From Patescibacteria group bacterium (GTDB taxonomy: Bacteria > Bacillota > UBA4882 > JAAYXC01), in contig JBLNBS010000171.1 of assembly GCA_050260175.1 (NCBI GenBank), positions 1-52,187 on the forward strand: a stretch of DNA of 52,187 nucleotides, in the 5' to 3' direction. Shown here one piece after another: positions 1-52,187 of this stretch. The notes under the pieces were generated by a model. The model was not told where the DNA came from, searched no databases, and worked only from the letters and a program-made list of their open reading frames with translations. The translations under genes were made by a program, and so were the position numbers. How positions within the stretch are numbered: the stretch's first letter is position 1; the number at the start of each line of letters is the position of its first letter.

Positions 1-418
1 GATCCTTGCAGGCGTCTTCCCTTGTCCGGAGCAGATCCCTTAAGGCCTCGTGGATTCTATCTGGAACCCAAACCGGTGTCAGAAGTCCACTGCGTAAAAG
101 CTTGGCCAGTTTTTTGGCGTCACGCCGATCGGTCTTGACGCGTTCGTTCGGCCTTCTCGGGGTCAAGGATGGTGCTACGACGACGCAGGCAATACCCATC
201 TTGGTGAGCAGCCGGTATAGATGATAACCGCAAGGTCCAGCCTCGTAGCAGTACTGAATATGTTTGGACTTGCCCAACTTGTTGACCAGCCTGATGAAAG
301 CCTCGTCCGTATTTGGTATCTTGCCGTGTTCGACGGGTTCACCACCGTCGGCAAAAGCCACGGCCACGGAGATGGATTTGTGATGTACATCCAAACCGAC
401 AAATGTGGTAAACTTCAT
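1..418 (-). CDS. IS110-family transposase/bridge recombinase, N-terminal DEDD (RuvC-like) domain; partial, runs off the window start
   Basis: Manual translation from ATG at 418 (RBS AAGGAGG upstream): MKFTTFVGLDVHHKSISVAV...YCYEAGPCGYHLYRLL...VVVAPSLTPRRPNERVKTDRRDAKKLAKLLRSGLLTPVWVP...EALRDLLRTRED. GLDVH, YEAG and KTDxxDA carry the IS110 D-E-D-D residues. It is absent from the ORF track because no stop codon lies inside the window. Confidence 0.93.
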   Translation of the reverse strand, partial: MKFTTFVGLDVHHKSISVAVAFADGGEPVEHGKIPNTDEAFIRLVNKLGKSKHIQYCYEAGPCGYHLYRLLTKMGIACVVVAPSLTPRRPNERVKTDRRDAKKLAKLLRSGLLTPVWVPDRIHEALRDLLRTREDACKD

Positions 419-419
419 C

Positions 420-508
420 TTGCCAGCCTCCTTCGCTTTGTAGCTCTGTACTGAAGAGCTCCTTGCCTCCAGTATAACCTACGTGTTAAGCGATTCGGGG
501 GCTGGCCC
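420..508 (-). ncRNA. Candidate bridge RNA/seekRNA in the IS110 left non-coding end
   Basis: Nested stems on the minus strand: GCCAGCC(506-500)/GGCTGGC(428-422), TCGCTT(493-488)/AAGCGA(438-433), TACTGGAG(474-467)/CTTCAGTA(456-449). The internal loop strands are AACACGTAGGTTA and CAGAGCTACA. A TATAAT box lies just upstream. Confidence 0.65.
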
Positions 509-512
509 TTCC

Positions 513-518
513 ATTATA
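513..518 (-). promoter_or_regulatory. Perfect -10 box (TATAAT) at the IS110 left tip
   Basis: Minus strand reads TAGATATAATGG at the element end. In characterised IS110 elements the -35 is supplied by the right end after circularisation. Confidence 0.6.
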
Positions 519-519
519 T

Positions 520-623
520 CTACTATGTGCAAGCCTTCCCTGGCTGCGGGGTAACGGGTTTCCGCTCCCAGGGCCGAGGCCCTTCCACATAGTAGCGCCG
601 GTCTTCAGGCCGGCGTCGGCCTC
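520..623. repeat. REP doublet (REPIN-like) palindrome with one intact GTAG-type REP at 592-615; the other arm is interrupted by the IS110
   Basis: CTACTATGTGCAAG (520-533) is the reverse complement of CTTCCACATAGTAG (582-595) at 13/14 positions, with further imperfect inner pairing. Then GTAG-CGCCGG-TCTTCAGG-CCGGCG follows. Confidence 0.65.
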
Positions 624-3600
624 AGCGTGCCGTCGCCCTAATCTCGCTCCCTCCCCCATCCTCCCCCGCCCCCACGACCTCCAGATACCTCGGCAACCTC
701 TCCCGCATCTCCTTGACATGGCTGATTACGCCCACCATCCGGTTCCGGTCGTGCAGCTTCTCCAGGGCGCTCATGACCTTGTCCAGCTTTTCCCCGTCCA
801 GGCTGCCGAAGCCCTCGTCGAGGAAGAAGAAGCCCAGCGGATAGCGGCCTCGCAACTGAATCCTCGAGGACAGGGCCAGCGCCAGGGCCAGCGAGGCCAG
901 GAAGATCTCGCCGCCCGAGAGGGAGGCGACGGCGCGGCGGTGGCCGCCGTTGTAATCGTCCCTGATGACGAAGTCGTTCTCGGCCGTATGTTCCAGAGCG
1001 TACCGCTGGCCCGTCAGGCGGCCGAGTTCCCTGGAGGCATCCATGGCCATGTCGCGCAGGTGCTCCTGGGCGAGGAAATTGACGAAGGCCCGGCCGCGCA
1101 GGAGGCCCGCCAGGTCGTCGGCGAGGGCTTTGCGCTTGCCGATCTGCGCTCTCCGCTCTTCCAGTTCCCGCCAGCGACCCTGCTTGGCCTGGAGTTCCTC
1201 CACTCTGTTCTTGGCCAGGATCGCTTCTTCGTTGGCCCGCTTGAGCGCCTCGGCCAACTCATCCCGGCGGGCCTTCACCTGCTCAAACCAGGCCTCGTCG
1301 AATGGCCGGCCGTTGATTTCCATCTCTATGTTCTGGAGGTCGTTCTCGGCGACGGCCACGGCCTTGCGGTGGTTATCGATCTCCCGGCGCATCGCTTCCC
1401 GTTCGGCGGGCGGCAGGAGAGCCGCTTCCGCCTCGTCCGCCGCGGCGTATCCCGTTTCCTTGAGCCCAGCGGCCAGGCGCCCGTCTATTCCGGCCAGGGT
1501 TTTTTGGTTGGTTTGCAGGGCGGCCTTGAGAGCGGCGATGTTCGTGTCGATCTCTCCGAGCGCGTCGCGGGCTGCGGCCTCATCTCGCTTTGCTTTATCA
1601 AGCGCCTGCTGGAGCGCGGCCAACGCCGCCCCCGTCTCCCGGATCAATATGGATAGATCACGGCCGCCGGTGATCTTGGCCAATTCCTTATCCAGATCTT
1701 CGGCCTGAGTCTGAATATTTTTGAGTTCCCCGGCGAGAGCCGTTTCTTTTACCTTCGCGGCCTGGGACTGACCGGCCAGATCCCGCAGTCGCTCCTGCAG
1801 TATATCCTGCCTGGTCAAGAGGTCCCCGCGTTTGGCCTCCAGGGCGTGCAACTCCTTCTCCGCTTCCGCCAGGTCTTTTTTACGCCGCCGCAGGCCTTCC
1901 CGGTCGTAAGGCCCACGGAGGCTTTCGAATTCGGCCAGGGCTGCCATTGCTTGGAGACGCGCCTTCTCCATCTCCGTCTGCGCTTCTCTGGCCAGCGGCT
2001 CGTTATTGCTCCAGTCGTGCCACAGCTTGAGTATCCTGCCTTGCCATTGAATCGCCGCGTCGTATCCAGCCTGCGCCTCCTTGACCGCGGCCTCGCACCG
2101 GTCAAGCTCCTCGGAGGATATCCGCGCCGGTTGCGGGTGTTCGTGCGAACCGCAGACCGGACAGGGTTCGCCGTCGCGCAGCTCGTTTGCCAGGGCTGAA
2201 GCGGAATTCACCATCAGGGCGCGCTGCCGCGCAACCCGTGCTTCCTCCAGATCAGCGGCGGCTTTTGAGAGCACGGAATCGGCCAGGGCTTCGAGATCTT
2301 CCCCCGGTGCGATCTCGCGATCGGGCATCCGCTCGCGCACAGCCGTGACGATCTCGTTCCACCGTTCGTCGACATGGGATCTTCGCCTGTTATGGGTCTC
2401 GCTCGCATCCTTTAATCGTTTCTCCACATCTTCAAGGAGCCGCAGCGCCTCCAGCGCCTGCTCGATGGTCTCTTTTTCCGCCGGGTCGACAGTCAGCTTC
2501 TCCCGGCTCTCGTTCAGCGGCGCCAGGGCGGTTCTTATCCCGGTCAGTTCTTCCTGGACCGCGGCCGTCTCGCGCTCGGCCGCGCCGGCAGCCTTGGCCG
2601 CGGCCTCGTGCTCTTTCCGCTTTGATTCCAGCGCCTGCCGCAACTCCCGCAGCCTGGCGTCCTTCTCCACGGCTTCCTGGAGTTGCGCCTGTCTTTTATG
2701 AAGGACAGGCTGTTCTTCCTCACTCTCCTTCTCCGCCCTCGCCAGCGCGACCCTGGCTTCCTCGTGCTTCTTGGCCGCTTCGGCCCGCTTTGCCTCGGCG
2801 ATCTGAAGTTGAGCGGTCTGATCCTTTATGGCGTCCCCCAATTCCCGCCGCCGCTCGATGGACTCCCGGAGCGGCTCGGCGCGTTCGGCCGCGGACAGTC
2901 TCGCCTCTTGCCCGGCGATCGCTTCGCGCTGCCGTTCCAATTCATTCCGCTTCTCCAGGGCGGCCTGCTTTTTTTGATATAGGCCCCTCAAGGCCTCGGC
3001 GTCCTTGAACGCCTGCTCCGCCCCGTTGTACTTGGCTTGATTCTCGCCGAGCTCTCTCGCTTTATCTTGCAGAGCTTGGCCCGCTTGGGCCACGGCCTCC
3101 TCCGAGCAATCCCCCAGCCCCTGCTCCTCGCCCTCGATCCCCGTCAGCTCCGTCTCGCATTTGGCGGAGACGGCCTTGACCCTGGCCGCCAGCTCGTCGC
3201 CGTATTCCTCCAGGTTGAAGAGGTGCTCGAGCATCCTGGCCCGCTCGGCGCCCTTCAAGCGTAGGAACTGGTCGAACTTGCCCTGCGGCAGGATGACCGC
3301 GCGCGTGAATTCATCGTAGCCGATCCCCAAGATTTCCTGGATCTTGGCGTTGACCTCGCGCGGGTTGCCGGCCAGCACATTCTCGCCGCCGGGCGCCAGC
3401 CTGCGCAGGCGGGCCAGCTTCGCTTCGGCGGTGTCTGGATCCTTGCCCTTCCGCTCGTAGCGCCGCTCGACGAGGTAGACTTCCCCGCCCAGCTCGAATC
3501 GGAACGAGACGTCCAGCGTCTTTTCCAGCTGGTTGATGATGCCGCGCGTGTTGTTGCTCGCCCGGTCCACGCTGCCGTAGAGGGCAAGCGTGATCGCGTC

Positions 3601-3735
3601 CAGGATCGATGACTTGCCGCTCCCGGTGGGGCCGAAGATCCCGAAGAGCCCGTCCGCGCCGAGCTTTTCAAAGTCGACGGCCTGGCTGCCGCGGTAGCTG
3701 TTGAGCCCGGAGAATTCCAGCCTGATGGGCTTCAT
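622..3735 (-). CDS. sbcC: SbcC (Rad50-like) nuclease ATPase subunit
   Basis: Walker A GPTGSGKS, long coiled coil with central CPVC zinc hook, LSGGE signature, Walker B FFLDEGFG; overlaps the sbcD stop (ATGA). Confidence 0.96.
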   Translation of the reverse strand: MKPIRLEFSGLNSYRGSQAVDFEKLGADGLFGIFGPTGSGKSSILDAITLALYGSVDRASNNTRGIINQLEKTLDVSFRFELGGEVYLVERRYERKGKDPDTAEAKLARLRRLAPGGENVLAGNPREVNAKIQEILGIGYDEFTRAVILPQGKFDQFLRLKGAERARMLEHLFNLEEYGDELAARVKAVSAKCETELTGIEGEEQGLGDCSEEAVAQAGQALQDKARELGENQAKYNGAEQAFKDAEALRGLYQKKQAALEKRNELERQREAIAGQEARLSAAERAEPLRESIERRRELGDAIKDQTAQLQIAEAKRAEAAKKHEEARVALARAEKESEEEQPVLHKRQAQLQEAVEKDARLRELRQALESKRKEHEAAAKAAGAAERETAAVQEELTGIRTALAPLNESREKLTVDPAEKETIEQALEALRLLEDVEKRLKDASETHNRRRSHVDERWNEIVTAVRERMPDREIAPGEDLEALADSVLSKAAADLEEARVARQRALMVNSASALANELRDGEPCPVCGSHEHPQPARISSEELDRCEAAVKEAQAGYDAAIQWQGRILKLWHDWSNNEPLAREAQTEMEKARLQAMAALAEFESLRGPYDREGLRRRKKDLAEAEKELHALEAKRGDLLTRQDILQERLRDLAGQSQAAKVKETALAGELKNIQTQAEDLDKELAKITGGRDLSILIRETGAALAALQQALDKAKRDEAAARDALGEIDTNIAALKAALQTNQKTLAGIDGRLAAGLKETGYAAADEAEAALLPPAEREAMRREIDNHRKAVAVAENDLQNIEMEINGRPFDEAWFEQVKARRDELAEALKRANEEAILAKNRVEELQAKQGRWRELEERRAQIGKRKALADDLAGLLRGRAFVNFLAQEHLRDMAMDASRELGRLTGQRYALEHTAENDFVIRDDYNGGHRRAVASLSGGEIFLASLALALALSSRIQLRGRYPLGFFFLDEGFGSLDGEKLDKVMSALEKLHDRNRMVGVISHVKEMRERLPRYLEVVGAGEDGGGSEIRATAR

Positions 3736-4988
3736 GCTACCTTACCCCCGGTTGGCTTGGCCTCATCCTGCGCTTCGGCCGGCGGCTCCTGCGCGTTCAC
3801 CATTTCCAGGAAGAACTTGACCAGCTCCTCCGGCGGATCGACGCCGCGCTCCCGCTGGTGGAAGAGCTTAAAGCGGTCGGCCAGTGACATCTCCGAGAGG
3901 CGGCGGTCCTCAGTCTGAGCGGTCAACTCAGGATAGATGGGCCTGATGCCGATGATGCCGGGGTGCAGCTTGCGCAGCTCGATCAGTTCCGCCGCTTCGA
4001 GCGGATGATCCGACTCCACCTCCAGATCCACCCAGGCTTCCTGGTTCCCGGACTCGGCGCACCAGGCGCGCGCCTCCGCCAGGCTACGCGCCCGCCACCG
4101 CTTGAGCGCCCTGCCGGAACTCAGGCCGACAGATCGCACCTGCGCCTCGCCACCCGGGAGGATGTCCGCAATGACAACCTCCTTGCGCTGATCCGCTTCG
4201 GAGAAGCTGTATGACAGGGGCGACCCGGCATAGCGGCAGGCCCGGGGGGCGTTGTGGACCTGCTGTGGCCGGTGGAGGTGGCCGAGCGCGACGTACTGCG
4301 CCTTCGCCGGCAGTGCCAGCGGCGACACAGCCAAGGCTCCACCAAGCTGCCGCTCGGATTCGCTCCCCGCCCCGCCGAGGGCGAATAGGTGCGCCACCAC
4401 TATGTTTACGGCATCAGGCCTAAAGACCCGATCGGCCCCCGCAAAGAGCCGGCCGACCCGGTCTGAATAGACGAGCTGTTGAGACGCCTCGTCCAGGTCT
4501 TCGGCCAAGACCTCGTTCAGCCTGGACTCGGATGGATAAGGCAGTGCGTAGATAATGACGGGCTCATCCGCGCCGGAGACGCCAAGCTCCAGCCAGCCCG
4601 GCCCTGCGTTGATCCTGTGCACACCGCCAGCCGCCCCCGGGGGAAGCTGTTCTTTGGGGTAACCAAGCAGGGAGATGCCGTGCTTCAGCGCCAGGGGGTT
4701 CGCCGCGTGCAACCGGTCCGGGCTGTCGTGGTTGCCGGCGATGGCGGCCACGGCCCGTTTCCCCCCGCCGGCCAGCCTCTCGAGGGCGTAGTAAAAAAGC
4801 TCCTCGGCCTCGGCGGAGGGGTTGAACTGGTCGAAGACATCACCGGCCACAAGGACGAGATGGACATCTTCCCTGGTAACGATCTCAACCAGCTCATCAA
4901 TGAACTGCGCCTGTTCGGGCAGCCTTGACCTGCCCTCCAGGTTGCGGCCGAGGTGCCAGTCGGATGTGTGCAGGAGCCGCAAGACCAA
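3732..4988 (-). CDS. sbcD: SbcD (Mre11-like) nuclease subunit
   Basis: Metallophosphoesterase motifs HTSDWH, GDVFD, GNHD, GHLH and YAGSP..YSFSE; RBS GAGGAGG. Confidence 0.96.
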   Translation of the reverse strand: MVLRLLHTSDWHLGRNLEGRSRLPEQAQFIDELVEIVTREDVHLVLVAGDVFDQFNPSAEAEELFYYALERLAGGGKRAVAAIAGNHDSPDRLHAANPLALKHGISLLGYPKEQLPPGAAGGVHRINAGPGWLELGVSGADEPVIIYALPYPSESRLNEVLAEDLDEASQQLVYSDRVGRLFAGADRVFRPDAVNIVVAHLFALGGAGSESERQLGGALAVSPLALPAKAQYVALGHLHRPQQVHNAPRACRYAGSPLSYSFSEADQRKEVVIADILPGGEAQVRSVGLSSGRALKRWRARSLAEARAWCAESGNQEAWVDLEVESDHPLEAAELIELRKLHPGIIGIRPIYPELTAQTEDRRLSEMSLADRFKLFHQRERGVDPPEELVKFFLEMVNAQEPPAEAQDEAKPTGGKVA

Positions 4989-5374
4989 CCCTCCTCAAAG
5001 CAGCGAGCGTTCATTCCTCATCCGTCATTACAATCGTTACAATTGGAAAATTCGCCCGCGGCCGCAGCGGTCCCTCCTGCTTGCCGCCAAGGCCTCGTCG
5101 GTACGGTCATTTTCGGCAGATTGTTGTTGAATCTCCTATACGCCTCGGGAAGGAGTGAAGTAATCGCCCCCACCCATGAACCAGTGACTGTTGATTCGCC
5201 TGACCCGATCGTGGCTCGCGTACTCATCCGGCTGCGGATCGCGGCCGTCCGAACGGTAGATCAAGTACGCCCTGGAAAAACCGCCGAAAAGCCAAACCCT
5301 GAATCGTCAAAGGCCCAAAAGCCGCCCTCCCCCCGCGGGCACGCGGATAGGGCGGCGGCTTGGCATGATTCATT

Positions 5375-5418
5375 CCTCTCGCCCGCTTTGGCGGGAGAGG
5401 GGACAAGGGGGTGAGGGG
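5375..5418. repeat. GC-rich palindromic repeat (CCTCTC..CCCGC/GCGGGAGAGG..GGGGTGAGGG type), possibly acting as a terminator
   Basis: Hairpin at 5375-5400 just downstream of the DUF362 stop; its reverse complement resembles the 34558-34607 palindrome. Confidence 0.5.
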
Positions 5419-5425
5419 TCCCCAG

Positions 5426-6814
5426 TTACTCCTTGACCACCGTCAACCCCCCGACCACCGCCTCGTTCAGGAACCTGTCGTAGGCGGCTACCTCCACCTC
5501 GTGCTTGCCGGCTTTGTAGCCTTTTAAATCCACGGCGATCTCCGCGAAGCCCTCCCGGTAGAACCCGGCCAGGCGGCCGTCGATGTAGACCTCGACCCGG
5601 ACCGTATCCTTGCCCGCCTCGAGGGAGAGGAAACACTGGCCGGCCTGGACCTTGGCCCCCGTCACCTTGAGCGTTGGCGGCTCGCTGTCGGAGAACTGCT
5701 GCCCGCCCGCCCCCGGGCGCCTGCCCTCGAAACGCTTGCGCACCGCCCTTACCTTGCTCCCCGCGATGAGGATGTTGGCCGGGTCGGTGTTGCCCACGCC
5801 GTCGGCGCCCAGGTACTGCAGGTATTTCACACTCTGCGGATCCCAGCCCATGACGAGGGCCTCGATGACATCCAGCGCCACCGGGTCCTTGCTCGCCAGG
5901 ATGATGCGCATGTTCATGCACTGCGCGCTGTAGTCCCGGCTGCCATAATTAGAGTTCGGCGTGGGGCCGCGCTGGATGCCGACCAGCCCGTCCATGACGG
6001 CGAATTTGGCCGGCTTGCAGCGGTAAAAGTCGCTCATGAAGGCGTGGTATTCCATGTTGCCGTGGGGGATCTTGGGCCAGCGCAGGGTGTCGGCCGGGCC
6101 GCCGCCGTAGATGTTGGCGGGCGTGGCGCCGATGGCGAGATTCTTGACGGCGCCGGTCACCGCCGCGTCCCAGTGCGTCTTGAGCGTGGGCACGCTGATG
6201 ACCACGTCCGCCTCGTAATACCGCCGGTTGAGGTAGTACTCGCTCTCGTACCTGCCGTCCGGCAGCTCGACCCGGACCAGGCGGGGCGAGTCTTTTTCCT
6301 GCCAGCCGCCGCTGTCGGACTCGATTGGGATGATGGCGTCGACAAAGGGGAGGTTCTCGGCGGTGTAGCCGTAATGGCTGAACGCCTCCGCCGTCGGTAC
6401 GGCCGAGCCCTCCATGACGTAGATCTTGGCCGCCCCGGCCTCGTGCGCCAGCTCGGCCACGGCCCGGACCACGCGGCGATCCGTGGCCACGCCGCCGAGC
6501 AACTCGGGGAGGGGATGGCGCTTGCCGATAAAATCGGCGATCTCCACCAGGTTCGGCTTGATCACCACCACGTCGCCGGGCTTGACCACCGATGCCAAGC
6601 CGCCGGCCAGGTCCACCGCCTGCCGGACCAGGTCCCGGATCTCGCCGTCGGTGATGCTGTAGATGGAATCCCCTTGGTACCGGGTGATGGCCACGGTCGA
6701 GGGCGGCAAGGAGACCTTGCCCGCCGCGGTGCCCAATCCCTGCCAGAGCGAGGCGACGGCCATCGCACCCACGAGGATGAAGAGTACCCAGCGCTTCCAG
6801 GCCTTCATACACAT
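5426..6814 (-). CDS. DUF362 domain protein with signal peptide and C-terminal Ig-like domain
   Basis: Hydrophobic N-terminus; DUF362-type motifs VVIKPNLV, ADVVISVPTLKTH, TGAVKN and ILASKDPVALD; C-terminal PPT..VEVYIDG..G.H.VEVAAYD beta-sandwich pattern. Confidence 0.8.
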   Translation of the reverse strand: MCMKAWKRWVLFILVGAMAVASLWQGLGTAAGKVSLPPSTVAITRYQGDSIYSITDGEIRDLVRQAVDLAGGLASVVKPGDVVVIKPNLVEIADFIGKRHPLPELLGGVATDRRVVRAVAELAHEAGAAKIYVMEGSAVPTAEAFSHYGYTAENLPFVDAIIPIESDSGGWQEKDSPRLVRVELPDGRYESEYYLNRRYYEADVVISVPTLKTHWDAAVTGAVKNLAIGATPANIYGGGPADTLRWPKIPHGNMEYHAFMSDFYRCKPAKFAVMDGLVGIQRGPTPNSNYGSRDYSAQCMNMRIILASKDPVALDVIEALVMGWDPQSVKYLQYLGADGVGNTDPANILIAGSKVRAVRKRFEGRRPGAGGQQFSDSEPPTLKVTGAKVQAGQCFLSLEAGKDTVRVEVYIDGRLAGFYREGFAEIAVDLKGYKAGKHEVEVAAYDRFLNEAVVGGLTVVKE

Positions 6815-6901
6815 CCACCCCGATTCGTCACTTGGAACCGAATGGGCATCCGGCTGAACATTTCCACGGCGGATGGGGCTATCCTCTCTATGCAGCTAAA
6901 G

Positions 6902-7068
6902 GCGGTGTGAAAACCCGTCTTGAGCAGCGCTGTGATAAATCCTCAAAAAACGCAGAGTAAATGGATTAACGCAGATTAAGAGTAGTAAATCCCATCAATC
7001 TGCGTGAAACGCAATCTATGTAATCTGCGGAATCTGCGTTTTTGGTCTAAAACGGGTTTTAACAACGC
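6902..7068. mobile_element. MITE-like element (~167 bp) with internal ACGCAGAT/ATCTGCGT palindromic repeats
   Basis: GCGGTGTGAAAACCCGT (6902-6918) matches the reverse complement of ACGGGTTTTAACAACGC (7052-7068) at 15/17. The AT-rich core has AAAAACGCAGA/TCTGCGTTTTT and AACGCAGATT/AATCTGCGT inverted repeats. Confidence 0.55.
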
Positions 7069-7117
7069 TGCTGGAGAGGGAGGCGATATGCGGCGGGAAG
7101 CGTTGCGCGGCGCTCCG

Positions 7118-7990
7118 TCAGGCGTGTGGGGCGGGGAGCGCCTCCCCGGCGTGAAAGGAGCTCCTGACCAGGGGGCCGGCGGCCACGTGGGCGAAGCCCA
7201 TGGCGCGAGCGCGCGCGGCCAGGGCGTCGAAACGCTCCGGCGGCACGTACTCCGCCACCGGCAGGTGCGCGCGGGTGGGCCGCAGGTACTGGCCGACGGT
7301 GACCATGTCGCAACCTGCCGCGCGGAGGTCGGCCAGGGTTTGCAGGACCTCCTCCTCCGTCTCACCCAGGCCCAACATGAGGCCGGACTTGGTCATGGCG
7401 TGCGGATTCATCTCCTTGACCGCGGAAAGGAGCCAAAGCGAGCGCGCGTAATCCGCCCCAGGCCTCACCTCCGCGTAGAGCCGGGGCACGGTCTCCACGT
7501 TGTGATTGAACACGTCCGGCCCCGCATGGGCTACGGTGGCCGCTGCCTCGCGGGAACCGCGGAAATCGGGCGTGAGCACCTCGATCGTCACCGGCGGACG
7601 CACGGCCCGGAGCGCCGCGATCACGGCGGCGAACTGGCCGGCGCCGCCGTCCGGCAGGTCGTCTCGGGTGACCGAGGTCACGACGGCGTGGCGCAGGCCC
7701 ATCTCGCCCGCCGCGGCCGCCAGCCGTCCGGGTTCTTCGGGATCCACCGGCTCCGGCCCGCCGTGCTCGACGGCGCAAAAGCGGCAGTCACGCGTGCAGT
7801 ACCGGCCGAGGATCATAAAGGCGGCCGTCCCCTCGGCAAAACACTGCCCGAGATTGGGGCAGGCCGCGCCCTGGCAGACGGTGTGGAGGTTATGGCGTTG
7901 CAGGATGCCCCGGACGGCCCCGGTCCCGGCGTTTAGCGGCGAGCGGGCGCGGATCCAGGCAGGCAGGCGCGGTGGCAGCTGTTGCGACAT
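7118..7990 (-). CDS. lipA: Lipoyl synthase
   Basis: CX4CX5C ([12 protein letters not shown]), radical SAM CX3CX2C (CTRDCRFC), [20 protein letters not shown]. Start moved to ATG 7990 (GAGGG RBS). Confidence 0.96.
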
Positions 7991-8025
7991 TACAAATACC
8001 CTCTTGTATTTCCGCAATCCATCCA

Positions 8026-8046
8026 CGGATGGAACCGTTCCATCCG
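8026..8046. promoter_or_regulatory. Perfect 21-bp palindrome between lipB and lipA (possible operator or hairpin)
   Basis: CGGATGGAAC-C-GTTCCATCCG: 10-bp arms with a 1-nt centre. Confidence 0.4.
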
Positions 8047-8139
8047 GTCTCAGGGCCATTCATGGCGTCGTCGGCAGAAAACACGGTTTATCGCATTGCT
8101 TTTGACGAGTGACGAGCGGCCAGCTGCGCACTCACCCCG

Positions 8140-8811
8140 TCACACTTCCTGTACCATCTCCAGGCCGAAGACCCCCCCGAATTCTTCCACCACCAGCGGT
8201 TCGACCTCTGCCCTGGAGACAGGGCGTCCGAGCAGCCTGGCGAGGGAGGTCACACCCTTGTCCCTGATGCCGCAGGGATGGATCAGCCGGAAATGATCGA
8301 GATTCGGCTCCAGATTGAGGGCGAAACCGTGGCAGGTGACCCAGGCCTTGACCGCGACGCCGATGGCCATGACCTTTTCCTCGCCCGCCCAGACCCCTGT
8401 GTGGCGCGCATCGCGTCCGCCGGTAAGCCCCAGGCGGGCCAAGACGCGCAGGCCGACCTCCTCGTAGCGGCGGAGTAACGCGTGGAGGTCCCGGCCGTGC
8501 CGCCGGAGGTCCAGGATGGGGTAGCCCACGAGTTGGCCGGGGCCGTGGTAGGTGATGTCGCCGCCCCGCTCGGTCTCGAAGAGCTCGATGCCCAGGCGCG
8601 CCAGCGAATCCTCGGCCACGAGCAGGTTGCCGCGGCCCCCGCCGCGCCCTATGGTCAGGACCGGCGTGTGCTCGAGGAGGAGGAGCCTGTCCTCCCCGCC
8701 CGCCACCACCTCCCCATGCACGCGCCGCTGCAGATCGAGCCCCTGGGCGTAGGGTACGCGGCCCAGGGCGCGCCAGCGGCAGACGGGCCCGGCCTCAGAC
8801 ATGGATGGCAA
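8140..8811 (-). CDS. lipB: Lipoyl(octanoyl) transferase
   Basis: LLLEH.PV.T.G, RGGDITYHGPGQLVGYPI, HGFALN and PCG motifs. Confidence 0.95.
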   Translation of the reverse strand: MPSMSEAGPVCRWRALGRVPYAQGLDLQRRVHGEVVAGGEDRLLLLEHTPVLTIGRGGGRGNLLVAEDSLARLGIELFETERGGDITYHGPGQLVGYPILDLRRHGRDLHALLRRYEEVGLRVLARLGLTGGRDARHTGVWAGEEKVMAIGVAVKAWVTCHGFALNLEPNLDHFRLIHPCGIRDKGVTSLARLLGRPVSRAEVEPLVVEEFGGVFGLEMVQEV

Positions 8812-10180
8812 GCCCCCGGACGGCCAGAGCGGCTTCCATCATCGTCTCGGCCAAGGTGGGATGGGCGTGGATGGTCTCGGCCAGATCCTCGGCGGTCAGC
8901 TCGTTGCGCACGGCCACGGTGGCCTCGGCCGCCAGGTCGGACGCATGGGCGCCGATGATATGCACGCCCAGAATGCGCCCGCTCTCGGCCTCGGCGACGA
9001 TCTTGACCCAACCCTCGCTCTCGCCCATGGCCAGGGCCTTGCCGTTCGCCAGATAAGGGAACCTCCCCGTCCTGATTTCCATGCCGCGCTTGGTGGCCTC
9101 CTCCGCCGTGAGGCCAACCGACGCCACCTCGGGATCGGTGAAGACGCAGTTCGGTACGGCGGCGTCGTCATAGGTCTGGCCCGGTCCATATAGGCTCTCG
9201 ACCACGGCCAGGGCTTGGTGGGAGGCGGCGTGCGCCAGGTCGTAGGGCATATCGTTGATGTCACCGATGGCGTAGATCCCGGGAACCGTCGTCTCCAGCC
9301 CGCGGCCGACGGGTATGCGGCCTCGTTGATCGGTCCGCAGTCCCGCGCGGTCGAGATCCAGGCGGTCAGCGGCGGTCCGCCGGCCGATGGCCACCAGCAC
9401 CCGATCGACCGCGATCTCTCCCGAGGGCAGCCGCAGATGGACACCGTCGGCCTGGCGCCGGATCTCCTCAACTGACTGCCCCACGAGGACCTTGATGCCG
9501 CGTTTCCTGAAGACCCCACCAAGGGCCCGGCCGAGCTCTGGATCGAGGGACGGCAGCAAGCCGGGGAGCATTTCGACCACGGTCACTTCCGCTCCCAGTG
9601 CGGCATAGATCGAAGCGAACTCGCAGCCTATCACCCCGCCGCCGACTATAGCCAGGCGCGGCGGGATCTCCTCCAGATCGAGCGCCTCGTCGCTGGTCAT
9701 GACCGTCCGTCCGTCGTGGCCGAAGGCGGAAGGCACCATGGGTTCGGTGCCCGCGGCGATGATAATCCTCTCCGCCTCCAGGCGCAGTTCGCCCTCGACT
9801 CGGGCGACCGCGAGTTCGCGGGGGCCGATAAAGCGGGCTTCGCCCTGGATCAGCTGCACATGATTCTTGGCCAGTAAGTATTGAATGCCCCCCACCAGCC
9901 GCTTGACCACGGCGTTCTTACGGGCGATGATCCCCGCCATATCTGGCCGCACCGCGCCCGCCACCAGTCCAAACTCGGTGGCGCGCCGCATCCTGCTGTA
10001 GAGCTCGGCCGAGGTCGCCAGGGTCTTGGTGGGGATGCAGCCCCTGTTCAGACAGACTCCGCCCACCCGGTCCTTTTCGATCAGAGCGACCTCCGCTCCT
10101 CTCTGGGCCGCCCTAATGGCAGCCACGTATCCCCCGGGACCCGCGCCGACGATCGCCAACCGCACCTTTGCTCTATCCAT
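8795..10180 (-). CDS. lpdA: Dihydrolipoyl dehydrogenase (E3)
   Basis: GAGPGG FAD site, GGVCLNRGCIPTK disulfide, GGGVIG NAD site, HAHPTLAE. Confidence 0.96.
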   Translation of the reverse strand: MDRAKVRLAIVGAGPGGYVAAIRAAQRGAEVALIEKDRVGGVCLNRGCIPTKTLATSAELYSRMRRATEFGLVAGAVRPDMAGIIARKNAVVKRLVGGIQYLLAKNHVQLIQGEARFIGPRELAVARVEGELRLEAERIIIAAGTEPMVPSAFGHDGRTVMTSDEALDLEEIPPRLAIVGGGVIGCEFASIYAALGAEVTVVEMLPGLLPSLDPELGRALGGVFRKRGIKVLVGQSVEEIRRQADGVHLRLPSGEIAVDRVLVAIGRRTAADRLDLDRAGLRTDQRGRIPVGRGLETTVPGIYAIGDINDMPYDLAHAASHQALAVVESLYGPGQTYDDAAVPNCVFTDPEVASVGLTAEEATKRGMEIRTGRFPYLANGKALAMGESEGWVKIVAEAESGRILGVHIIGAHASDLAAEATVAVRNELTAEDLAETIHAHPTLAETMMEAALAVRGLAIHV

Positions 10181-10259
10181 GGATGCGCCACCTCGCTATG
10201 GGCAATTGCGCCATTGATTCCGGTGATGCCGGCCGGCCTTGGACCGGCCGGGTGAAGCC

Positions 10260-11492
10260 CTACGGCATGACCAACCGGTGTGGGGCCGCCAATAGGGAAC
10301 TGAGCCTGGCCAGGAAGCGCGCGCCAGTGACCCCGTCGATGGCCCGATGATCGCAGCTCAGGGTCATGGCTAGCGACTGCCGGACGGCGAAACCGGCGCC
10401 CTGAGCCGTCACGCACGGCATCACCCGACCCACGGCCAGGATCGCCACCTCGGGCGGGTTGATGATGGCGGAAAACTCATCGACTCCATACATGCCGAGG
10501 TTGCTTACGGTAAAGGTCCCGCCACTGCACTCGTCCGGCGAGAGCCGTCCGCCCTTGGCCCGCTCCACGAGATCCCGAACCCGGCGGGACAGGGCGAAGA
10601 GATCGAGCCGTTCCGCCCCACGGATCACCGGGACGATCAGGCCGTCCTCCAACGCCACCGCCACGCCCAGATCGATGGAGGAATGGAGGACCAGTTCGTT
10701 GCCGTCCAGAGCCGCGTTCAGCTCGGGAAACTCCTGCAGAGCCAGGACGCACGCCCGCAGGATGAGGTCGGTGACGGAGAGATCGCTCCGGCCTTCGCCG
10801 CCCCTCCGCTCCGCGTTGAGATCCGCCCTCATGTTCATGAGATCCGTCGCATCAGCCGTGGCTTTGAGGTAAAAATGGGGTATGGTCGTGAAGCTCTCGG
10901 TCAACCGGCGGGCGATGATCTGCCGCATGCGCGAGAGCGGCACGCGTCGTTCCCCGCCTCCGGAGGACGGGGCCGGCGCGGTGGCCCGCGAGGCTCCGCA
11001 CTGCACGCGGGCCTCCACGTCCGCCGCGATCACCCTGCCGCCGGGACCGCTACCCGCGATCTCCCGAGGGTCCAGGCCGGCCTCGCGGGCAAGGCGCCGC
11101 GCGCGCGGTGAGATGAGGACGCGTTCCCCCTCTTTCACCCCGGGGTTCGCGGGCGGGGCTGCCGTCGAGACTGCGCCAGGCTCTGGTTCGGATGGCTTCC
11201 CCTCCGCGTTCGGCGGCGGGCTCGACGGCGCGGTCGCGGCGGGCATCTCCTCGCCCTCCGCGCCGACATAGGCAACTGGCGTCAGGACGGGAACGGTCTG
11301 ATCGGGCGGCACCAGGATCTTGAGCAACACTCCCTCGGCCGGCGATTCATACTCGATATTGACCTTGTCCGTCTGCACCTCGAATATGGGCTGTCCGCGC
11401 ACGATCCGGTCGCCCTCCTTGACCAACCAGCGCGTAATCAGACCCTCCTCCATGGTCTCGCCCAGCTTGGGAAGCTTAATCTCCGTCGCCAT
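10260..11492 (-). CDS. Dihydrolipoamide acyltransferase (E2)
   Basis: Lipoyl domain (TDKV), E3-binding domain (ISPRARRLA..GSGPGGRV), catalytic DHRAIDG; start taken at MATEIKLPK. Confidence 0.94.
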   Translation of the reverse strand: MATEIKLPKLGETMEEGLITRWLVKEGDRIVRGQPIFEVQTDKVNIEYESPAEGVLLKILVPPDQTVPVLTPVAYVGAEGEEMPAATAPSSPPPNAEGKPSEPEPGAVSTAAPPANPGVKEGERVLISPRARRLAREAGLDPREIAGSGPGGRVIAADVEARVQCGASRATAPAPSSGGGERRVPLSRMRQIIARRLTESFTTIPHFYLKATADATDLMNMRADLNAERRGGEGRSDLSVTDLILRACVLALQEFPELNAALDGNELVLHSSIDLGVAVALEDGLIVPVIRGAERLDLFALSRRVRDLVERAKGGRLSPDECSGGTFTVSNLGMYGVDEFSAIINPPEVAILAVGRVMPCVTAQGAGFAVRQSLAMTLSCDHRAIDGVTGARFLARLSSLLAAPHRLVMP

Positions 11493-11532
11493 TCTTTCTC
11501 GTCTCCCCACCTTAGATCCTACCGGGGTCCTT

Positions 11533-12522
11533 CTAGGCCACCTGGTTTCTGGCCAGCGCTCTGGCTGCCGCGGCGATGCGCTGCGGATCTGGCACCGCCA
11601 GCCGTTCCATGGGCTCGCTCATGGGGATGGGCACGTCCGCCGCTGCCACCCTGACCACCGGCGCATCCAAATAGTCGAAGGCCTCGCTCATGACCCTGGC
11701 CGCCACCTCGGCACCGACGCCGCCCGTCAGGCACCCCTCTTCGACCGTGACCAGGCGGCCCGTCTTCCTGATCGACTCGAGGATCGGTTCCATGTCCATA
11801 GGCGCCAGGGTGCGGGGATCGATCACCTCGGCCTCGATGCCCTCCTCCTTGGCCAGGGATTCGGCGGCCTTCAAGGCGAAGAGCAGCATACGGGAATAGG
11901 CCAGAATAGTCACGTCCCTGCCGGGCCTCTTGACCTCGCTTCGGCCCAAGGGGACAAGGTATTCACCCTCAGGCACCTCACCCTTGGCGGAATAGAGCAT
12001 CTTGTGCTCGATGAAAAGCACGGGGTTGTCGTCGCGAATAGAGGCCTTGAGCAGGCCCTTCGCGTCATATGGCGTCCCGGGCATGACCACCTTGAGGCCG
12101 GGAACATGCAGGAACCAGGCCTCGAGGCTCTGCGAATGATGGCCGGCCAGGCAGCGACCGGCACCGCCCTGCGTGCGCAGGACCATGGGCACCGTTGCTT
12201 TGCCTCCGAACATGTACCTGATCTTGGCCGCCTGATTGACGAGTTGGTCCATGGCCAGAGTCAAAAAGTCGACGTACATAATCTCCGCCACCGGACGGAG
12301 GCCGGTCATGGCCGCACCCACAGCGGCCCCGGTGATGACCTGCTCGCTGATGGCCGTGTCGCGGACCCGTTCGTCGCCAAACCGTTCCCAGAGGCCCGTG
12401 GTCACGCCGTAGGCACCTCCGTAGATAGCGACATCCTCCCCCATGATGAAGACACGCTCGTCGCGCTCCATCTCCTCGGCGAGCGCCTCGTTCAGGGCCT
12501 GGCGATAAGTAATCTCGCGCAT
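11533..12522 (-). CDS. Acetoin/2-oxoacid dehydrogenase E1 beta subunit
   Basis: [36 protein letters not shown] motifs; AcoB/PdhB-like. Confidence 0.94.
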
Positions 12523-12625
12523 GCGGCAATCCCCCTGTCAGAATCCTACGTGAGGCGAGGAATCAATGATTAAGGTATAAGGCATCATGCATGGGGCATG
12601 AACCGGCTTGCAACCTCTCATTTTC

Positions 12626-12751
12626 CCTTTCCCCTATTGCCTATTGCCTTTTCCCTTTTCCCTTTTGCCTTTCCCCTTTTCCCTATTGCCTTTCCCCTAT
12701 CGCCTATTGCCTATTGCCTTTCCCCTTTCCCCTTTTCCCTTTTGCCTTTTC
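12626..12751. repeat. Tandem array of 18 in-phase heptamers CCT(A/T)T(T/C)(C/G)
   Basis: Units CCTTTCC, CCTATTG, CCTTTTC, CCTTTTG and CCTATCG counted in register from 12626 to 12751, with degenerate units on each side. Confidence 0.95.
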
Positions 12752-12758
12752 CCTTCTT

Positions 12759-13736
12759 TCAGGCATACAAATCCTCGTATAGCTGCTCTGGCGCGGGATA
12801 GGGACTCTGCCGCGCGAAGGCCGTGGCCTCCTCCACGTCCCTTTTCGCTAAGGCCTCGACCTCAGCCGCCTCGGCTTCGGTGATCACACCGGACGTCACC
12901 AGCCGCCGAGCAAAGGTAGGGATGGGATCGCGCCCCTTCCAGTGGGCCTCCTCCTCTTTGGTCCGATAAACCCGCGGGTCGCTGCGGGAATGTCCGTAGT
13001 AGCGATATGTCTTGCACTCGATAAACGTCGGTCCCCCGCCGTTTCTGGCCCGTTCCGCGGCCCTGGCCACAGCGTCCTTGACCGCCAGGACATCCATGCC
13101 GTCAACGATCTCGCTTGGCATCAGGTAGCCCTTCGCCCGCTCGGCCAGGTCCGTGAGGTTGGTGCAGCGGGAGACGGCGACCGACATGCCGTAAAGATTG
13201 TTCTCGCAGACGAAGACGACCGGCAGCCGCCACGTCGCGGCCATGTTCATCGACTCGTGCGCCGTGCCTTCGTTCGCCGCTCCGTCCCCGAAAAAGCAGA
13301 CCACCACCTGTCCCGAACGCCGCATCTGGGCCGAGAGGGCGGCGCCGACCGCGATGGGGAACCCTCCGCCCACGATGCCGTTGGCGCCCAGGTTACCGGT
13401 ATTCAGATCCGCGAGGTGGAGGCTGCCTCCCTTCCCCTTGCAGCAACCCGTCGTTTTGCCGCAGATCTCGGCCATGAGCTCGGGCAGTTTGCCGCCCTTG
13501 GCGATGGCGTGTCCGTGTCCGCGGTGGGTGCTGGAGATGAGATCGGTCGGTCGGAGGGCCGCGCACGCCCCCACCGCCACCGCCTCCTGGCCCGCGTAAA
13601 GATGAGAGCCGCCCTGGATGTAGTTTTCGGCCAAGAGATCCATGACCGTGGCCTCGAAGAACCTGATCTGGTGCATCTGGCGCAGCATGCGCACCAGTTC
13701 CTCACGGTCCTCCTTGACCAGCAATTCGTCTGCCAT
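12759..13736 (-). CDS. Acetoin/2-oxoacid dehydrogenase E1 alpha subunit (TPP-dependent)
   Basis: HLYAGQEA, THRGHGH, GKGGSLH, TPP motif GDGA...ENN, YRYYGHS; AcoA/PdhA-like. Confidence 0.94.
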   Translation of the reverse strand: MADELLVKEDREELVRMLRQMHQIRFFEATVMDLLAENYIQGGSHLYAGQEAVAVGACAALRPTDLISSTHRGHGHAIAKGGKLPELMAEICGKTTGCCKGKGGSLHLADLNTGNLGANGIVGGGFPIAVGAALSAQMRRSGQVVVCFFGDGAANEGTAHESMNMAATWRLPVVFVCENNLYGMSVAVSRCTNLTDLAERAKGYLMPSEIVDGMDVLAVKDAVARAAERARNGGGPTFIECKTYRYYGHSRSDPRVYRTKEEEAHWKGRDPIPTFARRLVTSGVITEAEAAEVEALAKRDVEEATAFARQSPYPAPEQLYEDLYA

Positions 13737-13750
13737 TACAGTCCCTCCCT

Positions 13751-14851
13751 CTATCTGCCGCCGGAGTCGACGCCCGGAACGAGGCGGCCGGCGCCTTCGC
13801 CCACGTCATCCCCGGGCACGATGATCGTCTTCATACCCTCGCCCCGCTCGCAGCGGCGGATCCCCTCCGCCAGGCCGTCAAGGCCCGCCATCTGTCCGAT
13901 GTATCTGCCCACGCGCACCCGGCTGGAGGCGATCAGACTCAGGGCCATGCGGTTTTGCTCCGCCGTGGAGCCCGATGTGCCGGTCACCGTGAATTCCCCG
14001 TAATGGATCAGGTTGCTGTCGATGGCGATCTCCGAACGGCCCTTGGGCAGGCCGCCGAAGAAATTCACGCTGCCCCTCTTGGCCACCATGCTCAACGCCT
14101 GCACCTGCGCCACAGCGGACGAACAGGCCACGATGACCGCATCGGCCCCCCTGCCGCCCGTTTCCTCCCTCACCCTCGCGATGGGATCCTCATTGACGGC
14201 GTCGATGAGGACATCCGGCGCGGCCAAGGCCTCCGCCTCCCTCAAGCGGGCCGCCGAGGCCTCGGTCGCGATGACCTTCACGGCACCGCGGGCGCGGGCG
14301 AGTTCCACATGAAAGCAGCCCAAAGGACCGGCGCCGATGATCGCCACCGTATCGCCCAGGGAGATCCGGGAAAGCTCCTGGCCATTGATGGCGCAGGCCA
14401 GCGGCTCGGCCAAGGCTCCCTCGGCGAAGGAGACCGCGTCCGGCAAGGGATTGACGATGCCCGCCCTGACTCCGAGAGCCGGCACGGCCATGTACTCGGC
14501 GTAACCGCCATCCCACCTGTAGCCGATGGCCGCCAACGAATCGCACTGGCCCGTGATGCCACGGCGGCAATAATGGCAGGTGCCGCAAGGAACCACCGGG
14601 GCCACGGCGACCCGCTGCCCCACGGATAGCCCCTCCGCCTCGGGCCCGACCTCCACGATGGTCCCCGCCACCTCGTGGCCGATGATGCGCGGCAGATGAA
14701 GCATGCGATGGCCCTTGTGGTAGACCTTCACATCGGTGCCGCATACGGCGCACGCGCCGACCTTGACGATCACCCCGCCGGGCTCGCAGACGGGGTCGGG
14801 CACCATGCCCAGGCGCAGATCCTCGAGATCAACCAGGGTCGCCGCTTTCAT
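13751..14851 (-). CDS. Zinc-dependent alcohol/polyol dehydrogenase (L-iditol 2-dehydrogenase-like MDR)
   Basis: CGTD, GHE, CxxCxxC-x7-C structural Zn site, GAGPLG; start at ATG 14851 after GGAGGAGG. Confidence 0.9.
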   Translation of the reverse strand: MKAATLVDLEDLRLGMVPDPVCEPGGVIVKVGACAVCGTDVKVYHKGHRMLHLPRIIGHEVAGTIVEVGPEAEGLSVGQRVAVAPVVPCGTCHYCRRGITGQCDSLAAIGYRWDGGYAEYMAVPALGVRAGIVNPLPDAVSFAEGALAEPLACAINGQELSRISLGDTVAIIGAGPLGCFHVELARARGAVKVIATEASAARLREAEALAAPDVLIDAVNEDPIARVREETGGRGADAVIVACSSAVAQVQALSMVAKRGSVNFFGGLPKGRSEIAIDSNLIHYGEFTVTGTSGSTAEQNRMALSLIASSRVRVGRYIGQMAGLDGLAEGIRRCERGEGMKTIIVPGDDVGEGAGRLVPGVDSGGR

Positions 14852-14930
14852 GTTCCCCGCCTCCTCCGCTTTCGTAAGCCGTTTTTCCGGAATCGCGCCG
14901 TGTCCCGTGTCAACGCGCGGAGCGGACATC

Positions 14931-16118
14931 TCACGGCGTCGCAGCCGCAGCCGACGTGGCGCGGCGTGCGCTCTCAAACGCGCGATAGTATCGCCTAACC
15001 ATGGCGGTCAACGATTCGGCGGGCGCGAGTCCGCAGATCTCGACCAGGGCGCGTTCGAGCCCCCCGAGGCGAATTGCATCCTGGAGACGCTCGGCCCCCT
15101 TATCTCCGGGCGCCATAAAGCGCAGGCCGGCGGCGATGGCCTTGGCCATGATCCGCGGCGTGCCGCCGTGCTTGACGATGAGCCTGGCCGCGCCGACCAG
15201 GCGGTCGTCGGGCTGAAGCTTGCGCCAGGGATCCCGGCCGACACGGGCGACGGTGTCGCCGAGTGCCCTATCCGCGAAACGCCGGCGCAGATCCGCGGCG
15301 TGATCCAGGACGTCCCGCAGCGGGATCCCATGTTCCAGACTGAGGGCGCGGGCGCTCTCATGCATGCCCGTCTCCACGTCGCGCCGGATGGCGGGATCCG
15401 CCATAGCCTCGCCGATCAGGCGGAAACCCGCGGCGTGGCCGAGATAAGCAGCAATGGCGTGGCCCGCGTTGTGCAGATAGAGCTTGCGCTGGATGTAGTA
15501 GTCAAAAGGCCGACAGGGCAAAAGATGAGCGAGTCTTGGGATGGGGCCGCGAAAGCCATCCGCATCCACCGGCAGCTCGCAATAGGGTTCAGCCCAGACC
15601 CGCAGAGGATCCAGTGCCCGACGCTCGGGCGTGACGAGGGGCACCATCCGTCCGATGGAAGCCTCGACCAGGCCGAGGTTGGCCGAGAGGGAAGCCGGCA
15701 GGTGTTTCTCGACCTCAATACGGAGATAACGCTCGGCGCCGAGCAGATTCTCGCAGATGATCACGTCCAGGGGTCTGCCCGGAGTCAATTCCGCTCTGAG
15801 TAGGCATGCTCTGGCGATGAGAGGCGCCACGCCGGCTAGGGCATTGACTCCCACCGCCGTGGCCGCGAGGTCGGCCTCCGCCAGCTCCCGAACCGCCGCG
15901 GCATCCTCGCAGTCGACGGCCCGCACGCCCTCGACCATGAACTCCTTGTCTCCCGCCTCGGAGACGAGGCTAATGGGATACTTGCGGCATCGATTGAGGG
16001 AGGCCACGAGCTCTCGATTCGCCTCGATGAAGACGAGGTCATAGCCGCTTTCGGCGAATATCTGGCCCAGGAATCCGCGCCCGATATTCCCCGCTCCAAA
16101 GACAACCGCCTTGGGCAA
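14931..16118 (-). CDS. Mannitol-1-phosphate 5-dehydrogenase-like (polyol-phosphate dehydrogenase family)
   Basis: FGAGNIGRGF, IICEN, RKLYLHNAGH, DTVARVGRDP.RKL...DRL; MtlD family, substrate not established. Confidence 0.88.
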   Translation of the reverse strand: MPKAVVFGAGNIGRGFLGQIFAESGYDLVFIEANRELVASLNRCRKYPISLVSEAGDKEFMVEGVRAVDCEDAAAVRELAEADLAATAVGVNALAGVAPLIARACLLRAELTPGRPLDVIICENLLGAERYLRIEVEKHLPASLSANLGLVEASIGRMVPLVTPERRALDPLRVWAEPYCELPVDADGFRGPIPRLAHLLPCRPFDYYIQRKLYLHNAGHAIAAYLGHAAGFRLIGEAMADPAIRRDVETGMHESARALSLEHGIPLRDVLDHAADLRRRFADRALGDTVARVGRDPWRKLQPDDRLVGAARLIVKHGGTPRIMAKAIAAGLRFMAPGDKGAERLQDAIRLGGLERALVEICGLAPAESLTAMVRRYYRAFESARRATSAAAATP

Positions 16119-16138
16119 GAAGACTCAGCCCCTCTTCT

Positions 16139-17305
16139 CTATGCCATCCGCCCGCCCGGTCCCAGCCAGACTCCCGGCCGTCCGCCGCGGCGCCAGCCTT
16201 CTCCAGGACACCACTCCCGCCGGGGATGCGCGGCGGCCATCGCCAATACTTCCTCCCAGGTGCCGAGACCGCTGTACGCGTCCGCCGCCCGCAGGTTCTG
16301 GGCGCCGGCGGTGCATGCCGCGCCGAGCGCCTCCTCGGGCCCCATGCCTCCCAGCACTCCCGTGAGGAAACCGGCGATGGCGCAATCGCCCGCGCCGGTC
16401 GCCGAGACGACCGTGGGGACCTCCAGGGCCTCGGCCCAGATCTCGCGCCGCGCCCAGCCGGGTCCGAGCGAGGGGGCGTCTCCGGTGATGAGATAGATGC
16501 CGCGCCGGCCGCATTTTACCCCCACTACGCCGATGCCCATCTCCAGACAGGAGGCGGCCAGCGACCTCACCCGTTCGACCGGGGCCTCCTCCTCCATCTT
16601 CCGCCCGCTCCGCCGGCTTTCTTCGAGAGACGCCAGAAATCCCCGGAAATCGAGCATTTCGTAGAGCTCTTCATAGCTTGGGAGAAAGATGTCCAGCACG
16701 GGCGCGATGCGCCGCATGATCGCCGGCCAGTCCTCCCTGGCGGCCTCGGAACCGGGATCCATGAATTGCATGTCCAGGGAGGTGATGAGTCCGTGCTCCT
16801 TGGCCCGGGCCAGGATGCGAAACGTCTCTCGCCCCTGTTCCCGGTAGAGGCTCGCCATAAGGGTGGGATAACCGAGGTGCAGGAGGTGGGCCTTGGCCAG
16901 GAGATCGTCGGGAATATCGTCCGCGCAGAACTGCTCGTTGGCTCCGGGATGATGGAGGAAAAAGCGGTCGCTCCCAGGCGGAGCCACGACCACGGAGTAG
17001 GAAGTGGTTAGCCCGGCTCCCTCCCGGATCTCCCCATCCAGACCGAAACGCTGCATGTAGCGCCGGCAGATCAGCCCTAATTCATCGGGGCCCACCTTGG
17101 CCACGGCGGCGATCCGGTTGCCGAACCTGCGCATGGCCAGCCCGGTGTTGGCCACGGCGCCGCCGTTGGCGAAGACCGCCGGACCGACGCGGTGGAGACT
17201 GCCGGGGATGAATCCCTCGCGCGGCGCGTCCCGGTCAAAGAGCGGCGTGATGTCCACGCAGATGTGCCCGGCCACGATGGCCGCAAATATCCTTGGCTCC
17301 TTCAT
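16139..17305 (-). CDS. PfkB-family carbohydrate kinase
   Basis: GGAVANTG..., KVG.D..G, C-terminal SATGAGD anion-hole motif; ATG at 17305 after GAGGAG. Confidence 0.9.
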   Translation of the reverse strand: MKEPRIFAAIVAGHICVDITPLFDRDAPREGFIPGSLHRVGPAVFANGGAVANTGLAMRRFGNRIAAVAKVGPDELGLICRRYMQRFGLDGEIREGAGLTTSYSVVVAPPGSDRFFLHHPGANEQFCADDIPDDLLAKAHLLHLGYPTLMASLYREQGRETFRILARAKEHGLITSLDMQFMDPGSEAAREDWPAIMRRIAPVLDIFLPSYEELYEMLDFRGFLASLEESRRSGRKMEEEAPVERVRSLAASCLEMGIGVVGVKCGRRGIYLITGDAPSLGPGWARREIWAEALEVPTVVSATGAGDCAIAGFLTGVLGGMGPEEALGAACTAGAQNLRAADAYSGLGTWEEVLAMAAAHPRREWCPGEGWRRGGRPGVWLGPGGRMA

Positions 17306-17480
17306 GCCTAGCACTCCTCGGTCGAACGTCCGGCGCTGGCCGGTTCCAAACCGATGTGAAACCCGTCCTTTGCCCCGGGGACAAGCCTCCCGGCTGCGTG
17401 AACGGGGCTTGGATGGGCTTTGAAGCTCGGCCGACAGGGCGTACGGGCGTCCAGTACGGCCTGGGGTTTCAGCCTTGGGA

Positions 17481-18287
17481 TCATGGCGGTGAGGTTTTCG
17501 CGCCTGAGCTCGTCCTCTCCCCTCCGGCTTCGCAGACGATCATCCCGGCGCGGGTCGCCGCCTCGGCCAGATCGGCAGGGAGCGGCGCATCCGTGGCCAT
17601 GGCCTGCACCTCGGCAAAGCCGGCGAAGGTGAAGGGGAAGATGCGCCCGAACTTGCCGGAGTCACAGAGCACCGCCGCGCGCCGGGCCTTGGCGATTACC
17701 GCCCGCTTCAGATCGCACTCCACGGCGTTCAGATTGGTAAAACCGGTATCCACGGCCACGCCGGATGCGCCCATGAACGCCAGGTCGATATGGAGCGACG
17801 CGAGTTGGGAGAGACTCCACTGGCCCGAGAGCGAGAGAGTGGAGGGATTGACCTGGCCTCCCAGGAGCATGACCGCAAGGCTCCTCCTGCGGGCGAGGCG
17901 AAGGGCGATGGCGGGGTCGTTCGTCACGATCAGCCGCTCCTGATCCTCGGGGAGCATGGTAGCAAAGAGATCCAGCGTGGTGCCGGCATCGAGGTAGATG
18001 ACGTGGTGCTCGGGAGTGAGCAGGCGCAATGCCGCCTCTGCGGTCAGCCTCTTGAGCTCGGGCCGCTCCGAGCGGCGGAGGAGGATGTCGTCCGCGGCCG
18101 TGGGCTCGATCAGACGCACACCGCCGTATGTGCGGATTACCTTGCCCTCCTCCTCCAGGCGATCGAGGTCGCGGCGGAGCGTGGATTCCGAGACGTGCGG
18201 CAGGGCTTCCTTGAGCTCGGCCAGATGAACCTCGGCCCCGTGCCGATGGAGCATGGCCATGATTTGCTCGGAACGCTCATTTTTCAA
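17481..18287 (-). CDS. DeoR/GlpR-family transcriptional regulator
   Basis: VSESTLRRDL HTH, RTYGG, IYLDAGTT, LLGG, CDSGKF. Confidence 0.94.
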   Translation of the reverse strand: MKNERSEQIMAMLHRHGAEVHLAELKEALPHVSESTLRRDLDRLEEEGKVIRTYGGVRLIEPTAADDILLRRSERPELKRLTAEAALRLLTPEHHVIYLDAGTTLDLFATMLPEDQERLIVTNDPAIALRLARRRSLAVMLLGGQVNPSTLSLSGQWSLSQLASLHIDLAFMGASGVAVDTGFTNLNAVECDLKRAVIAKARRAAVLCDSGKFGRIFPFTFAGFAEVQAMATDAPLPADLAEAATRAGMIVCEAGGERTSSGAKTSPP

Positions 18288-18304
18288 CCCAGATCACCAG
18301 GAGA

Positions 18305-18333
18305 ATCATCTCATACTTGCGCGTTTTTGTCAA
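18305..18333 (-). promoter_or_regulatory. SigA-type promoter for the DeoR-led operon, inside the 3' end of the MFS gene
   Basis: TTGACA (18333-18328), 17 nt, GATGAT with upstream TG; flanking ATCATGAT/AATCAT motifs could be an operator. Confidence 0.55.
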
Positions 18334-19540
18334 GATCATGATTGTTTTTTTCAGGCCTTGCCTCACCCCGCTTGGTCCACCGCTGCTTGCGCGGCCCCGC
18401 GGCGGCGAGCAGGATGCCCTCCAATGCCATGGCGGCCAGGATAAAGACGGCGGCTACGGCAAAAGCCGACGCGAGTGTGCCGGCTTGGGCCGCCATGCCG
18501 CCGATAAGCGGGCCAATCAGGGTGCCGAGGCTGAGGACCATCTCGTGATAGCCGCTTTGGCCGCCCCGGTCACTGGCGCCGTTCTGGCCGTAGAACATGC
18601 TGGAAAAGTAGGTCATGCCCGCGCCGAGGCCGAACAGGCCAAAAGCCACGAAGAACACGGTCCGCCCGGGCGAAAGCCACAAGAGGAGCGCCGCTCCGGC
18701 AGCAAGGCCCTGGCAGGCCAGGAGCGGATCGGCTCGATAAGCCCAACCGCGCTTGCGGTTCATCGCGGCCACCGTCATGAACCAGCAGACATAGAGTGTG
18801 GCATTGACGGCGCCGACGGCCTGGCCCGGCAGACCCGCCGCCAGGCTCAGCTTTGGAAAGATGAAGCGCAGGATGCCGATGGTCACCCAGGTCGCAAAGT
18901 TGGCTATTCGGCTCAGCGCGACAAAGAGCAGGCGGTCGCGTCCATCGGGGCCGAGGCTCCGCCCGTCTCGCGCGGCATGGTGCGGCGCGGTTGCAGCGCC
19001 GCTCTTGTCTGGCGTCGCGGCAATGAGGGCGCCGACCACCGCTGCGCAGACGCAGCCGAGGATGACGGCAGGCGCCACGTCCAGCCTGGCAAAGAGACCG
19101 CCCAGGAGGCAGCCTGCCGCCAGGCCGGCGGTGATGGCCATGCCGAAACGTCCGAGATGCCGCAGGAGATCCTCGTTCTCGGAATCCAGGCCCGTCCAGG
19201 CCTCGATCAGGGGCCAAAAAACGGCGTTGGCCGTCCCACTGAGGAAAAAGGCCAAAAAGATGGGGATGATGCCGGAGTGGCCGAGCGTGATAAAGGCCGC
19301 CGCCTTCAGGCAGCAGGCGGCCAGGATAGGCCTGCGGCGGCCCACTCTGTCCGAGAGCCGGCCAAAAAGCGGATTCCCGATCACCCGCGCCAAAAGATGC
19401 GCCGTGCCCGTGAGCCCCAGCACCAGGGGGCTGTCGATCACCCGGGCCGCCGCCAGGGTAGCCACGATCATGAACAACCCGTAACAGATCTCCATGATCA
19501 GGGCTGCGGCGAAAAGCTTGGTTTGATGCGCTTGGGGCAT
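18311..19540 (-). CDS. MFS transporter
   Basis: About 12 hydrophobic segments; motif A GRLSDRVGRR; G..IGP.IGG. Confidence 0.9.
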   Translation of the reverse strand: MPQAHQTKLFAAALIMEICYGLFMIVATLAAARVIDSPLVLGLTGTAHLLARVIGNPLFGRLSDRVGRRRPILAACCLKAAAFITLGHSGIIPIFLAFFLSGTANAVFWPLIEAWTGLDSENEDLLRHLGRFGMAITAGLAAGCLLGGLFARLDVAPAVILGCVCAAVVGALIAATPDKSGAATAPHHAARDGRSLGPDGRDRLLFVALSRIANFATWVTIGILRFIFPKLSLAAGLPGQAVGAVNATLYVCWFMTVAAMNRKRGWAYRADPLLACQGLAAGAALLLWLSPGRTVFFVAFGLFGLGAGMTYFSSMFYGQNGASDRGGQSGYHEMVLSLGTLIGPLIGGMAAQAGTLASAFAVAAVFILAAMALEGILLAAAGPRKQRWTKRGEARPEKNNHDLDKNAQV

Positions 19541-19777
19541 GGCTGTCCTCCTTTGCCTGGATCCCGATCCGGTTTTCCACCATCTTCGGCAATCCTACTC
19601 TCCTCCCTGCCAGGCGAAACATCCTCACGCCGTTTCCAGAGTAAACTTTGGCAGAAGGTTACTCCGCCGACGCGGCGAATTCTCCCTTGCGATAGTGCGA
19701 AATCAAGGCTGCTCGTTCGAACGGCGCGCGGCCGGCGACGAATCGCGGATTCTCCATCATGCGAGGAGTGACCAAAG

Positions 19778-20479
19778 ATGGCACCGACCGTCCTGATCAC
19801 CGGCGCCGATGAGGGCCTGGGATTCGCCCTGGCCCGCCGTTTCCTGGACGGGGGCTTTACCGTCCTCGCCGGCCGCTACAACCGTTCCCTGGCGGCCCTG
19901 CCGGGCCTGGCCGCCGCCCGCTCTGGCCTGCATATCGTGGACCTCGACGTCGCGGACGGTGCCTCGGTGGCAGCCGCCCACGCATGCGTGGCCGGGCTTG
20001 TCTCCTCCCTCGACATCCTCATCAACAACGCCGGCATCCACCCCCCCGCCTCCAATAACGCGCTGCCCCTCGTGGACTTCGCGGTCATGGAGCGGACCCT
20101 TGCCGTCAACGCCATCGGCCCTCTGCGGGTGGTGCAGCGCTTCCTCCCCCTGGTCCTCGCGGGGGAAAAAAAGCTCCTCGTCAACATCTCCTCGGAGGCG
20201 GGGAGCATCGGCGCCTGCCGGCGCAAGGCCGAGTTCGACTACTGCATGTCCAAGGCCGCCCTGAATATGCAGTCAAAAATCCTCCAGAATTATCTGCGGG
20301 ACTTTGGCGTCAAGGTATTGGCACTCCATCCGGGTTGGATGCGGACGGCCATGGGCGGGCCCGACGCGGATCTCGCGCCGGAGGAAGCGGCCGATGCCAT
20401 CTACAACCTGGCCGCCGCCCCTCCCCCCCTGGACGGCCCGATCTACCTGGACTACCTCGGCCGCGAGATGCCGTGGTAG
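19778..20479 (+). CDS. Short-chain dehydrogenase/reductase (C-factor/sniffer-like)
   Basis: TGADEGLG, LINNAG, catalytic YCMSK, HPGWMRT.MGG. Confidence 0.92.
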   Translation: MAPTVLITGADEGLGFALARRFLDGGFTVLAGRYNRSLAALPGLAAARSGLHIVDLDVADGASVAAAHACVAGLVSSLDILINNAGIHPPASNNALPLVDFAVMERTLAVNAIGPLRVVQRFLPLVLAGEKKLLVNISSEAGSIGACRRKAEFDYCMSKAALNMQSKILQNYLRDFGVKVLALHPGWMRTAMGGPDADLAPEEAADAIYNLAAAPPPLDGPIYLDYLGREMPW

Positions 20480-20520
20480 GCCGGACGAACCCCGCCGCGC
20501 GGGCAGAGGAGTTGAAGCGC

Positions 20521-21042
20521 ATGGAACCTGATTTGACCGCGCAGATCCTGGCTGCTTTGGCCCGCGTCGAGGCCCGCCTGGCTTCCCTGGAGGAACGCCG
20601 GCCGCGCCGGCAGCCGCCGGATGAAACGGCGGACAGCCGGTCCGCGCCCGCCCGCGGCGAGACGCAGCCCAAGCGGGCGCGCGCGGCGATGGGAGGCAAC
20701 GAGGAGGAGAACTGGCTCGATGTGCCCGAGGACAAAATCGCCGCGGTCATGGCCCCGTTCGCCAGCGAACAGCGGATCAAGCTCCTCAAATCGCTCTATC
20801 TCGGTATCTCCGAATCGGGCCAGCTCAAGGATTTCACCGGCTTGACCGGGGGCCAGCTCTACCACCACCTGAAAGAGCTTGCCCTGGCCAAATTCCTGTC
20901 CAAACAGGTCCGCGGCGAGTACGGCCTTTCCAGCTTCGGCTACTATGCCTTTTCGGCCATCATGATCCTGGTCACGGATCTCCTCGCGGAGGACCTGCCG
21001 GAGGAACTGATCGCGCCTGAGGAAATCGGCCAGCTAGATTGA
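20521..21042 (+). CDS. Winged-helix (ArsR-like) DNA-binding protein
   Basis: FASEQRIKLLK.L...L...TGLTGGQLYHHLKEL...RGEY pattern; ATG at 20521 after GAGGAG. Confidence 0.78.
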   Translation: MEPDLTAQILAALARVEARLASLEERRPRRQPPDETADSRSAPARGETQPKRARAAMGGNEEENWLDVPEDKIAAVMAPFASEQRIKLLKSLYLGISESGQLKDFTGLTGGQLYHHLKELALAKFLSKQVRGEYGLSSFGYYAFSAIMILVTDLLAEDLPEELIAPEEIGQLD

Positions 21043-21075
21043 GTCCCGAGCGCGCGGCCACCGTCTTGCGGCTAC

Positions 21076-21109
21076 CAAAAACGGGAAGCCCCGCCCGGGG
21101 CTTCCCGTT
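21076..21109. terminator. Intrinsic terminator between convergent genes (U-tail on the minus strand)
   Basis: AAAAACGGGAAGCCCCG-CC-CGGGGCTTCCCGTT inverted repeat. Confidence 0.8.
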
Positions 21110-21269
21110 CATGAATTGCCGGTTTTTTTCTTTTTCCGCTTTTCTTGCCGTCAGGGAGAAGGGGCTTCACGCAGCTAGCGGCGCAGGGAGGTGACGCCTG
21201 CCAGGTCGTTGCCTGGTTTGCCTGCGTGTCGGTTCATCATATGCACCCGTATGCCGCGCGAACCAGGGA

Positions 21270-22946
21270 TTAAGGCAGATGTGTCGGCGCGATCCCCACC
21301 CGGTTCCGGCCCGCCCGTTTGGCGTGATAGAGGCCCTCGTCCGCCTTTTGCAGGAGTTGGCTTGGGTCCGCGGTGTGATGGGGGTACGAAGCCACGCCCA
21401 GGCTGGCCGTGATGCTCACCACCGCCTGTCCCCGCGTGTATGACGCGCCGGCCATCCTCGCGCGGGTCGCCTCCGCGTACCGGGAGGCCTCCCCCAGCCC
21501 GGTGTCCGGCATCAGGAGCACGAACTCGTCGCCACCGAACCTGGCCAGCGCCATCTCCTCGCCCGCATCGGCCTTCAAGGTTTGCGCCAGGCGCTGCAAC
21601 AACTCGTCCCCGGCCTCGTGCCCGAAAGAGTCGTTGATCCGCTTGAAATGATCGATATCGAGCAAAAGGACGGAAAGCGGACGCTCGTTGCCTGCACGTT
21701 CGAGTTCCAGCGCAAAGCGCTCCTGGAAGTAGTGCCGGTTCCAGAGGCCGGTCAGGGCGTCATGGGTCGCCATATACCGGATCTCGCGGTTGAGTTTGGC
21801 GTTTTCGAGCGCCAGGGAGATCTGCCCGCTCACCGTGGAAAGCAGGCGGCGGTGCTCCTCCATGGAAGAGGGCAGGTGGTCGTATTCCACCAAAAGCAGG
21901 CCTTCGCGCTTTCCCTTGCTCCACAGGGGGGCGCAAAACAGCCCGTTGACGCCGCGTTTCGCCCAGAACACCTTTTCGTCCTCGCCAAGGTCCTCATAGG
22001 AGAGGATGAGGTTCCCTTCCCAGCATCTAGCAAGAAGGTTGCCAAAGAGGGGGAACGTTTCGATCTCTTGTCCCCCGCCGGCCCTGGCCTGTTGCCTCAG
22101 ATACGGACCGTCCGGATCCAGGAGATAGATGGAGCAGGACTTGGCGCCCAGGAGGCCGAGCAGGATATCGACCACTTTGGCCACGATGGTTTCCGGGGCA
22201 AGTTCCGAGGAGACCTCCTGCCCGATGAGGTACATGGCGTAAATCTCCGCGTATCTCTCCTCGAGCAGGAGGTGGATTTCGGTCAATTGGCTGAGCTGCT
22301 TTTCCTGATCGGCCTGGACATTCCTCAGGCGGGCGATGGTGGCGGCCAGCTTCCGCCGGAGGTTGCGTTCGGCATGCGCCGACAAAAGGCCGAGCAACGC
22401 CGCCGCACCCAGGCAAAAGATTGTCAACGCGAGGCTGAATGGGATCGCTACGGCCGAGGGCGTGAAACGCCCGCTCGCGATCAGCACGGCTGAGATGATC
22501 GTCGCCAGCAGGCTGACAGCCACGGCCAGGTACAGCCGGCAGAAGAGGCATGCGCCGACGATTTCCAGGCCGTAGAGGATAAAGAGGGGGAAGGCGGGAT
22601 TCCCCCCGAGAAAGAGGGCGGCCGTGATGCCGGCCAGATTTGCCAGGTGAAAAAGGGCGAGCCGGACGGGAAAGGGGATGAGTCTGGTGGAAACGATCAT
22701 CCCGTCCACAAAGGTGAGGGCGAGGCAGACAAGCACGAGGCCCCCGAAAGCCGCGCGAACGCCGGGGGAGCCCAGCGACCAGACGGCCGCGAGCAAGATC
22801 GTGCCGATAGCGCAGAACACCACGGCCCATCTGGTAAAAGCTCCCGTGTTGGCCTCGGATTCCTTTTCCTCGAGCTCGTCCACTATTGGGTAAGCCACCA
22901 CCCGCAAGGATCCCTGCTTCCGTAAAGATCGATTTATCCCAGGCAA
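21270..22946 (-). CDS. Membrane-anchored GAF-GGDEF diguanylate cyclase
   Basis: About 6 TM segments, coiled coil, GAF-like region ending LALENAKL, DALTGLWNR, DIDHFKRIND..GH..GD, RFGGDEF, AKRAGRN. Start codon uncertain. Confidence 0.92.
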   Translation of the reverse strand: MPGINRSLRKQGSLRVVAYPIVDELEEKESEANTGAFTRWAVVFCAIGTILLAAVWSLGSPGVRAAFGGLVLVCLALTFVDGMIVSTRLIPFPVRLALFHLANLAGITAALFLGGNPAFPLFILYGLEIVGACLFCRLYLAVAVSLLATIISAVLIASGRFTPSAVAIPFSLALTIFCLGAAALLGLLSAHAERNLRRKLAATIARLRNVQADQEKQLSQLTEIHLLLEERYAEIYAMYLIGQEVSSELAPETIVAKVVDILLGLLGAKSCSIYLLDPDGPYLRQQARAGGGQEIETFPLFGNLLARCWEGNLILSYEDLGEDEKVFWAKRGVNGLFCAPLWSKGKREGLLLVEYDHLPSSMEEHRRLLSTVSGQISLALENAKLNREIRYMATHDALTGLWNRHYFQERFALELERAGNERPLSVLLLDIDHFKRINDSFGHEAGDELLQRLAQTLKADAGEEMALARFGGDEFVLLMPDTGLGEASRYAEATRARMAGASYTRGQAVVSITASLGVASYPHHTADPSQLLQKADEGLYHAKRAGRNRVGIAPTHLP

Positions 22947-23162
22947 AACGCTGCCGCAAGCTCTCGTGATTTGACTGGCAGTTCACGGAGGTCACGGATT
23001 CAGGGGATCTATACCATATTTATCGGCGCCGGCCGCGATGTAATAAACCGGCATTTAGAGGATGGAAACCATCACGAGGCCCGCCGCGCCGCTGGTTCCG
23101 GTGTGCGGCGGCCAAGGCCTTATACCGGGGTTGCGAAAGCGTGAGTATTGTCCGCAGCTTGT

Positions 23163-23202
23163 TGCGGCTTTGACGCCGGCTTGCATGGCGGCCAAAGCCG
23201 CA
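23163..23202. repeat. Isolated inverted repeat/hairpin in the GGDEF-SPFH intergenic region
   Basis: TGCGGCTTTGACGCC...GGCGGCCAAAGCCGCA. Confidence 0.5.
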
Positions 23203-23272
23203 GGTAACAAAGGTAATGTCGAGATCCGGATTAAAGCAACTTTACGCTTTTTGACACGTAGGGATGCCTCAG

Positions 23273-23381
23273 GAGCCTGTGCGCGTAATGCCACGGACCA
23301 CTAGATACAGTGGTACCGCGTGGCACTTGATACCAGAGTTTGTGCTCCAAATGCCATAAATTAGGTTAGTCGCACAAACTC
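23273..23381. repeat. 109-bp structured element, copy A (MITE-like or ncRNA)
   Basis: Aligns without gaps to 26128-26236 (76/109 identical by manual count). Terminal inverted repeats approximate GAGTCTGTGCGACTAA; two internal hairpins. Confidence 0.75.
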
Positions 23382-23436
23382 TTAGGTGAACCGTGCGCTG
23401 GTATCCGAACAAGCAAACATTACGGAGGTGTGGAGC

Positions 23437-24351
23437 TTGCCAACCAATCTCGCTCTCATCCTGTTCTGGGTGGCGGCCGCCTGGTGGGCTCTCTGGATCG
23501 TTCTGGCCCTCGCCAAGAAAGCCACCACTATCTTTCTCTTCCTTGTGGCAACGGGGGCGATCTGGGGCTTCTTCAACTACCGCGGCGCCCAATCCGCCAC
23601 CGGCGTCTCCGGCTATCTTCTCCTTCTTATTCCCATCTTCTTCTTGCCCAGCATGGTCAGGATTATCACGGAGTACGAGCGCGGCGTCCTCTTCCGCTTT
23701 GGCCGTCAAAAAGCGCTGCTCGGGCCGGGGCTCAATCTGATCTTCCCCATGGGCATCGACGCCGTGCGCCGCATCGACCTGCGCACCTTTACCATCGACG
23801 TGCCCAAGCAAGAGGTCATCACCAAGGACAACGTCCCCGTGCTCGTGGACGCCGTGGTCTATTTCAACGTCTTCGATCCCATCCTGGCCGTGGTCAAGGT
23901 GGCGGACTACGTCAAGAGCACGTCGCTCCTGGGCCAGACCATCCTCCGCTCCGTCCTGGGCCAGCACGATCTGGACGAGATGCTCTCCAAGCGGGGCGAA
24001 CTCAACGACGTGCTCAAGGATTTGCTGGATGTGGCCACCGATCCCTGGGGGATCAAGGTCACGGCCGTGGAGATCAAGGCGGTGGAACTGCCGGAGAGCA
24101 TGAAACGGGCCATGGCCAGGCAGGCGGAGGCCGAACGGGAGCGCCGGGCCAAGGTCATCGCCGCGGACGGCGAGTTCCAGGCCTCCGAGAAACTGACCGA
24201 GGCCGCCAGGGTCATCGGCGAGCATCCGGCCGCCATCCAGCTACGTTATCTCCAGACCCTGTCCGAGATCGCCATCGAAAAGAACTCGACGGTCCTCTTC
24301 CCGCTGCCCATAGAGGTGCTCAAGTTCTTCGAGCGCATGTCGGAGAAATAA
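23437..24351 (+). CDS. SPFH/stomatin (slipin) family membrane protein
   Basis: [54 protein letters not shown]; TTG start after GGAGGTG. Confidence 0.93.
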
Positions 24352-24375
24352 CCCGTTCTCACCAAACCGAACAAA

Positions 24376-24418
24376 GCCGTCCCTTTCCCGCGGTGCCGGG
24401 AGAGGGACGGCCTTTTTT
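24376..24418 (+). terminator. Intrinsic terminator
   Basis: GCCGTCCCTTTCCCG...CGGGAGAGGGACGGC followed by a T6 run. Confidence 0.8.
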
Positions 24419-24535
24419 CACGGCGGTGCCGAAAACCACGTACCTGCTCCCATGCAAAGACGCAGTAAGAGTTGAGTCAAAAGCAGTTGTATGGCAAGTC
24501 GGTTCCACTCTCGATGATCCGCTTGGACCGACCGG

Positions 24536-25855
24536 TTACCCGTTTTCCGCTTTCCCGGCGGCCGGGGGGATGAATTCGAAGATCAGGTTCAAGATGATGC
24601 CGACGATGGCCGCGGTGGCGATGGCGGGCAGTTTGGCCCCAAAGGCCGGTATCATGCCGCCGGAGAAGGCGAAGGTGCCGCCGATGCCGACGATCAGCAC
24701 GGTGGCGGCCACCGCCAAGGTGCGGGGGGAGAACATGTCCACCTTTTCGGAGATCATGATGGCAATGCCCTGCACACCAATCACGCCGAAGAGGTAGATC
24801 GACGCCCCGCCGATGACAGCCGCCGGGATCGTATTGATCACCGCCGCCAGTTTGCCGAAGAACGCGAGACCCATGGCGATGAGGGCCGCCGCGATCAGCA
24901 CCGGCACGGAGAAGTTGCGGCTGATGGTCATGACGCTGTTATTCTCGCCGTAATTGGTCCCGGCGGGTCCACCCATGACACCGGCCACGATGTCGCCGAT
25001 GCCATCCCCGATCAGGTTCTCGCCAAGCAATCCCGCGATGGGATATTCCTTCTTGCGCCCCAGCTTACGCGCGAGGTTGTTCACGTACAGATCGATCTGG
25101 TAGAGATGGGCGGTGGATTCAGGGATGGTGGCGATGGCGATGGGCATGATGGCCGCGATGGCGATCGGACTCCAGCTTGGCAAGGTAAAATGCGGCAATA
25201 CAATGATCTTGGCGCTGGCCACGGTGCCGAAATCGAGGCCTCCCTGGAGCAGCACCGTGAGGTAGCCGACGATGACGCCGAAAAGTACCGGGAGCTGGCC
25301 CCACACGCCGCGCAAGTAGACCGAGAAGACGATCGTCGCCACCAGGGTCACCAGGGCGGCGGTCCAGTTGGCCGCGGCACCGCCCATGGCGATATTGGCC
25401 AAGGAGATGCCGATGACAATGGCCACGCTGCCGGTGACGACCGGGGGCAGTATTTTCTTCACGATACCCTTGCCAAAGAGCTTGACGATCAGGCCGGCCG
25501 CGATGGAGACCAGGCCGGAGGCGATGATCCCGCACTGTGCTTGCGAGATTAGGGAATCCGGCGCGATATCTCCCATGTTCTTGACGGCCGTAATGGCGGC
25601 GACGGCGGCCACGTAAGAAAAACTTGAGCCGAAGTATAGCGGGATGCGCCGACGGGTGATCAGGATGAAGCATAAGGTGGCCAAACCGCTGGCGAAGATG
25701 GTGGTCGAAACGTGAAATCCGGTGACGAGCGCGACCATCACCGTGGCGGGAAACATCACGATCACTTGCTGCAGGGCAAAGAAGATTAGTTTTAGCACCG
25801 AAGGGGTGTCGTCGGGGAGGTAGCCGGTTGGCGCCAGGGGTTTCTTCGGATCCAT
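24536..25855 (-). CDS. NCS2 uracil/xanthine permease (UraA/PyrP-like)
   Basis: GSSFSY, PPVVTG, TNYGENNSV signature, many TM segments; ATG at 25855 after AAGGAGG. The PyrR leader supports uracil specificity. Confidence 0.92.
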   Translation of the reverse strand: MDPKKPLAPTGYLPDDTPSVLKLIFFALQQVIVMFPATVMVALVTGFHVSTTIFASGLATLCFILITRRRIPLYFGSSFSYVAAVAAITAVKNMGDIAPDSLISQAQCGIIASGLVSIAAGLIVKLFGKGIVKKILPPVVTGSVAIVIGISLANIAMGGAAANWTAALVTLVATIVFSVYLRGVWGQLPVLFGVIVGYLTVLLQGGLDFGTVASAKIIVLPHFTLPSWSPIAIAAIMPIAIATIPESTAHLYQIDLYVNNLARKLGRKKEYPIAGLLGENLIGDGIGDIVAGVMGGPAGTNYGENNSVMTISRNFSVPVLIAAALIAMGLAFFGKLAAVINTIPAAVIGGASIYLFGVIGVQGIAIMISEKVDMFSPRTLAVAATVLIVGIGGTFAFSGGMIPAFGAKLPAIATAAIVGIILNLIFEFIPPAAGKAENG

Positions 25856-25938
25856 CTGCCGACCTCCTTTTTTTGCGGATTCCCGGCCTGGGCTTATTCT
25901 AGGCACGGGCATCCGCTGACTACCCTATCCGGCGGCAC

Positions 25939-26027
25939 AAAAAAACACCTCCCGCCAAGTCGGCAAGAAGTGCCTGCACACCAAAGCAGCACACTCTTGC
26001 CGGCCTCGCCGGACCGCCTTAAAGAGT
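25939..26027 (-). promoter_or_regulatory. PyrR-binding attenuator leader
   Basis: CTTTAA-GGC-GGTCCGGCGAGGCCGG-CAAGAG matches the PyrR binding loop (CUUUAA..AGUCCnGnGAGGCU). It is followed by the terminator CACTTCTTGCCGA-C-TTGGCGGGAGGTG-T7 (25972-25939). Confidence 0.9.
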
Positions 26028-26040
26028 AGCTCCTATAAAA

Positions 26041-26069
26041 AGGATATCGTGCTTTTCCTTGGAAGTCAA
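26041..26069 (-). promoter_or_regulatory. SigA-type promoter of the uracil permease
   Basis: TTGACT, 17 nt, TATCCT directly upstream of the PyrR leader. Confidence 0.65.
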
Positions 26070-26127
26070 ACGGCCGCAGCCAGCTTATGCGCCATCCTGC
26101 TCGCGATGCCGCCGCCTGGTTGCCTGG

Positions 26128-26236
26128 GAGTCTGTCTGACTAATGCCGCCAGCACCTATATATCGTGGTACCGTGTGGCTCGTGCCACTAGAGTCTGTGC
26201 TCCTGCGGTCCAAAAACGGGTCAGTCGCACAGACTC
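26128..26236. repeat. 109-bp structured element, copy B
   Basis: Same length and orientation as 23273-23381. Stem GAGTCTGTGC/GCACAGACTC here versus GAGTTTGTGC/GCACAAACTC in copy A is a compensatory change. Confidence 0.75.
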
Positions 26237-26250
26237 CAGCGCTCACCAGA

Positions 26251-27045
26251 TCATTCCTCGTCCGGTTCCCGGTTGCCCAAACCGGTCCCCTCGATGGAGC
26301 CGCCCCAATAGAAATCAATCCAATCCACGTCCGCATCCGAGTCCACGTCGAATCCGATCTCGGAGAACCTCGTCTCGACGGCCACGGCCTGCACACCCAA
26401 CCGCGCGGCGACCCGGGCCTCCAGGTCGGCCACGCTGTATCGCCGGCAGCGCAGGCCGAGGAAGAAACCGAGGCCCAGCAAGCGCCCGAGCCGGCGCGGA
26501 TTCTTGCGCCAGGCCACGGCTGTAGCGATCCAATGCTCGTGCCGGTAAAAAGCGGCCGGCGTGAGCAGCACGATGTTGCCGCCGGTGAAGGTCCCGTCGC
26601 GCAGGGTCAGGTAGGTCCGAAGCGAGCCGGGATACGCCGCCTCGTAGGTCTCCCGACGGATGATGGGGTAGTGAATCTCGGCCGGGCGTTTTGCGCAACT
26701 CTGGATGAAATCGCTCAGGGCCGCCCGGGTAAGCAGGGGGAGATCGGAGGCCACGACCAAGGCCTGCTCCTCGGGTGGCAGGACGGACAAGCCCCGGCGC
26801 AGGTTCTCGACCAAGTCCTCCCCGGGCGCCACTACCTCGGTCAGCATAGCACGGTATTCGGACGCGGCCAGGTCGTCCGGGCCGACCAGGACCACCCGGT
26901 CCAGATCCGGTAGGGCGGAGAGCGCGCAGAGGGCTTGATCGAGCAGGCTGCGGCCCCCGATGACCAGACCGGCCCGATAACCTCCCTGGATTGAGTGTCT
27001 GCCAAGCTCCGCGGCTTTCGCGCCGGCCAAAATGACTGCGTTCAC
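26251..27045 (-). CDS. MobA-like nucleotidyltransferase family protein
   Basis: AVILAG N-terminus, ASDLPLL, FTGGN, FDVD...D C-terminus. Confidence 0.85.
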   Translation of the reverse strand: MNAVILAGAKAAELGRHSIQGGYRAGLVIGGRSLLDQALCALSALPDLDRVVLVGPDDLAASEYRAMLTEVVAPGEDLVENLRRGLSVLPPEEQALVVASDLPLLTRAALSDFIQSCAKRPAEIHYPIIRRETYEAAYPGSLRTYLTLRDGTFTGGNIVLLTPAAFYRHEHWIATAVAWRKNPRRLGRLLGLGFFLGLRCRRYSVADLEARVAARLGVQAVAVETRFSEIGFDVDSDADVDWIDFYWGGSIEGTGLGNREPDEE

Positions 27046-27157
27046 GCTAACGCCCCCGGTCGTCCCTTATTGATGGGATGTCATCATCATTCGCCAGAGG
27101 GGCGCCGTGTCCTGCCGGGCGAAGGGGGTTTATGCCGCCGCTTGCCATATAACGGAC

Positions 27158-28129
27158 TCATTGCAGGTAACGGAAGACCTCGTCCGGCCCCACTCCGGGG
27201 TGCAACGCGATATTCAGGCTGCTGGCCACGACCTTGGACACCTCCTCGACCAGCACGTCCACCTCCTTTGGCGTCACCACCATCTCACCGAGCGCCGGCG
27301 CCAGCGAATCGCGGACCTGATCCGCCCGCTCCATAACTCCTGGCGCCACGAGGTTCTTGCGGCTCGCCGCCAGCTTTTCCAGGGCGTCCACCACGATGGT
27401 GGTGGCATGAACCACCGTGGGCACACCGATGGAAATGACCGGCACACCGAGAAAGCCCGGCGTGATGCCGACCCGGTTGTTGCCAAGGCCCGAGCCGGGG
27501 TGTATGCCCGTGTCCGAAAGCTGGATGGTGGTGCCGAGCCGCTCGAGGCTGCGCGCGGCCAGGGCGTCGATGGCCACCACGAATGCGGGCCGCACCCGCT
27601 GCACCAGCGCCAGGATGATCTCGCCCGTCTCCATGCCGGTGATGCCGAGCACGCCGGGGGCGATGGCCGCCACCGGACGCAGCCCCCCGCGCTTTTCAGG
27701 CGGGGAAAAGCTCCACAGGTGCCGCGTGACGAGCAGGGTACCCACCACCTTGGGCCCGACGCTGTCGGGCGTGGAGGACCAGTTGCCCAGGCCCGCCACG
27801 AGGCAGGTGTCGTCCTCCTTGAGCTTGAGCCGGCCCATGAAAACCTCGATCTCCTTGGCCAGCGTCTTGCTGATGGACTCGATCTGGTCCTGGTTGCGGC
27901 TCTGCAACTCGGGCGCCTGGATGGTGGTGTAATGGCCGGGCAGCTTGCCAAGGAGCCTGCCGGCCTCCTCATTCTCGATCTCGATGCGCGTTACCGTGTT
28001 GCCGTCGACCTGCTCGCTCTCGACCTTGACCCCTGGAATACCGCGCGCCGACGGCCCCGAAGCAAGGTCATGGGCCTCGGTGGCCAGATCCGTCATGATG
28101 CCTCGTTTCTGCCATTCCGTCTGAGGCAT
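27158..28129 (-). CDS. gpr: GPR germination protease
   Basis: TDLATEA autoprocessing site, GLGN..STPDSVGP, PGVLGITGMETGEI, AIDALAAR, PGSGLGN, GVPTVV, VTPKEVD. Confidence 0.96.
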   Translation of the reverse strand: MPQTEWQKRGIMTDLATEAHDLASGPSARGIPGVKVESEQVDGNTVTRIEIENEEAGRLLGKLPGHYTTIQAPELQSRNQDQIESISKTLAKEIEVFMGRLKLKEDDTCLVAGLGNWSSTPDSVGPKVVGTLLVTRHLWSFSPPEKRGGLRPVAAIAPGVLGITGMETGEIILALVQRVRPAFVVAIDALAARSLERLGTTIQLSDTGIHPGSGLGNNRVGITPGFLGVPVISIGVPTVVHATTIVVDALEKLAASRKNLVAPGVMERADQVRDSLAPALGEMVVTPKEVDVLVEEVSKVVASSLNIALHPGVGPDEVFRYLQ

Positions 28130-28216
28130 GTGCCAACCTCCTACAGTGATTCTGGTTGGGCCGTTTACACCGGGGATATGGGTAGATGGGTGCCGGCGGC
28201 ATCAGTGGACATACTC

Positions 28217-28567
28217 CTAGCGCAGTTCCGTGGGGATGAAGGCGTCGATCGCGCCGATCACCAGGGAGGCCAGGAGCGCTCCCACGAGACTCGCCCTGTA
28301 CCCGGGCACGAGAAACTGGGCGGCATAGAGGATCGCCGCGGCCAGGAGAAAACTCCAAAACCCCCTGCCCTGGGGGGAAACCTTTCCGCCCAGGAAAATG
28401 CGGGCCGCGTACCCGAGGAGGGCGATGACCAGGGAGGCGGCCAGGGCGCCCACGATGCCGCCAACCCTGAATCCCGGGACCAAGAGACCGACAAAGAGGA
28501 GGACCAGGGCCGAGAGGACGAAACGAAGCGCCAGCGCGATCACGTCGATCCACCTCCGCCCTAGCAT
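28217..28567 (-). CDS. 4-TM phage-holin-like membrane protein (YvlD/DUF360-like)
   Basis: Internally duplicated VPG..V.G..GAL.ASLVI hydrophobic repeat; ends D..IPT.LR. Confidence 0.75.
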   Translation of the reverse strand: MLGRRWIDVIALALRFVLSALVLLFVGLLVPGFRVGGIVGALAASLVIALLGYAARIFLGGKVSPQGRGFWSFLLAAAILYAAQFLVPGYRASLVGALLASLVIGAIDAFIPTELR

Positions 28568-28607
28568 CCCCCCGCGCGCGGCGGCGGATACCCGCCGCGG
28601 CCGCGGC

Positions 28608-28636
28608 TTGTTGGCGGAGCGGGGCTGTGCTATAAT
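28608..28636 (+). promoter_or_regulatory. SigA-type promoter with extended -10
   Basis: TTGTTG, 17 nt, TATAAT preceded by TGn. Confidence 0.65.
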
Positions 28637-28693
28637 TAGCTTGTTCTGTTATCACCATCCATGATTCGTAACCAACTGGAAGGGATGAGGCCG

Positions 28694-29638
28694 ATGTTTA
28701 GAGTCAGGTGGTTGCCGGCCCTCGTTTTGGCGGTCACGATGCTCGCTGTGGCGCTACCGGGTCTTGCCAAGGACGCGCGGCCGCTCGTGGCCGTCCTGCC
28801 GTTCGACGACGGCTCGATCAAGCATTGGTGGCACTGGGACGACTGGGACGTCGGCAAGGGCATCTCGGACATCATCGTCAACAAGCTCCTCGACGCGGGT
28901 ACGTTCCGCTTGGTCGAGCGGGAAAAGATCGCCTCGATCATCCAGGAACAGGATTTTGGGGCCAGCGGCCGCGTCGACGCGCGGACGGCGGCCAAGATCG
29001 GCAAGATCGCCGGCGTCAAGTACGTCATCATGGGCAAGGTGACGGAGTTCACCATCGCGGACAAGGGCGGCAGCCTGCTCGGCGTCACCGTCAAATCATC
29101 CACGGCCAGGGTGGCGATCAACGGCCGCATAGTCGATACGACCACGGCCGAGATCCTGGCTGGCGCCGAGGGCGTGGGCGAGGAAAAGTCGAGTTCCTTC
29201 TCGGTCAACATCGCGACCTTCCCTCATGTGGCCTTCGGCTCCGCCAAGTTCCAGGAATCCATCCTCGGCAAGGCCACGACCAAGGCCGTGACGCAGTTCT
29301 GCACCCTGATCTCCCAGAAATTCCAGGCCGCTGGCGGCGGCACCGCGGCGGCTGGCGCCCCGACCGGCATCACGGGCAAGGTGGCCGCCGTCTCAGGCAA
29401 CAAGGTCTACCTGAACATCGGCAGCGCCGAGGGCGTGGCCGTGGGCATGGTCTTTGTCATCTCCAACGTGATCGAGGAGGTCAAGGACCCGGATACCGGC
29501 GAGGTCCTTGACGTCGTCACGGAGGACGTCTGCGAGATCACGATCGCCGAGGTCAAGGAGCGGACGAGCAACGGCCCGATCACCGCCTCGCTCGGCGGCC
29601 GGCCCCAGAAGGGCGACGTGGCCAAGCAAAAATACTGA
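28694..29638 (+). CDS. CsgG/HfaB-family envelope protein with FlgT-C-like C-terminal domain
   Basis: Signal peptide; VAVLPF, F.LVER..I..I..EQ, TAAKIGKI.G..YVIMG.VTEF, RIVDTTTAEI; C-terminal VYLN.G...GV..G..F....DPDTGEVL. Confidence 0.8.
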   Translation: MFRVRWLPALVLAVTMLAVALPGLAKDARPLVAVLPFDDGSIKHWWHWDDWDVGKGISDIIVNKLLDAGTFRLVEREKIASIIQEQDFGASGRVDARTAAKIGKIAGVKYVIMGKVTEFTIADKGGSLLGVTVKSSTARVAINGRIVDTTTAEILAGAEGVGEEKSSSFSVNIATFPHVAFGSAKFQESILGKATTKAVTQFCTLISQKFQAAGGGTAAAGAPTGITGKVAAVSGNKVYLNIGSAEGVAVGMVFVISNVIEEVKDPDTGEVLDVVTEDVCEITIAEVKERTSNGPITASLGGRPQKGDVAKQKY

Positions 29639-29641
29639 CGG

Positions 29642-29670
29642 TTGCTTTGCCGGATCACTCGTGCTATGAT
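29642..29670 (+). promoter_or_regulatory. SigA-type promoter of rpsT
   Basis: TTGCTT, 17 nt, TATGAT with extended TG. Confidence 0.65.
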
Positions 29671-29814
29671 ATAGGCTGTGCGGCCCGGAGAAACCGCGAC
29701 GCGCCGGAAACGGAGACGCATCCGGCATTGCCGGGTTCAACGACCAAGGATCACGCCTCGGCGACAGGTCAACGCCGTTCGCAAAGGCTCCTTTGGCGGG
29801 GGAGGTGACATCCC

Positions 29815-30081
29815 ATGCCCAAGATCAAGTCGGCCGTGAAAAGGAACGAGCTCAGCGCCGAACGCCGCCAGGCCAACAAGGCCAAGCGGTCCGCCCTGCG
29901 CACCGCCGTCAAGAAAGCGGCCTCCTCCATCGCCGGACAATCAGCCGAGGCGAGTGTGCGGCTGTCGGAAGCCAGCAGAACGCTGGACAAGGCGGCGGCC
30001 GCCGGCGTCATCCACAAGAACACGGCCGCGCGCAAGAAATCGCGCCTGGCCCGCAAGCTGAACGCTGTCAAAGGGGCATAA
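29815..30081 (+). CDS. rpsT: 30S ribosomal protein S20
   Basis: MPKIKSAVKR...LRTAVKK...LDKAA..GVIHKNTAARKKSRL; RBS GGAGGTG. Confidence 0.97.
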   Translation: MPKIKSAVKRNELSAERRQANKAKRSALRTAVKKAASSIAGQSAEASVRLSEASRTLDKAAAAGVIHKNTAARKKSRLARKLNAVKGA

Positions 30082-30109
30082 GCAAGCTGTTACGCACACT
30101 GGAGAGCGT

Positions 30110-30137
30110 AAAGGGGAGCCGTTAGGCTCCCCTTTTA
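30110..30137 (+). terminator. Intrinsic terminator after rpsT
   Basis: AAAGGGGAGCC-GTTA-GGCTCCCCTTTT. Confidence 0.8.
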
Positions 30138-30260
30138 TCCGCTCATCCGCTCTTGCGTAGATTGGGTATACCCTTCCCTCGGGCCCCATCCGCCCCTTGA
30201 TGGCAACATCAGTTCGTGATAAAGGGAAGGGGATGCCCCAGCGAAGAGGAGGACACCGCT

Positions 30261-32186
30261 ATGCAACGGGTCACCATCGCTCCCGTGGGACGGGACCGGA
30301 CGATCGTTTACGCCGCGGAGGAGCTGGCCCGCTATCTCCGTAAGATCTCGCCCGGGGACGTGGACATCCGCCTCGAGGAGGCGTATCGCCCCGAGGATGA
30401 GCCGGCGATCCGTGTGGGCCTGGCCGGCTCTTTTCCGGATCTGGCGCTGCCCCGCGTCCGCGACCCGCTGGCGGACGACGCCGTCCGCATACGGATAAGC
30501 GGAGGCCGGGGGATCGTGGCCGGCAACAACACGCGCAGCGTGCTCCTGGCGGTCTACCGCTACCTCACCATCCTGGGCTGCCGGTGGGTGAGGCCGGGGC
30601 CGGACGGCGAATACACACCGCGGGTAGACTGGCTGAACATGCCCGTGGATCTGACCGAGGCCCCATCCTACCGCCACCGGGGCATCTGCATCGAGGGCGC
30701 GGTGGGATGGGAGCACCTGCGCGCCATCATCGAGTGGGCGCCGCGCGTGGGTTTCAACGCCTATTTCATCCAGTTCAGGGAGGGGTACACCTTCTTTGAA
30801 CGCTGGTACGGCGATACCGGCAACCCGGGCAGGAAAAAGACGGATTTCCCGGTGGAGAGAGCCCGGGAACTGGTGCGCATGGCGGCGGACGAGATCGGCA
30901 AGCGCGGCCTGCTCCATCACGCGGTGGGCCACGGCTGGACCTGCGAGCCGTTCGGCCTGCCGGGCCTGGGCTGGGATTACCCGCCGGTGGAAGCCCCGCC
31001 CGAAGCGGCCAGGCATCTCGCGCTCGTGAACGGCGCACGCCGCGTCTGGCACGGTATCCCGCTCAATACGAACCTCTGCTACTCCAACCCGAAAACGCGC
31101 CGCATCGTGTCCGAAGCGATCGCTTCTTACGCGGCGGTCCACCCCGAGGTGGACTACCTCCACATCTGGCTGGCCGACGGGGCCAACAACCATTGCGAAT
31201 GCGAGGACTGCCGCAGATTGCGGCCGGCCGATTTTTACGTCATGCTGCTCAACGAGGCGGACGCGCTCCTCACGCAACGCGGCCTGCCGGCGCGCCTCGT
31301 CTTCCTGATCTACGTCGACCTCCTCTGGCCGCCGGAGGTCGAGCGCTTTCGCAATCCGGCGCGGTTCACCCTCATGTTCGCGCCGATCACCCGCACCTAC
31401 AGCACACCCTTCTCCTGCGGGGGCGAACTCCCGGTACTGCAGCCGTATGAACGCAACAAACTCAACTTTCCGGGCAGCGTCGCGGAGAACGTATCTTTCT
31501 TGCGGGCGTGGCAAAAGGTCTTCCCCGGCGACGGCTTCGACTTCGACTACCACTATATGTGGGACCACCTCTTCGACCCCGGCTACACCGCGATTGCCGC
31601 CGTGCTACAGCGGGATATTCAGTTACTTGGCGAGATCGGCCTGGATGGGTACGTGAGCTGCCAGACCCAGCGGGCTTTTCTCCCGACCGGCCTCGGCATG
31701 ACCGCCATGGGCCGGACCCTCTGGCGGCGCGATCTTGGCTTTGAAGAGATCGCCCGCGACTACTATGCTGCGGCCTTCGGTCCGGAAGGTCAAGCGTGCC
31801 GGGCCTATCTCGAGAAGCTGACGGAGCTTTTCGACCCAATCTATCTGCGGGGGGAGAAACCCGATAGCCCCGCCGTTGCCGCCGCGCTCGAGAAGGTACC
31901 GGGGGCTGTGGCCGAATTTCGCCCGGTCGTCGAGCGAAATCTGGGCCTTGCCGAGCCATGCTGGGCCGCTTCCTGGCGGTATCTGATCTTTCACGGCGAC
32001 CTCTGCGCGGGCCTGGCGAAGGCCTTGGCCGCCCGGGCGCGGGGTGAAGACGCGGAGGCACGCGGGCTTTGGGAGGAAGTCAAGCGGATGGTCTGGGCAC
32101 GGGAGGACGAGGCGGTGAACGTCTTTGACGCCTGGCTTTTTACCCGCACTTACGAGGGTAAGTTCAGAAAACAGACGGAGGGGTAG
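30261..32186 (+). CDS. DUF4838-like putative glycoside hydrolase
   Basis: GH67/GH20-type N-terminal pattern (AAEELARYL, G...RSVL.AVY..L..LGCRW..PG), LCYSNP, HIWLADGANNHCEC..C; ATG at 30261 after GAGGAGG. Confidence 0.7.
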   Translation: MQRVTIAPVGRDRTIVYAAEELARYLRKISPGDVDIRLEEAYRPEDEPAIRVGLAGSFPDLALPRVRDPLADDAVRIRISGGRGIVAGNNTRSVLLAVYRYLTILGCRWVRPGPDGEYTPRVDWLNMPVDLTEAPSYRHRGICIEGAVGWEHLRAIIEWAPRVGFNAYFIQFREGYTFFERWYGDTGNPGRKKTDFPVERARELVRMAADEIGKRGLLHHAVGHGWTCEPFGLPGLGWDYPPVEAPPEAARHLALVNGARRVWHGIPLNTNLCYSNPKTRRIVSEAIASYAAVHPEVDYLHIWLADGANNHCECEDCRRLRPADFYVMLLNEADALLTQRGLPARLVFLIYVDLLWPPEVERFRNPARFTLMFAPITRTYSTPFSCGGELPVLQPYERNKLNFPGSVAENVSFLRAWQKVFPGDGFDFDYHYMWDHLFDPGYTAIAAVLQRDIQLLGEIGLDGYVSCQTQRAFLPTGLGMTAMGRTLWRRDLGFEEIARDYYAAAFGPEGQACRAYLEKLTELFDPIYLRGEKPDSPAVAAALEKVPGAVAEFRPVVERNLGLAEPCWAASWRYLIFHGDLCAGLAKALAARARGEDAEARGLWEEVKRMVWAREDEAVNVFDAWLFTRTYEGKFRKQTEG

Positions 32187-32204
32187 ACTACGGTTTCTTT
32201 GCAC

Positions 32205-32674
32205 TCAGCGAATCCGGGTTGTGGATGAAGTCCCGCCGGGGTTTATCACGAGATGGTCGAAGAGAGCTAGAGCAAGCCCAAACAGGAAATGAACAACGGG
32301 AGTGACCATGATGTTGCCTGGGGTCAGGGCCAAGCTATTTATCGCCTTATCGCCGCCTAGAAGGCCAAAAAGCACTACCCAGACGAACAAGCCAAACCCC
32401 GCGCCTTTGAGCCAGATATGCGCTTTGCCTGTCCGCAGGAGGATCTGCAAGAAAACCAGACCCAGCACGGCGGCTGTGGTTAGATCGGCAACAGCGCCGA
32501 TGACTACCGCTAATGGGGCGGTAAGGTCGCCGGATCGGACAAAGTGGGCAGCCGCCACCCCCAGAAGATCGCGCCGGCGAAACCAAGCCGGAACGCCAGG
32601 TAATTGAGACCCAACTTGACCAGGTCGGCCAGGAGACCGATCAGCGCCCCGGCCGCAACCCAATCCTTAATCAT
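32205..32674 (-). pseudogene. Frameshifted small multi-pass membrane protein
   Basis: ATG at 32674 gives MIKDWVAAGALIGLLADLVKLGLNYLAFRLGFAGAIFW. One extra G in the G5 run (32558-32562) would join it in frame to VAAAHFV...LKGAGFGLFVW...HFLFGL of ORF 32205..32663. Confidence 0.7.
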
Positions 32675-32755
32675 CGGCCATCCCTGCTACTCAGACCAGT
32701 ATCCTTACATAGTATGGCTCAAAGGCGGATCCCCATTCGAACAAGCTCGGCAATA

Positions 32756-34405
32756 TCACGCCTTTTGCTTGATCATATCGTTGATCGCTTGGCGCTTGGC
32801 CAATAGCCACGCCTCATCGATTGGATATCTGCTAAAAGTGAGGGGTTCCTTCAGGTCCTCCTCCAAAAGGGCGATCGTTTTCTCCCGTCCGATATACTCT
32901 TCCAGCAACTGCAGGGCCCGCAGGTCCTGCAGTCCCTCGTGGAATACCTCCAGCCGCAGCGACTCGATCGGCCCTGTGGGCCCCGGATAGACGACGAAGG
33001 GGTCGCCCGAGGGGAAAGCGAGCCCGGCGTCCGTGACCTTGAAGGGATCGATCGGATGCTTGGACTTCACGGTGTACCAGAAATTGTACCCCCACTGCAA
33101 AAAGCCGGCGATGCCGAACTTGTAGAGCTGCAGGCCGAAGACGCGGTTGCGCGCCGAGGGGTAGCAAAAGAATCGGTTGGCGACCTCTTTATACTGCCCG
33201 CAGCAATAATAAGCCCACCGTTCCTCGATCTCCTCCGCCAGGAAAGGCTCGATATGGTCCGTCGCCGGGACGGGGGTCCGGATGAGGCCTTTGCGGTAAA
33301 AGTCGATGTCCGAGAGCGCGTCGATGATTGGAAACCCCTGCAAGTGGTCGCGCAAGATGGCGCTCGCCTTGGCGTAGGCCTCGAGGTGATCCATGTGGGG
33401 TTCGTCCGAGACGTGGAAATAACACCGTTTCTCCAGTCCTTCACCCTTGATGAACCGCACCAGCGCCGGCAGGAATTGATCGAGAAACGCCTTGTAGTCC
33501 TCACCGGCGGCGTCGGTCTCCCAGCCAAAGAGGCGGACGGGCCGGCCATTTTCCGTGCCGACGATCTTGGGCGCGTGCTTGGCTCCCCATTGGGTAAAAA
33601 GATGCGAGAACTCGAAGTACTCCACGCCGAGATCCGAGCACATCCCGATCCATCGCTTCAGCCGGGCGAAGTCGAAACGGTAGGCGCCCCCCTCTTTTTC
33701 CACCCCGACGAGCTGCGCCGTGGGGCGTTCGCCGCCGACGGCCGTATCGAGCGGCGGGGTGAAGAGCGGGGTCAGGATCATGTTGATGCCGTGCGCGACC
33801 GCGGTGCGGATGTAGCTTTCCAGGAGCCGCCAGTGCTCCTCGCTGAAGACCTCGACGCCGTAATGGGTCGCAATGCAGTCGCCGTGGAACCAGTTGGTAT
33901 GCTTCAACCGCTGTTTGGGCAGGGCAACCGGCAGCACTTCCAGGGTAAAATGTTCCTCGCCCAAGATTTCCCCGGTCTCCGCGAGGAAGGCGATCCGGAT
34001 CGGGTGGCTGCCGGCCGGCGCCCGCCCGTCCAGCGAGACGGTCAGCCAGACGGCGCGCCACTGGCCCGCGACGGCGGTGATTACCTCTCCCTCATCCATT
34101 GGGAAGAGCGGGTCAGGATACAGGCCGGGCGTGGCGCGTAAGATCGCCTCGTCGTGGTCGTGATAGATGGGAAGCTCGGACGGGACGAGCCCGACGCGCC
34201 GGACCGAAACCCATGGCTTGAGCGCCGTGTCCACCTGGACGCGGAAGCCCTTGTTCCCGCCTTTGGCGCGGAAGGCCACTTGAAAGTGGAACGTTTCATT
34301 CAGCAGGGCCGAGGCGCCGGTGAAGGGCGCCGCCTCAAGTTCCGCATCCGCGAACACCTTGGCTAGCGAACTCAGGCAGCGCGTTTCGAAGATATCACTT
34401 TTCAT
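32756..34405 (-). CDS. DUF4091 / GH123-like putative glycoside hydrolase
   Basis: PGLYPDPL, catalytic-type HVSDEP, WAYYCC, GFLQWGYN, GD.F.VYP, SLRLE....G.QD. Confidence 0.8.
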   Translation of the reverse strand: MKSDIFETRCLSSLAKVFADAELEAAPFTGASALLNETFHFQVAFRAKGGNKGFRVQVDTALKPWVSVRRVGLVPSELPIYHDHDEAILRATPGLYPDPLFPMDEGEVITAVAGQWRAVWLTVSLDGRAPAGSHPIRIAFLAETGEILGEEHFTLEVLPVALPKQRLKHTNWFHGDCIATHYGVEVFSEEHWRLLESYIRTAVAHGINMILTPLFTPPLDTAVGGERPTAQLVGVEKEGGAYRFDFARLKRWIGMCSDLGVEYFEFSHLFTQWGAKHAPKIVGTENGRPVRLFGWETDAAGEDYKAFLDQFLPALVRFIKGEGLEKRCYFHVSDEPHMDHLEAYAKASAILRDHLQGFPIIDALSDIDFYRKGLIRTPVPATDHIEPFLAEEIEERWAYYCCGQYKEVANRFFCYPSARNRVFGLQLYKFGIAGFLQWGYNFWYTVKSKHPIDPFKVTDAGLAFPSGDPFVVYPGPTGPIESLRLEVFHEGLQDLRALQLLEEYIGREKTIALLEEDLKEPLTFSRYPIDEAWLLAKRQAINDMIKQKA

Positions 34406-34557
34406 CTTTGTTAGCCCTCCAAGGTTACTTTTTCAACGGCACAATCGGTCCGAAACTTCTTCACGAATTACCCGAACCAGACGGCCGGTACGGGAAGAAC
34501 CTCCTTATCACGAGGACGTATTCTGCTTATTCGGGTGGTTTACCTTCCAACGTCCGT

Positions 34558-34607
34558 AACCTAACCCCCGGCCCCTTCCCTACAGGGAAGGGGATGGGGG
34601 TTAGGTT
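34558..34607. repeat. 50-bp near-perfect palindrome (CCTAACCCC..CCCCTTCCC/GGGAAGGGG type)
   Basis: AACCTAACCCCC/GGGGGTTAGGTT and CCCCTTCCC/GGGAAGGGG arms, between divergent GH genes. Confidence 0.7.
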
Positions 34608-34693
34608 CCCAAGTACCGCTCGTATGCGTGGACATCACACTGCGGATCTGATATGCTTAAAAAGGCAAAAACTGACACGCGGAGGTAGCGGAC

Positions 34694-36100
34694 ATGCTCA
34701 AGATCACCTTCATGGGCGCGGGGAGCACCGTCTTTGCCAAGAACGTCCTGGGGGACTGCCTGCTCACCGAGGGCCTGCACGACGCGGAGTACGCCCTCTA
34801 CGACATCGATCCCGCAAGGCTCGAGGACTCCCGACTGATGCTGGAGAATCTCAACGCCAATATAAACGGGAACCGCGCCCGCATCGCGCCCTACCTCGGC
34901 GTGGAAAACCGCCGGGACGCGCTGCGCGGGGCTTCGTACGTGGTCAACGCCATCCAGGTGGGGGGCTACGAGCCCTGCACGGTCATCGACTTTGAGGTGC
35001 CCAAGAAATACGGCCTGCGCCAGACCATCGCCGATACGCTCGGGATCGGCGGCATCTTTCGCGCGTTGCGCACCATCCCGGTGGTGCTCGACTTTTGCCG
35101 CGACATGGAGGCGGTCTGCCCGGAGGCCCTCTTTCTCAATTATGTCAACCCCATGGCCATGGTCACCGCAGCCATCCTGCGCGCCACCCCCATCAAGACC
35201 GTGGGCCTCTGCCACAGCGTGCAGGGCTGCGCCACCGGCCTCCTGCAAGAGCTGGGCTTTGAGATCCCCGCCGGGCTGCGCTGGGAGATCGCGGGCATCA
35301 ACCACCAGGCCTGGCTGCTCTCGATCCAGGACGGCGGCCGGGATCTATACCCCGCCATCAGGGAACGCGCCGCGGACGCCCTGGCACGGCTGCGCGCCAA
35401 GGGAGGGCGCCGGGCCGCCGCGGAGATCGCGGCCGCGGCCAAAGCGGCGGGTAGGGATCCCTGGGACGAGCCCCTCTACCGGGCGGCCCACGACATGGTC
35501 CGCCTGGAGATGATGCTCCGCTTTGGCCACTACGTCACCGAGTCCAGCGAGCACAGCGCCGAGTACAGCCCCTGGTTCATCAAGGCCACCCATCCCGGCC
35601 TCATCGAGGAGTACAACATCCCCCTCGACGAATACCCCAGGAGGTGCGTCAGCCAGATCGAGGGCTGGGCCAGGCAGCGCCAGACTCTCGTGACCAACGC
35701 CGCTCTTGAGCACGAAAAAAGCCACGAATACGCGGCCTCCATCATCAACGCCATGTTAACCGGGGAGCCTTACCGTGTGCACGGCAACGTCATGAACACC
35801 GGCCTCATCACGAACCTCCCCGCCAAGGCCTGCGTCGAGGTGGCCTGCCTCGTGGATCGAAACGGCGTCCAGCCCACCTTTGTCGGGGATCTCCCCGAGC
35901 AATGCGCCGCCGTCAACCGGACCAACATCAACGTGCAGATCCTGGCCGTGGAGGCCGCCCTGACGCGCCGCAAGGACTACATCTACCAGGCCGCCATGCT
36001 CGACCCCCACACCGCCGCCGAGCTGAGCCCGGACCAGATCCGCGCCCTCTGCGACGACCTCATCGCGGCGCACGGGGAGTGGATGCCTGTGTTTGAGTAG
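34694..36100 (+). CDS. melA: GH4 NAD-dependent alpha-galactosidase/alpha-glucosidase (MelA-like)
   Basis: GAGS, KYGLRQTIADTLGIGGIFRALRT, NYVNP, GLCHS, GINH, TESSEH. Confidence 0.9.
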   Translation: MLKITFMGAGSTVFAKNVLGDCLLTEGLHDAEYALYDIDPARLEDSRLMLENLNANINGNRARIAPYLGVENRRDALRGASYVVNAIQVGGYEPCTVIDFEVPKKYGLRQTIADTLGIGGIFRALRTIPVVLDFCRDMEAVCPEALFLNYVNPMAMVTAAILRATPIKTVGLCHSVQGCATGLLQELGFEIPAGLRWEIAGINHQAWLLSIQDGGRDLYPAIRERAADALARLRAKGGRRAAAEIAAAAKAAGRDPWDEPLYRAAHDMVRLEMMLRFGHYVTESSEHSAEYSPWFIKATHPGLIEEYNIPLDEYPRRCVSQIEGWARQRQTLVTNAALEHEKSHEYAASIINAMLTGEPYRVHGNVMNTGLITNLPAKACVEVACLVDRNGVQPTFVGDLPEQCAAVNRTNINVQILAVEAALTRRKDYIYQAAMLDPHTAAELSPDQIRALCDDLIAAHGEWMPVFE

Positions 36101-36175
36101 CGGGGGAAATTATGTATCTGGCGGCGCCATGACTCCGCACCACCGCCGGTAAGCGGCACGCAGCCCTTCGCGATC

Positions 36176-36661
36176 TCAATAGACCTTCGTCACCTTCCCG
36201 ATTATGCTCTTCCTCGGTATGCAACCGTATTGCCTCGAGTCCCTGGAGTGTCCTCTGTTGTCCCCCAGGACGAAATACTGGCCCTCGGGCACGGTAACCT
36301 CCCCGTCCGGTTCCGTCACGGTATCCGGGGCCAGGTAAGGTTCATCCAGCTTTTCTTTTTGAAGAGTTGACTGATTCATGAGGTAAACGAGGCCGTTCTC
36401 GAAGATCAGCTTTTCGCCGGGCAGTCCGATGACGCGCTTGACGTGCACCTGTTTCTCCACCTTAAAGGCGATGATGTCTCCCCGCTCAGGGTTGGCGCCC
36501 TTGGCGTAACCGCTCACCCAGACCTTTTGGCCGTGCCTGAGCGTAGGCTCCATGGACGATCCGCCCATGGTCATGGCTCCCGCGAGGCACAAAGTTTGGC
36601 AAATTACCAACCATGCGGTGGATAAAAAGGCTAAATGGTACTGTTTATTGGATTTCACCAC
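36176..36661 (-). CDS. lepB: Signal peptidase I
   Basis: SMEPTL (catalytic Ser), VKRVIGLPGE (catalytic Lys), GDNR..S.DSR. Confidence 0.9.
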   Translation of the reverse strand: MVKSNKQYHLAFLSTAWLVICQTLCLAGAMTMGGSSMEPTLRHGQKVWVSGYAKGANPERGDIIAFKVEKQVHVKRVIGLPGEKLIFENGLVYLMNQSTLQKEKLDEPYLAPDTVTEPDGEVTVPEGQYFVLGDNRGHSRDSRQYGCIPRKSIIGKVTKVY

Positions 36662-36760
36662 TTATCACCCTATCTTCCCCGCTGGGGTTTTTTCGTCGAC
36701 GGCAGGGTGAACCCTGCCGCTATACAAGAGCAGGCAAGCCTTCCGTGGCTCCGAGGGTTG

Positions 36761-36945
36761 TTACTCCGGTGGGTATTGGTTGGGATTTACCCTTTGCCCC
36801 GCGATGTCCCTCACCGTCGCGTAAGGGTGGGTGTACCTGCCGTTTTGCTGTGAGTACGACTTCACGCCGGGGATATCGTTGATCTGCACGGATTGGTTCG
36901 GGCAGTAATTCAGGCAGGCAAAACACATGTAGCAGCCTACCACAT
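36761..36945 (-). pseudogene. C-terminal remnant of a 4Fe-4S ferredoxin-domain (EFR1-like) gene
   Basis: CYMCFACLNYCP (CxxCxxCxxxCP) and GRYTHP at the end of shadow ORF 36761..38242; no start or RBS of its own; abuts the GH3 stop. Confidence 0.7.
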
Positions 36946-39504
36946 CGGTATCTCCGCGGCCTCCCCCTCCACCGCGAACCTCCCCGCCACGCCCTCGGCA
37001 AAGCCGGGCTGGCCGCCGCCCACGAAGACGGCGAACTCCCCGGGCTCGACCACCCGGCGGCCGTCGTCGGTGATGACCGAGAGCTGCCGCGGCGAGAGGG
37101 TAAAGGTGACTCTCTTTTCCTCGCCGGACTCGAGGCGGACGCGGGCAAAACCGGCCAACTGCCGCAACGGCACGGGGACCGAGGCGGCCAGGTCGCTCAC
37201 GTAGAGCTGGACGACCTCGCAGCCCTCGCGCGCGCCAGTGTTGCGCACGGCGGCGGAGACGGCCACTTCCCCGCCGGCCCGAACCTTTTCGGGTGTGATG
37301 GACAGGCCGGAATAGGCGAACCGCGTGTAGGAGAGCCCGTAGCCGAAGGGGTAGAGGGGCTCCCCCTCGAAGTAGCGGTAGGTGCGGCTCCGCATGGCGT
37401 AGTCCTCGAAGGGCGGGAGCTGGTCGACGGATTTGTAGAAGGTGACGGGCAGCCGGCCCGAGGGATTGTGGTCGCCAAAGAGCACGTCGGCGACGGCCTC
37501 GCCCCCCGCTTGGCCGGGGTACCAGGCCTGCACCACCGCGGCCGCGTGCGCGTGGGCGTAATTTACCGCCAGGGCGCTGCCGCTGAAAAGGACCACCGCG
37601 ACCGGCTTGCCCAGGCCGCAGATCGCGCGCAGCAATTCCTCCTGCGGGCGGGGCAGGCCGATCTCCGTCCGGTCGCCGCAGGCGAAACCCTCCAGGGAGA
37701 AACCCTTTTCCTCGCCCTCGAGGTCCGGGGAGATGCCCAGGGCGAGGATGACGACCTCCGCCCTGGCCGCCGCGGCCAGGGCCTCGGCGCGGTAATCGGC
37801 GCCGGGCACGGACCAGACGAGCCTGACCTGGGGATCGAGCCCCCGGTGCTGGTAGTCCAGCCTGAGATGGTAGTAGCGGCCCGCCTCCAGCTCCACCTCC
37901 CGGGCGCTCTCGGCCGCGCCCCACTGGTGCTGGAGCGAGGCGATCCTCTCCCCATCCAGGAAGAGGTGGTACTCGTAGGTGCCGTTGACCCCGAGCCTGT
38001 ACGAGCCGGTCACGGGCGGCACCAGCCAGCCCTCCCAGCGCACGGCGAAATGGTCGAACTCCCTGCCTGTGAGGGGCGAGCGGCCGCGCCAGGCAAAGTC
38101 CACCATCGCATCGACGCGCTCGAGGACGGGCGGGGAGCCGAAATCCAGGCCGGCATGGTAGGCGGCATTGAGCCCGAACCCGCCGTCCCCGCGCGCATAG
38201 GGGCGCAGGCTCGTGGAGGGGACCGGCGCCATGGGCCTCCATCCCGGCGCCAGCTCGCAGCCGTGGGCGTGATAGAGCCTGGCACCGTCCGGGAGCTTGG
38301 CGCGGATGCCTTCCAGGAGCGTCGTGCGGCTCGCCGGCGTGCCGTTATAGTTGCCGAGGAGGACGGCGGGGTTGTCGGCGTTGGGCCCGATCACGGCTAC
38401 AGCTTTGAGATCTTTGGCCAGGGGGAGAAGGCTGTCATTTTTTAGGAGGACGATGGAGGCGCGCGCCGCTTCGAGGGCCAGTTCCCGGTGGGCGGGGCAG
38501 TCGTTGACCTCGTACGGGATTTGGGCGTAGGGGACCATTTGCGGCGGATCGAAGAGTCCCAGGCGGAAACGGGCGGTAAAGAGCCGCCGGAGCGAGACGT
38601 CCAGGTCGGCTTCGGCGATGAGCCCCTTTTCCACCGCCTCCACCAGGAAACCGTACGTGTCGCCACAGTTCAGGTCGCAGCCGGCCCTGACCGCCAGCGC
38701 GGCCGCCTCGGGCGCCGTCTCCACGAGGCGGTGGTGGCGATGGATATCGCAGATGGCGCCGCAGTCCGAGACGACGTAGCCGTCGAAACCCCATTCGCCC
38801 CGGAGGATCTCCTGGAGCAGCACGCGGCTGGCACAGCAGGGCTCGCCGTTGGTACGGTTGTAGGCACCCATGACGGAGGCCGCCCGGCCCTCCCTCACGC
38901 AGGCCTCAAATGCCGGGAGGTAGGTCAGGCGCAGATCCCTCTCGTCCACGCGGGCGTCGAACCGGTGGCGCTCGGCCTCGGGGCCGCTGTGGACGGCGTA
39001 GTGCTTGGGCGTGGCCACGAGCTTTAGATAACGTCGATCGTCACCCTGGAGCCCCCGGACAAAGGCCACGCCCAGAACGGACGCGAGGAACGGATCCTCG
39101 CCGTAGGTCTCCTGGCCCCGCCCCCAGCGCGGATCGCGAAAGATGTTGATGTTGGGCGACCAAAAGGTCAGCCCCGTGAAGATGCCGCGCACACCGTGGC
39201 GCTCCGCCTCGTGATGCTTGGCACGGGCCTCGTCGGAGACGGCCGTGGCCACGCGGCGCAAGAGATCGGCGTCCCAGGCGGCGGCGAGGCCGATGGCCTG
39301 GGGAAAGACGGTGGCGATCCCCGCCCAGGCCACGCCGTGCAGGCACTCGTTCCACCAGTCGTACTCCGGCACCCCCAGGCGGGGGATGGCCGGCGCGCTG
39401 TTCAGCATCTGCGAGGCCTTTTCCGCCAGGGTCATCCTGGAGACGAGGTCGTCGACGCGCGATTCCAGGGGCAGGGTAGTATCCAGATAGGCCGGCTGGG
39501 GCAT
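36937..39504 (-). CDS. GH3 beta-glucosidase/beta-xylosidase with PA14 insertion and Fn3-like C-terminus
   Basis: WWNECLHG, WSPNINIFRDPRWGRGQETYGED, KH, nucleophile VVSDC, PA14-like insert, PFGYGLSYT, EVVQLY; ATG at 39504 after GAGGAGG; no signal peptide. Confidence 0.95.
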   Translation of the reverse strand: MPQPAYLDTTLPLESRVDDLVSRMTLAEKASQMLNSAPAIPRLGVPEYDWWNECLHGVAWAGIATVFPQAIGLAAAWDADLLRRVATAVSDEARAKHHEAERHGVRGIFTGLTFWSPNINIFRDPRWGRGQETYGEDPFLASVLGVAFVRGLQGDDRRYLKLVATPKHYAVHSGPEAERHRFDARVDERDLRLTYLPAFEACVREGRAASVMGAYNRTNGEPCCASRVLLQEILRGEWGFDGYVVSDCGAICDIHRHHRLVETAPEAAALAVRAGCDLNCGDTYGFLVEAVEKGLIAEADLDVSLRRLFTARFRLGLFDPPQMVPYAQIPYEVNDCPAHRELALEAARASIVLLKNDSLLPLAKDLKAVAVIGPNADNPAVLLGNYNGTPASRTTLLEGIRAKLPDGARLYHAHGCELAPGWRPMAPVPSTSLRPYARGDGGFGLNAAYHAGLDFGSPPVLERVDAMVDFAWRGRSPLTGREFDHFAVRWEGWLVPPVTGSYRLGVNGTYEYHLFLDGERIASLQHQWGAAESAREVELEAGRYYHLRLDYQHRGLDPQVRLVWSVPGADYRAEALAAAARAEVVILALGISPDLEGEEKGFSLEGFACGDRTEIGLPRPQEELLRAICGLGKPVAVVLFSGSALAVNYAHAHAAAVVQAWYPGQAGGEAVADVLFGDHNPSGRLPVTFYKSVDQLPPFEDYAMRSRTYRYFEGEPLYPFGYGLSYTRFAYSGLSITPEKVRAGGEVAVSAAVRNTGAREGCEVVQLYVSDLAASVPVPLRQLAGFARVRLESGEEKRVTFTLSPRQLSVITDDGRRVVEPGEFAVFVGGGQPGFAEGVAGRFAVEGEAAEIPMW

Positions 39505-39697
39505 GGCGGTGCCTCCTCGATCCAAGATCAACGCATTTCCATCATAACCCGTTTTTGCCAGGACCGCAAGCCGTCGAAAGCCGGGTTCGGCGAGGACCGG
39601 CAAGTGCCCTCACGCTTTCCGAGGATAAGGTCTGCAAATCATACGGAAAGGCGCCGCGGTCGCGGCGCCTTTTCCGTCCAAGACATTACATCCACAA

Positions 39698-40003
39698 TCA
39701 ACGAAGACGGACGATATCGGGCACCCGGGTCGCCAGGCGGATGTCCTTGATGGCGCAGAACTCGGACTCAAAGAAACGCAGCGTGATGATCCTGGGCATG
39801 ACCGGCGCGAAACCGGTGGCGTTCATGACCAGGCGCTTGTCAATGTAATATTTGACCCGAGCCTTCTGGAACGTCACGGCGAAATGGACCGCCTGGCCGT
39901 CCTGGAAAAACTCCTTTTCCACGGTGTTGTTCGCCAGGTCTTTGCCTTTGTGCTGACCCTGCCAGTGGGCGCCGATCATCGTCGCGTCGATGAAGGCGTC
40001 ATA
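39698..40003 (-). pseudogene. Orphan beta-strand-rich protein fragment or small hypothetical protein
   Basis: ORF 39698..39979 has protein-like composition (VHFAVTFQKARVKYYIDKRLVMN...IKDIRLA). The frame is open upstream to about 40066 but has no RBS or convincing start. Confidence 0.4.
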
Positions 40004-40112
40004 GCCTTGGCTTATCCGGGGGGAGTGAACTGCCGGACCTTGCCTAACCGCCCTTTTCCCTCCTCGTCAAGCCGGCCTCGTCCAACTGCAACCCCGGCTG
40101 TGACTACCAGCG

Positions 40113-41045
40113 CTATCCCTTGATCCCCGTCATCTGCACGCCCTGGATGAAGTACCTCTGCACGAAGAGATAGCCCAGGACGACCGGGGCCATGACGAGG
40201 ATGACGCCCGCGCCCTGCACAGTCAGGGAGATGCGCGGGCCAAAAAAGCTGAAGTCGAAGAGGGAGCCCAGCGCCAGCGTGAGCGTGCGCGTCTCGCCGG
40301 AGAGGAACATGATCGGCCGGGCGTATTCGTTCCAGTGCCAGACGAAGGAAAAGAGGCCCACCGTGGCATAGGCCGACTTGGCCATGGGCATGACCACGAG
40401 GCGGAAGGCCTTGAACACCCCCGCGCCGTCGATGGCCGCGGCCTCCTCGAGGTCCTTGGGAATACCCGCGAAGACCTGGCGGAACACGAAGACGAAAAGG
40501 CCCCCGTACAGGCCGTTGCCCAGCAGTTCGGGCACGGTGAGGGGCAGGACCGTGTCGATCCATTTCAACTTGGCAAAGAAGACGTAGTATGGAATGGTCA
40601 TGGCCTGGGCGGGGATGACCATGACCAGGAGCACGGCGCCAAAGAGCAGCCCCCGCCAGCGGAAATCCATGCGGGATAGGGCGTAACCCGCTAGCGAGCA
40701 GCAGAACAGCTGCCCAACCAGGCCGATTGTGGTCAAAAAGAGGGTGTTCCCGGCAGACCGCAGGTAGTGCAGGCGTTGAAAGGCCTCGAGGTAGTTCCGC
40801 CAGTGGAAATGGACGGGCAGCCACCTGATGGAGGCATCGACCAGGTCCTCCGGGGTAAAGAGGGAGACCACGGCCATGTAGAGGATCGGCAGGACGAAGA
40901 TGAAGGCCCCGTCGATGAGGAGGAGATAGATGAGGGCCTTGCCGAGCAGGGACTTGGCCCGAAAAAACCACCCCTGCCTCGCGAGGTGCGACGCGAGCGC
41001 GGACGGCGTGCGGCCCGGGGGCAATGCCAGGCGCAATCCGATCAC
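40113..41045 (-). CDS. Carbohydrate ABC transporter permease (MalG-like)
   Basis: GYALSR..F..R, EAA loop LEEAAAIDGA, FVWHWNEY..P, QRYFIQG....GIKG. Confidence 0.93.
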   Translation of the reverse strand: MIGLRLALPPGRTPSALASHLARQGWFFRAKSLLGKALIYLLLIDGAFIFVLPILYMAVVSLFTPEDLVDASIRWLPVHFHWRNYLEAFQRLHYLRSAGNTLFLTTIGLVGQLFCCSLAGYALSRMDFRWRGLLFGAVLLVMVIPAQAMTIPYYVFFAKLKWIDTVLPLTVPELLGNGLYGGLFVFVFRQVFAGIPKDLEEAAAIDGAGVFKAFRLVVMPMAKSAYATVGLFSFVWHWNEYARPIMFLSGETRTLTLALGSLFDFSFFGPRISLTVQGAGVILVMAPVVLGYLFVQRYFIQGVQMTGIKG

Positions 41046-41052
41046 CCCGTTA

Positions 41053-41928
41053 CTACGAATTCGCCCGCCCGAGGCTCCTGCTCATCCTCTGGAAGAGGAA
41101 GGCGATCAGGGCCAGCAGGAAGATCACGGCCAGCCAGGTCGCGGCCAGCGAACCGCTGAAATCCAGGCGCCGGAAGGCGAGGCTGTCGATGTAATCCCAG
41201 ATGAAAAGCTGCAGGTATCCGCCTGTCAACAGGCGCATGGTCGTGGCCAGGCTCGTAAAGGACTCCACGACGGTGAGGAGCACGTTGAGAAGGATCAAAG
41301 GCGAGATGGCGGGCATCGTGACCCACCAGAACTTTTGCCAGCCCGTGGCCCCGTCCATCTGCGCCGCCTCGTAGAGATCGGCGGGCACGTTCTCCAGGCC
41401 CAATAGGAAGATGAGCATCTGGATCCCCGTGCGCCACAGGCTCAGGGTGAGGAGCATGGCCCCGATCTGCAATACCTCGGCCTGGCCGCTCGTGAGACGC
41501 ACGCCAAAGAAGCTCAGGTCCACCCCGATGACGATGATGCGGCCAAAGAGCGCCACGCCGGCCGCGGTGGAGATCACGTCCGAGGCAGCGACCACGGGCA
41601 GGAAATACAGGGCGCGGAAGAACTTGACCCCCTTGACCTTTTGGTTGATCAGGACGGCGAGGAGCAGGGCGAAGGCAAGGGTGACCGGTGTGCCGATCAG
41701 GCCGTAGAGCACCGTGGTGCCGCCGCAGCGCCAGAAATCCCTGGCCGCGAGGATCCGCTGATAGTTGGCCAGACCCACCCAGGGCATGGTGAATCCCACC
41801 GTCCACCGGCAGAACGAGGCGTAGAGCGAAAACAAGAGAGGGCAAAGCGTAAAGGCGAGAAACCCCACGCACCATGGGCCGGCGAACAGGTTCGCGGCCA
41901 GGCGGCGGCTTCTGGCGTAGCCCATCAT
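41053..41928 (-). CDS. Carbohydrate ABC transporter permease (MalF-like)
   Basis: PW.VGF..F...P, VGLANY, FFRALYFLP, LYEAAQMDGATGWQKFWWVTMP. Confidence 0.93.
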   Translation of the reverse strand: MMGYARSRRLAANLFAGPWCVGFLAFTLCPLLFSLYASFCRWTVGFTMPWVGLANYQRILAARDFWRCGGTTVLYGLIGTPVTLAFALLLAVLINQKVKGVKFFRALYFLPVVAASDVISTAAGVALFGRIIVIGVDLSFFGVRLTSGQAEVLQIGAMLLTLSLWRTGIQMLIFLLGLENVPADLYEAAQMDGATGWQKFWWVTMPAISPLILLNVLLTVVESFTSLATTMRLLTGGYLQLFIWDYIDSLAFRRLDFSGSLAATWLAVIFLLALIAFLFQRMSRSLGRANS

Positions 41929-43046
41929 GCCCCATCACCTCCCCCCGGCTCGCGCCGGGGCTTGGCTGAACGCAGCCAGGCATACAGCCACGCCATCAAC
42001 GCGGGCAGAATGGCCGCTCCCAAACCAAATGCGGCCACCGGCCAGCCGAACGCGGCGGGCGCGCCGCTTGTCAGGGCCCATGCCCTGGCGGCGGCAACCC
42101 CCAGACACAGGCCGGCCAATCCTCCGGTGAGGGCCGCAAGGGCCGGGCCGGCCCGCTGGCCAGGGCTGTGCGGCGCTTTTGCCGCGTCGGCGGCCATAAC
42201 GCCCGCCAGCCCGAAACCGCTCAGGGCGAGGCAGAAAAAGGCGGCGGCAAAGCACGCGGCGGCGGCGCCGCGGCTCCGTATCCTGCGCGCCGCGGCCCGC
42301 TCGCCTGGCCCGGTGAGCGCATAAGCGATCTCCGTCCCATCGCGGGCCAGCGTGGCGGCGATCCTCCGTCTCAGGGCCATGTGCTCGCGGCCCCGCCGGC
42401 AATATCGATCGAAACCAAGGAACACCAGGTCGTAATCGTAGGTGCCGCACAGGGACTGCCAGGTCGTGACGGGCACGTAAATCGCGCCCTCCCCGCCGCC
42501 GGCCGCCGGATCGGGCCAAGCCTCGGCCGCCAGGACGCCGACGATGGTGAACGGCACGCCGCCGATGCCGAGCATCCTGCCGGGGATCTCCCAGGCGGGG
42601 TGAACGCGGCCCTCGTAATCGGGCCCCACCACGCAGACGCGGCGCCGCTCCCGGAGGTCATCCTCGACGAGGAAACGGCCCGCCGCCATCCTGCTCCCGC
42701 GGATCGCGGCAAAGGAAGGATCCGCGCCGACGACCACGGCCGTGCCGCGCCCCGGCGGCCAGGAGATCCCCGCCCGGCCCGCGCGGCAGGCCGAGATGCG
42801 CTCGATCCCGGGCACGGCCGCGAGGGCGCGCACGTCCCGGAGACCGAGGGAGGATCCCGCGTCGCTGGAAACGGCCAGGCTGAGATAGTCCCGCGTCTCG
42901 CCCGGCGCCGGCAGGCTCAGGGCTAGCGCCAGGACGAGCGCAAGGTTTCCCCCGGCCAGGGCGCAGGCGCACCAAAGCGGCCTGGGCCGCGATCCCCGCG
43001 GCGCGCCGGCGGACGCTGGATGGGGCCGCAAAGCTTTTGGCCTCAT
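41925..43046 (-). CDS. MacB-like periplasmic-core ABC permease, divergent
   Basis: N-terminal TM, GRFL...D.......VVG, G..FTIVGVL, IYVP.TT, three C-terminal TMs; ATGA overlap with the MFP gene. Confidence 0.7.
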   Translation of the reverse strand: MRPKALRPHPASAGAPRGSRPRPLWCACALAGGNLALVLALALSLPAPGETRDYLSLAVSSDAGSSLGLRDVRALAAVPGIERISACRAGRAGISWPPGRGTAVVVGADPSFAAIRGSRMAAGRFLVEDDLRERRRVCVVGPDYEGRVHPAWEIPGRMLGIGGVPFTIVGVLAAEAWPDPAAGGGEGAIYVPVTTWQSLCGTYDYDLVFLGFDRYCRRGREHMALRRRIAATLARDGTEIAYALTGPGERAAARRIRSRGAAAACFAAAFFCLALSGFGLAGVMAADAAKAPHSPGQRAGPALAALTGGLAGLCLGVAAARAWALTSGAPAAFGWPVAAFGLGAAILPALMAWLYAWLRSAKPRREPGGGDGA

Positions 43047-44437
43047 CGCTCCCCGCCCTCGCCGAACGGCCTCTCCTCCCAGTCCCGGCGGCGGATGACG
43101 ATCACCCGGTCGCGATCGTAGACCTCCCGGTCGCTGTGGACGATCACCATCTGGAACGGGCGGACGCCCGCCAGCACCTCCACCCTCTGCGCGCCGTAGA
43201 GGCCCGTCTTGATGTAGACCTTGCGCGCCTGGTAGATGTTGTCCCTGACCATCCACCGCCTCTGCGCGTCCTCCGCCTCGGGCAGCGTCTCGCTGCAGTC
43301 CACGAGCACGAGGACATACTTGCGCGGGCTCGGCGACCGCCGGCCCACGGCATAGTAAGCCTCGTCCCCCCTCAGGACGGGTTGCTCGAGGCGGACGGCC
43401 TGCACCGGCACGGTGATCGCCAGGGGGGATCTCGCCACCAGGATCCTCACCCAGACGGAGGCGCCCGGCACCAGCGCGGCTCCGCCGGAGACGGGACGGA
43501 GCCTGACCCTGGTCCTGCCATAACCCTCCGCGGTCTTTTGCGGCGGCAGCACCTCCGCCACCTCGGCCGGGATGGCGGCGTCCGTCCGGTCTGTCCGCCT
43601 GATCTCCGCCGCGTCGCCCGCCTTGACCCGCGGGGCGTCCTCGGGCGCCACCTCGGCCTCCACGACGATGGCGCCGTCGTCGACGATCTGCGCCACCCTG
43701 GCGCCGCGGGGCACCCTCTCCCCCTCCCGGATCGCGAGCAGGGAGATCCGGCCCCCGATCGGCGCGCGCACGTTCAGGGCCTCGATCTCGGCTTGCAGGC
43801 CCGCGCGGCGCAGGCGCAGGGCGCGGAGGGCCGCTTCGGCGGTCTTGACGGCCGCGCCCGCGTCGGCGGTCTCGCTGAGTTCCGCCTCGCCCTTTGCCTG
43901 GATGTAACGGGCCTCGGCCGCCCTGTACTCGCCCTCGATCCGCTCTAGTTCGGCCTTGGCCAGGGCGCCCGCGGCGAAGAGATCCTGCGCCGTATCATAC
44001 TGCCTCCTGGCCTGGTCCAGGGCCAGGGATGCCAACTCCAGGCGATGCCGCGCGGCGACCACGGCCTCGGGCAGGGGCGATTTCCTGAGGCGCGCCAGGT
44101 CCTGCTCGGCGCGGAGGATCTCGGACTCGCATTGGGCCAGGGCCAGGGGGAGTTCCGCCGCCTCCAGCCGCAGCAAGAGCTGGCCAGGCCGGACCTTTTG
44201 CCCCTCGGCCGCCAGGATCCTCCCGGCCACAGCATCGGAGCAGGCATAGAGGTCGCGATAATCGCCGGCCGCCACCCTGCCCGCCGCCTCGAGATCGCCC
44301 ACCAGATCCTCGCGCGCGGCCATCTCGGCGTAAACGCGCGGATACCGGCTAAAATACCTGGAATTGGCGCGAAACCCAAGGTAGGCCGCGCCGGCCACGG
44401 CCAGTATCCCCACGGCTACGAGCACCTTCTTGACCAC
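43043..44437 (-). CDS. HlyD/RND-type membrane fusion (periplasmic adaptor) protein
   Basis: N-terminal anchor, lipoyl halves EGQKVRPGQLL and VRAPIGG, long helical hairpin, VP..AV, V..GL; GTG start after GGGGGAG. Confidence 0.88.
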   Translation of the reverse strand: MVKKVLVAVGILAVAGAAYLGFRANSRYFSRYPRVYAEMAAREDLVGDLEAAGRVAAGDYRDLYACSDAVAGRILAAEGQKVRPGQLLLRLEAAELPLALAQCESEILRAEQDLARLRKSPLPEAVVAARHRLELASLALDQARRQYDTAQDLFAAGALAKAELERIEGEYRAAEARYIQAKGEAELSETADAGAAVKTAEAALRALRLRRAGLQAEIEALNVRAPIGGRISLLAIREGERVPRGARVAQIVDDGAIVVEAEVAPEDAPRVKAGDAAEIRRTDRTDAAIPAEVAEVLPPQKTAEGYGRTRVRLRPVSGGAALVPGASVWVRILVARSPLAITVPVQAVRLEQPVLRGDEAYYAVGRRSPSPRKYVLVLVDCSETLPEAEDAQRRWMVRDNIYQARKVYIKTGLYGAQRVEVLAGVRPFQMVIVHSDREVYDRDRVIVIRRRDWEERPFGEGGER

Positions 44438-44480
44438 GCATCTCCCCCCGCTTTGCAATCAAGACAATGGTCTTGTGATC

Positions 44481-45197
44481 CTAAGCAGTCCAGAACAGGC
44501 GCCACCAGTAGGATAGCGGCCCCTCCCAGAGCCAGCGCAGGATGAGAAAAGCGCCGTAGACGGCGGATGCGACCGCAAACGCCCGGACTTTTTGCCAACC
44601 CTTGACGGATGCCAGCAGCCTGGCGCCGGCGGCCACGGCCAGCAGGCCCGATAGATCCAGGCCGCGCAGGAGTTCCCAGGCAAACGCCCCTATGCGTTCG
44701 GGCGCGAAACGGGCCAAGAGCGCCAGGCCCACGCCGGGCGAGAGGTCGCTCGCGCGCATGACCCCCCGGAGGCCGCCCGCGGCCACCATCAGGGTGGAGG
44801 CGAACCGGCCCGCCAGGATGATACCCGCCGGGATGACCAGGACGCCGAGATGCGTATTCCAATCTCCCACCCGCGATCCGGGCCGCCCGCGCCGCGCGAG
44901 CAGCACAGACGCGGCCGTAAGCACCCCCAAAAAGCAAAGGGGCGTGAGGATCAGGCCCCACCACGCCCAGGCCCTCACCGCGGCCATGGCTTCGGGCAGT
45001 GTCCGGGAGAGATCCCGCGCGCGCACGGCGGCCATGAGATAACAGGCGTCGGGATTGTAGGCCAAGAGCAGGCGGTACAAGGCGTCTGCGGCCCCGAGTC
45101 CCAGCGCCGGCCAGCGCCAGTCGATTGCGCCAAGTGAGAGCCGCATCCCGGCCTGCATGCCCGGCGCAACGGTCGAAGGCCCCGGCCGGCGCCTCAT
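44481..45197 (-). CDS. Multi-pass membrane protein, YIP1-like topology
   Basis: About 5 hydrophobic segments; ATGA overlap with the upstream gene. Family assignment is weak. Confidence 0.55.
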   Translation of the reverse strand: MRRRPGPSTVAPGMQAGMRLSLGAIDWRWPALGLGAADALYRLLLAYNPDACYLMAAVRARDLSRTLPEAMAAVRAWAWWGLILTPLCFLGVLTAASVLLARRGRPGSRVGDWNTHLGVLVIPAGIILAGRFASTLMVAAGGLRGVMRASDLSPGVGLALLARFAPERIGAFAWELLRGLDLSGLLAVAAGARLLASVKGWQKVRAFAVASAVYGAFLILRWLWEGPLSYWWRLFWTA

Positions 45198-47293
45198 GGC
45201 GCATCGCTCCAATCGATCATGGCATAGCTCTCAGGGCCGATCGAACGCCCCCGAAAGCTGTATGGCTTGCCGGTGTAATTGACGATGACCGCGCGCCCGC
45301 CGGCGTAAGCCGTGAGGAACACGCCGTCCGCCAGCGCGAAGTGATCGACCATGGCCAGGGGCTGCAACTCCTTTAACCGTCTCACGTATTCCCGGTATTC
45401 GGCGGCCACCCGGCCGCGCCAGAAGCGGTACGCCCCGCTGAAGAGCAGGTTGTGATCCGTGCCCTCCAGGAGTTCCACGCTACGCCAGGTGAGAAAGGCC
45501 TCGGGCACGGCACCGTACTCGATGGTCTTGAGAGACTCCTGCCTGCCGTTGCGCCTCTGGTTGATGGGTTCGAACGAGTAGCCGACCAGCCCGTGAAAGA
45601 CGAGCGGGAGCAGGGGGATCGCCTGGTCGCACAGCCGGGAACAGGTGGACGGTACCTGGTAGGCGGCGTTGACCGCGGGTGGCGCCAGATCCGAGAGCCC
45701 GATCGCGGCCGCGGGGAGCCGCGCCGCCGCCCGCGCGAGGAGGCGGGCGAGTTCGGCCGCGGCCCTTGGCGCCCCGCAGGGATGGCCCTCGTCGTGGCAG
45801 ACGGCGAGCCCGCGGTTGATGCCGTCAAAGAGCAGGCATCCCGCCCCCAGCCTCACGGCGCGGGGTAGGTCGCCGCCCAGGAACCTCCTCCCGCCCGCCA
45901 CGGGACAGAGCAGGTACTCCCCGCGTCCCGCGCCGATGTCCACGGGGATGCCCTGGATGTCCTTGACCGTGTCGCGCCGGCGGTAACCTCTGCCCCTGCT
46001 CCAGGCATACGAATTGTCGAATTCGAGCCCCACCGTGTAGCCGAGGCGCCGCCCGGCGGCGATCAGCCTGTGCAAGCCGGCGTTGCCGCCGAATGCCGGG
46101 TCGGCGGGGAAGAAGGACGGATTGTCGCCCAGGTATCCCCGCCTGCCCCAACCGCAAAGGATGACGTCGATCGTACGCAGGCCCCGGCGGTGCAGGTCGG
46201 CCAGGATCGCCTCGGCCTGGGCAAAGGTCGTGAACGAAAGGAGCCGGCTGGTCCCCTGGGCCTGGTAGCGGCGCTCGACGCCGCAGAGGAGCCGCACCCG
46301 GAACCGGGCGCGGGGTTCCCGCCGCGAACCGCCGCGGCCGGCGAGCATCAGGCGGCGGTATGCCCGGGCCAAGCCGGCATACGAGGCCTCACGGCTCGGG
46401 AGGAAGTGGTATTCCACCACGCGGTCGCCCCGGTCATCCAAAGGGCCCGCATGGAATCTGCCGAAGAGATCCACGGCCAGCTCGCGCAGGATCAGGCGCG
46501 GCGAGACGGAGAGCAGGAACTCGTTGGGCGTGACCTCGGGCCCGATCTCCGCCTGCCATCTCCCCCGGGCGACCACGCCGAGCATGGCTCCGCCTTTCCC
46601 GACCACGCCAAAGATGGGCAGGTTCATGCGCGCTCCGCCGGGATCAGCCTCGCCGGGCACGCGCAGGCTGCGCCGGCCCCGCCCCGCCTCCCAGACGAAC
46701 CGCTGGCCGTAGACCCTGACGCCCTGGTAAGCCTGGCTTTTGCGCCTGTCCGGCCTGATGACGCCGCCGCAGCCGTCGGGCAGGACGGCATAACCCTCCT
46801 CGTCCGGCTGCAGGTGGCCAAAGTAAGGGAGGACGCGGATGTCCAGGAGGGTTCCGCCGGGATCGACGATCCCGCGCACGGGGATGCGCACGCGCAAAAC
46901 CCCGCGGGGGGTCAGGACATACTCGGCCGGGAGGCGCAATCCCAGAGCGGGGAAGGAAAAATCGCACCGCACGCCCCCCTCGATGCGGCGGAAGCTTTTG
47001 CGGCAGGAAGCATCGCCCGTATAGAGCGCGATCACGCCGTCCGGCGTCAGGCGGCGCAGGATGAAGGCGGAGTCGTAAGCGGCCGCCCAAAAGTCAATGG
47101 CCGCGCCGGTCCCGGGTGAGGAGCGCCACACCCCGGTGCGGTCCGCCCCGCGCACCTCGCAGAGGCCGGTGGCGCGGTCCAGCCAGAGCGAGACATTACC
47201 TCGCGCGGCCGCCATCTCGAGCCGGGGCGCGGCGGCGCGCGGCGGAGCGGCGCAGGCGCAGGCCAGCGCGAGGAGGAACGAACCGCGAACCAC
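45194..47293 (-). CDS. DUF5696 domain protein (secreted, GH-like fold suspected)
   Basis: Signal peptide, G.VW.S.P, LPYFG, GY..LPDG.G, P.FG, SY.G.A..YR, TTF.QA..IL, GW...G, IP....V.HG...Y, IEYGA.P, VNYT. Start uncertain (47293-47330). Confidence 0.8.
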   Translation of the reverse strand: MVRGSFLLALACACAAPPRAAAPRLEMAAARGNVSLWLDRATGLCEVRGADRTGVWRSSPGTGAAIDFWAAAYDSAFILRRLTPDGVIALYTGDASCRKSFRRIEGGVRCDFSFPALGLRLPAEYVLTPRGVLRVRIPVRGIVDPGGTLLDIRVLPYFGHLQPDEEGYAVLPDGCGGVIRPDRRKSQAYQGVRVYGQRFVWEAGRGRRSLRVPGEADPGGARMNLPIFGVVGKGGAMLGVVARGRWQAEIGPEVTPNEFLLSVSPRLILRELAVDLFGRFHAGPLDDRGDRVVEYHFLPSREASYAGLARAYRRLMLAGRGGSRREPRARFRVRLLCGVERRYQAQGTSRLLSFTTFAQAEAILADLHRRGLRTIDVILCGWGRRGYLGDNPSFFPADPAFGGNAGLHRLIAAGRRLGYTVGLEFDNSYAWSRGRGYRRRDTVKDIQGIPVDIGAGRGEYLLCPVAGGRRFLGGDLPRAVRLGAGCLLFDGINRGLAVCHDEGHPCGAPRAAAELARLLARAAARLPAAAIGLSDLAPPAVNAAYQVPSTCSRLCDQAIPLLPLVFHGLVGYSFEPINQRRNGRQESLKTIEYGAVPEAFLTWRSVELLEGTDHNLLFSGAYRFWRGRVAAEYREYVRRLKELQPLAMVDHFALADGVFLTAYAGGRAVIVNYTGKPYSFRGRSIGPESYAMIDWSDAP

Positions 47294-47340
47294 GGCCCCC
47301 GGTATATTTCTTCTCAGACTTACCCGCGCCCCTTTCGTTC

Positions 47341-49308
47341 TCAGGTCGTCAAACGGTTGATGAGTTCGCGGCTCACCTCGGACAGAAAGCTCAGGAGCTG
47401 CTGATTGAGGCCGAGCAGGAACCCGAGAAAGGCCAGGATCAGGGCTGCGGCGCCAAGGGAGACGAGGCCGACGCCGGCGGCTCGCGCGAGCGTGAACTGC
47501 TGCACCCGGCGATAGAAATGGAGGCAGAGCAGGCCCACCCAGGCCAGGAGCAACCGCTGCAGCCACTGGTGGATCCAAAGTTCCTGGTAGGTCAAGAGGT
47601 GGCTCAGCACGCACAACAGCGGCCGGCCGGCGATGAGCGGCACGAGGCAGACAGCCGTGCCGGTCAGGAGCGAGGCGGTGCCCCCGGCCATACCCTGAAA
47701 AAGTTCACCCACCTTGAAGGCTGTCCAGGACCAGAGGAGGGCCAGGAAGAGCACGACACCAAGGCGCAGGAGGAAGAGCCTTGCCGAGAGGACCTGTTCC
47801 TCCCCCACGAAAAGCGGGTTCGACCAGTACCAGCTGAGGTAGTTGACGCCCGCCGCGAGGACGAGGAAGGCCAGGGCCTTGGCGGGCTTGGCATGGCGTG
47901 CCGCCTCGTCGAGCGCCGCGCCGGGCGCCCAGATGACCGCGAAATACGAGCGGCCCCCCGCGCGGCCGGCGCGGCGCCCGCGCGCGAGCAGAACGATGCC
48001 GGCCGCGCATGCCGCGGCGGCCAAAAGCAAAGCGGCCAGGGCGGCGGGCCGGTACTCTTCAAGGATCTCGCGCCTCATCCCGTACAGCGCCTGCGAGTAG
48101 CCGGACCGGTCGCCCGCCAGCTCGAACTCTGCCAGGGCCTGAAACCAGCGCCGCTGGAGGTAATGGATCTCGCCAAGGGCGAGGCGCGCCGCGGTCATCT
48201 GGTTGTCCAGCGCCAGCGCGCCGGCAAAACGCCGTTCGGCGGAGAGCAGGTCGCCGTCGAGCAGGGCCCGGTTGCCACGGTCCAGGAGGACGGCGGCGTC
48301 CGAGGGCAAAAGGACGTCCAGGGCGCCGCCCCGGCCGGAATCGAGGTAGACGCGGCCCCGGCCGTCCACGGCCAGGCTGGCGGATGAACCGGCGGAAAAC
48401 GCGCAGACCCGCCACGTGCGCCGGTCGAACTTGATCACCTGGCCCCGCCGCGCATCCAGGGCAAAGACGTTGCCCAGCCCATCCACGGCCAGGGACTGGA
48501 ACGTGCGGTCGGCGCCCCCCGCGATGCGCGCGTCGGGCACGCCCTGGTAGGTGTGGCGGACGATCTCCCCGGCGCCGTCCGGCAGCCTGACCGCGACGTG
48601 GATATAGCCCTCGCCGTCCACAAAGACGGCGAGCGGCGGGCCGTGGAGGTTCTCCGCCCTCTTGCCCAGCTTGGCAAGGGTGGCAAGGTAGTCCCCGCCG
48701 GGCCCAAAGACCTCGACCGCGGCCGCGCCCTCCAGGACGGCGTAGATGTTGCCCCGCGGGTCGGCGGCGAGATCGAGATAGGTATCGTCGTACTCCTGCT
48801 TGCGGCGCAGCCTGATCCGGCGGACGAATGCGCCGTCCCGGTCGTAGAGCCACACCAGGTTGCCGTGTCTTGGCTTGACATATACCAGGCCGCCGCCCGC
48901 CCAGAGGCTGGCCTCGTCCTGGCGCGCCTCGTCGGGCAGCGCCAGCTCGACGCGGACCGGCGGACCACCGTCGTCCAGTCGATAGAGGAGGCCGTTCCCC
49001 ACGCTGAGCACGTAGAGCCTGCCGTTGCCGTAGCAGATCTCCAGCCGCCCGTCCTCGCTGACGGGACAGTCCGGGAGGACGAGCCGCTCCTCCGCGGGGT
49101 GGTACGGCTCCCTGGCCGCCAGGGCCGGGGGGGCGAATCCCGCCGCCAGGATCAGGGCCAGGCCCAGGCATGCGGCGGCCAAGGCGGACCCGGCATGGAA
49201 TCCCGCCGGACGGGCTTTCGTGCGTGAGGCAATGCGGCGGCGGGGACATCCGGGTCCGGCCGGGCGGCCCTCCCTTTGCTCAGACGGTTTTTTACGGGTC
49301 TGTGACAT
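47341..49308 (-). CDS. NHL/beta-propeller + TPR + YIP1 membrane-domain protein
   Basis: Repeats DLAAD.RGNIY, VFVD.EGYI.V, LAVD..GNVF.LD, LAVD..GRVY; TPR-like helices with GYSQA...MR; C-terminal ~6 TM with F.G.A motif; ATG at 49308 after GAGG. Confidence 0.78.
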   Translation of the reverse strand: MSQTRKKPSEQREGRPAGPGCPRRRIASRTKARPAGFHAGSALAAACLGLALILAAGFAPPALAAREPYHPAEERLVLPDCPVSEDGRLEICYGNGRLYVLSVGNGLLYRLDDGGPPVRVELALPDEARQDEASLWAGGGLVYVKPRHGNLVWLYDRDGAFVRRIRLRRKQEYDDTYLDLAADPRGNIYAVLEGAAAVEVFGPGGDYLATLAKLGKRAENLHGPPLAVFVDGEGYIHVAVRLPDGAGEIVRHTYQGVPDARIAGGADRTFQSLAVDGLGNVFALDARRGQVIKFDRRTWRVCAFSAGSSASLAVDGRGRVYLDSGRGGALDVLLPSDAAVLLDRGNRALLDGDLLSAERRFAGALALDNQMTAARLALGEIHYLQRRWFQALAEFELAGDRSGYSQALYGMRREILEEYRPAALAALLLAAAACAAGIVLLARGRRAGRAGGRSYFAVIWAPGAALDEAARHAKPAKALAFLVLAAGVNYLSWYWSNPLFVGEEQVLSARLFLLRLGVVLFLALLWSWTAFKVGELFQGMAGGTASLLTGTAVCLVPLIAGRPLLCVLSHLLTYQELWIHQWLQRLLLAWVGLLCLHFYRRVQQFTLARAAGVGLVSLGAAALILAFLGFLLGLNQQLLSFLSEVSRELINRLTT

Positions 49309-49382
49309 GCAGCGCCTCACTGTGCACGCAAATGGCGGCGTAACGAAGCATCGTGCCATTTATCGCCTGGCCGGCTGCCTCA

Positions 49383-49412
49383 AGTATGATCCACCCGTCC
49401 GGGTTTTGTCAA
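49383..49412 (-). promoter_or_regulatory. SigA-type promoter of the NHL/DUF5696 operon
   Basis: TTGACA (49412-49407), 18 nt, CATACT. Confidence 0.55.
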
Positions 49413-49577
49413 GCGCACATAGGCTCCGGCAGGAAGAGCCGCATGGAGCTGGAAATGAAACAAGAGCCGCCGGTTCCTTTACATCCTACCATGACGCAGG
49501 TAGTAACGTCATCACCCGGCCGGAAGTATTGGGGGTAGTAACAGCCGGGCGGATCCTCCCAAGCCGATGGCGAAGGA

Positions 49578-49608
49578 GAAGCCGACGGCGCCTGAAGGAC
49601 GCCGCGAC
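49578..49608 (-). repeat. Second REP-like unit related to 592-623
   Basis: GTCGCGGCGTCCTTCAGGCGCCGTCGGCTTC versus GTAGCGCCGGTCTTCAGGCCGGCGTCGGCCTC: same CTTCAGG loop and GTCGGC tail, stem changed from CGCCG/CGGCG to CGGCG/CGCCG. Confidence 0.55.
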
Positions 49609-49662
49609 AAGTAACGAGCATCGAGTAGCGCGTAACGAGCAACGAGCAACGAGTAACGAGTA
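49607..49662. repeat. Tandem array of 8 heptamers, consensus ACGAG(C/T)A
   Basis: ACAAGTA ACGAGCA TCGAGTA GCGCGTA ACGAGCA ACGAGCA ACGAGTA ACGAGTA, ending at the sulfatase RBS. Confidence 0.85.
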
Positions 49663-49674
49663 GGAGTGATCGCC

Positions 49675-51075
49675 TTGCCGCATCCCAACATCGTCTTCAT
49701 CCTCGCTGACGACCTGGGCTGGAGGGATCTCGGCTGCTACGGCAGCACCTTTTACGAGACGCCCAACCTGGACCGGCTGGCCGCGGAGGGCGTGCGTTTC
49801 ACCGACGCCTACGCGGCGTGCCCGGTCTGCTCCCCGTCCCGGGCCAGCATCCTCACGGGCAAATACCCGGCGTCCGTGGGCGTCACGGACTGGATCGATT
49901 GGGGCTTCAACCTCCATCCCGCACGGGGCAGGCTCATCGACGCCCCCTACATCGATCACCTCCCCCTCGCGGAGACGAGCCTGGCCTCGGCCCTGCGGGC
50001 CGGCGGCTACCGCACCTGGCACGTGGGCAAATGGCACCTGGGCGGGCCGGAGTACTATCCCGAGCGGCACGGCTTTGACGTCAACCTCGGCGGCTGCTTC
50101 CTCGGCTGCCCCATGCAGGGTTATTTCAGCCCGTGGGGCATACCGAACCTGCCGGACGGCCCGGCGGGCGAGCACCTGGACGACCGCCTGACCGATGAGG
50201 CCATCCGGCTCATCCGCGGCCGCGACGGCCGGCCGTTCTTTCTCAACCTCTGGTTCTACGGCGTGCACACGCCCATCCAGGCCCGGGAGGAGGCGGTCGG
50301 GCGATTCGCGGCCAAGGCCGCGGCCATGGGCCTCGACACGGTGGAAGCATTCAGCGAGGGCGAATACTTCCCGGTCGAGCACAAAAAGCACCTACGCGTC
50401 AAGCGGCGCCTCATCCAGTCCGACCCGGTCTACGCGGCCATGATCGAGAACATCGACCAGAACGTGGGCCGCCTCCTCGCCGCGCTCGAGGAGGAGGGGA
50501 TCGCCGGCGAGACCGCCGTCTTTTTTACCTCCGACAACGGCGGCCTGGCCACGGCCGAGGGCTCGCCCACCTGCAACGCGCCCCTTGCCGAGGGCAAGGG
50601 CTGGATGTACGAGGGCGGCACGCGGGAGCCCCTGATCGTCAGATGGCCCGGCGTAACGCAACCCGGAAGCCTGCGCCGGACGCCGGTGACGAGCCCCGAC
50701 TTTTACCCCACCATCCTGGAGATGGCCGGGCTCGATCCCCTGCCCCGCCAGCACAAGGACGGCGTCAGCCTGGCCCCGCTCCTTTCCGGCGCGGACGCCC
50801 TCCCGCGGGAGGCGATCTACTGGCACTACCCCCACTACGGCAACCAGGGCGGCACGCCGGGCTCGTCCGTGCGGGCGGGGGACTGGAAGCTGATCGAGTT
50901 CTTTGAGGACGGTCGCCTCGAGCTCTACAACCTGAGGCGTGACCCGGGGGAAAAGGAGAACCTCGCGGCAAAGGAACCGGCGAGAGCGGCGGAGCTGCGC
51001 GCCTTGCTCGTCTCGTGGCGCGAGGAAGTCGAGGCCAAGCTGCCGGCGGAGAACCCGGAGTATATCACGGGATAA
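49675..51075 (+). CDS. Formylglycine-dependent sulfatase (S1, Cys-type)
   Basis: PNIVFILADDLG, CSPSRASILTG, GKWHLG, TSDNGG, GKG..YEGG; TTG start after AGGAGTG; no signal peptide. Confidence 0.95.
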   Translation: MPHPNIVFILADDLGWRDLGCYGSTFYETPNLDRLAAEGVRFTDAYAACPVCSPSRASILTGKYPASVGVTDWIDWGFNLHPARGRLIDAPYIDHLPLAETSLASALRAGGYRTWHVGKWHLGGPEYYPERHGFDVNLGGCFLGCPMQGYFSPWGIPNLPDGPAGEHLDDRLTDEAIRLIRGRDGRPFFLNLWFYGVHTPIQAREEAVGRFAAKAAAMGLDTVEAFSEGEYFPVEHKKHLRVKRRLIQSDPVYAAMIENIDQNVGRLLAALEEEGIAGETAVFFTSDNGGLATAEGSPTCNAPLAEGKGWMYEGGTREPLIVRWPGVTQPGSLRRTPVTSPDFYPTILEMAGLDPLPRQHKDGVSLAPLLSGADALPREAIYWHYPHYGNQGGTPGSSVRAGDWKLIEFFEDGRLELYNLRRDPGEKENLAAKEPARAAELRALLVSWREEVEAKLPAENPEYITG

Positions 51076-51235
51076 AGCCGCCCCAATGCAAAAGATGTGT
51101 TGCCATAGTCGAGCGATAGCCCCGGCAGATGTTCGTGCTGTTGGGCAGAACCTGCCTGCAGGAAAATGATATCGGCATGCGGAATTACGTGTGCACAAAC
51201 CGGATAGGCGCTTCTATCGCAAAGGAGGCAGTGGA

Positions 51236-52187
51236 GTGGAAAATGGATCCTATAACCCTTTCCTGGCGGCCCAGGCGCAATTTGACCATGTGGCCGCGAT
51301 CTTAGACCTCGACCGGGCTACGCGCGATCTCTTGCGGGAACCGATGCGCGAACACCACCTGACCATCCCGGTGCGCATGGATAACGGCGAGGTCAGGATC
51401 TTCAAGGGTTTCCGGGTGCAACACAACGACGCGCGCGGACCGGCCAAGGGCGGGATCAGGTTTCATCCCCAGGAGACCATCGACACCGTGCGCGCTTTGG
51501 CGATGTGGATGACCTGGAAGTGCTCTGTAGTGGACATTCCCTTGGGCGGGGGCAAAGGCGGCGTCATCTGCGACCCGCACCATCTGAGCGAGCGCGAACA
51601 GGAGCAGATCTGCCGCGGGTGGGTTAGGCAGTTGGCCAGGAACCTCGGCCCCAGCCTTGATGTGCCCGCGCCGGACATAATGACCAACGCCCAACACATG
51701 CTATGGATGCTCGATGAATTCGAGACCATCCACGGCGGCAGGTACCCCGGATTCATCACGGGCAAACCGATCGGCATGGGGGGATCGCTGGGGCGCAAGG
51801 AAGCGACGGGATTCGGCCTCATCTTTACCCTGCGCGAGACTCTAAAGGAACTCGGCCTCGATCCTCGGAATACCGTTGCCAGCGTGCAAGGTTTCGGCAA
51901 CGTGGCACAGCATGCCGTGGAGCTGTACCAGCAGATGGGCGGCCGGGTCATTGCCATCTCGTGCTGGAATCACACCGAAGGCAAAGCCTATACGTTCCGC
52001 AAGGAAGACGGCCTCGACTACCAGGCCATGGCGGCCATCACCGATACGTACGGGGGCATCGACAAGGACAAGGCCCGGGAGATCGGCTGTACTCTGCTGC
52101 CCGGCGAGGCCTGGATCGAGCAGGAAGTCGACATCCTGATCCCGGCGGCCCTGGAAAACCAGATCACCGCGGAGAACGTCAAGAAAA
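51236..52187 (+). CDS. gdhA: Glu/Leu/Phe/Val dehydrogenase (glutamate dehydrogenase); partial, runs off the window end
   Basis: Manual translation from GTG at 51236 (AAAGGAGG RBS): MENGSYNPF...RVQHNDARGPAKGGIRFHP...MTWKC....PLGGGKGG...DVPAPD...TGKP...GGSLGR.EATG...QGFGNV. Not in the ORF track. Confidence 0.95.
   Translation, partial: MENGSYNPFLAAQAQFDHVAAILDLDRATRDLLREPMREHHLTIPVRMDNGEVRIFKGFRVQHNDARGPAKGGIRFHPQETIDTVRALAMWMTWKCSVVDIPLGGGKGGVICDPHHLSEREQEQICRGWVRQLARNLGPSLDVPAPDIMTNAQHMLWMLDEFETIHGGRYPGFITGKPIGMGGSLGRKEATGFGLIFTLRETLKELGLDPRNTVASVQGFGNVAQHAVELYQQMGGRVIAISCWNHTEGKAYTFRKEDGLDYQAMAAITDTYGGIDKDKAREIGCTLLPGEAWIEQEVDILIPAALENQITAENVKK

Follow-up and report, generated by a model that had tools for sequence, protein, structure and literature searches.

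The window analysed here (the whole stretch of DNA, 52,187 nt in length with a GC content of 65.3%) carries an ordinary chromosomal set of genes, as seen in a Pfam scan of 40 ORFs. At its left edge lies the first part of an insertion sequence (IS) transposase gene, read on the minus strand, with an sbcC-like gene and its neighbour sbcD upstream (Table 1). The IS gene and the sbcC-like gene are separated by 203 nt (419-621), within which are found an imperfect palindrome and a GTAG hairpin. The AG at which IS and flank meet is located ~100 nt downstream of sbcC, whilst the hairpin, read on the minus strand, is found 6 nt past the sbcC stop codon. The window is probably a whole contig, broken off within the IS as a multi-copy repeat would lead one to expect. 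Within positions 380-720 no sigma-70-like promoter was predicted for the integrated state, nor was there a minus-strand hairpin with a T-run that could terminate sbcC; two terminator-like matches in this interval are on the plus strand, inside the IS.

Table 1. Features at the left end of the window. Arrows give the direction of reading on the minus strand.
Feature	Position	Strand	Description
Transposase N-terminus, DEDD (RuvC-like)	2-418	-	139 codons; gene continues past the left window edge
IS left end (5′ untranslated region)	419-521	-	103 nt including AG; stem-loop and ribosome-binding site GGAGG (431->427)
Left subterminal inverted repeat	504-514	-	ATGGAAGGGCC, 11 bp; invariant or nearly so across relatives
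Left terminal extension	515-521	-	AGATATA, 7 bp; TATAAT (518->513) is a perfect -10 hexamer
AG core dinucleotide	520-521	-	Common to IS and target; forms the closing AG of the near-arm GTAG
Imperfect palindrome	520-595		76 nt; outer arms CTACTATGTG / CACATAGTAG; first two bases are the shared AG
Exact decamer in far arm	578-587	-	TGGAAGGGCC; identical to 10/11 nt of the IS subterminal repeat
GTAG and hairpin	592-615	+	CGCCGG-TCTTCAGG-CCGGCG; GTAG 592-595, hairpin 596-615; 6-7-bp GC stem; single-copy in window
sbcC-like gene	622-3735	-	1037 aa; stop codon 622-624; SMC_N, AAA_23 and SbcC_Walker_B matches
sbcD	3732-4988	-	Adjoins sbcC-like gene; Metallophos/SbcD_C matches

The ORF at 2-418 matched PF01548 (DEDD_Tnp_IS110, E = 9.3e-20), which bears out the placement of the element in the IS110 superfamily made in the initial annotation. 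A 376-aa transposase (P0001), encoded on a 1,393-nt contig and containing both PF01548 and PF02371, is identical to the window fragment at 133 of 139 positions (96%). P0001 and each of the closest full-length relatives also have the C-terminal domain PF02371 (Transposase_20), which here falls beyond the window edge. The nearest solved structures are those of ISCro4 and IS621 (E about 1e-6 over the C-terminal domain).

Genome contigs were searched with the 139-aa fragment. In total 448 stretches matched, 355 of which were confirmed as relatives, and 80 were retained. The best of these (L001 to L005, together with the truncated L012) share 60-68% identity over the transposase N-terminus. Loci L001-L005 come from Bacillota and Clostridia MAGs, Candidatus Formimonas warabiya and Syntrophomonas. 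An identical copy of the IS was not found among the genome contigs searched, the best showing 68% identity. Twenty three PLSDB plasmid records matched at 60-80% identity over the coding sequence only, and none covered the left end or the palindrome. Five of the six genes in the best relatives are complete, and the transposases are 372-373 aa in length. That the nearest IS relatives are in Bacillota agrees with the earlier suggestion of a probable Bacillota genome, which is plausible but loose, as the relatives of the E1-beta gene in the window carry mixed labels (87% to a Bacteroidota-labelled MAG; 74% to Mahellales- or Clostridiales-labelled MAGs). A CT-rich tandem array (12607-12775), with 14/21-nt spacing and units such as CCTTTTC and CCTATTG, fills the intergenic stretch that separates the dehydrogenase genes for E1-beta and E1-alpha.

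A further set of relatives consists of eight copies (L048, L049, L051, L054-L057 and L061), 99.7-99.9% identical to one another, from one Actinomycetes MAG. This 1,509-bp element (~53% amino acid identity) has a 162-nt left end, the repeats GATGGACGC/GCGTCCATC and a TTGACA near its right end. The eight copies have no common flank and no REP-like flank. As they lack a shared or REP-like flank, these copies, from a more distant clade, are uninformative for the window element.

The boundary between IS and flank is sharply defined. When the upstream regions were aligned, similarity began abruptly at AG|A(C/T)ATAATGGAAGGGCC, which corresponds to 521->504 on the minus strand of the window (L001-L005 and L012), and the left end is kept from AG inward in 6/6 aligned sequences. 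In the window and all six relatives the left end has AG before it, and in L001-L004 an AG also comes after the right end. On the minus strand the window reads CACATAGTAG at the junction, then ATATAATGGAAGGGCC. Since similarity to the six relatives stops at AG 520-521, the palindrome lies outside the IS. The initial annotation had the left arm reading CACATAGTAG on the minus strand and then switching to IS sequence directly after a GTAG; the alignment breaks exactly there, so this junction is correct to within the shared AG.

Inward of the junction, the 7-bp extension reads AGATATA in the window and AGACATA in the relatives. The stem-loop of the left end (506->422, minus strand) has a consensus fold of 19 pairs, 4 with compensatory changes, and in the fold of the window itself the pairing of 422-431 with 497-506 spans the ribosome-binding site. 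This stem-loop is a conserved 5′-UTR structure and no guide RNA; from its modelled fold, it probably damps translation from read-through transcripts.

The other end of the element was studied in the relatives. These have a left end of about 95-100 nt and a right end of about 335-530 nt. Pairwise BLAST gave a conserved non-coding stretch after the stop codon of ~530 nt in L002 and L004 and ~335 nt in L001, and mean column identity past the stop codon is 70%. The right termini of L001-L004 read CTTGACA-N-(G/A)CCCTTCCATATC-AG. The inverted partner of the left subterminal repeat is GGCCCTTCCAT in L001, L003 and L004 and GACCCTTCCAT in L002, set back from the right end by 3 bp plus AG, and the 3-bp extension before AG is ATC in all four. 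Measured element sizes are 1552, 1740 and 1735 bp. Joining the ends of the relatives gives TTGACA-N17-(A)-CATAAT, in which TTGACA comes from the right end, 17 nt before the terminus in L001-L004, and lies about 17-18 nt from the hexamer of the left end; the TATAAT of the window and the right-end TTGACA of the relatives are candidate halves of a junction promoter. In the Formimonas element, ~2.7 kb of foreign DNA (L003 5503-8215) interrupts the right end and separates its terminal repeat from the guide-RNA region.

The subterminal repeats, 7/3-bp extensions and short left end, with the long guide-bearing right end of the relatives, point to the IS1111 group rather than the IS110 group. Siddiquee et al. 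(PMC11187229) describe the IS1111 group as having 11-13-bp subterminal repeats with 7- and 3-bp extensions, a downstream non-coding region and a junction promoter, and Durrant et al. (PMC11208160) describe right ends much longer than the left, with the bridge RNA in the right end. On this sequence architecture, the window element is best placed in the IS1111 group of the IS110 superfamily. IS621 and ISPpu9, which the initial annotation had cited, belong to the IS110 group. For the targeting of REPs (repetitive extragenic palindromes), the proper known analogue would be ISPa11, an IS1111 member (PMC11187229).

The right ends of the relatives contain a first stem-loop with two internal loops, ~70-125 nt past the stop codon, followed by a second, similar stem-loop. 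The consensus fold of this putative guide RNA comprises 40 pairs, 7 of them compensatory, across 5 sequences. In three of the four elements with defined ends (L001, L003 and L004) the 5′ loop of the first stem-loop is reverse-complementary to AG and the following 6 nt of right flank; in L002 only 4 nt match. The 3′ loop equals the left flank plus AG exactly, over 6 nt, in L002 and L003, whilst by eye it agrees at 7/9 positions in L004 and over 5 contiguous nt in L001. In the second stem-loop, ATATCAG equals the right-end terminus plus core. The loop order, in which the top-strand match lies 5′ of the bottom-strand match, is as described for IS1111 seekRNAs (PMC11187229). One relative breaks the rule. 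In L005 the left flank is ATAGT-AG, as in the window, yet the 3′ loop reads CCTTTAG; the right subterminal repeat was not found in this locus. Two conserved guide-RNA motifs gave 0 matches each in the window, which fits a right end lying beyond the contig.

Removal of the element from its flanks gives the following reconstructed targets: GAACGAAA-AG-TTGACCATC (L001), GCATTCT-AG-GATTTAAGC (L002), GATGTCG-AG-GGGACGGGGTT (L003) and GGTGTCA-AG-GGGACGGGGTT (L004). These are not symmetric about AG. L012 contains an uninterrupted TTGTCA-AG-GGGACGGGGTTG, an unoccupied site, and the target in L004 is the unit of a tandem repeat that is intact beside the IS. These empty sites reproduce the L003/L004-group target and thereby verify the element boundaries in the relatives. 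The target of this group recurs across three genomes. Dispersed occurrences of TGTC(A/G)-AG-GGGACGGGGTT are seen at L012 3300-3330, L004 3790-3905 and L003 2934-2942 and 8357-8416. In L003 the target forms an arm of a ~60-nt palindrome at the right flank, and the IS sits at the outer edge of that palindrome. The left flanks of L001 and L005 contain no inverted repeat within 265 nt; two are found in that of L002, neither at the junction.

The flank of the window element is itself palindromic, as the initial annotation had noted for 520-595. The outer arms (520-533 / 582-595) are 14 nt long and 93% complementary and the inner arms (538-549 / 562-573) 12 nt long and 83% complementary, whilst folding 510-625 as single-stranded DNA gave -28.1 kcal/mol (z = -4.41), with 0/200 shuffles as good. 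Allowing up to one mismatch, the window has two occurrences of CACATAGTAG and no more, namely 520-529 (-) and 586-595 (+), against 0.35 expected; 2/100 shuffles reach this number. The right arm does continue as described, with GTAG followed by CGCCGG-TCTTCAGG-CCGGCG. Compared with the 80 retained loci, the palindrome gave only short GC-rich matches at chance level. A second palindrome, near-perfect and unrelated in sequence, is present at 34558-34607 in the gap between divergent GH123 and GH4 genes (24-nt arms, 92% complementary, 2-nt spacer). Across the full window Rfam had 0 matches that reached the gathering thresholds, and in E-value mode only two sub-threshold chance matches within 1-1000. 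A match of CRISPR-DR29 to the GTAG hairpin (592-626; 18.1 bits against a gathering threshold of 39, E = 0.87) was taken as chance, there being no array at this position.

Taken together, these data favour one reading, to which we give a probability of roughly 0.7: positions 1-521 (-) are the left part of an IS1111-group element that recombined at AG, guided by RNA, at the outer edge of a palindrome that was already there. Judging from five to six relatives, the complete element would be ~1.55-1.75 kb. Its right end would supply the -35 hexamer, so that a promoter would form only once the ends join as a circle, and would encode a two-loop guide RNA (a bridge RNA or seekRNA). The two internal loops of this guide would each pair with one side of the target, right or left of AG. 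The site would accordingly be chosen by RNA-DNA pairing and not by recognition of the hairpin as such. For the window copy, the left half-target would be ...CACATAGT-AG, and by the rule seen in L001, L003 and L004 one would expect CATAGTAG within its 3′ target loop, and a 5′ target loop that is reverse-complementary to AG and the next 6 nt of the right half-site. The palindrome and GTAG hairpin would most simply be pre-existing intergenic sequence downstream of sbcC. Circle formation and transposition are predicted activities of the window element, read from its sequence.

This reading has its limits. Because the right flank is off the contig, it is the left half of the target that is established, and because the right end, guide RNA and right flank of the window copy lie outside the window, the mechanism is carried over from relatives of only 61-68% identity in the transposase N-terminus. 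The non-matching 3′ loop of L005, beside a left flank shared with the window, counts against it. Moreover, an ordinary host palindrome gives no account of why its far arm should hold an exact copy of the IS-repeat decamer.

The initial annotation had gone further, reading the flank as a REP doublet, made up of a pair of inverted host units (GTAG plus CGCCGG-N8-CCGGCG), the left of which was split by the IS, with CACATAGTAG|CGCCGG as the empty site. Were this so, the 5′ target loop should read CCGGCGCT. We regard this as unlikely. The form is REP-like: a short imperfect palindrome with a 5′ GTAG lies inside a longer palindrome, and the core AG falls within a GTAG. There is also precedent, since ISPpu9 recombines at AG inside REP/BIME clusters (PMC12288879) and ISPa11, of the IS1111 family, targets P. 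aeruginosa REPs (PMC11187229), and the L003 palindrome and the target recurring in three genomes show that this clade uses dispersed or palindromic targets.

However, the likeness is one of form only, and membership of a REP family is not supported within the window. Were REPs as dense here as in E. coli, several should turn up in 52 kb; a sparse family may show none. Allowing up to three mismatches, the 20-nt hairpin has no second copy in the 52,187 bases, and CACATAGTAG is likewise confined to this one locus. The REP-like motifs occur at chance frequency, with 130 matches to GTAGCGCCGG (up to two mismatches) against 119 expected and 5 to CTTCAGG against 7.2 expected. Counting both strands, GT(A/C)G leads into a perfect stem of 6 bp or more at ten sites, and the other nine have unrelated stems. 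When 22 intergenic gaps (3,919 nt) were compared all against all, no family containing the 520-595 locus emerged, and no RAYT or Y1 transposase (PF01797) was found among the 40 window ORFs by Pfam scan. The right half-site of the proposed target, moreover, is drawn solely from the symmetry of the palindrome, whereas the targets of the relatives are asymmetric about AG. The best intergenic match to the palindrome, at 36734-36757 (GCAAGCCTTCCGTGGCTCCGAGGGT), resembles the inner near arm (529-552), with 22/24 window bases matching and one gap. Its score of 33 is above all shuffles when intergenic DNA alone is considered, but coding DNA gives equal or better matches (E = 0.062 window-wide) and it was taken as chance. 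The papers listed by a full-text literature search on IS110 elements and REPs were not about REP targeting in Firmicutes.

A second alternative takes up the decamer. Here the 76-nt palindrome would derive from an IS end, either as a relic or non-autonomous mini-element in tandem sharing the AG, or as a target that mimics the IS end. TGGAAGGGCC has only two exact copies in the window, the IS repeat and the far arm; both are read on one strand, the former 8 nt from the IS end and the latter 8 nt from the arm end. On the plus strand, 577-590 agrees with the L003/L004 right-end repeat at 13/14 positions (p of 0 to 0.02 by shuffling). A 10-mer in common with the first 26 nt of the IS arose in 115/20,000 shuffles of the flank and in 0/5,139 other 100-nt windows, this test having been made after the match was noticed. 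ISPpu9 gives a precedent for both versions, PMC12288879 describing modules bounded by IS-like boxes and a short palindrome common to its left end and REP target, the role of which is there given as not known. On sequence, then, the decamer may leave room for an IS-derived palindrome or a mimicking target. Against this, the likeness is limited to about 14-17 nt, the extensions would measure 8/8 nt where the family has 7/3, the far arm has CT and not AG as its outermost two bases, and the rest of 520-621 is unlike either the left or the right ends of the relatives. No decamer-like motif (up to one mismatch) was found within 400 nt of the ends of the six relatives. Either version of this alternative is distinctly unlikely. 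Longer odds still attach to a third proposal, that the palindrome and hairpin together are a unit of a REPIN- or MITE-like family in an uncultured high-GC Clostridia-like lineage, bearing the IS repeat at the IS offset.

Lastly, the palindrome could lie inside the IS as the target-binding stem-loop of an IS621-like left-end bridge RNA, with the true end near 596-621, and the minus-strand RNA 625->419 does fold into two large stem-loops (-95.6 kcal/mol, z = -5.45), but this is scarcely credible and is contradicted by the end of conservation with six relatives at AG 520-521, by the subterminal repeat lying 7 bp from AG as the family rule has it, by the presence of the two-loop RNA of the relatives in the right end with loops matching the flanks, by the reconstructed and observed empty sites that back the AG boundary in the relatives, and by the finding of nothing above the Rfam threshold.

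The reading of an IS1111-group element at the edge of a pre-existing palindrome can be set beside known systems. With the IS1111 group (ISEc11, ISKpn4, ISPst6 and ISPa11; Siddiquee et al. 2024, PMC11187229, and Durrant et al. 2024, PMC11208160) the element shares a DEDD transposase, an 11-bp left subterminal repeat and a 7-bp left extension, whilst the relatives add the inverted right partner of the repeat and the 3-bp right extension. Also alike are the short left and long right end, the downstream guide RNA and the candidate junction promoter, of which the right-end features come from the relatives, and site-specific insertion without a long target duplication. Its transposase, though, is only distantly related to those of characterised members, and its host is an uncultured 65% GC lineage. 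It resembles IS621 of E. coli and ISPpu9/ISPpu10 of P. putida in recombining at a fixed core dinucleotide, which in ISPpu9 is AG, as here (PMC12288879), in inserting within palindromic extragenic sequence or at its edge, and in having a short motif common to IS end and target. However, those elements carry the guide RNA in a long left end and have no long subterminal repeats, and their targets are proven families of many hundreds of copies (>800 REPs in KT2440), whereas the putative REP here is single-copy in 52 kb.

The flank shares with REP, BIME and REPIN sequences a GTAG followed by a GC-rich imperfect hairpin, an inverted arrangement within a longer palindrome, and an extragenic position after a convergent gene end. 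Unlike those associated with a RAYT, the window shows neither repetition nor a RAYT gene. A spacer of 68 nt separates the two GTAGs, as against <51 bp for clustered REP pairs (PMC12288879). To end at AG on the outer edge of a palindrome is normal for the IS110/IS1111 family.

These data describe an RNA-guided IS1111-type recombinase, as its relatives would have it, in an uncultured and probably Bacillota genome, with a left junction defined to the base. The relatives add natural pairs of guide and target, in which the loops match both flanks in L001, L003 and L004 and the target in L012 is unoccupied. If the palindrome should prove to be a dispersed family bearing the IS subterminal repeat, REP-like repeats would be linked to IS1111 elements, as REPs are to the IS200/IS605-like RAYTs. 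Moreover, if the palindrome and hairpin were a REPIN- or MITE-like unit, IS1111-type recombinases would add recognition of a repeat by protein to that by guide RNA, and such protein recognition may serve in target choice or in mobilising a non-autonomous partner in trans.

Follow-up and report, generated by a model that had tools for sequence, protein, structure and literature searches.

Conserved pairing of polyol-type dehydrogenases with an Aco-like lipoamide complex in a bacterium that looks anaerobic, and its possible role in acetyl-CoA formation

Why does one gene block hold both polyol-type genes and a lipoamide-dependent dehydrogenase complex, and do the two halves share a substrate? 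The question arises from the window, i.e., the whole stretch of 52,187 nucleotides analysed here (contig JBLNBS010000171.1), in which positions 7118–19540 hold eleven genes, all on the minus strand. The original prediction read them as polyol/ketose genes fused to a self-sufficient acetoin-dehydrogenase-like complex that may oxidatively cleave a ketose or ketose-phosphate. Its inventory of eleven co-oriented genes from the MFS transporter to lipA was confirmed by ORF calls and by Pfam and NCBIfam models, and, as it had stated, aldolase, transketolase, NAD-kinase-like AcoX, and sigma54 AcoR domains were absent from the eleven genes and the scanned flanking genes. Gaps between block genes are 14–80 nt with two exceptions (DeoR–PfkB, 166 nt; E1 alpha–E1 beta, 236 nt), and no terminator-like hairpin was found in any intergenic gap of the block. 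The larger gap is filled by a tandem repeat (12621..12755; TRF and sequence) with periods of 7 and 28 that is purine-rich on the coding strand; arrays resembling it occur at 12 other sites in the genome.

The block's first gene is the MFS transporter (18311..19540, minus strand, like all genes below; Pfam MFS_1, 93.8 bits), for which no specific NCBIfam model reached its cut-off. It is followed by a DeoR/GlpR-family regulator (17481..18287; Pfam HTH_DeoR, 47.3 bits, and DeoRC sensor domain, 129.8 bits) whose best NCBIfam models (GlpR/AgaR) scored under cut-off. Directly 5′ of the regulator's start lies a candidate sigma70-like promoter recognised by consensus match only (18305..18333, minus strand; TTGACA-17-GATGAT, 10 of 12 consensus positions, with TG). 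The PfkB-family sugar or sugar-phosphate kinase (16139..17314; 391 aa; Pfam PfkB, 86 bits) has orthologues in six class relatives at 36–43% identity, which occur in varied sugar contexts and in no case adjoin an E1 gene; the kinase is also found paired with an MtlD-like gene on two metagenome contigs.

The MtlD-like (mannitol-1-phosphate-5-dehydrogenase-like) enzyme (14931..16118; Pfam Mannitol_dh and Mannitol_dh_C) scored under every NCBIfam equivalog cut-off for M1PDH (best model NF002652, 270.7 vs 356), and in the tree it was placed not with canonical MtlD but in a separate 23-row half, alongside PfkB-linked metagenome homologues. Of 86 positions with a conservation of 90% or more in 23 canonical MtlDs, it retains 63, including the probable catalytic residues K212, N217, and H220 and a putative basic patch (R292/R295/R299/K300/R306). 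Its E1-linked counterparts are scattered over different branches of the M1PDH tree and do not form one clade, and one of them, in G058, clears the M1PDH equivalog cut-off (358.9 vs 356). The second dehydrogenase is a Zn-dependent medium-chain enzyme (hereafter ZnDH; 13751..14851; Pfam ADH_N and ADH_zinc_N) resembling threonine, sorbitol, and butanediol dehydrogenases, with its Zn ligands intact. Its longest ORF reaches 14977, and Met43 was adopted as the start, which fits relatives of about 346 aa. The best PDB matches were archaeal threonine dehydrogenases (150 bits), while (R,R)-butanediol dehydrogenase (6IE0) scored 115 bits.

The remaining six genes encode the lipoamide complex and its lipoylation enzymes, with intact catalytic motifs in E1 alpha, E2, E3, and LipA. 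E1 alpha, the ThDP-binding subunit (12759..13736; Pfam E1_dh, 298.7 bits; GDG...NN motif at residues 150–180), narrowly missed the PDH equivalog TIGR03182 (378.4 vs a cut-off of 393.85, a borderline difference of about 15 bits). By the same model, a pdhA-annotated Burkholderia protein scored 448.4, the relative L024 passed with 403.4, and two context-defined acetoin E1 alphas scored 323.5 and 345.6; the best PDB match was human PDH E1 alpha (245 bits). E1 beta (11533..12522; Pfam Transket_pyr and Transketolase_C) cleared the PDH E1-beta subfamily cut-off (NF006667, 419.3 vs 321), and, at positions invariant across a set of 65 other E1 alpha/beta pairs, the two subunits matched at 73 of 76 and 78 of 81, the three changes in each being conservative. 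E2 (10260..11510; lipoyl, E3-binding, and catalytic domains by Pfam; TDKV lipoyl site with its lysine, and DHRAIDG) fell short of the PDH acetyltransferase equivalog TIGR01349 (365 vs 445). E3 (8795..10180; TIGR01350, 524.7 vs 408.8; CLNRGC and HAHP motifs), the octanoyl/lipoyl transferase LipB (8140..8811; TIGR00214, 153.1 vs 83.55), and the lipoyl synthase LipA (7118..8059; TIGR00510, 381.2 vs 310.25; both radical-SAM Cys motifs) all cleared their cut-offs.

The genome contains a single E1_dh gene (E1 alpha) and a single 2-oxoacid_dh gene (E2). The description of the complex as self-sufficient needs one correction: its E3, lipB, and lipA are the genome's sole copies and thus must also serve the H protein of glycine cleavage (GcvH on C48, GcvT on C99). 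This genome, 98% complete, yielded no hit for COX1, cytochrome bd, or citrate synthase; three POR_N loci (PFOR-type enzymes) were present, and the host organism looks anaerobic.

Having defined the block, we asked how much of it is kept elsewhere. Among the 80 loci with the nearest E1 alpha, seven showed the order MtlD-like–ZnDH–E1 alpha–E1 beta–E2; these were seven of the eight most similar, the eighth having just 513 bases upstream, and protein identities at related loci were 35–65%. In the sister (uncultured) phylum to which those loci belong, a ZnDH orthologue was present in 64 of 65 genomes, with E1 alpha–E1 beta directly downstream of it at 29 of 30 loci and an MtlD-like gene directly upstream at 25 of 30. 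There the module has housekeeping genes as neighbours and neither a transporter nor a regulator, and the next gene after E2 encodes serine O-acetyltransferase (CysE) at all six evaluable loci (TIGR01172 scores of 246 and 261 vs 210.65 for the two tested). Other lineages show altered orders: MFS-fused E1ab–thiolase–(GcvH)–MtlD-like–ZnDH in G058 and G411 (acetyl-CoA C-acyltransferase after E1 in G411, 292 vs 240.55), and ABC transporter–ZnDH (45% identity)–TIM-barrel–class II aldolase–SDR–SorC–E1 alpha–E1 beta–E2 in G434. Three class relatives carry E1–E2–E3 with neither MtlD-like nor ZnDH genes. Overall, ZnDH is the block gene most tightly linked to E1: its orthologues (41–53% identity) cluster with the window's E1 clade in four lineages, and it lies 10–130 nt from E1 alpha in the window and at 29 of the 30 sister-phylum loci. 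The conserved core is ZnDH, usually an MtlD-like enzyme, and E1 alpha/beta–E2, and because this core recurs in distant lineages with altered gene order, the pairing of the dehydrogenases with the complex is functional and above chance. The predicted co-conservation of sugar genes and complex was thus upheld for ZnDH and, usually, the MtlD-like enzyme, but not for the kinase, DeoR, and MFS genes, which, like E3, lipB, and lipA, lie outside the core.

The E1 phylogeny placed the ZnDH-linked E1s of the four lineages in a single clade (SH-aLRT 95; 90–93 in earlier trees). Its company in the tree is a set of "aco-like" complexes linked to sugar genes and regulated by SorC/DeoR proteins, acoRABCL of C. 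difficile among them. This clade was separate from the sampled pdhA-annotated E1 and from the context-defined acetoin clusters, namely those of Acinetobacter (aco with acetoin reductase and BDH), E. gilvus (AcoR), and AcoR-sigma54-linked loci of the window's phylum. AcoR-like genes adjoin 8 of 29 other E1 loci in that phylum, of which seven fell in other clades and the eighth (L194) in the SorC-associated group, outside the window's clade. In the narrow sense, AcoAB-type therefore does not describe this E1, which lies outside the sampled acetoin clades. Neighbours of clade relatives include SorC/DeoR regulators, PTS/ABC/MFS transporters, RpiB, a TIM-barrel isomerase, and class II aldolase. Some genomes of the phylum carry 2–6 E1 paralogues of the window's type, which suggests that their substrates may differ.

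What, then, would the pairing do? We tentatively prefer, at rather less than even probability, a complex that forms acetyl-CoA, probably from pyruvate, and is coupled to the dehydrogenases through carbon flow and NAD(H), not through hand-over of a ketose. The conserved core, with E1 alpha/beta–E2 of a SorC/DeoR-associated PDH-like/Aco-like subgroup, would yield acetyl-CoA and NADH, and ZnDH and the MtlD-like enzyme, both NAD(H)-linked, would be tied to it by carbon flow and a shared NAD(H) pool. For the window's own block, the proposal is that transporter, kinase, and both dehydrogenases interconvert hexitol-phosphates and ketose-6-phosphates under a DeoR released by a sugar-phosphate. Only two systems in this anaerobe depend on lipoyl groups, the complex being one of them, which would explain why the sole copies of E3, LipB, and LipA accompany it. 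We infer pyruvate as the substrate, acetyl-CoA as the product, which way the dehydrogenases run, and what DeoR responds to from this pattern, in which circumstantial evidence (CysE and thiolase neighbours, a near-PDH E1 alpha score) leans towards acetyl-CoA and not the glycolyl-CoA suggested earlier. The co-conservation, the PDH-like scores, the retained universal E1 positions, the single-copy complex and lipoylation genes, and the apparently anaerobic gene content agree with this reading, and the scattered MtlD-like branches, the cut-off pass in G058, and the conserved residues of the window's MtlD-like enzyme are consistent with a generic M1PDH role. Against it, PFOR-type enzymes occur in this genome and in 64 of 65 genomes of the sister phylum, which leaves no obvious need for an NAD-linked pyruvate complex; neither E1 alpha nor E2 reaches a PDH equivalog cut-off; and several E1 paralogues coexist in some genomes of the phylum. 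The tight ZnDH–E1 alpha spacing in about 30 genomes would be more usual for enzymes that act one after the other in a pathway, and the sugar transporters, isomerases, class II aldolase, and SorC/DeoR regulators around relatives point the same way. In addition, a preprint describes the related C. difficile operon as repressed by pyruvate (bioRxiv 10.1101/2023.07.28.551048).

A rival reading broadens the original prediction: ZnDH and/or the MtlD-like enzyme would make an alpha-hydroxy-carbonyl, for which ketoses, ketose-phosphates, deoxy-ketoses, and hydroxyaldehydes (e.g., lactaldehyde) are candidates. The ThDP E1 would cleave or oxidise this compound, so that its acyl unit reaches CoA by way of lipoamide and an aldehyde or aldose-phosphate is set free. 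Sugar cleavage would then depend on lipoate, and we regard such a route as possible, with roughly one chance in three of being correct. The spacing, the ZnDH–E1 association through differing gene orders in four lineages, the sugar clusters and paralogues of relatives, and the window block's lack of an aldolase all favour it. According to the same preprint, acetoin did not induce the C. difficile operon, and deleting the operon left acetoin levels unchanged (bioRxiv 10.1101/2023.07.28.551048), and for Caldicellulosiruptor a published analysis predicts L-lactaldehyde disposal by a three-subunit acetoin-dehydrogenase homologue in a DeoR-regulated rhamnose cluster (PMC8579813). The sugar-cleavage proposal is supported in part, through the co-conserved dehydrogenases, but CysE and thiolase use acetyl-CoA and do not fit glycolyl-CoA, the cluster encodes nothing that would process glycolyl-CoA or an aldose product further, and the near-universal sister-phylum module looks like core metabolism and not niche catabolism; neither the dispersed E1-linked MtlD-likes nor the few conservative E1 changes suit it. 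Acetyl-CoA would instead be the expected product if ZnDH were a butanediol dehydrogenase feeding an acetoin dehydrogenase (giving acetyl-CoA and acetaldehyde) with the sugar genes as bystanders, as CysE and thiolase would allow. Zn-MDR butanediol dehydrogenases exist (6IE0 being the one matched), an Acinetobacter plasmid cluster has the order lipA–E1–E2–E3–acetoin reductase–butanediol dehydrogenase, BDH-like genes adjoin some E1s of the window's phylum, and the aco operon of Pelobacter carbinolicus has its own lipoate synthase. We nevertheless consider this improbable, given an E1 outside the sampled acetoin clades, no AcoR or AcoX in the block or scanned flanks, a ZnDH closer to threonine dehydrogenases and 27–32% identical to the BDH-like genes of classical clusters, a conserved MtlD-like enzyme left without a role, and a close C. 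difficile relative with no acetoin phenotype in the preprint cited above. Least probable is that an ordinary polyol operon merely adjoins an ordinary dehydrogenase-complex operon: the 166-nt and 236-nt gaps could divide transcription units, and the unlinked kinase, DeoR, and MFS genes and the three class relatives with E1–E2–E3 alone would fit, but the linked E1s form one clade, ZnDH clusters with them in four lineages in differing orders, MtlD-like–ZnDH–E1 alpha–E1 beta recurs at 25 of 30 sister-phylum loci, and identities of 35–65% argue against recent transfer of one fragment.

Among known systems, the sigma54 AcoR-regulated AcoABCL of the Bacillus subtilis type likewise brings together a heterotetramer-type ThDP E1 alpha/beta, a lipoyl E2, and E3, and such clusters can hold lipoylation genes in cis (lipA in Acinetobacter); the block differs in lacking AcoR and AcoX, in its E1 placement, and in tying the complex to MtlD-like, ZnDH, and DeoR genes. 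The operon acoRABCL of C. difficile (CD0035–0039), from the neighbouring SorC/DeoR-associated E1 group, encodes an E1 alpha 48% identical to the window's; it too belongs to an anaerobe, adjoins PTS genes, and is co-transcribed with a regulator of the sugar-phosphate type. That regulator is SorC-type, not DeoR/GlpR-type, and the operon lacks MtlD-like, ZnDH, kinase, lipB, and lipA genes. The Aco-like complex of the anaerobe Caldicellulosiruptor bescii (Athe_0702–4) lies in a RhaR2 (DeoR) rhamnose cluster with a predicted non-acetoin substrate, L-lactaldehyde, formed after an aldolase step that has no counterpart in the window's block (PMC8579813). PDH complexes with heterotetrameric E1 (TIGR03182 "y" type) share the domain set, and the window's E1 beta and E3 pass the corresponding cut-offs, but its E1 alpha and E2 do not, and its complex is embedded among polyol-type dehydrogenases in an anaerobe with PFOR-type enzymes. 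Finally, hexitol operons (mtl, gat, srl) have in common with the block an M1PDH-family enzyme, a Zn polyol(-phosphate) dehydrogenase-like enzyme, a sugar kinase, DeoR, and a transporter, whereas the block has an MFS and not a PTS transporter, an MtlD-like enzyme under all M1PDH equivalog cut-offs, no aldolase or epimerase, and sugar genes joined to a lipoamide complex.

The block consists of eleven co-oriented genes between 7118 and 19540, as the original prediction had it, all on the minus strand, and open reading frames combined with Pfam and NCBIfam searches gave the transcription order as an MFS transporter, a DeoR/GlpR regulator, a PfkB kinase (391 aa), a mannitol-1-phosphate-5-dehydrogenase-like protein (MtlD-like), a Zn-dependent medium-chain dehydrogenase (ZnDH), E1 alpha, E1 beta, E2, E3, LipB and LipA. 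The ZnDH gene (13751-14851, minus strand) most likely starts at Met43 of its longest open reading frame, since its length then agrees with that of relatives of ~346 aa. E1 beta (NF006667, 419.3 vs a cut-off of 321) and E3 (TIGR01350, 524.7 vs 408.8) passed their models, while E1 alpha (TIGR03182, 378.4 vs 393.85), E2 (TIGR01349, 365 vs 445) and the MtlD-like protein (best NCBIfam model, 270.7 bits vs 356) fell short. The ThDP motif, the lipoyl-lysine site, the DHRAIDG motif of E2, the redox disulfide of E3, the LipA cysteine motifs and the ZnDH zinc ligands are intact. A domain scan of the block and the scanned flanks confirmed that aldolase, transketolase, AcoX and AcoR are absent there. In the flanks, an SDR gene in divergent orientation and a gene for a GGDEF protein lie upstream, and SbcCD and a DUF362 protein lie downstream, where the DUF362 gene (5426-6814) stands between the SbcC/SbcD nuclease pair (622-4988) and lipA.

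Intergenic gaps within the block are 14-80 nt long with two exceptions, namely DeoR-kinase (166 nt) and E1 alpha-E1 beta (236 nt, compared to 10-190 nt at this junction in relatives). The latter is filled by a tandem repeat (12621-12755) that is purine-rich on the coding strand with periods of 7 and 28, and a motif scan of the genome located 13 arrays of this kind on 7 contigs, which makes it a genome-wide intergenic repeat family. A second short intergenic tandem repeat (7-nt unit AGTAACG, 7.6 copies) lies at 49610-49662. A sigma70-like match was predicted upstream of DeoR; no terminator-like hairpin was detected in any gap of the block, a DeoR operator search of the two promoter-side gaps returned weak short repeats only, and Rfam gave zero matches across the window (52,187 bases, 60-73% G+C).

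The assembly is 98% complete, and its single E1_dh gene, its single 2-oxoacid_dh E2 and its one copy each of E3, lipA and lipB all lie inside the block; the remaining Transket_pyr matches are a DXS-sized open reading frame and a split transketolase. With GcvH and GcvT encoded elsewhere, the single-copy E3, lipA and lipB make the block the organism's entire lipoylation and E3 equipment rather than a private duplicate. The gene content points to anaerobic fermentation as the host's most likely way of life: three POR_N (PFOR-type) loci are present, and haem-copper oxidase, cytochrome bd and citrate synthase were not found in the 98% complete genome. E1 alpha matches at E <= 1e-40 occur in 4 of 58 genomes of the class, including the host itself, and in neither of the two genomes of the host's own family.

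Beyond the host's class, the arrangement MtlD-like-ZnDH-E1 alpha-E1 beta-E2 recurs in the window's order in seven of the best 80 loci by E1 alpha similarity, and these seven are in the top eight (57-60% identity), of which the remaining one has only 513 bases of upstream sequence. All seven belong to one uncultured phylum of small genomes (0.9-2.7 Mb), hereafter the sister phylum, in which 64 of 65 genomes encode a ZnDH orthologue (45-53% identity) and 64 of 65 encode POR_N. Around this orthologue, E1 alpha and E1 beta lie directly 3' in 29 of 30 loci (the exception has just 402 bases on that side), and an MtlD-like gene lies directly upstream in 25 of 30. The module is set among housekeeping genes (SurE, YidC, RNase III, ValRS and TsaE), and its E2 is the sole E2 in each of four genomes checked, with E3 encoded elsewhere; in locus L183, neither E1 beta nor E2 follows E1 alpha. 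Directly after E2, a hexapeptide transferase gene was found in all six evaluable loci (L019, 13280-14053; L182, 11942-12667; and four more), scoring as serine O-acetyltransferase (CysE) in both cases tested. The gene order after CysE is LysM-NlpC/P60, DUF4432 and GatB. Open frames of 675-679 aa in three sister-phylum genomes had the appearance of a ZnDH-E1 alpha fusion, which was rejected because translation gives an in-frame stop between the genes.

The kinase side behaved differently, and the predicted co-conservation of the sugar genes with the complex holds for ZnDH and mostly for the MtlD-like gene, and fails for the kinase. Six full-length PfkB orthologues (36-43% identity) were found in class relatives, where their neighbours are glycosidases, a class II aldolase, a HAD hydrolase or, in one case, lipA; none of the six is adjacent to E1, an MtlD-like gene or ZnDH. 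The lipA case, in genome G009 (locus L001, 9521-11559; 43% identity), is a second kinase-lipoate synthase adjacency, with a 4-base overlap. The ESM Atlas returned only 'carbohydrate kinase' for the window's PfkB protein. The ZnDH family comprises more than 2900 relatives, and its more than 120 clusters at >=51% identity carry automatic names only.

Two further lineages of the window's own phylum hold variants of the module. In genomes G058 (L128, 3864-11722) and G411 (L129, 8222-16389), it comprises an MFS transporter, a fused E1 alpha/beta (771-773 aa) that differs at many otherwise universal E1 residues, an acetyl-CoA C-acyltransferase, a GcvH-like lipoyl carrier (seen in L129), an MtlD-like protein and ZnDH (41-42% identity to the window's). 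No E2 catalytic domain was found anywhere in G058 (99% complete), and in this pair the role of E2 may be taken by thiolase plus H-protein. The other lineage, G434, has an E1 alpha that is closer to the window's (64% identity) than any other found, in the order ABC sugar transporter-ZnDH (45%)-TIM-barrel isomerase-like-class II aldolase-SDR-SorC-E1 alpha-E1 beta-E2, with its MtlD-like gene on a separate contig. A 1.8-Mb genome of the phylum, G201, has six E1_dh matches, of which four or more belong to the PDH-like or Aco-like type seen in the window, which hints at substrate diversification within the E1 family.

Concatenated E1 alpha/beta trees united the E1s of the window, the sister phylum, G058/G411 and G434 in one clade (SH-like support 90 in FastTree; SH-aLRT 93 in IQ-TREE, and 95 once 28 phylum loci were added). 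Its neighbours form a poorly resolved group of complexes with SorC-type 'sugar-binding' regulators, including three class relatives (two annotated with an ABC sugar transporter, RpiB, SorC, E1, E2, lipoyl-E3 and LplA), Brevibacillus (PTS and SorC), C. difficile acoRABCL, a S. meliloti plasmid (SorC, oxidoreductase, E1-E3 and lipA) and locus L024 (SorC, LarA-like and D-2-hydroxyacid dehydrogenase). Lipoylation genes (LplA, LipB, LipA) recur in cis beside related complexes. The MtlD-like proteins linked to E1 do not form a single clade: the window's protein falls with PfkB-linked metagenome homologues, and that of G058 lies in the canonical half of the tree and passes the M1PDH cut-off. The window's protein keeps 63 of the 86 positions conserved in canonical MtlDs, among them the Lys/Asn/His and a patch of Arg/Lys residues, which makes a generic polyol-phosphate dehydrogenase activity likely for it. 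Scanning metagenomes with the window's MtlD-like protein recovered 15 mostly short contigs, none with E1 within reach, and locus L141, with 8.7 kb of downstream sequence, showed that the link to E1 does not always hold for more distant MtlD-likes. Three high-GC metagenome loci (L134, L143 and L133) pair an MtlD-like gene with a ZnDH-like one (31-36% identity) among housekeeping genes such as purL, next to planctomycete-type DUF1559/N_methyl proteins and with no E1 within reach.

At the level of gene neighbourhoods, this co-conservation shows that the dehydrogenases and the complex are functionally coupled, whatever the nature of the coupling, and chance adjacency is very improbable. Our reading, held tentatively, is that an acetyl-CoA-forming, probably pyruvate-using complex is coupled to two NAD(H) dehydrogenases via carbon flow and redox balance. 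Several observations favour it: enzymes that use acetyl-CoA (CysE, thiolase) are encoded next to the complex, the scores come close to those of PDH, the active-site scaffold of E1 is conservative, the sister-phylum module sits among housekeeping genes, and the MtlD-like partners are polyphyletic. The window's TIGR03182 score (378.4) lies between two context-defined acetoin E1 alphas (323.5 and 345.6) and PDH-passing proteins (403.4 and 448.4), and changes at universal E1 positions are few (3 of 76 and 3 of 81) and all conservative, among them Met to Leu at E1 alpha residue 106, a comparison that cannot tell substrates apart. Classical use of butanediol or acetoin appears unlikely: the sampled context-defined acetoin clusters (Acinetobacter, with acetoin reductase and butanediol dehydrogenase; E. 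gilvus, with AcoR) lie outside the E1 clade, and seven of eight AcoR-linked loci of the phylum fall in other clades, the eighth (L194) inside the SorC-associated group. A pdhA-annotated Burkholderia cluster also lies outside the E1 clade.

A somewhat less likely reading is that ZnDH instead supplies E1 with a sugar-derived hydroxy-carbonyl. The tight adjacency of ZnDH and E1, the sugar-cluster contexts and sugar-phosphate-type regulators throughout the clade, and the several E1 paralogues of some genomes speak for this, as do the reported unresponsiveness of C. difficile acoRABCL to acetoin (bioRxiv 10.1101/2023.07.28.551048) and the lactaldehyde handling predicted for an acetoin-dehydrogenase homologue in a DeoR-regulated rhamnose cluster of Caldicellulosiruptor (PMC8579813). 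In line with the original prediction, the ZnDH-linked E1 clade may work on sugar-derived alpha-hydroxy-carbonyls as an 'oxidative transketolase or acyloin lyase': E1 would cleave a ketose(-phosphate) or hydroxy-ketone formed by ZnDH and/or the M1PDH-like enzyme, and the acyl half would pass to lipoamide and then CoA, with thiolase plus H-protein replacing E2 in G058/G411. If a sugar-derived carbonyl is the substrate, this would be a new way to cleave sugars, and as an acyloin lyase the complex would give anaerobes a lipoate-dependent, aldolase-free sugar cleavage belonging to the core metabolism of an entire uncultured phylum; if pyruvate is the substrate, as we favour, the block would be a redox-coupled fermentation module that has so far gone unremarked.

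Anaerobes commonly encode "Aco-like" lipoamide complexes even where they already possess PFOR, and to our knowledge few substrates of these complexes have ever been assayed. In Pelobacter carbinolicus, an aco operon carries its own lipoate synthase. A full-text literature search found no description of the block's gene combination; what is new is the conserved arrangement of a familiar type of complex, and a new pathway is not yet demonstrated. The locus defines a conserved partner set (a Zn dehydrogenase and an M1PDH-like enzyme) for one "Aco-like" clade, near-universal in one uncultured phylum, and thereby a short, concrete list of enzymes and candidate substrates. The C. difficile complex is the one close relative that has been studied, and it reportedly behaves unlike an acetoin dehydrogenase: acetoin does not induce acoRABCL, acetoin and pyruvate repress it, and acetoin levels are unchanged in an acoA mutant (bioRxiv 10.1101/2023.07.28.551048).
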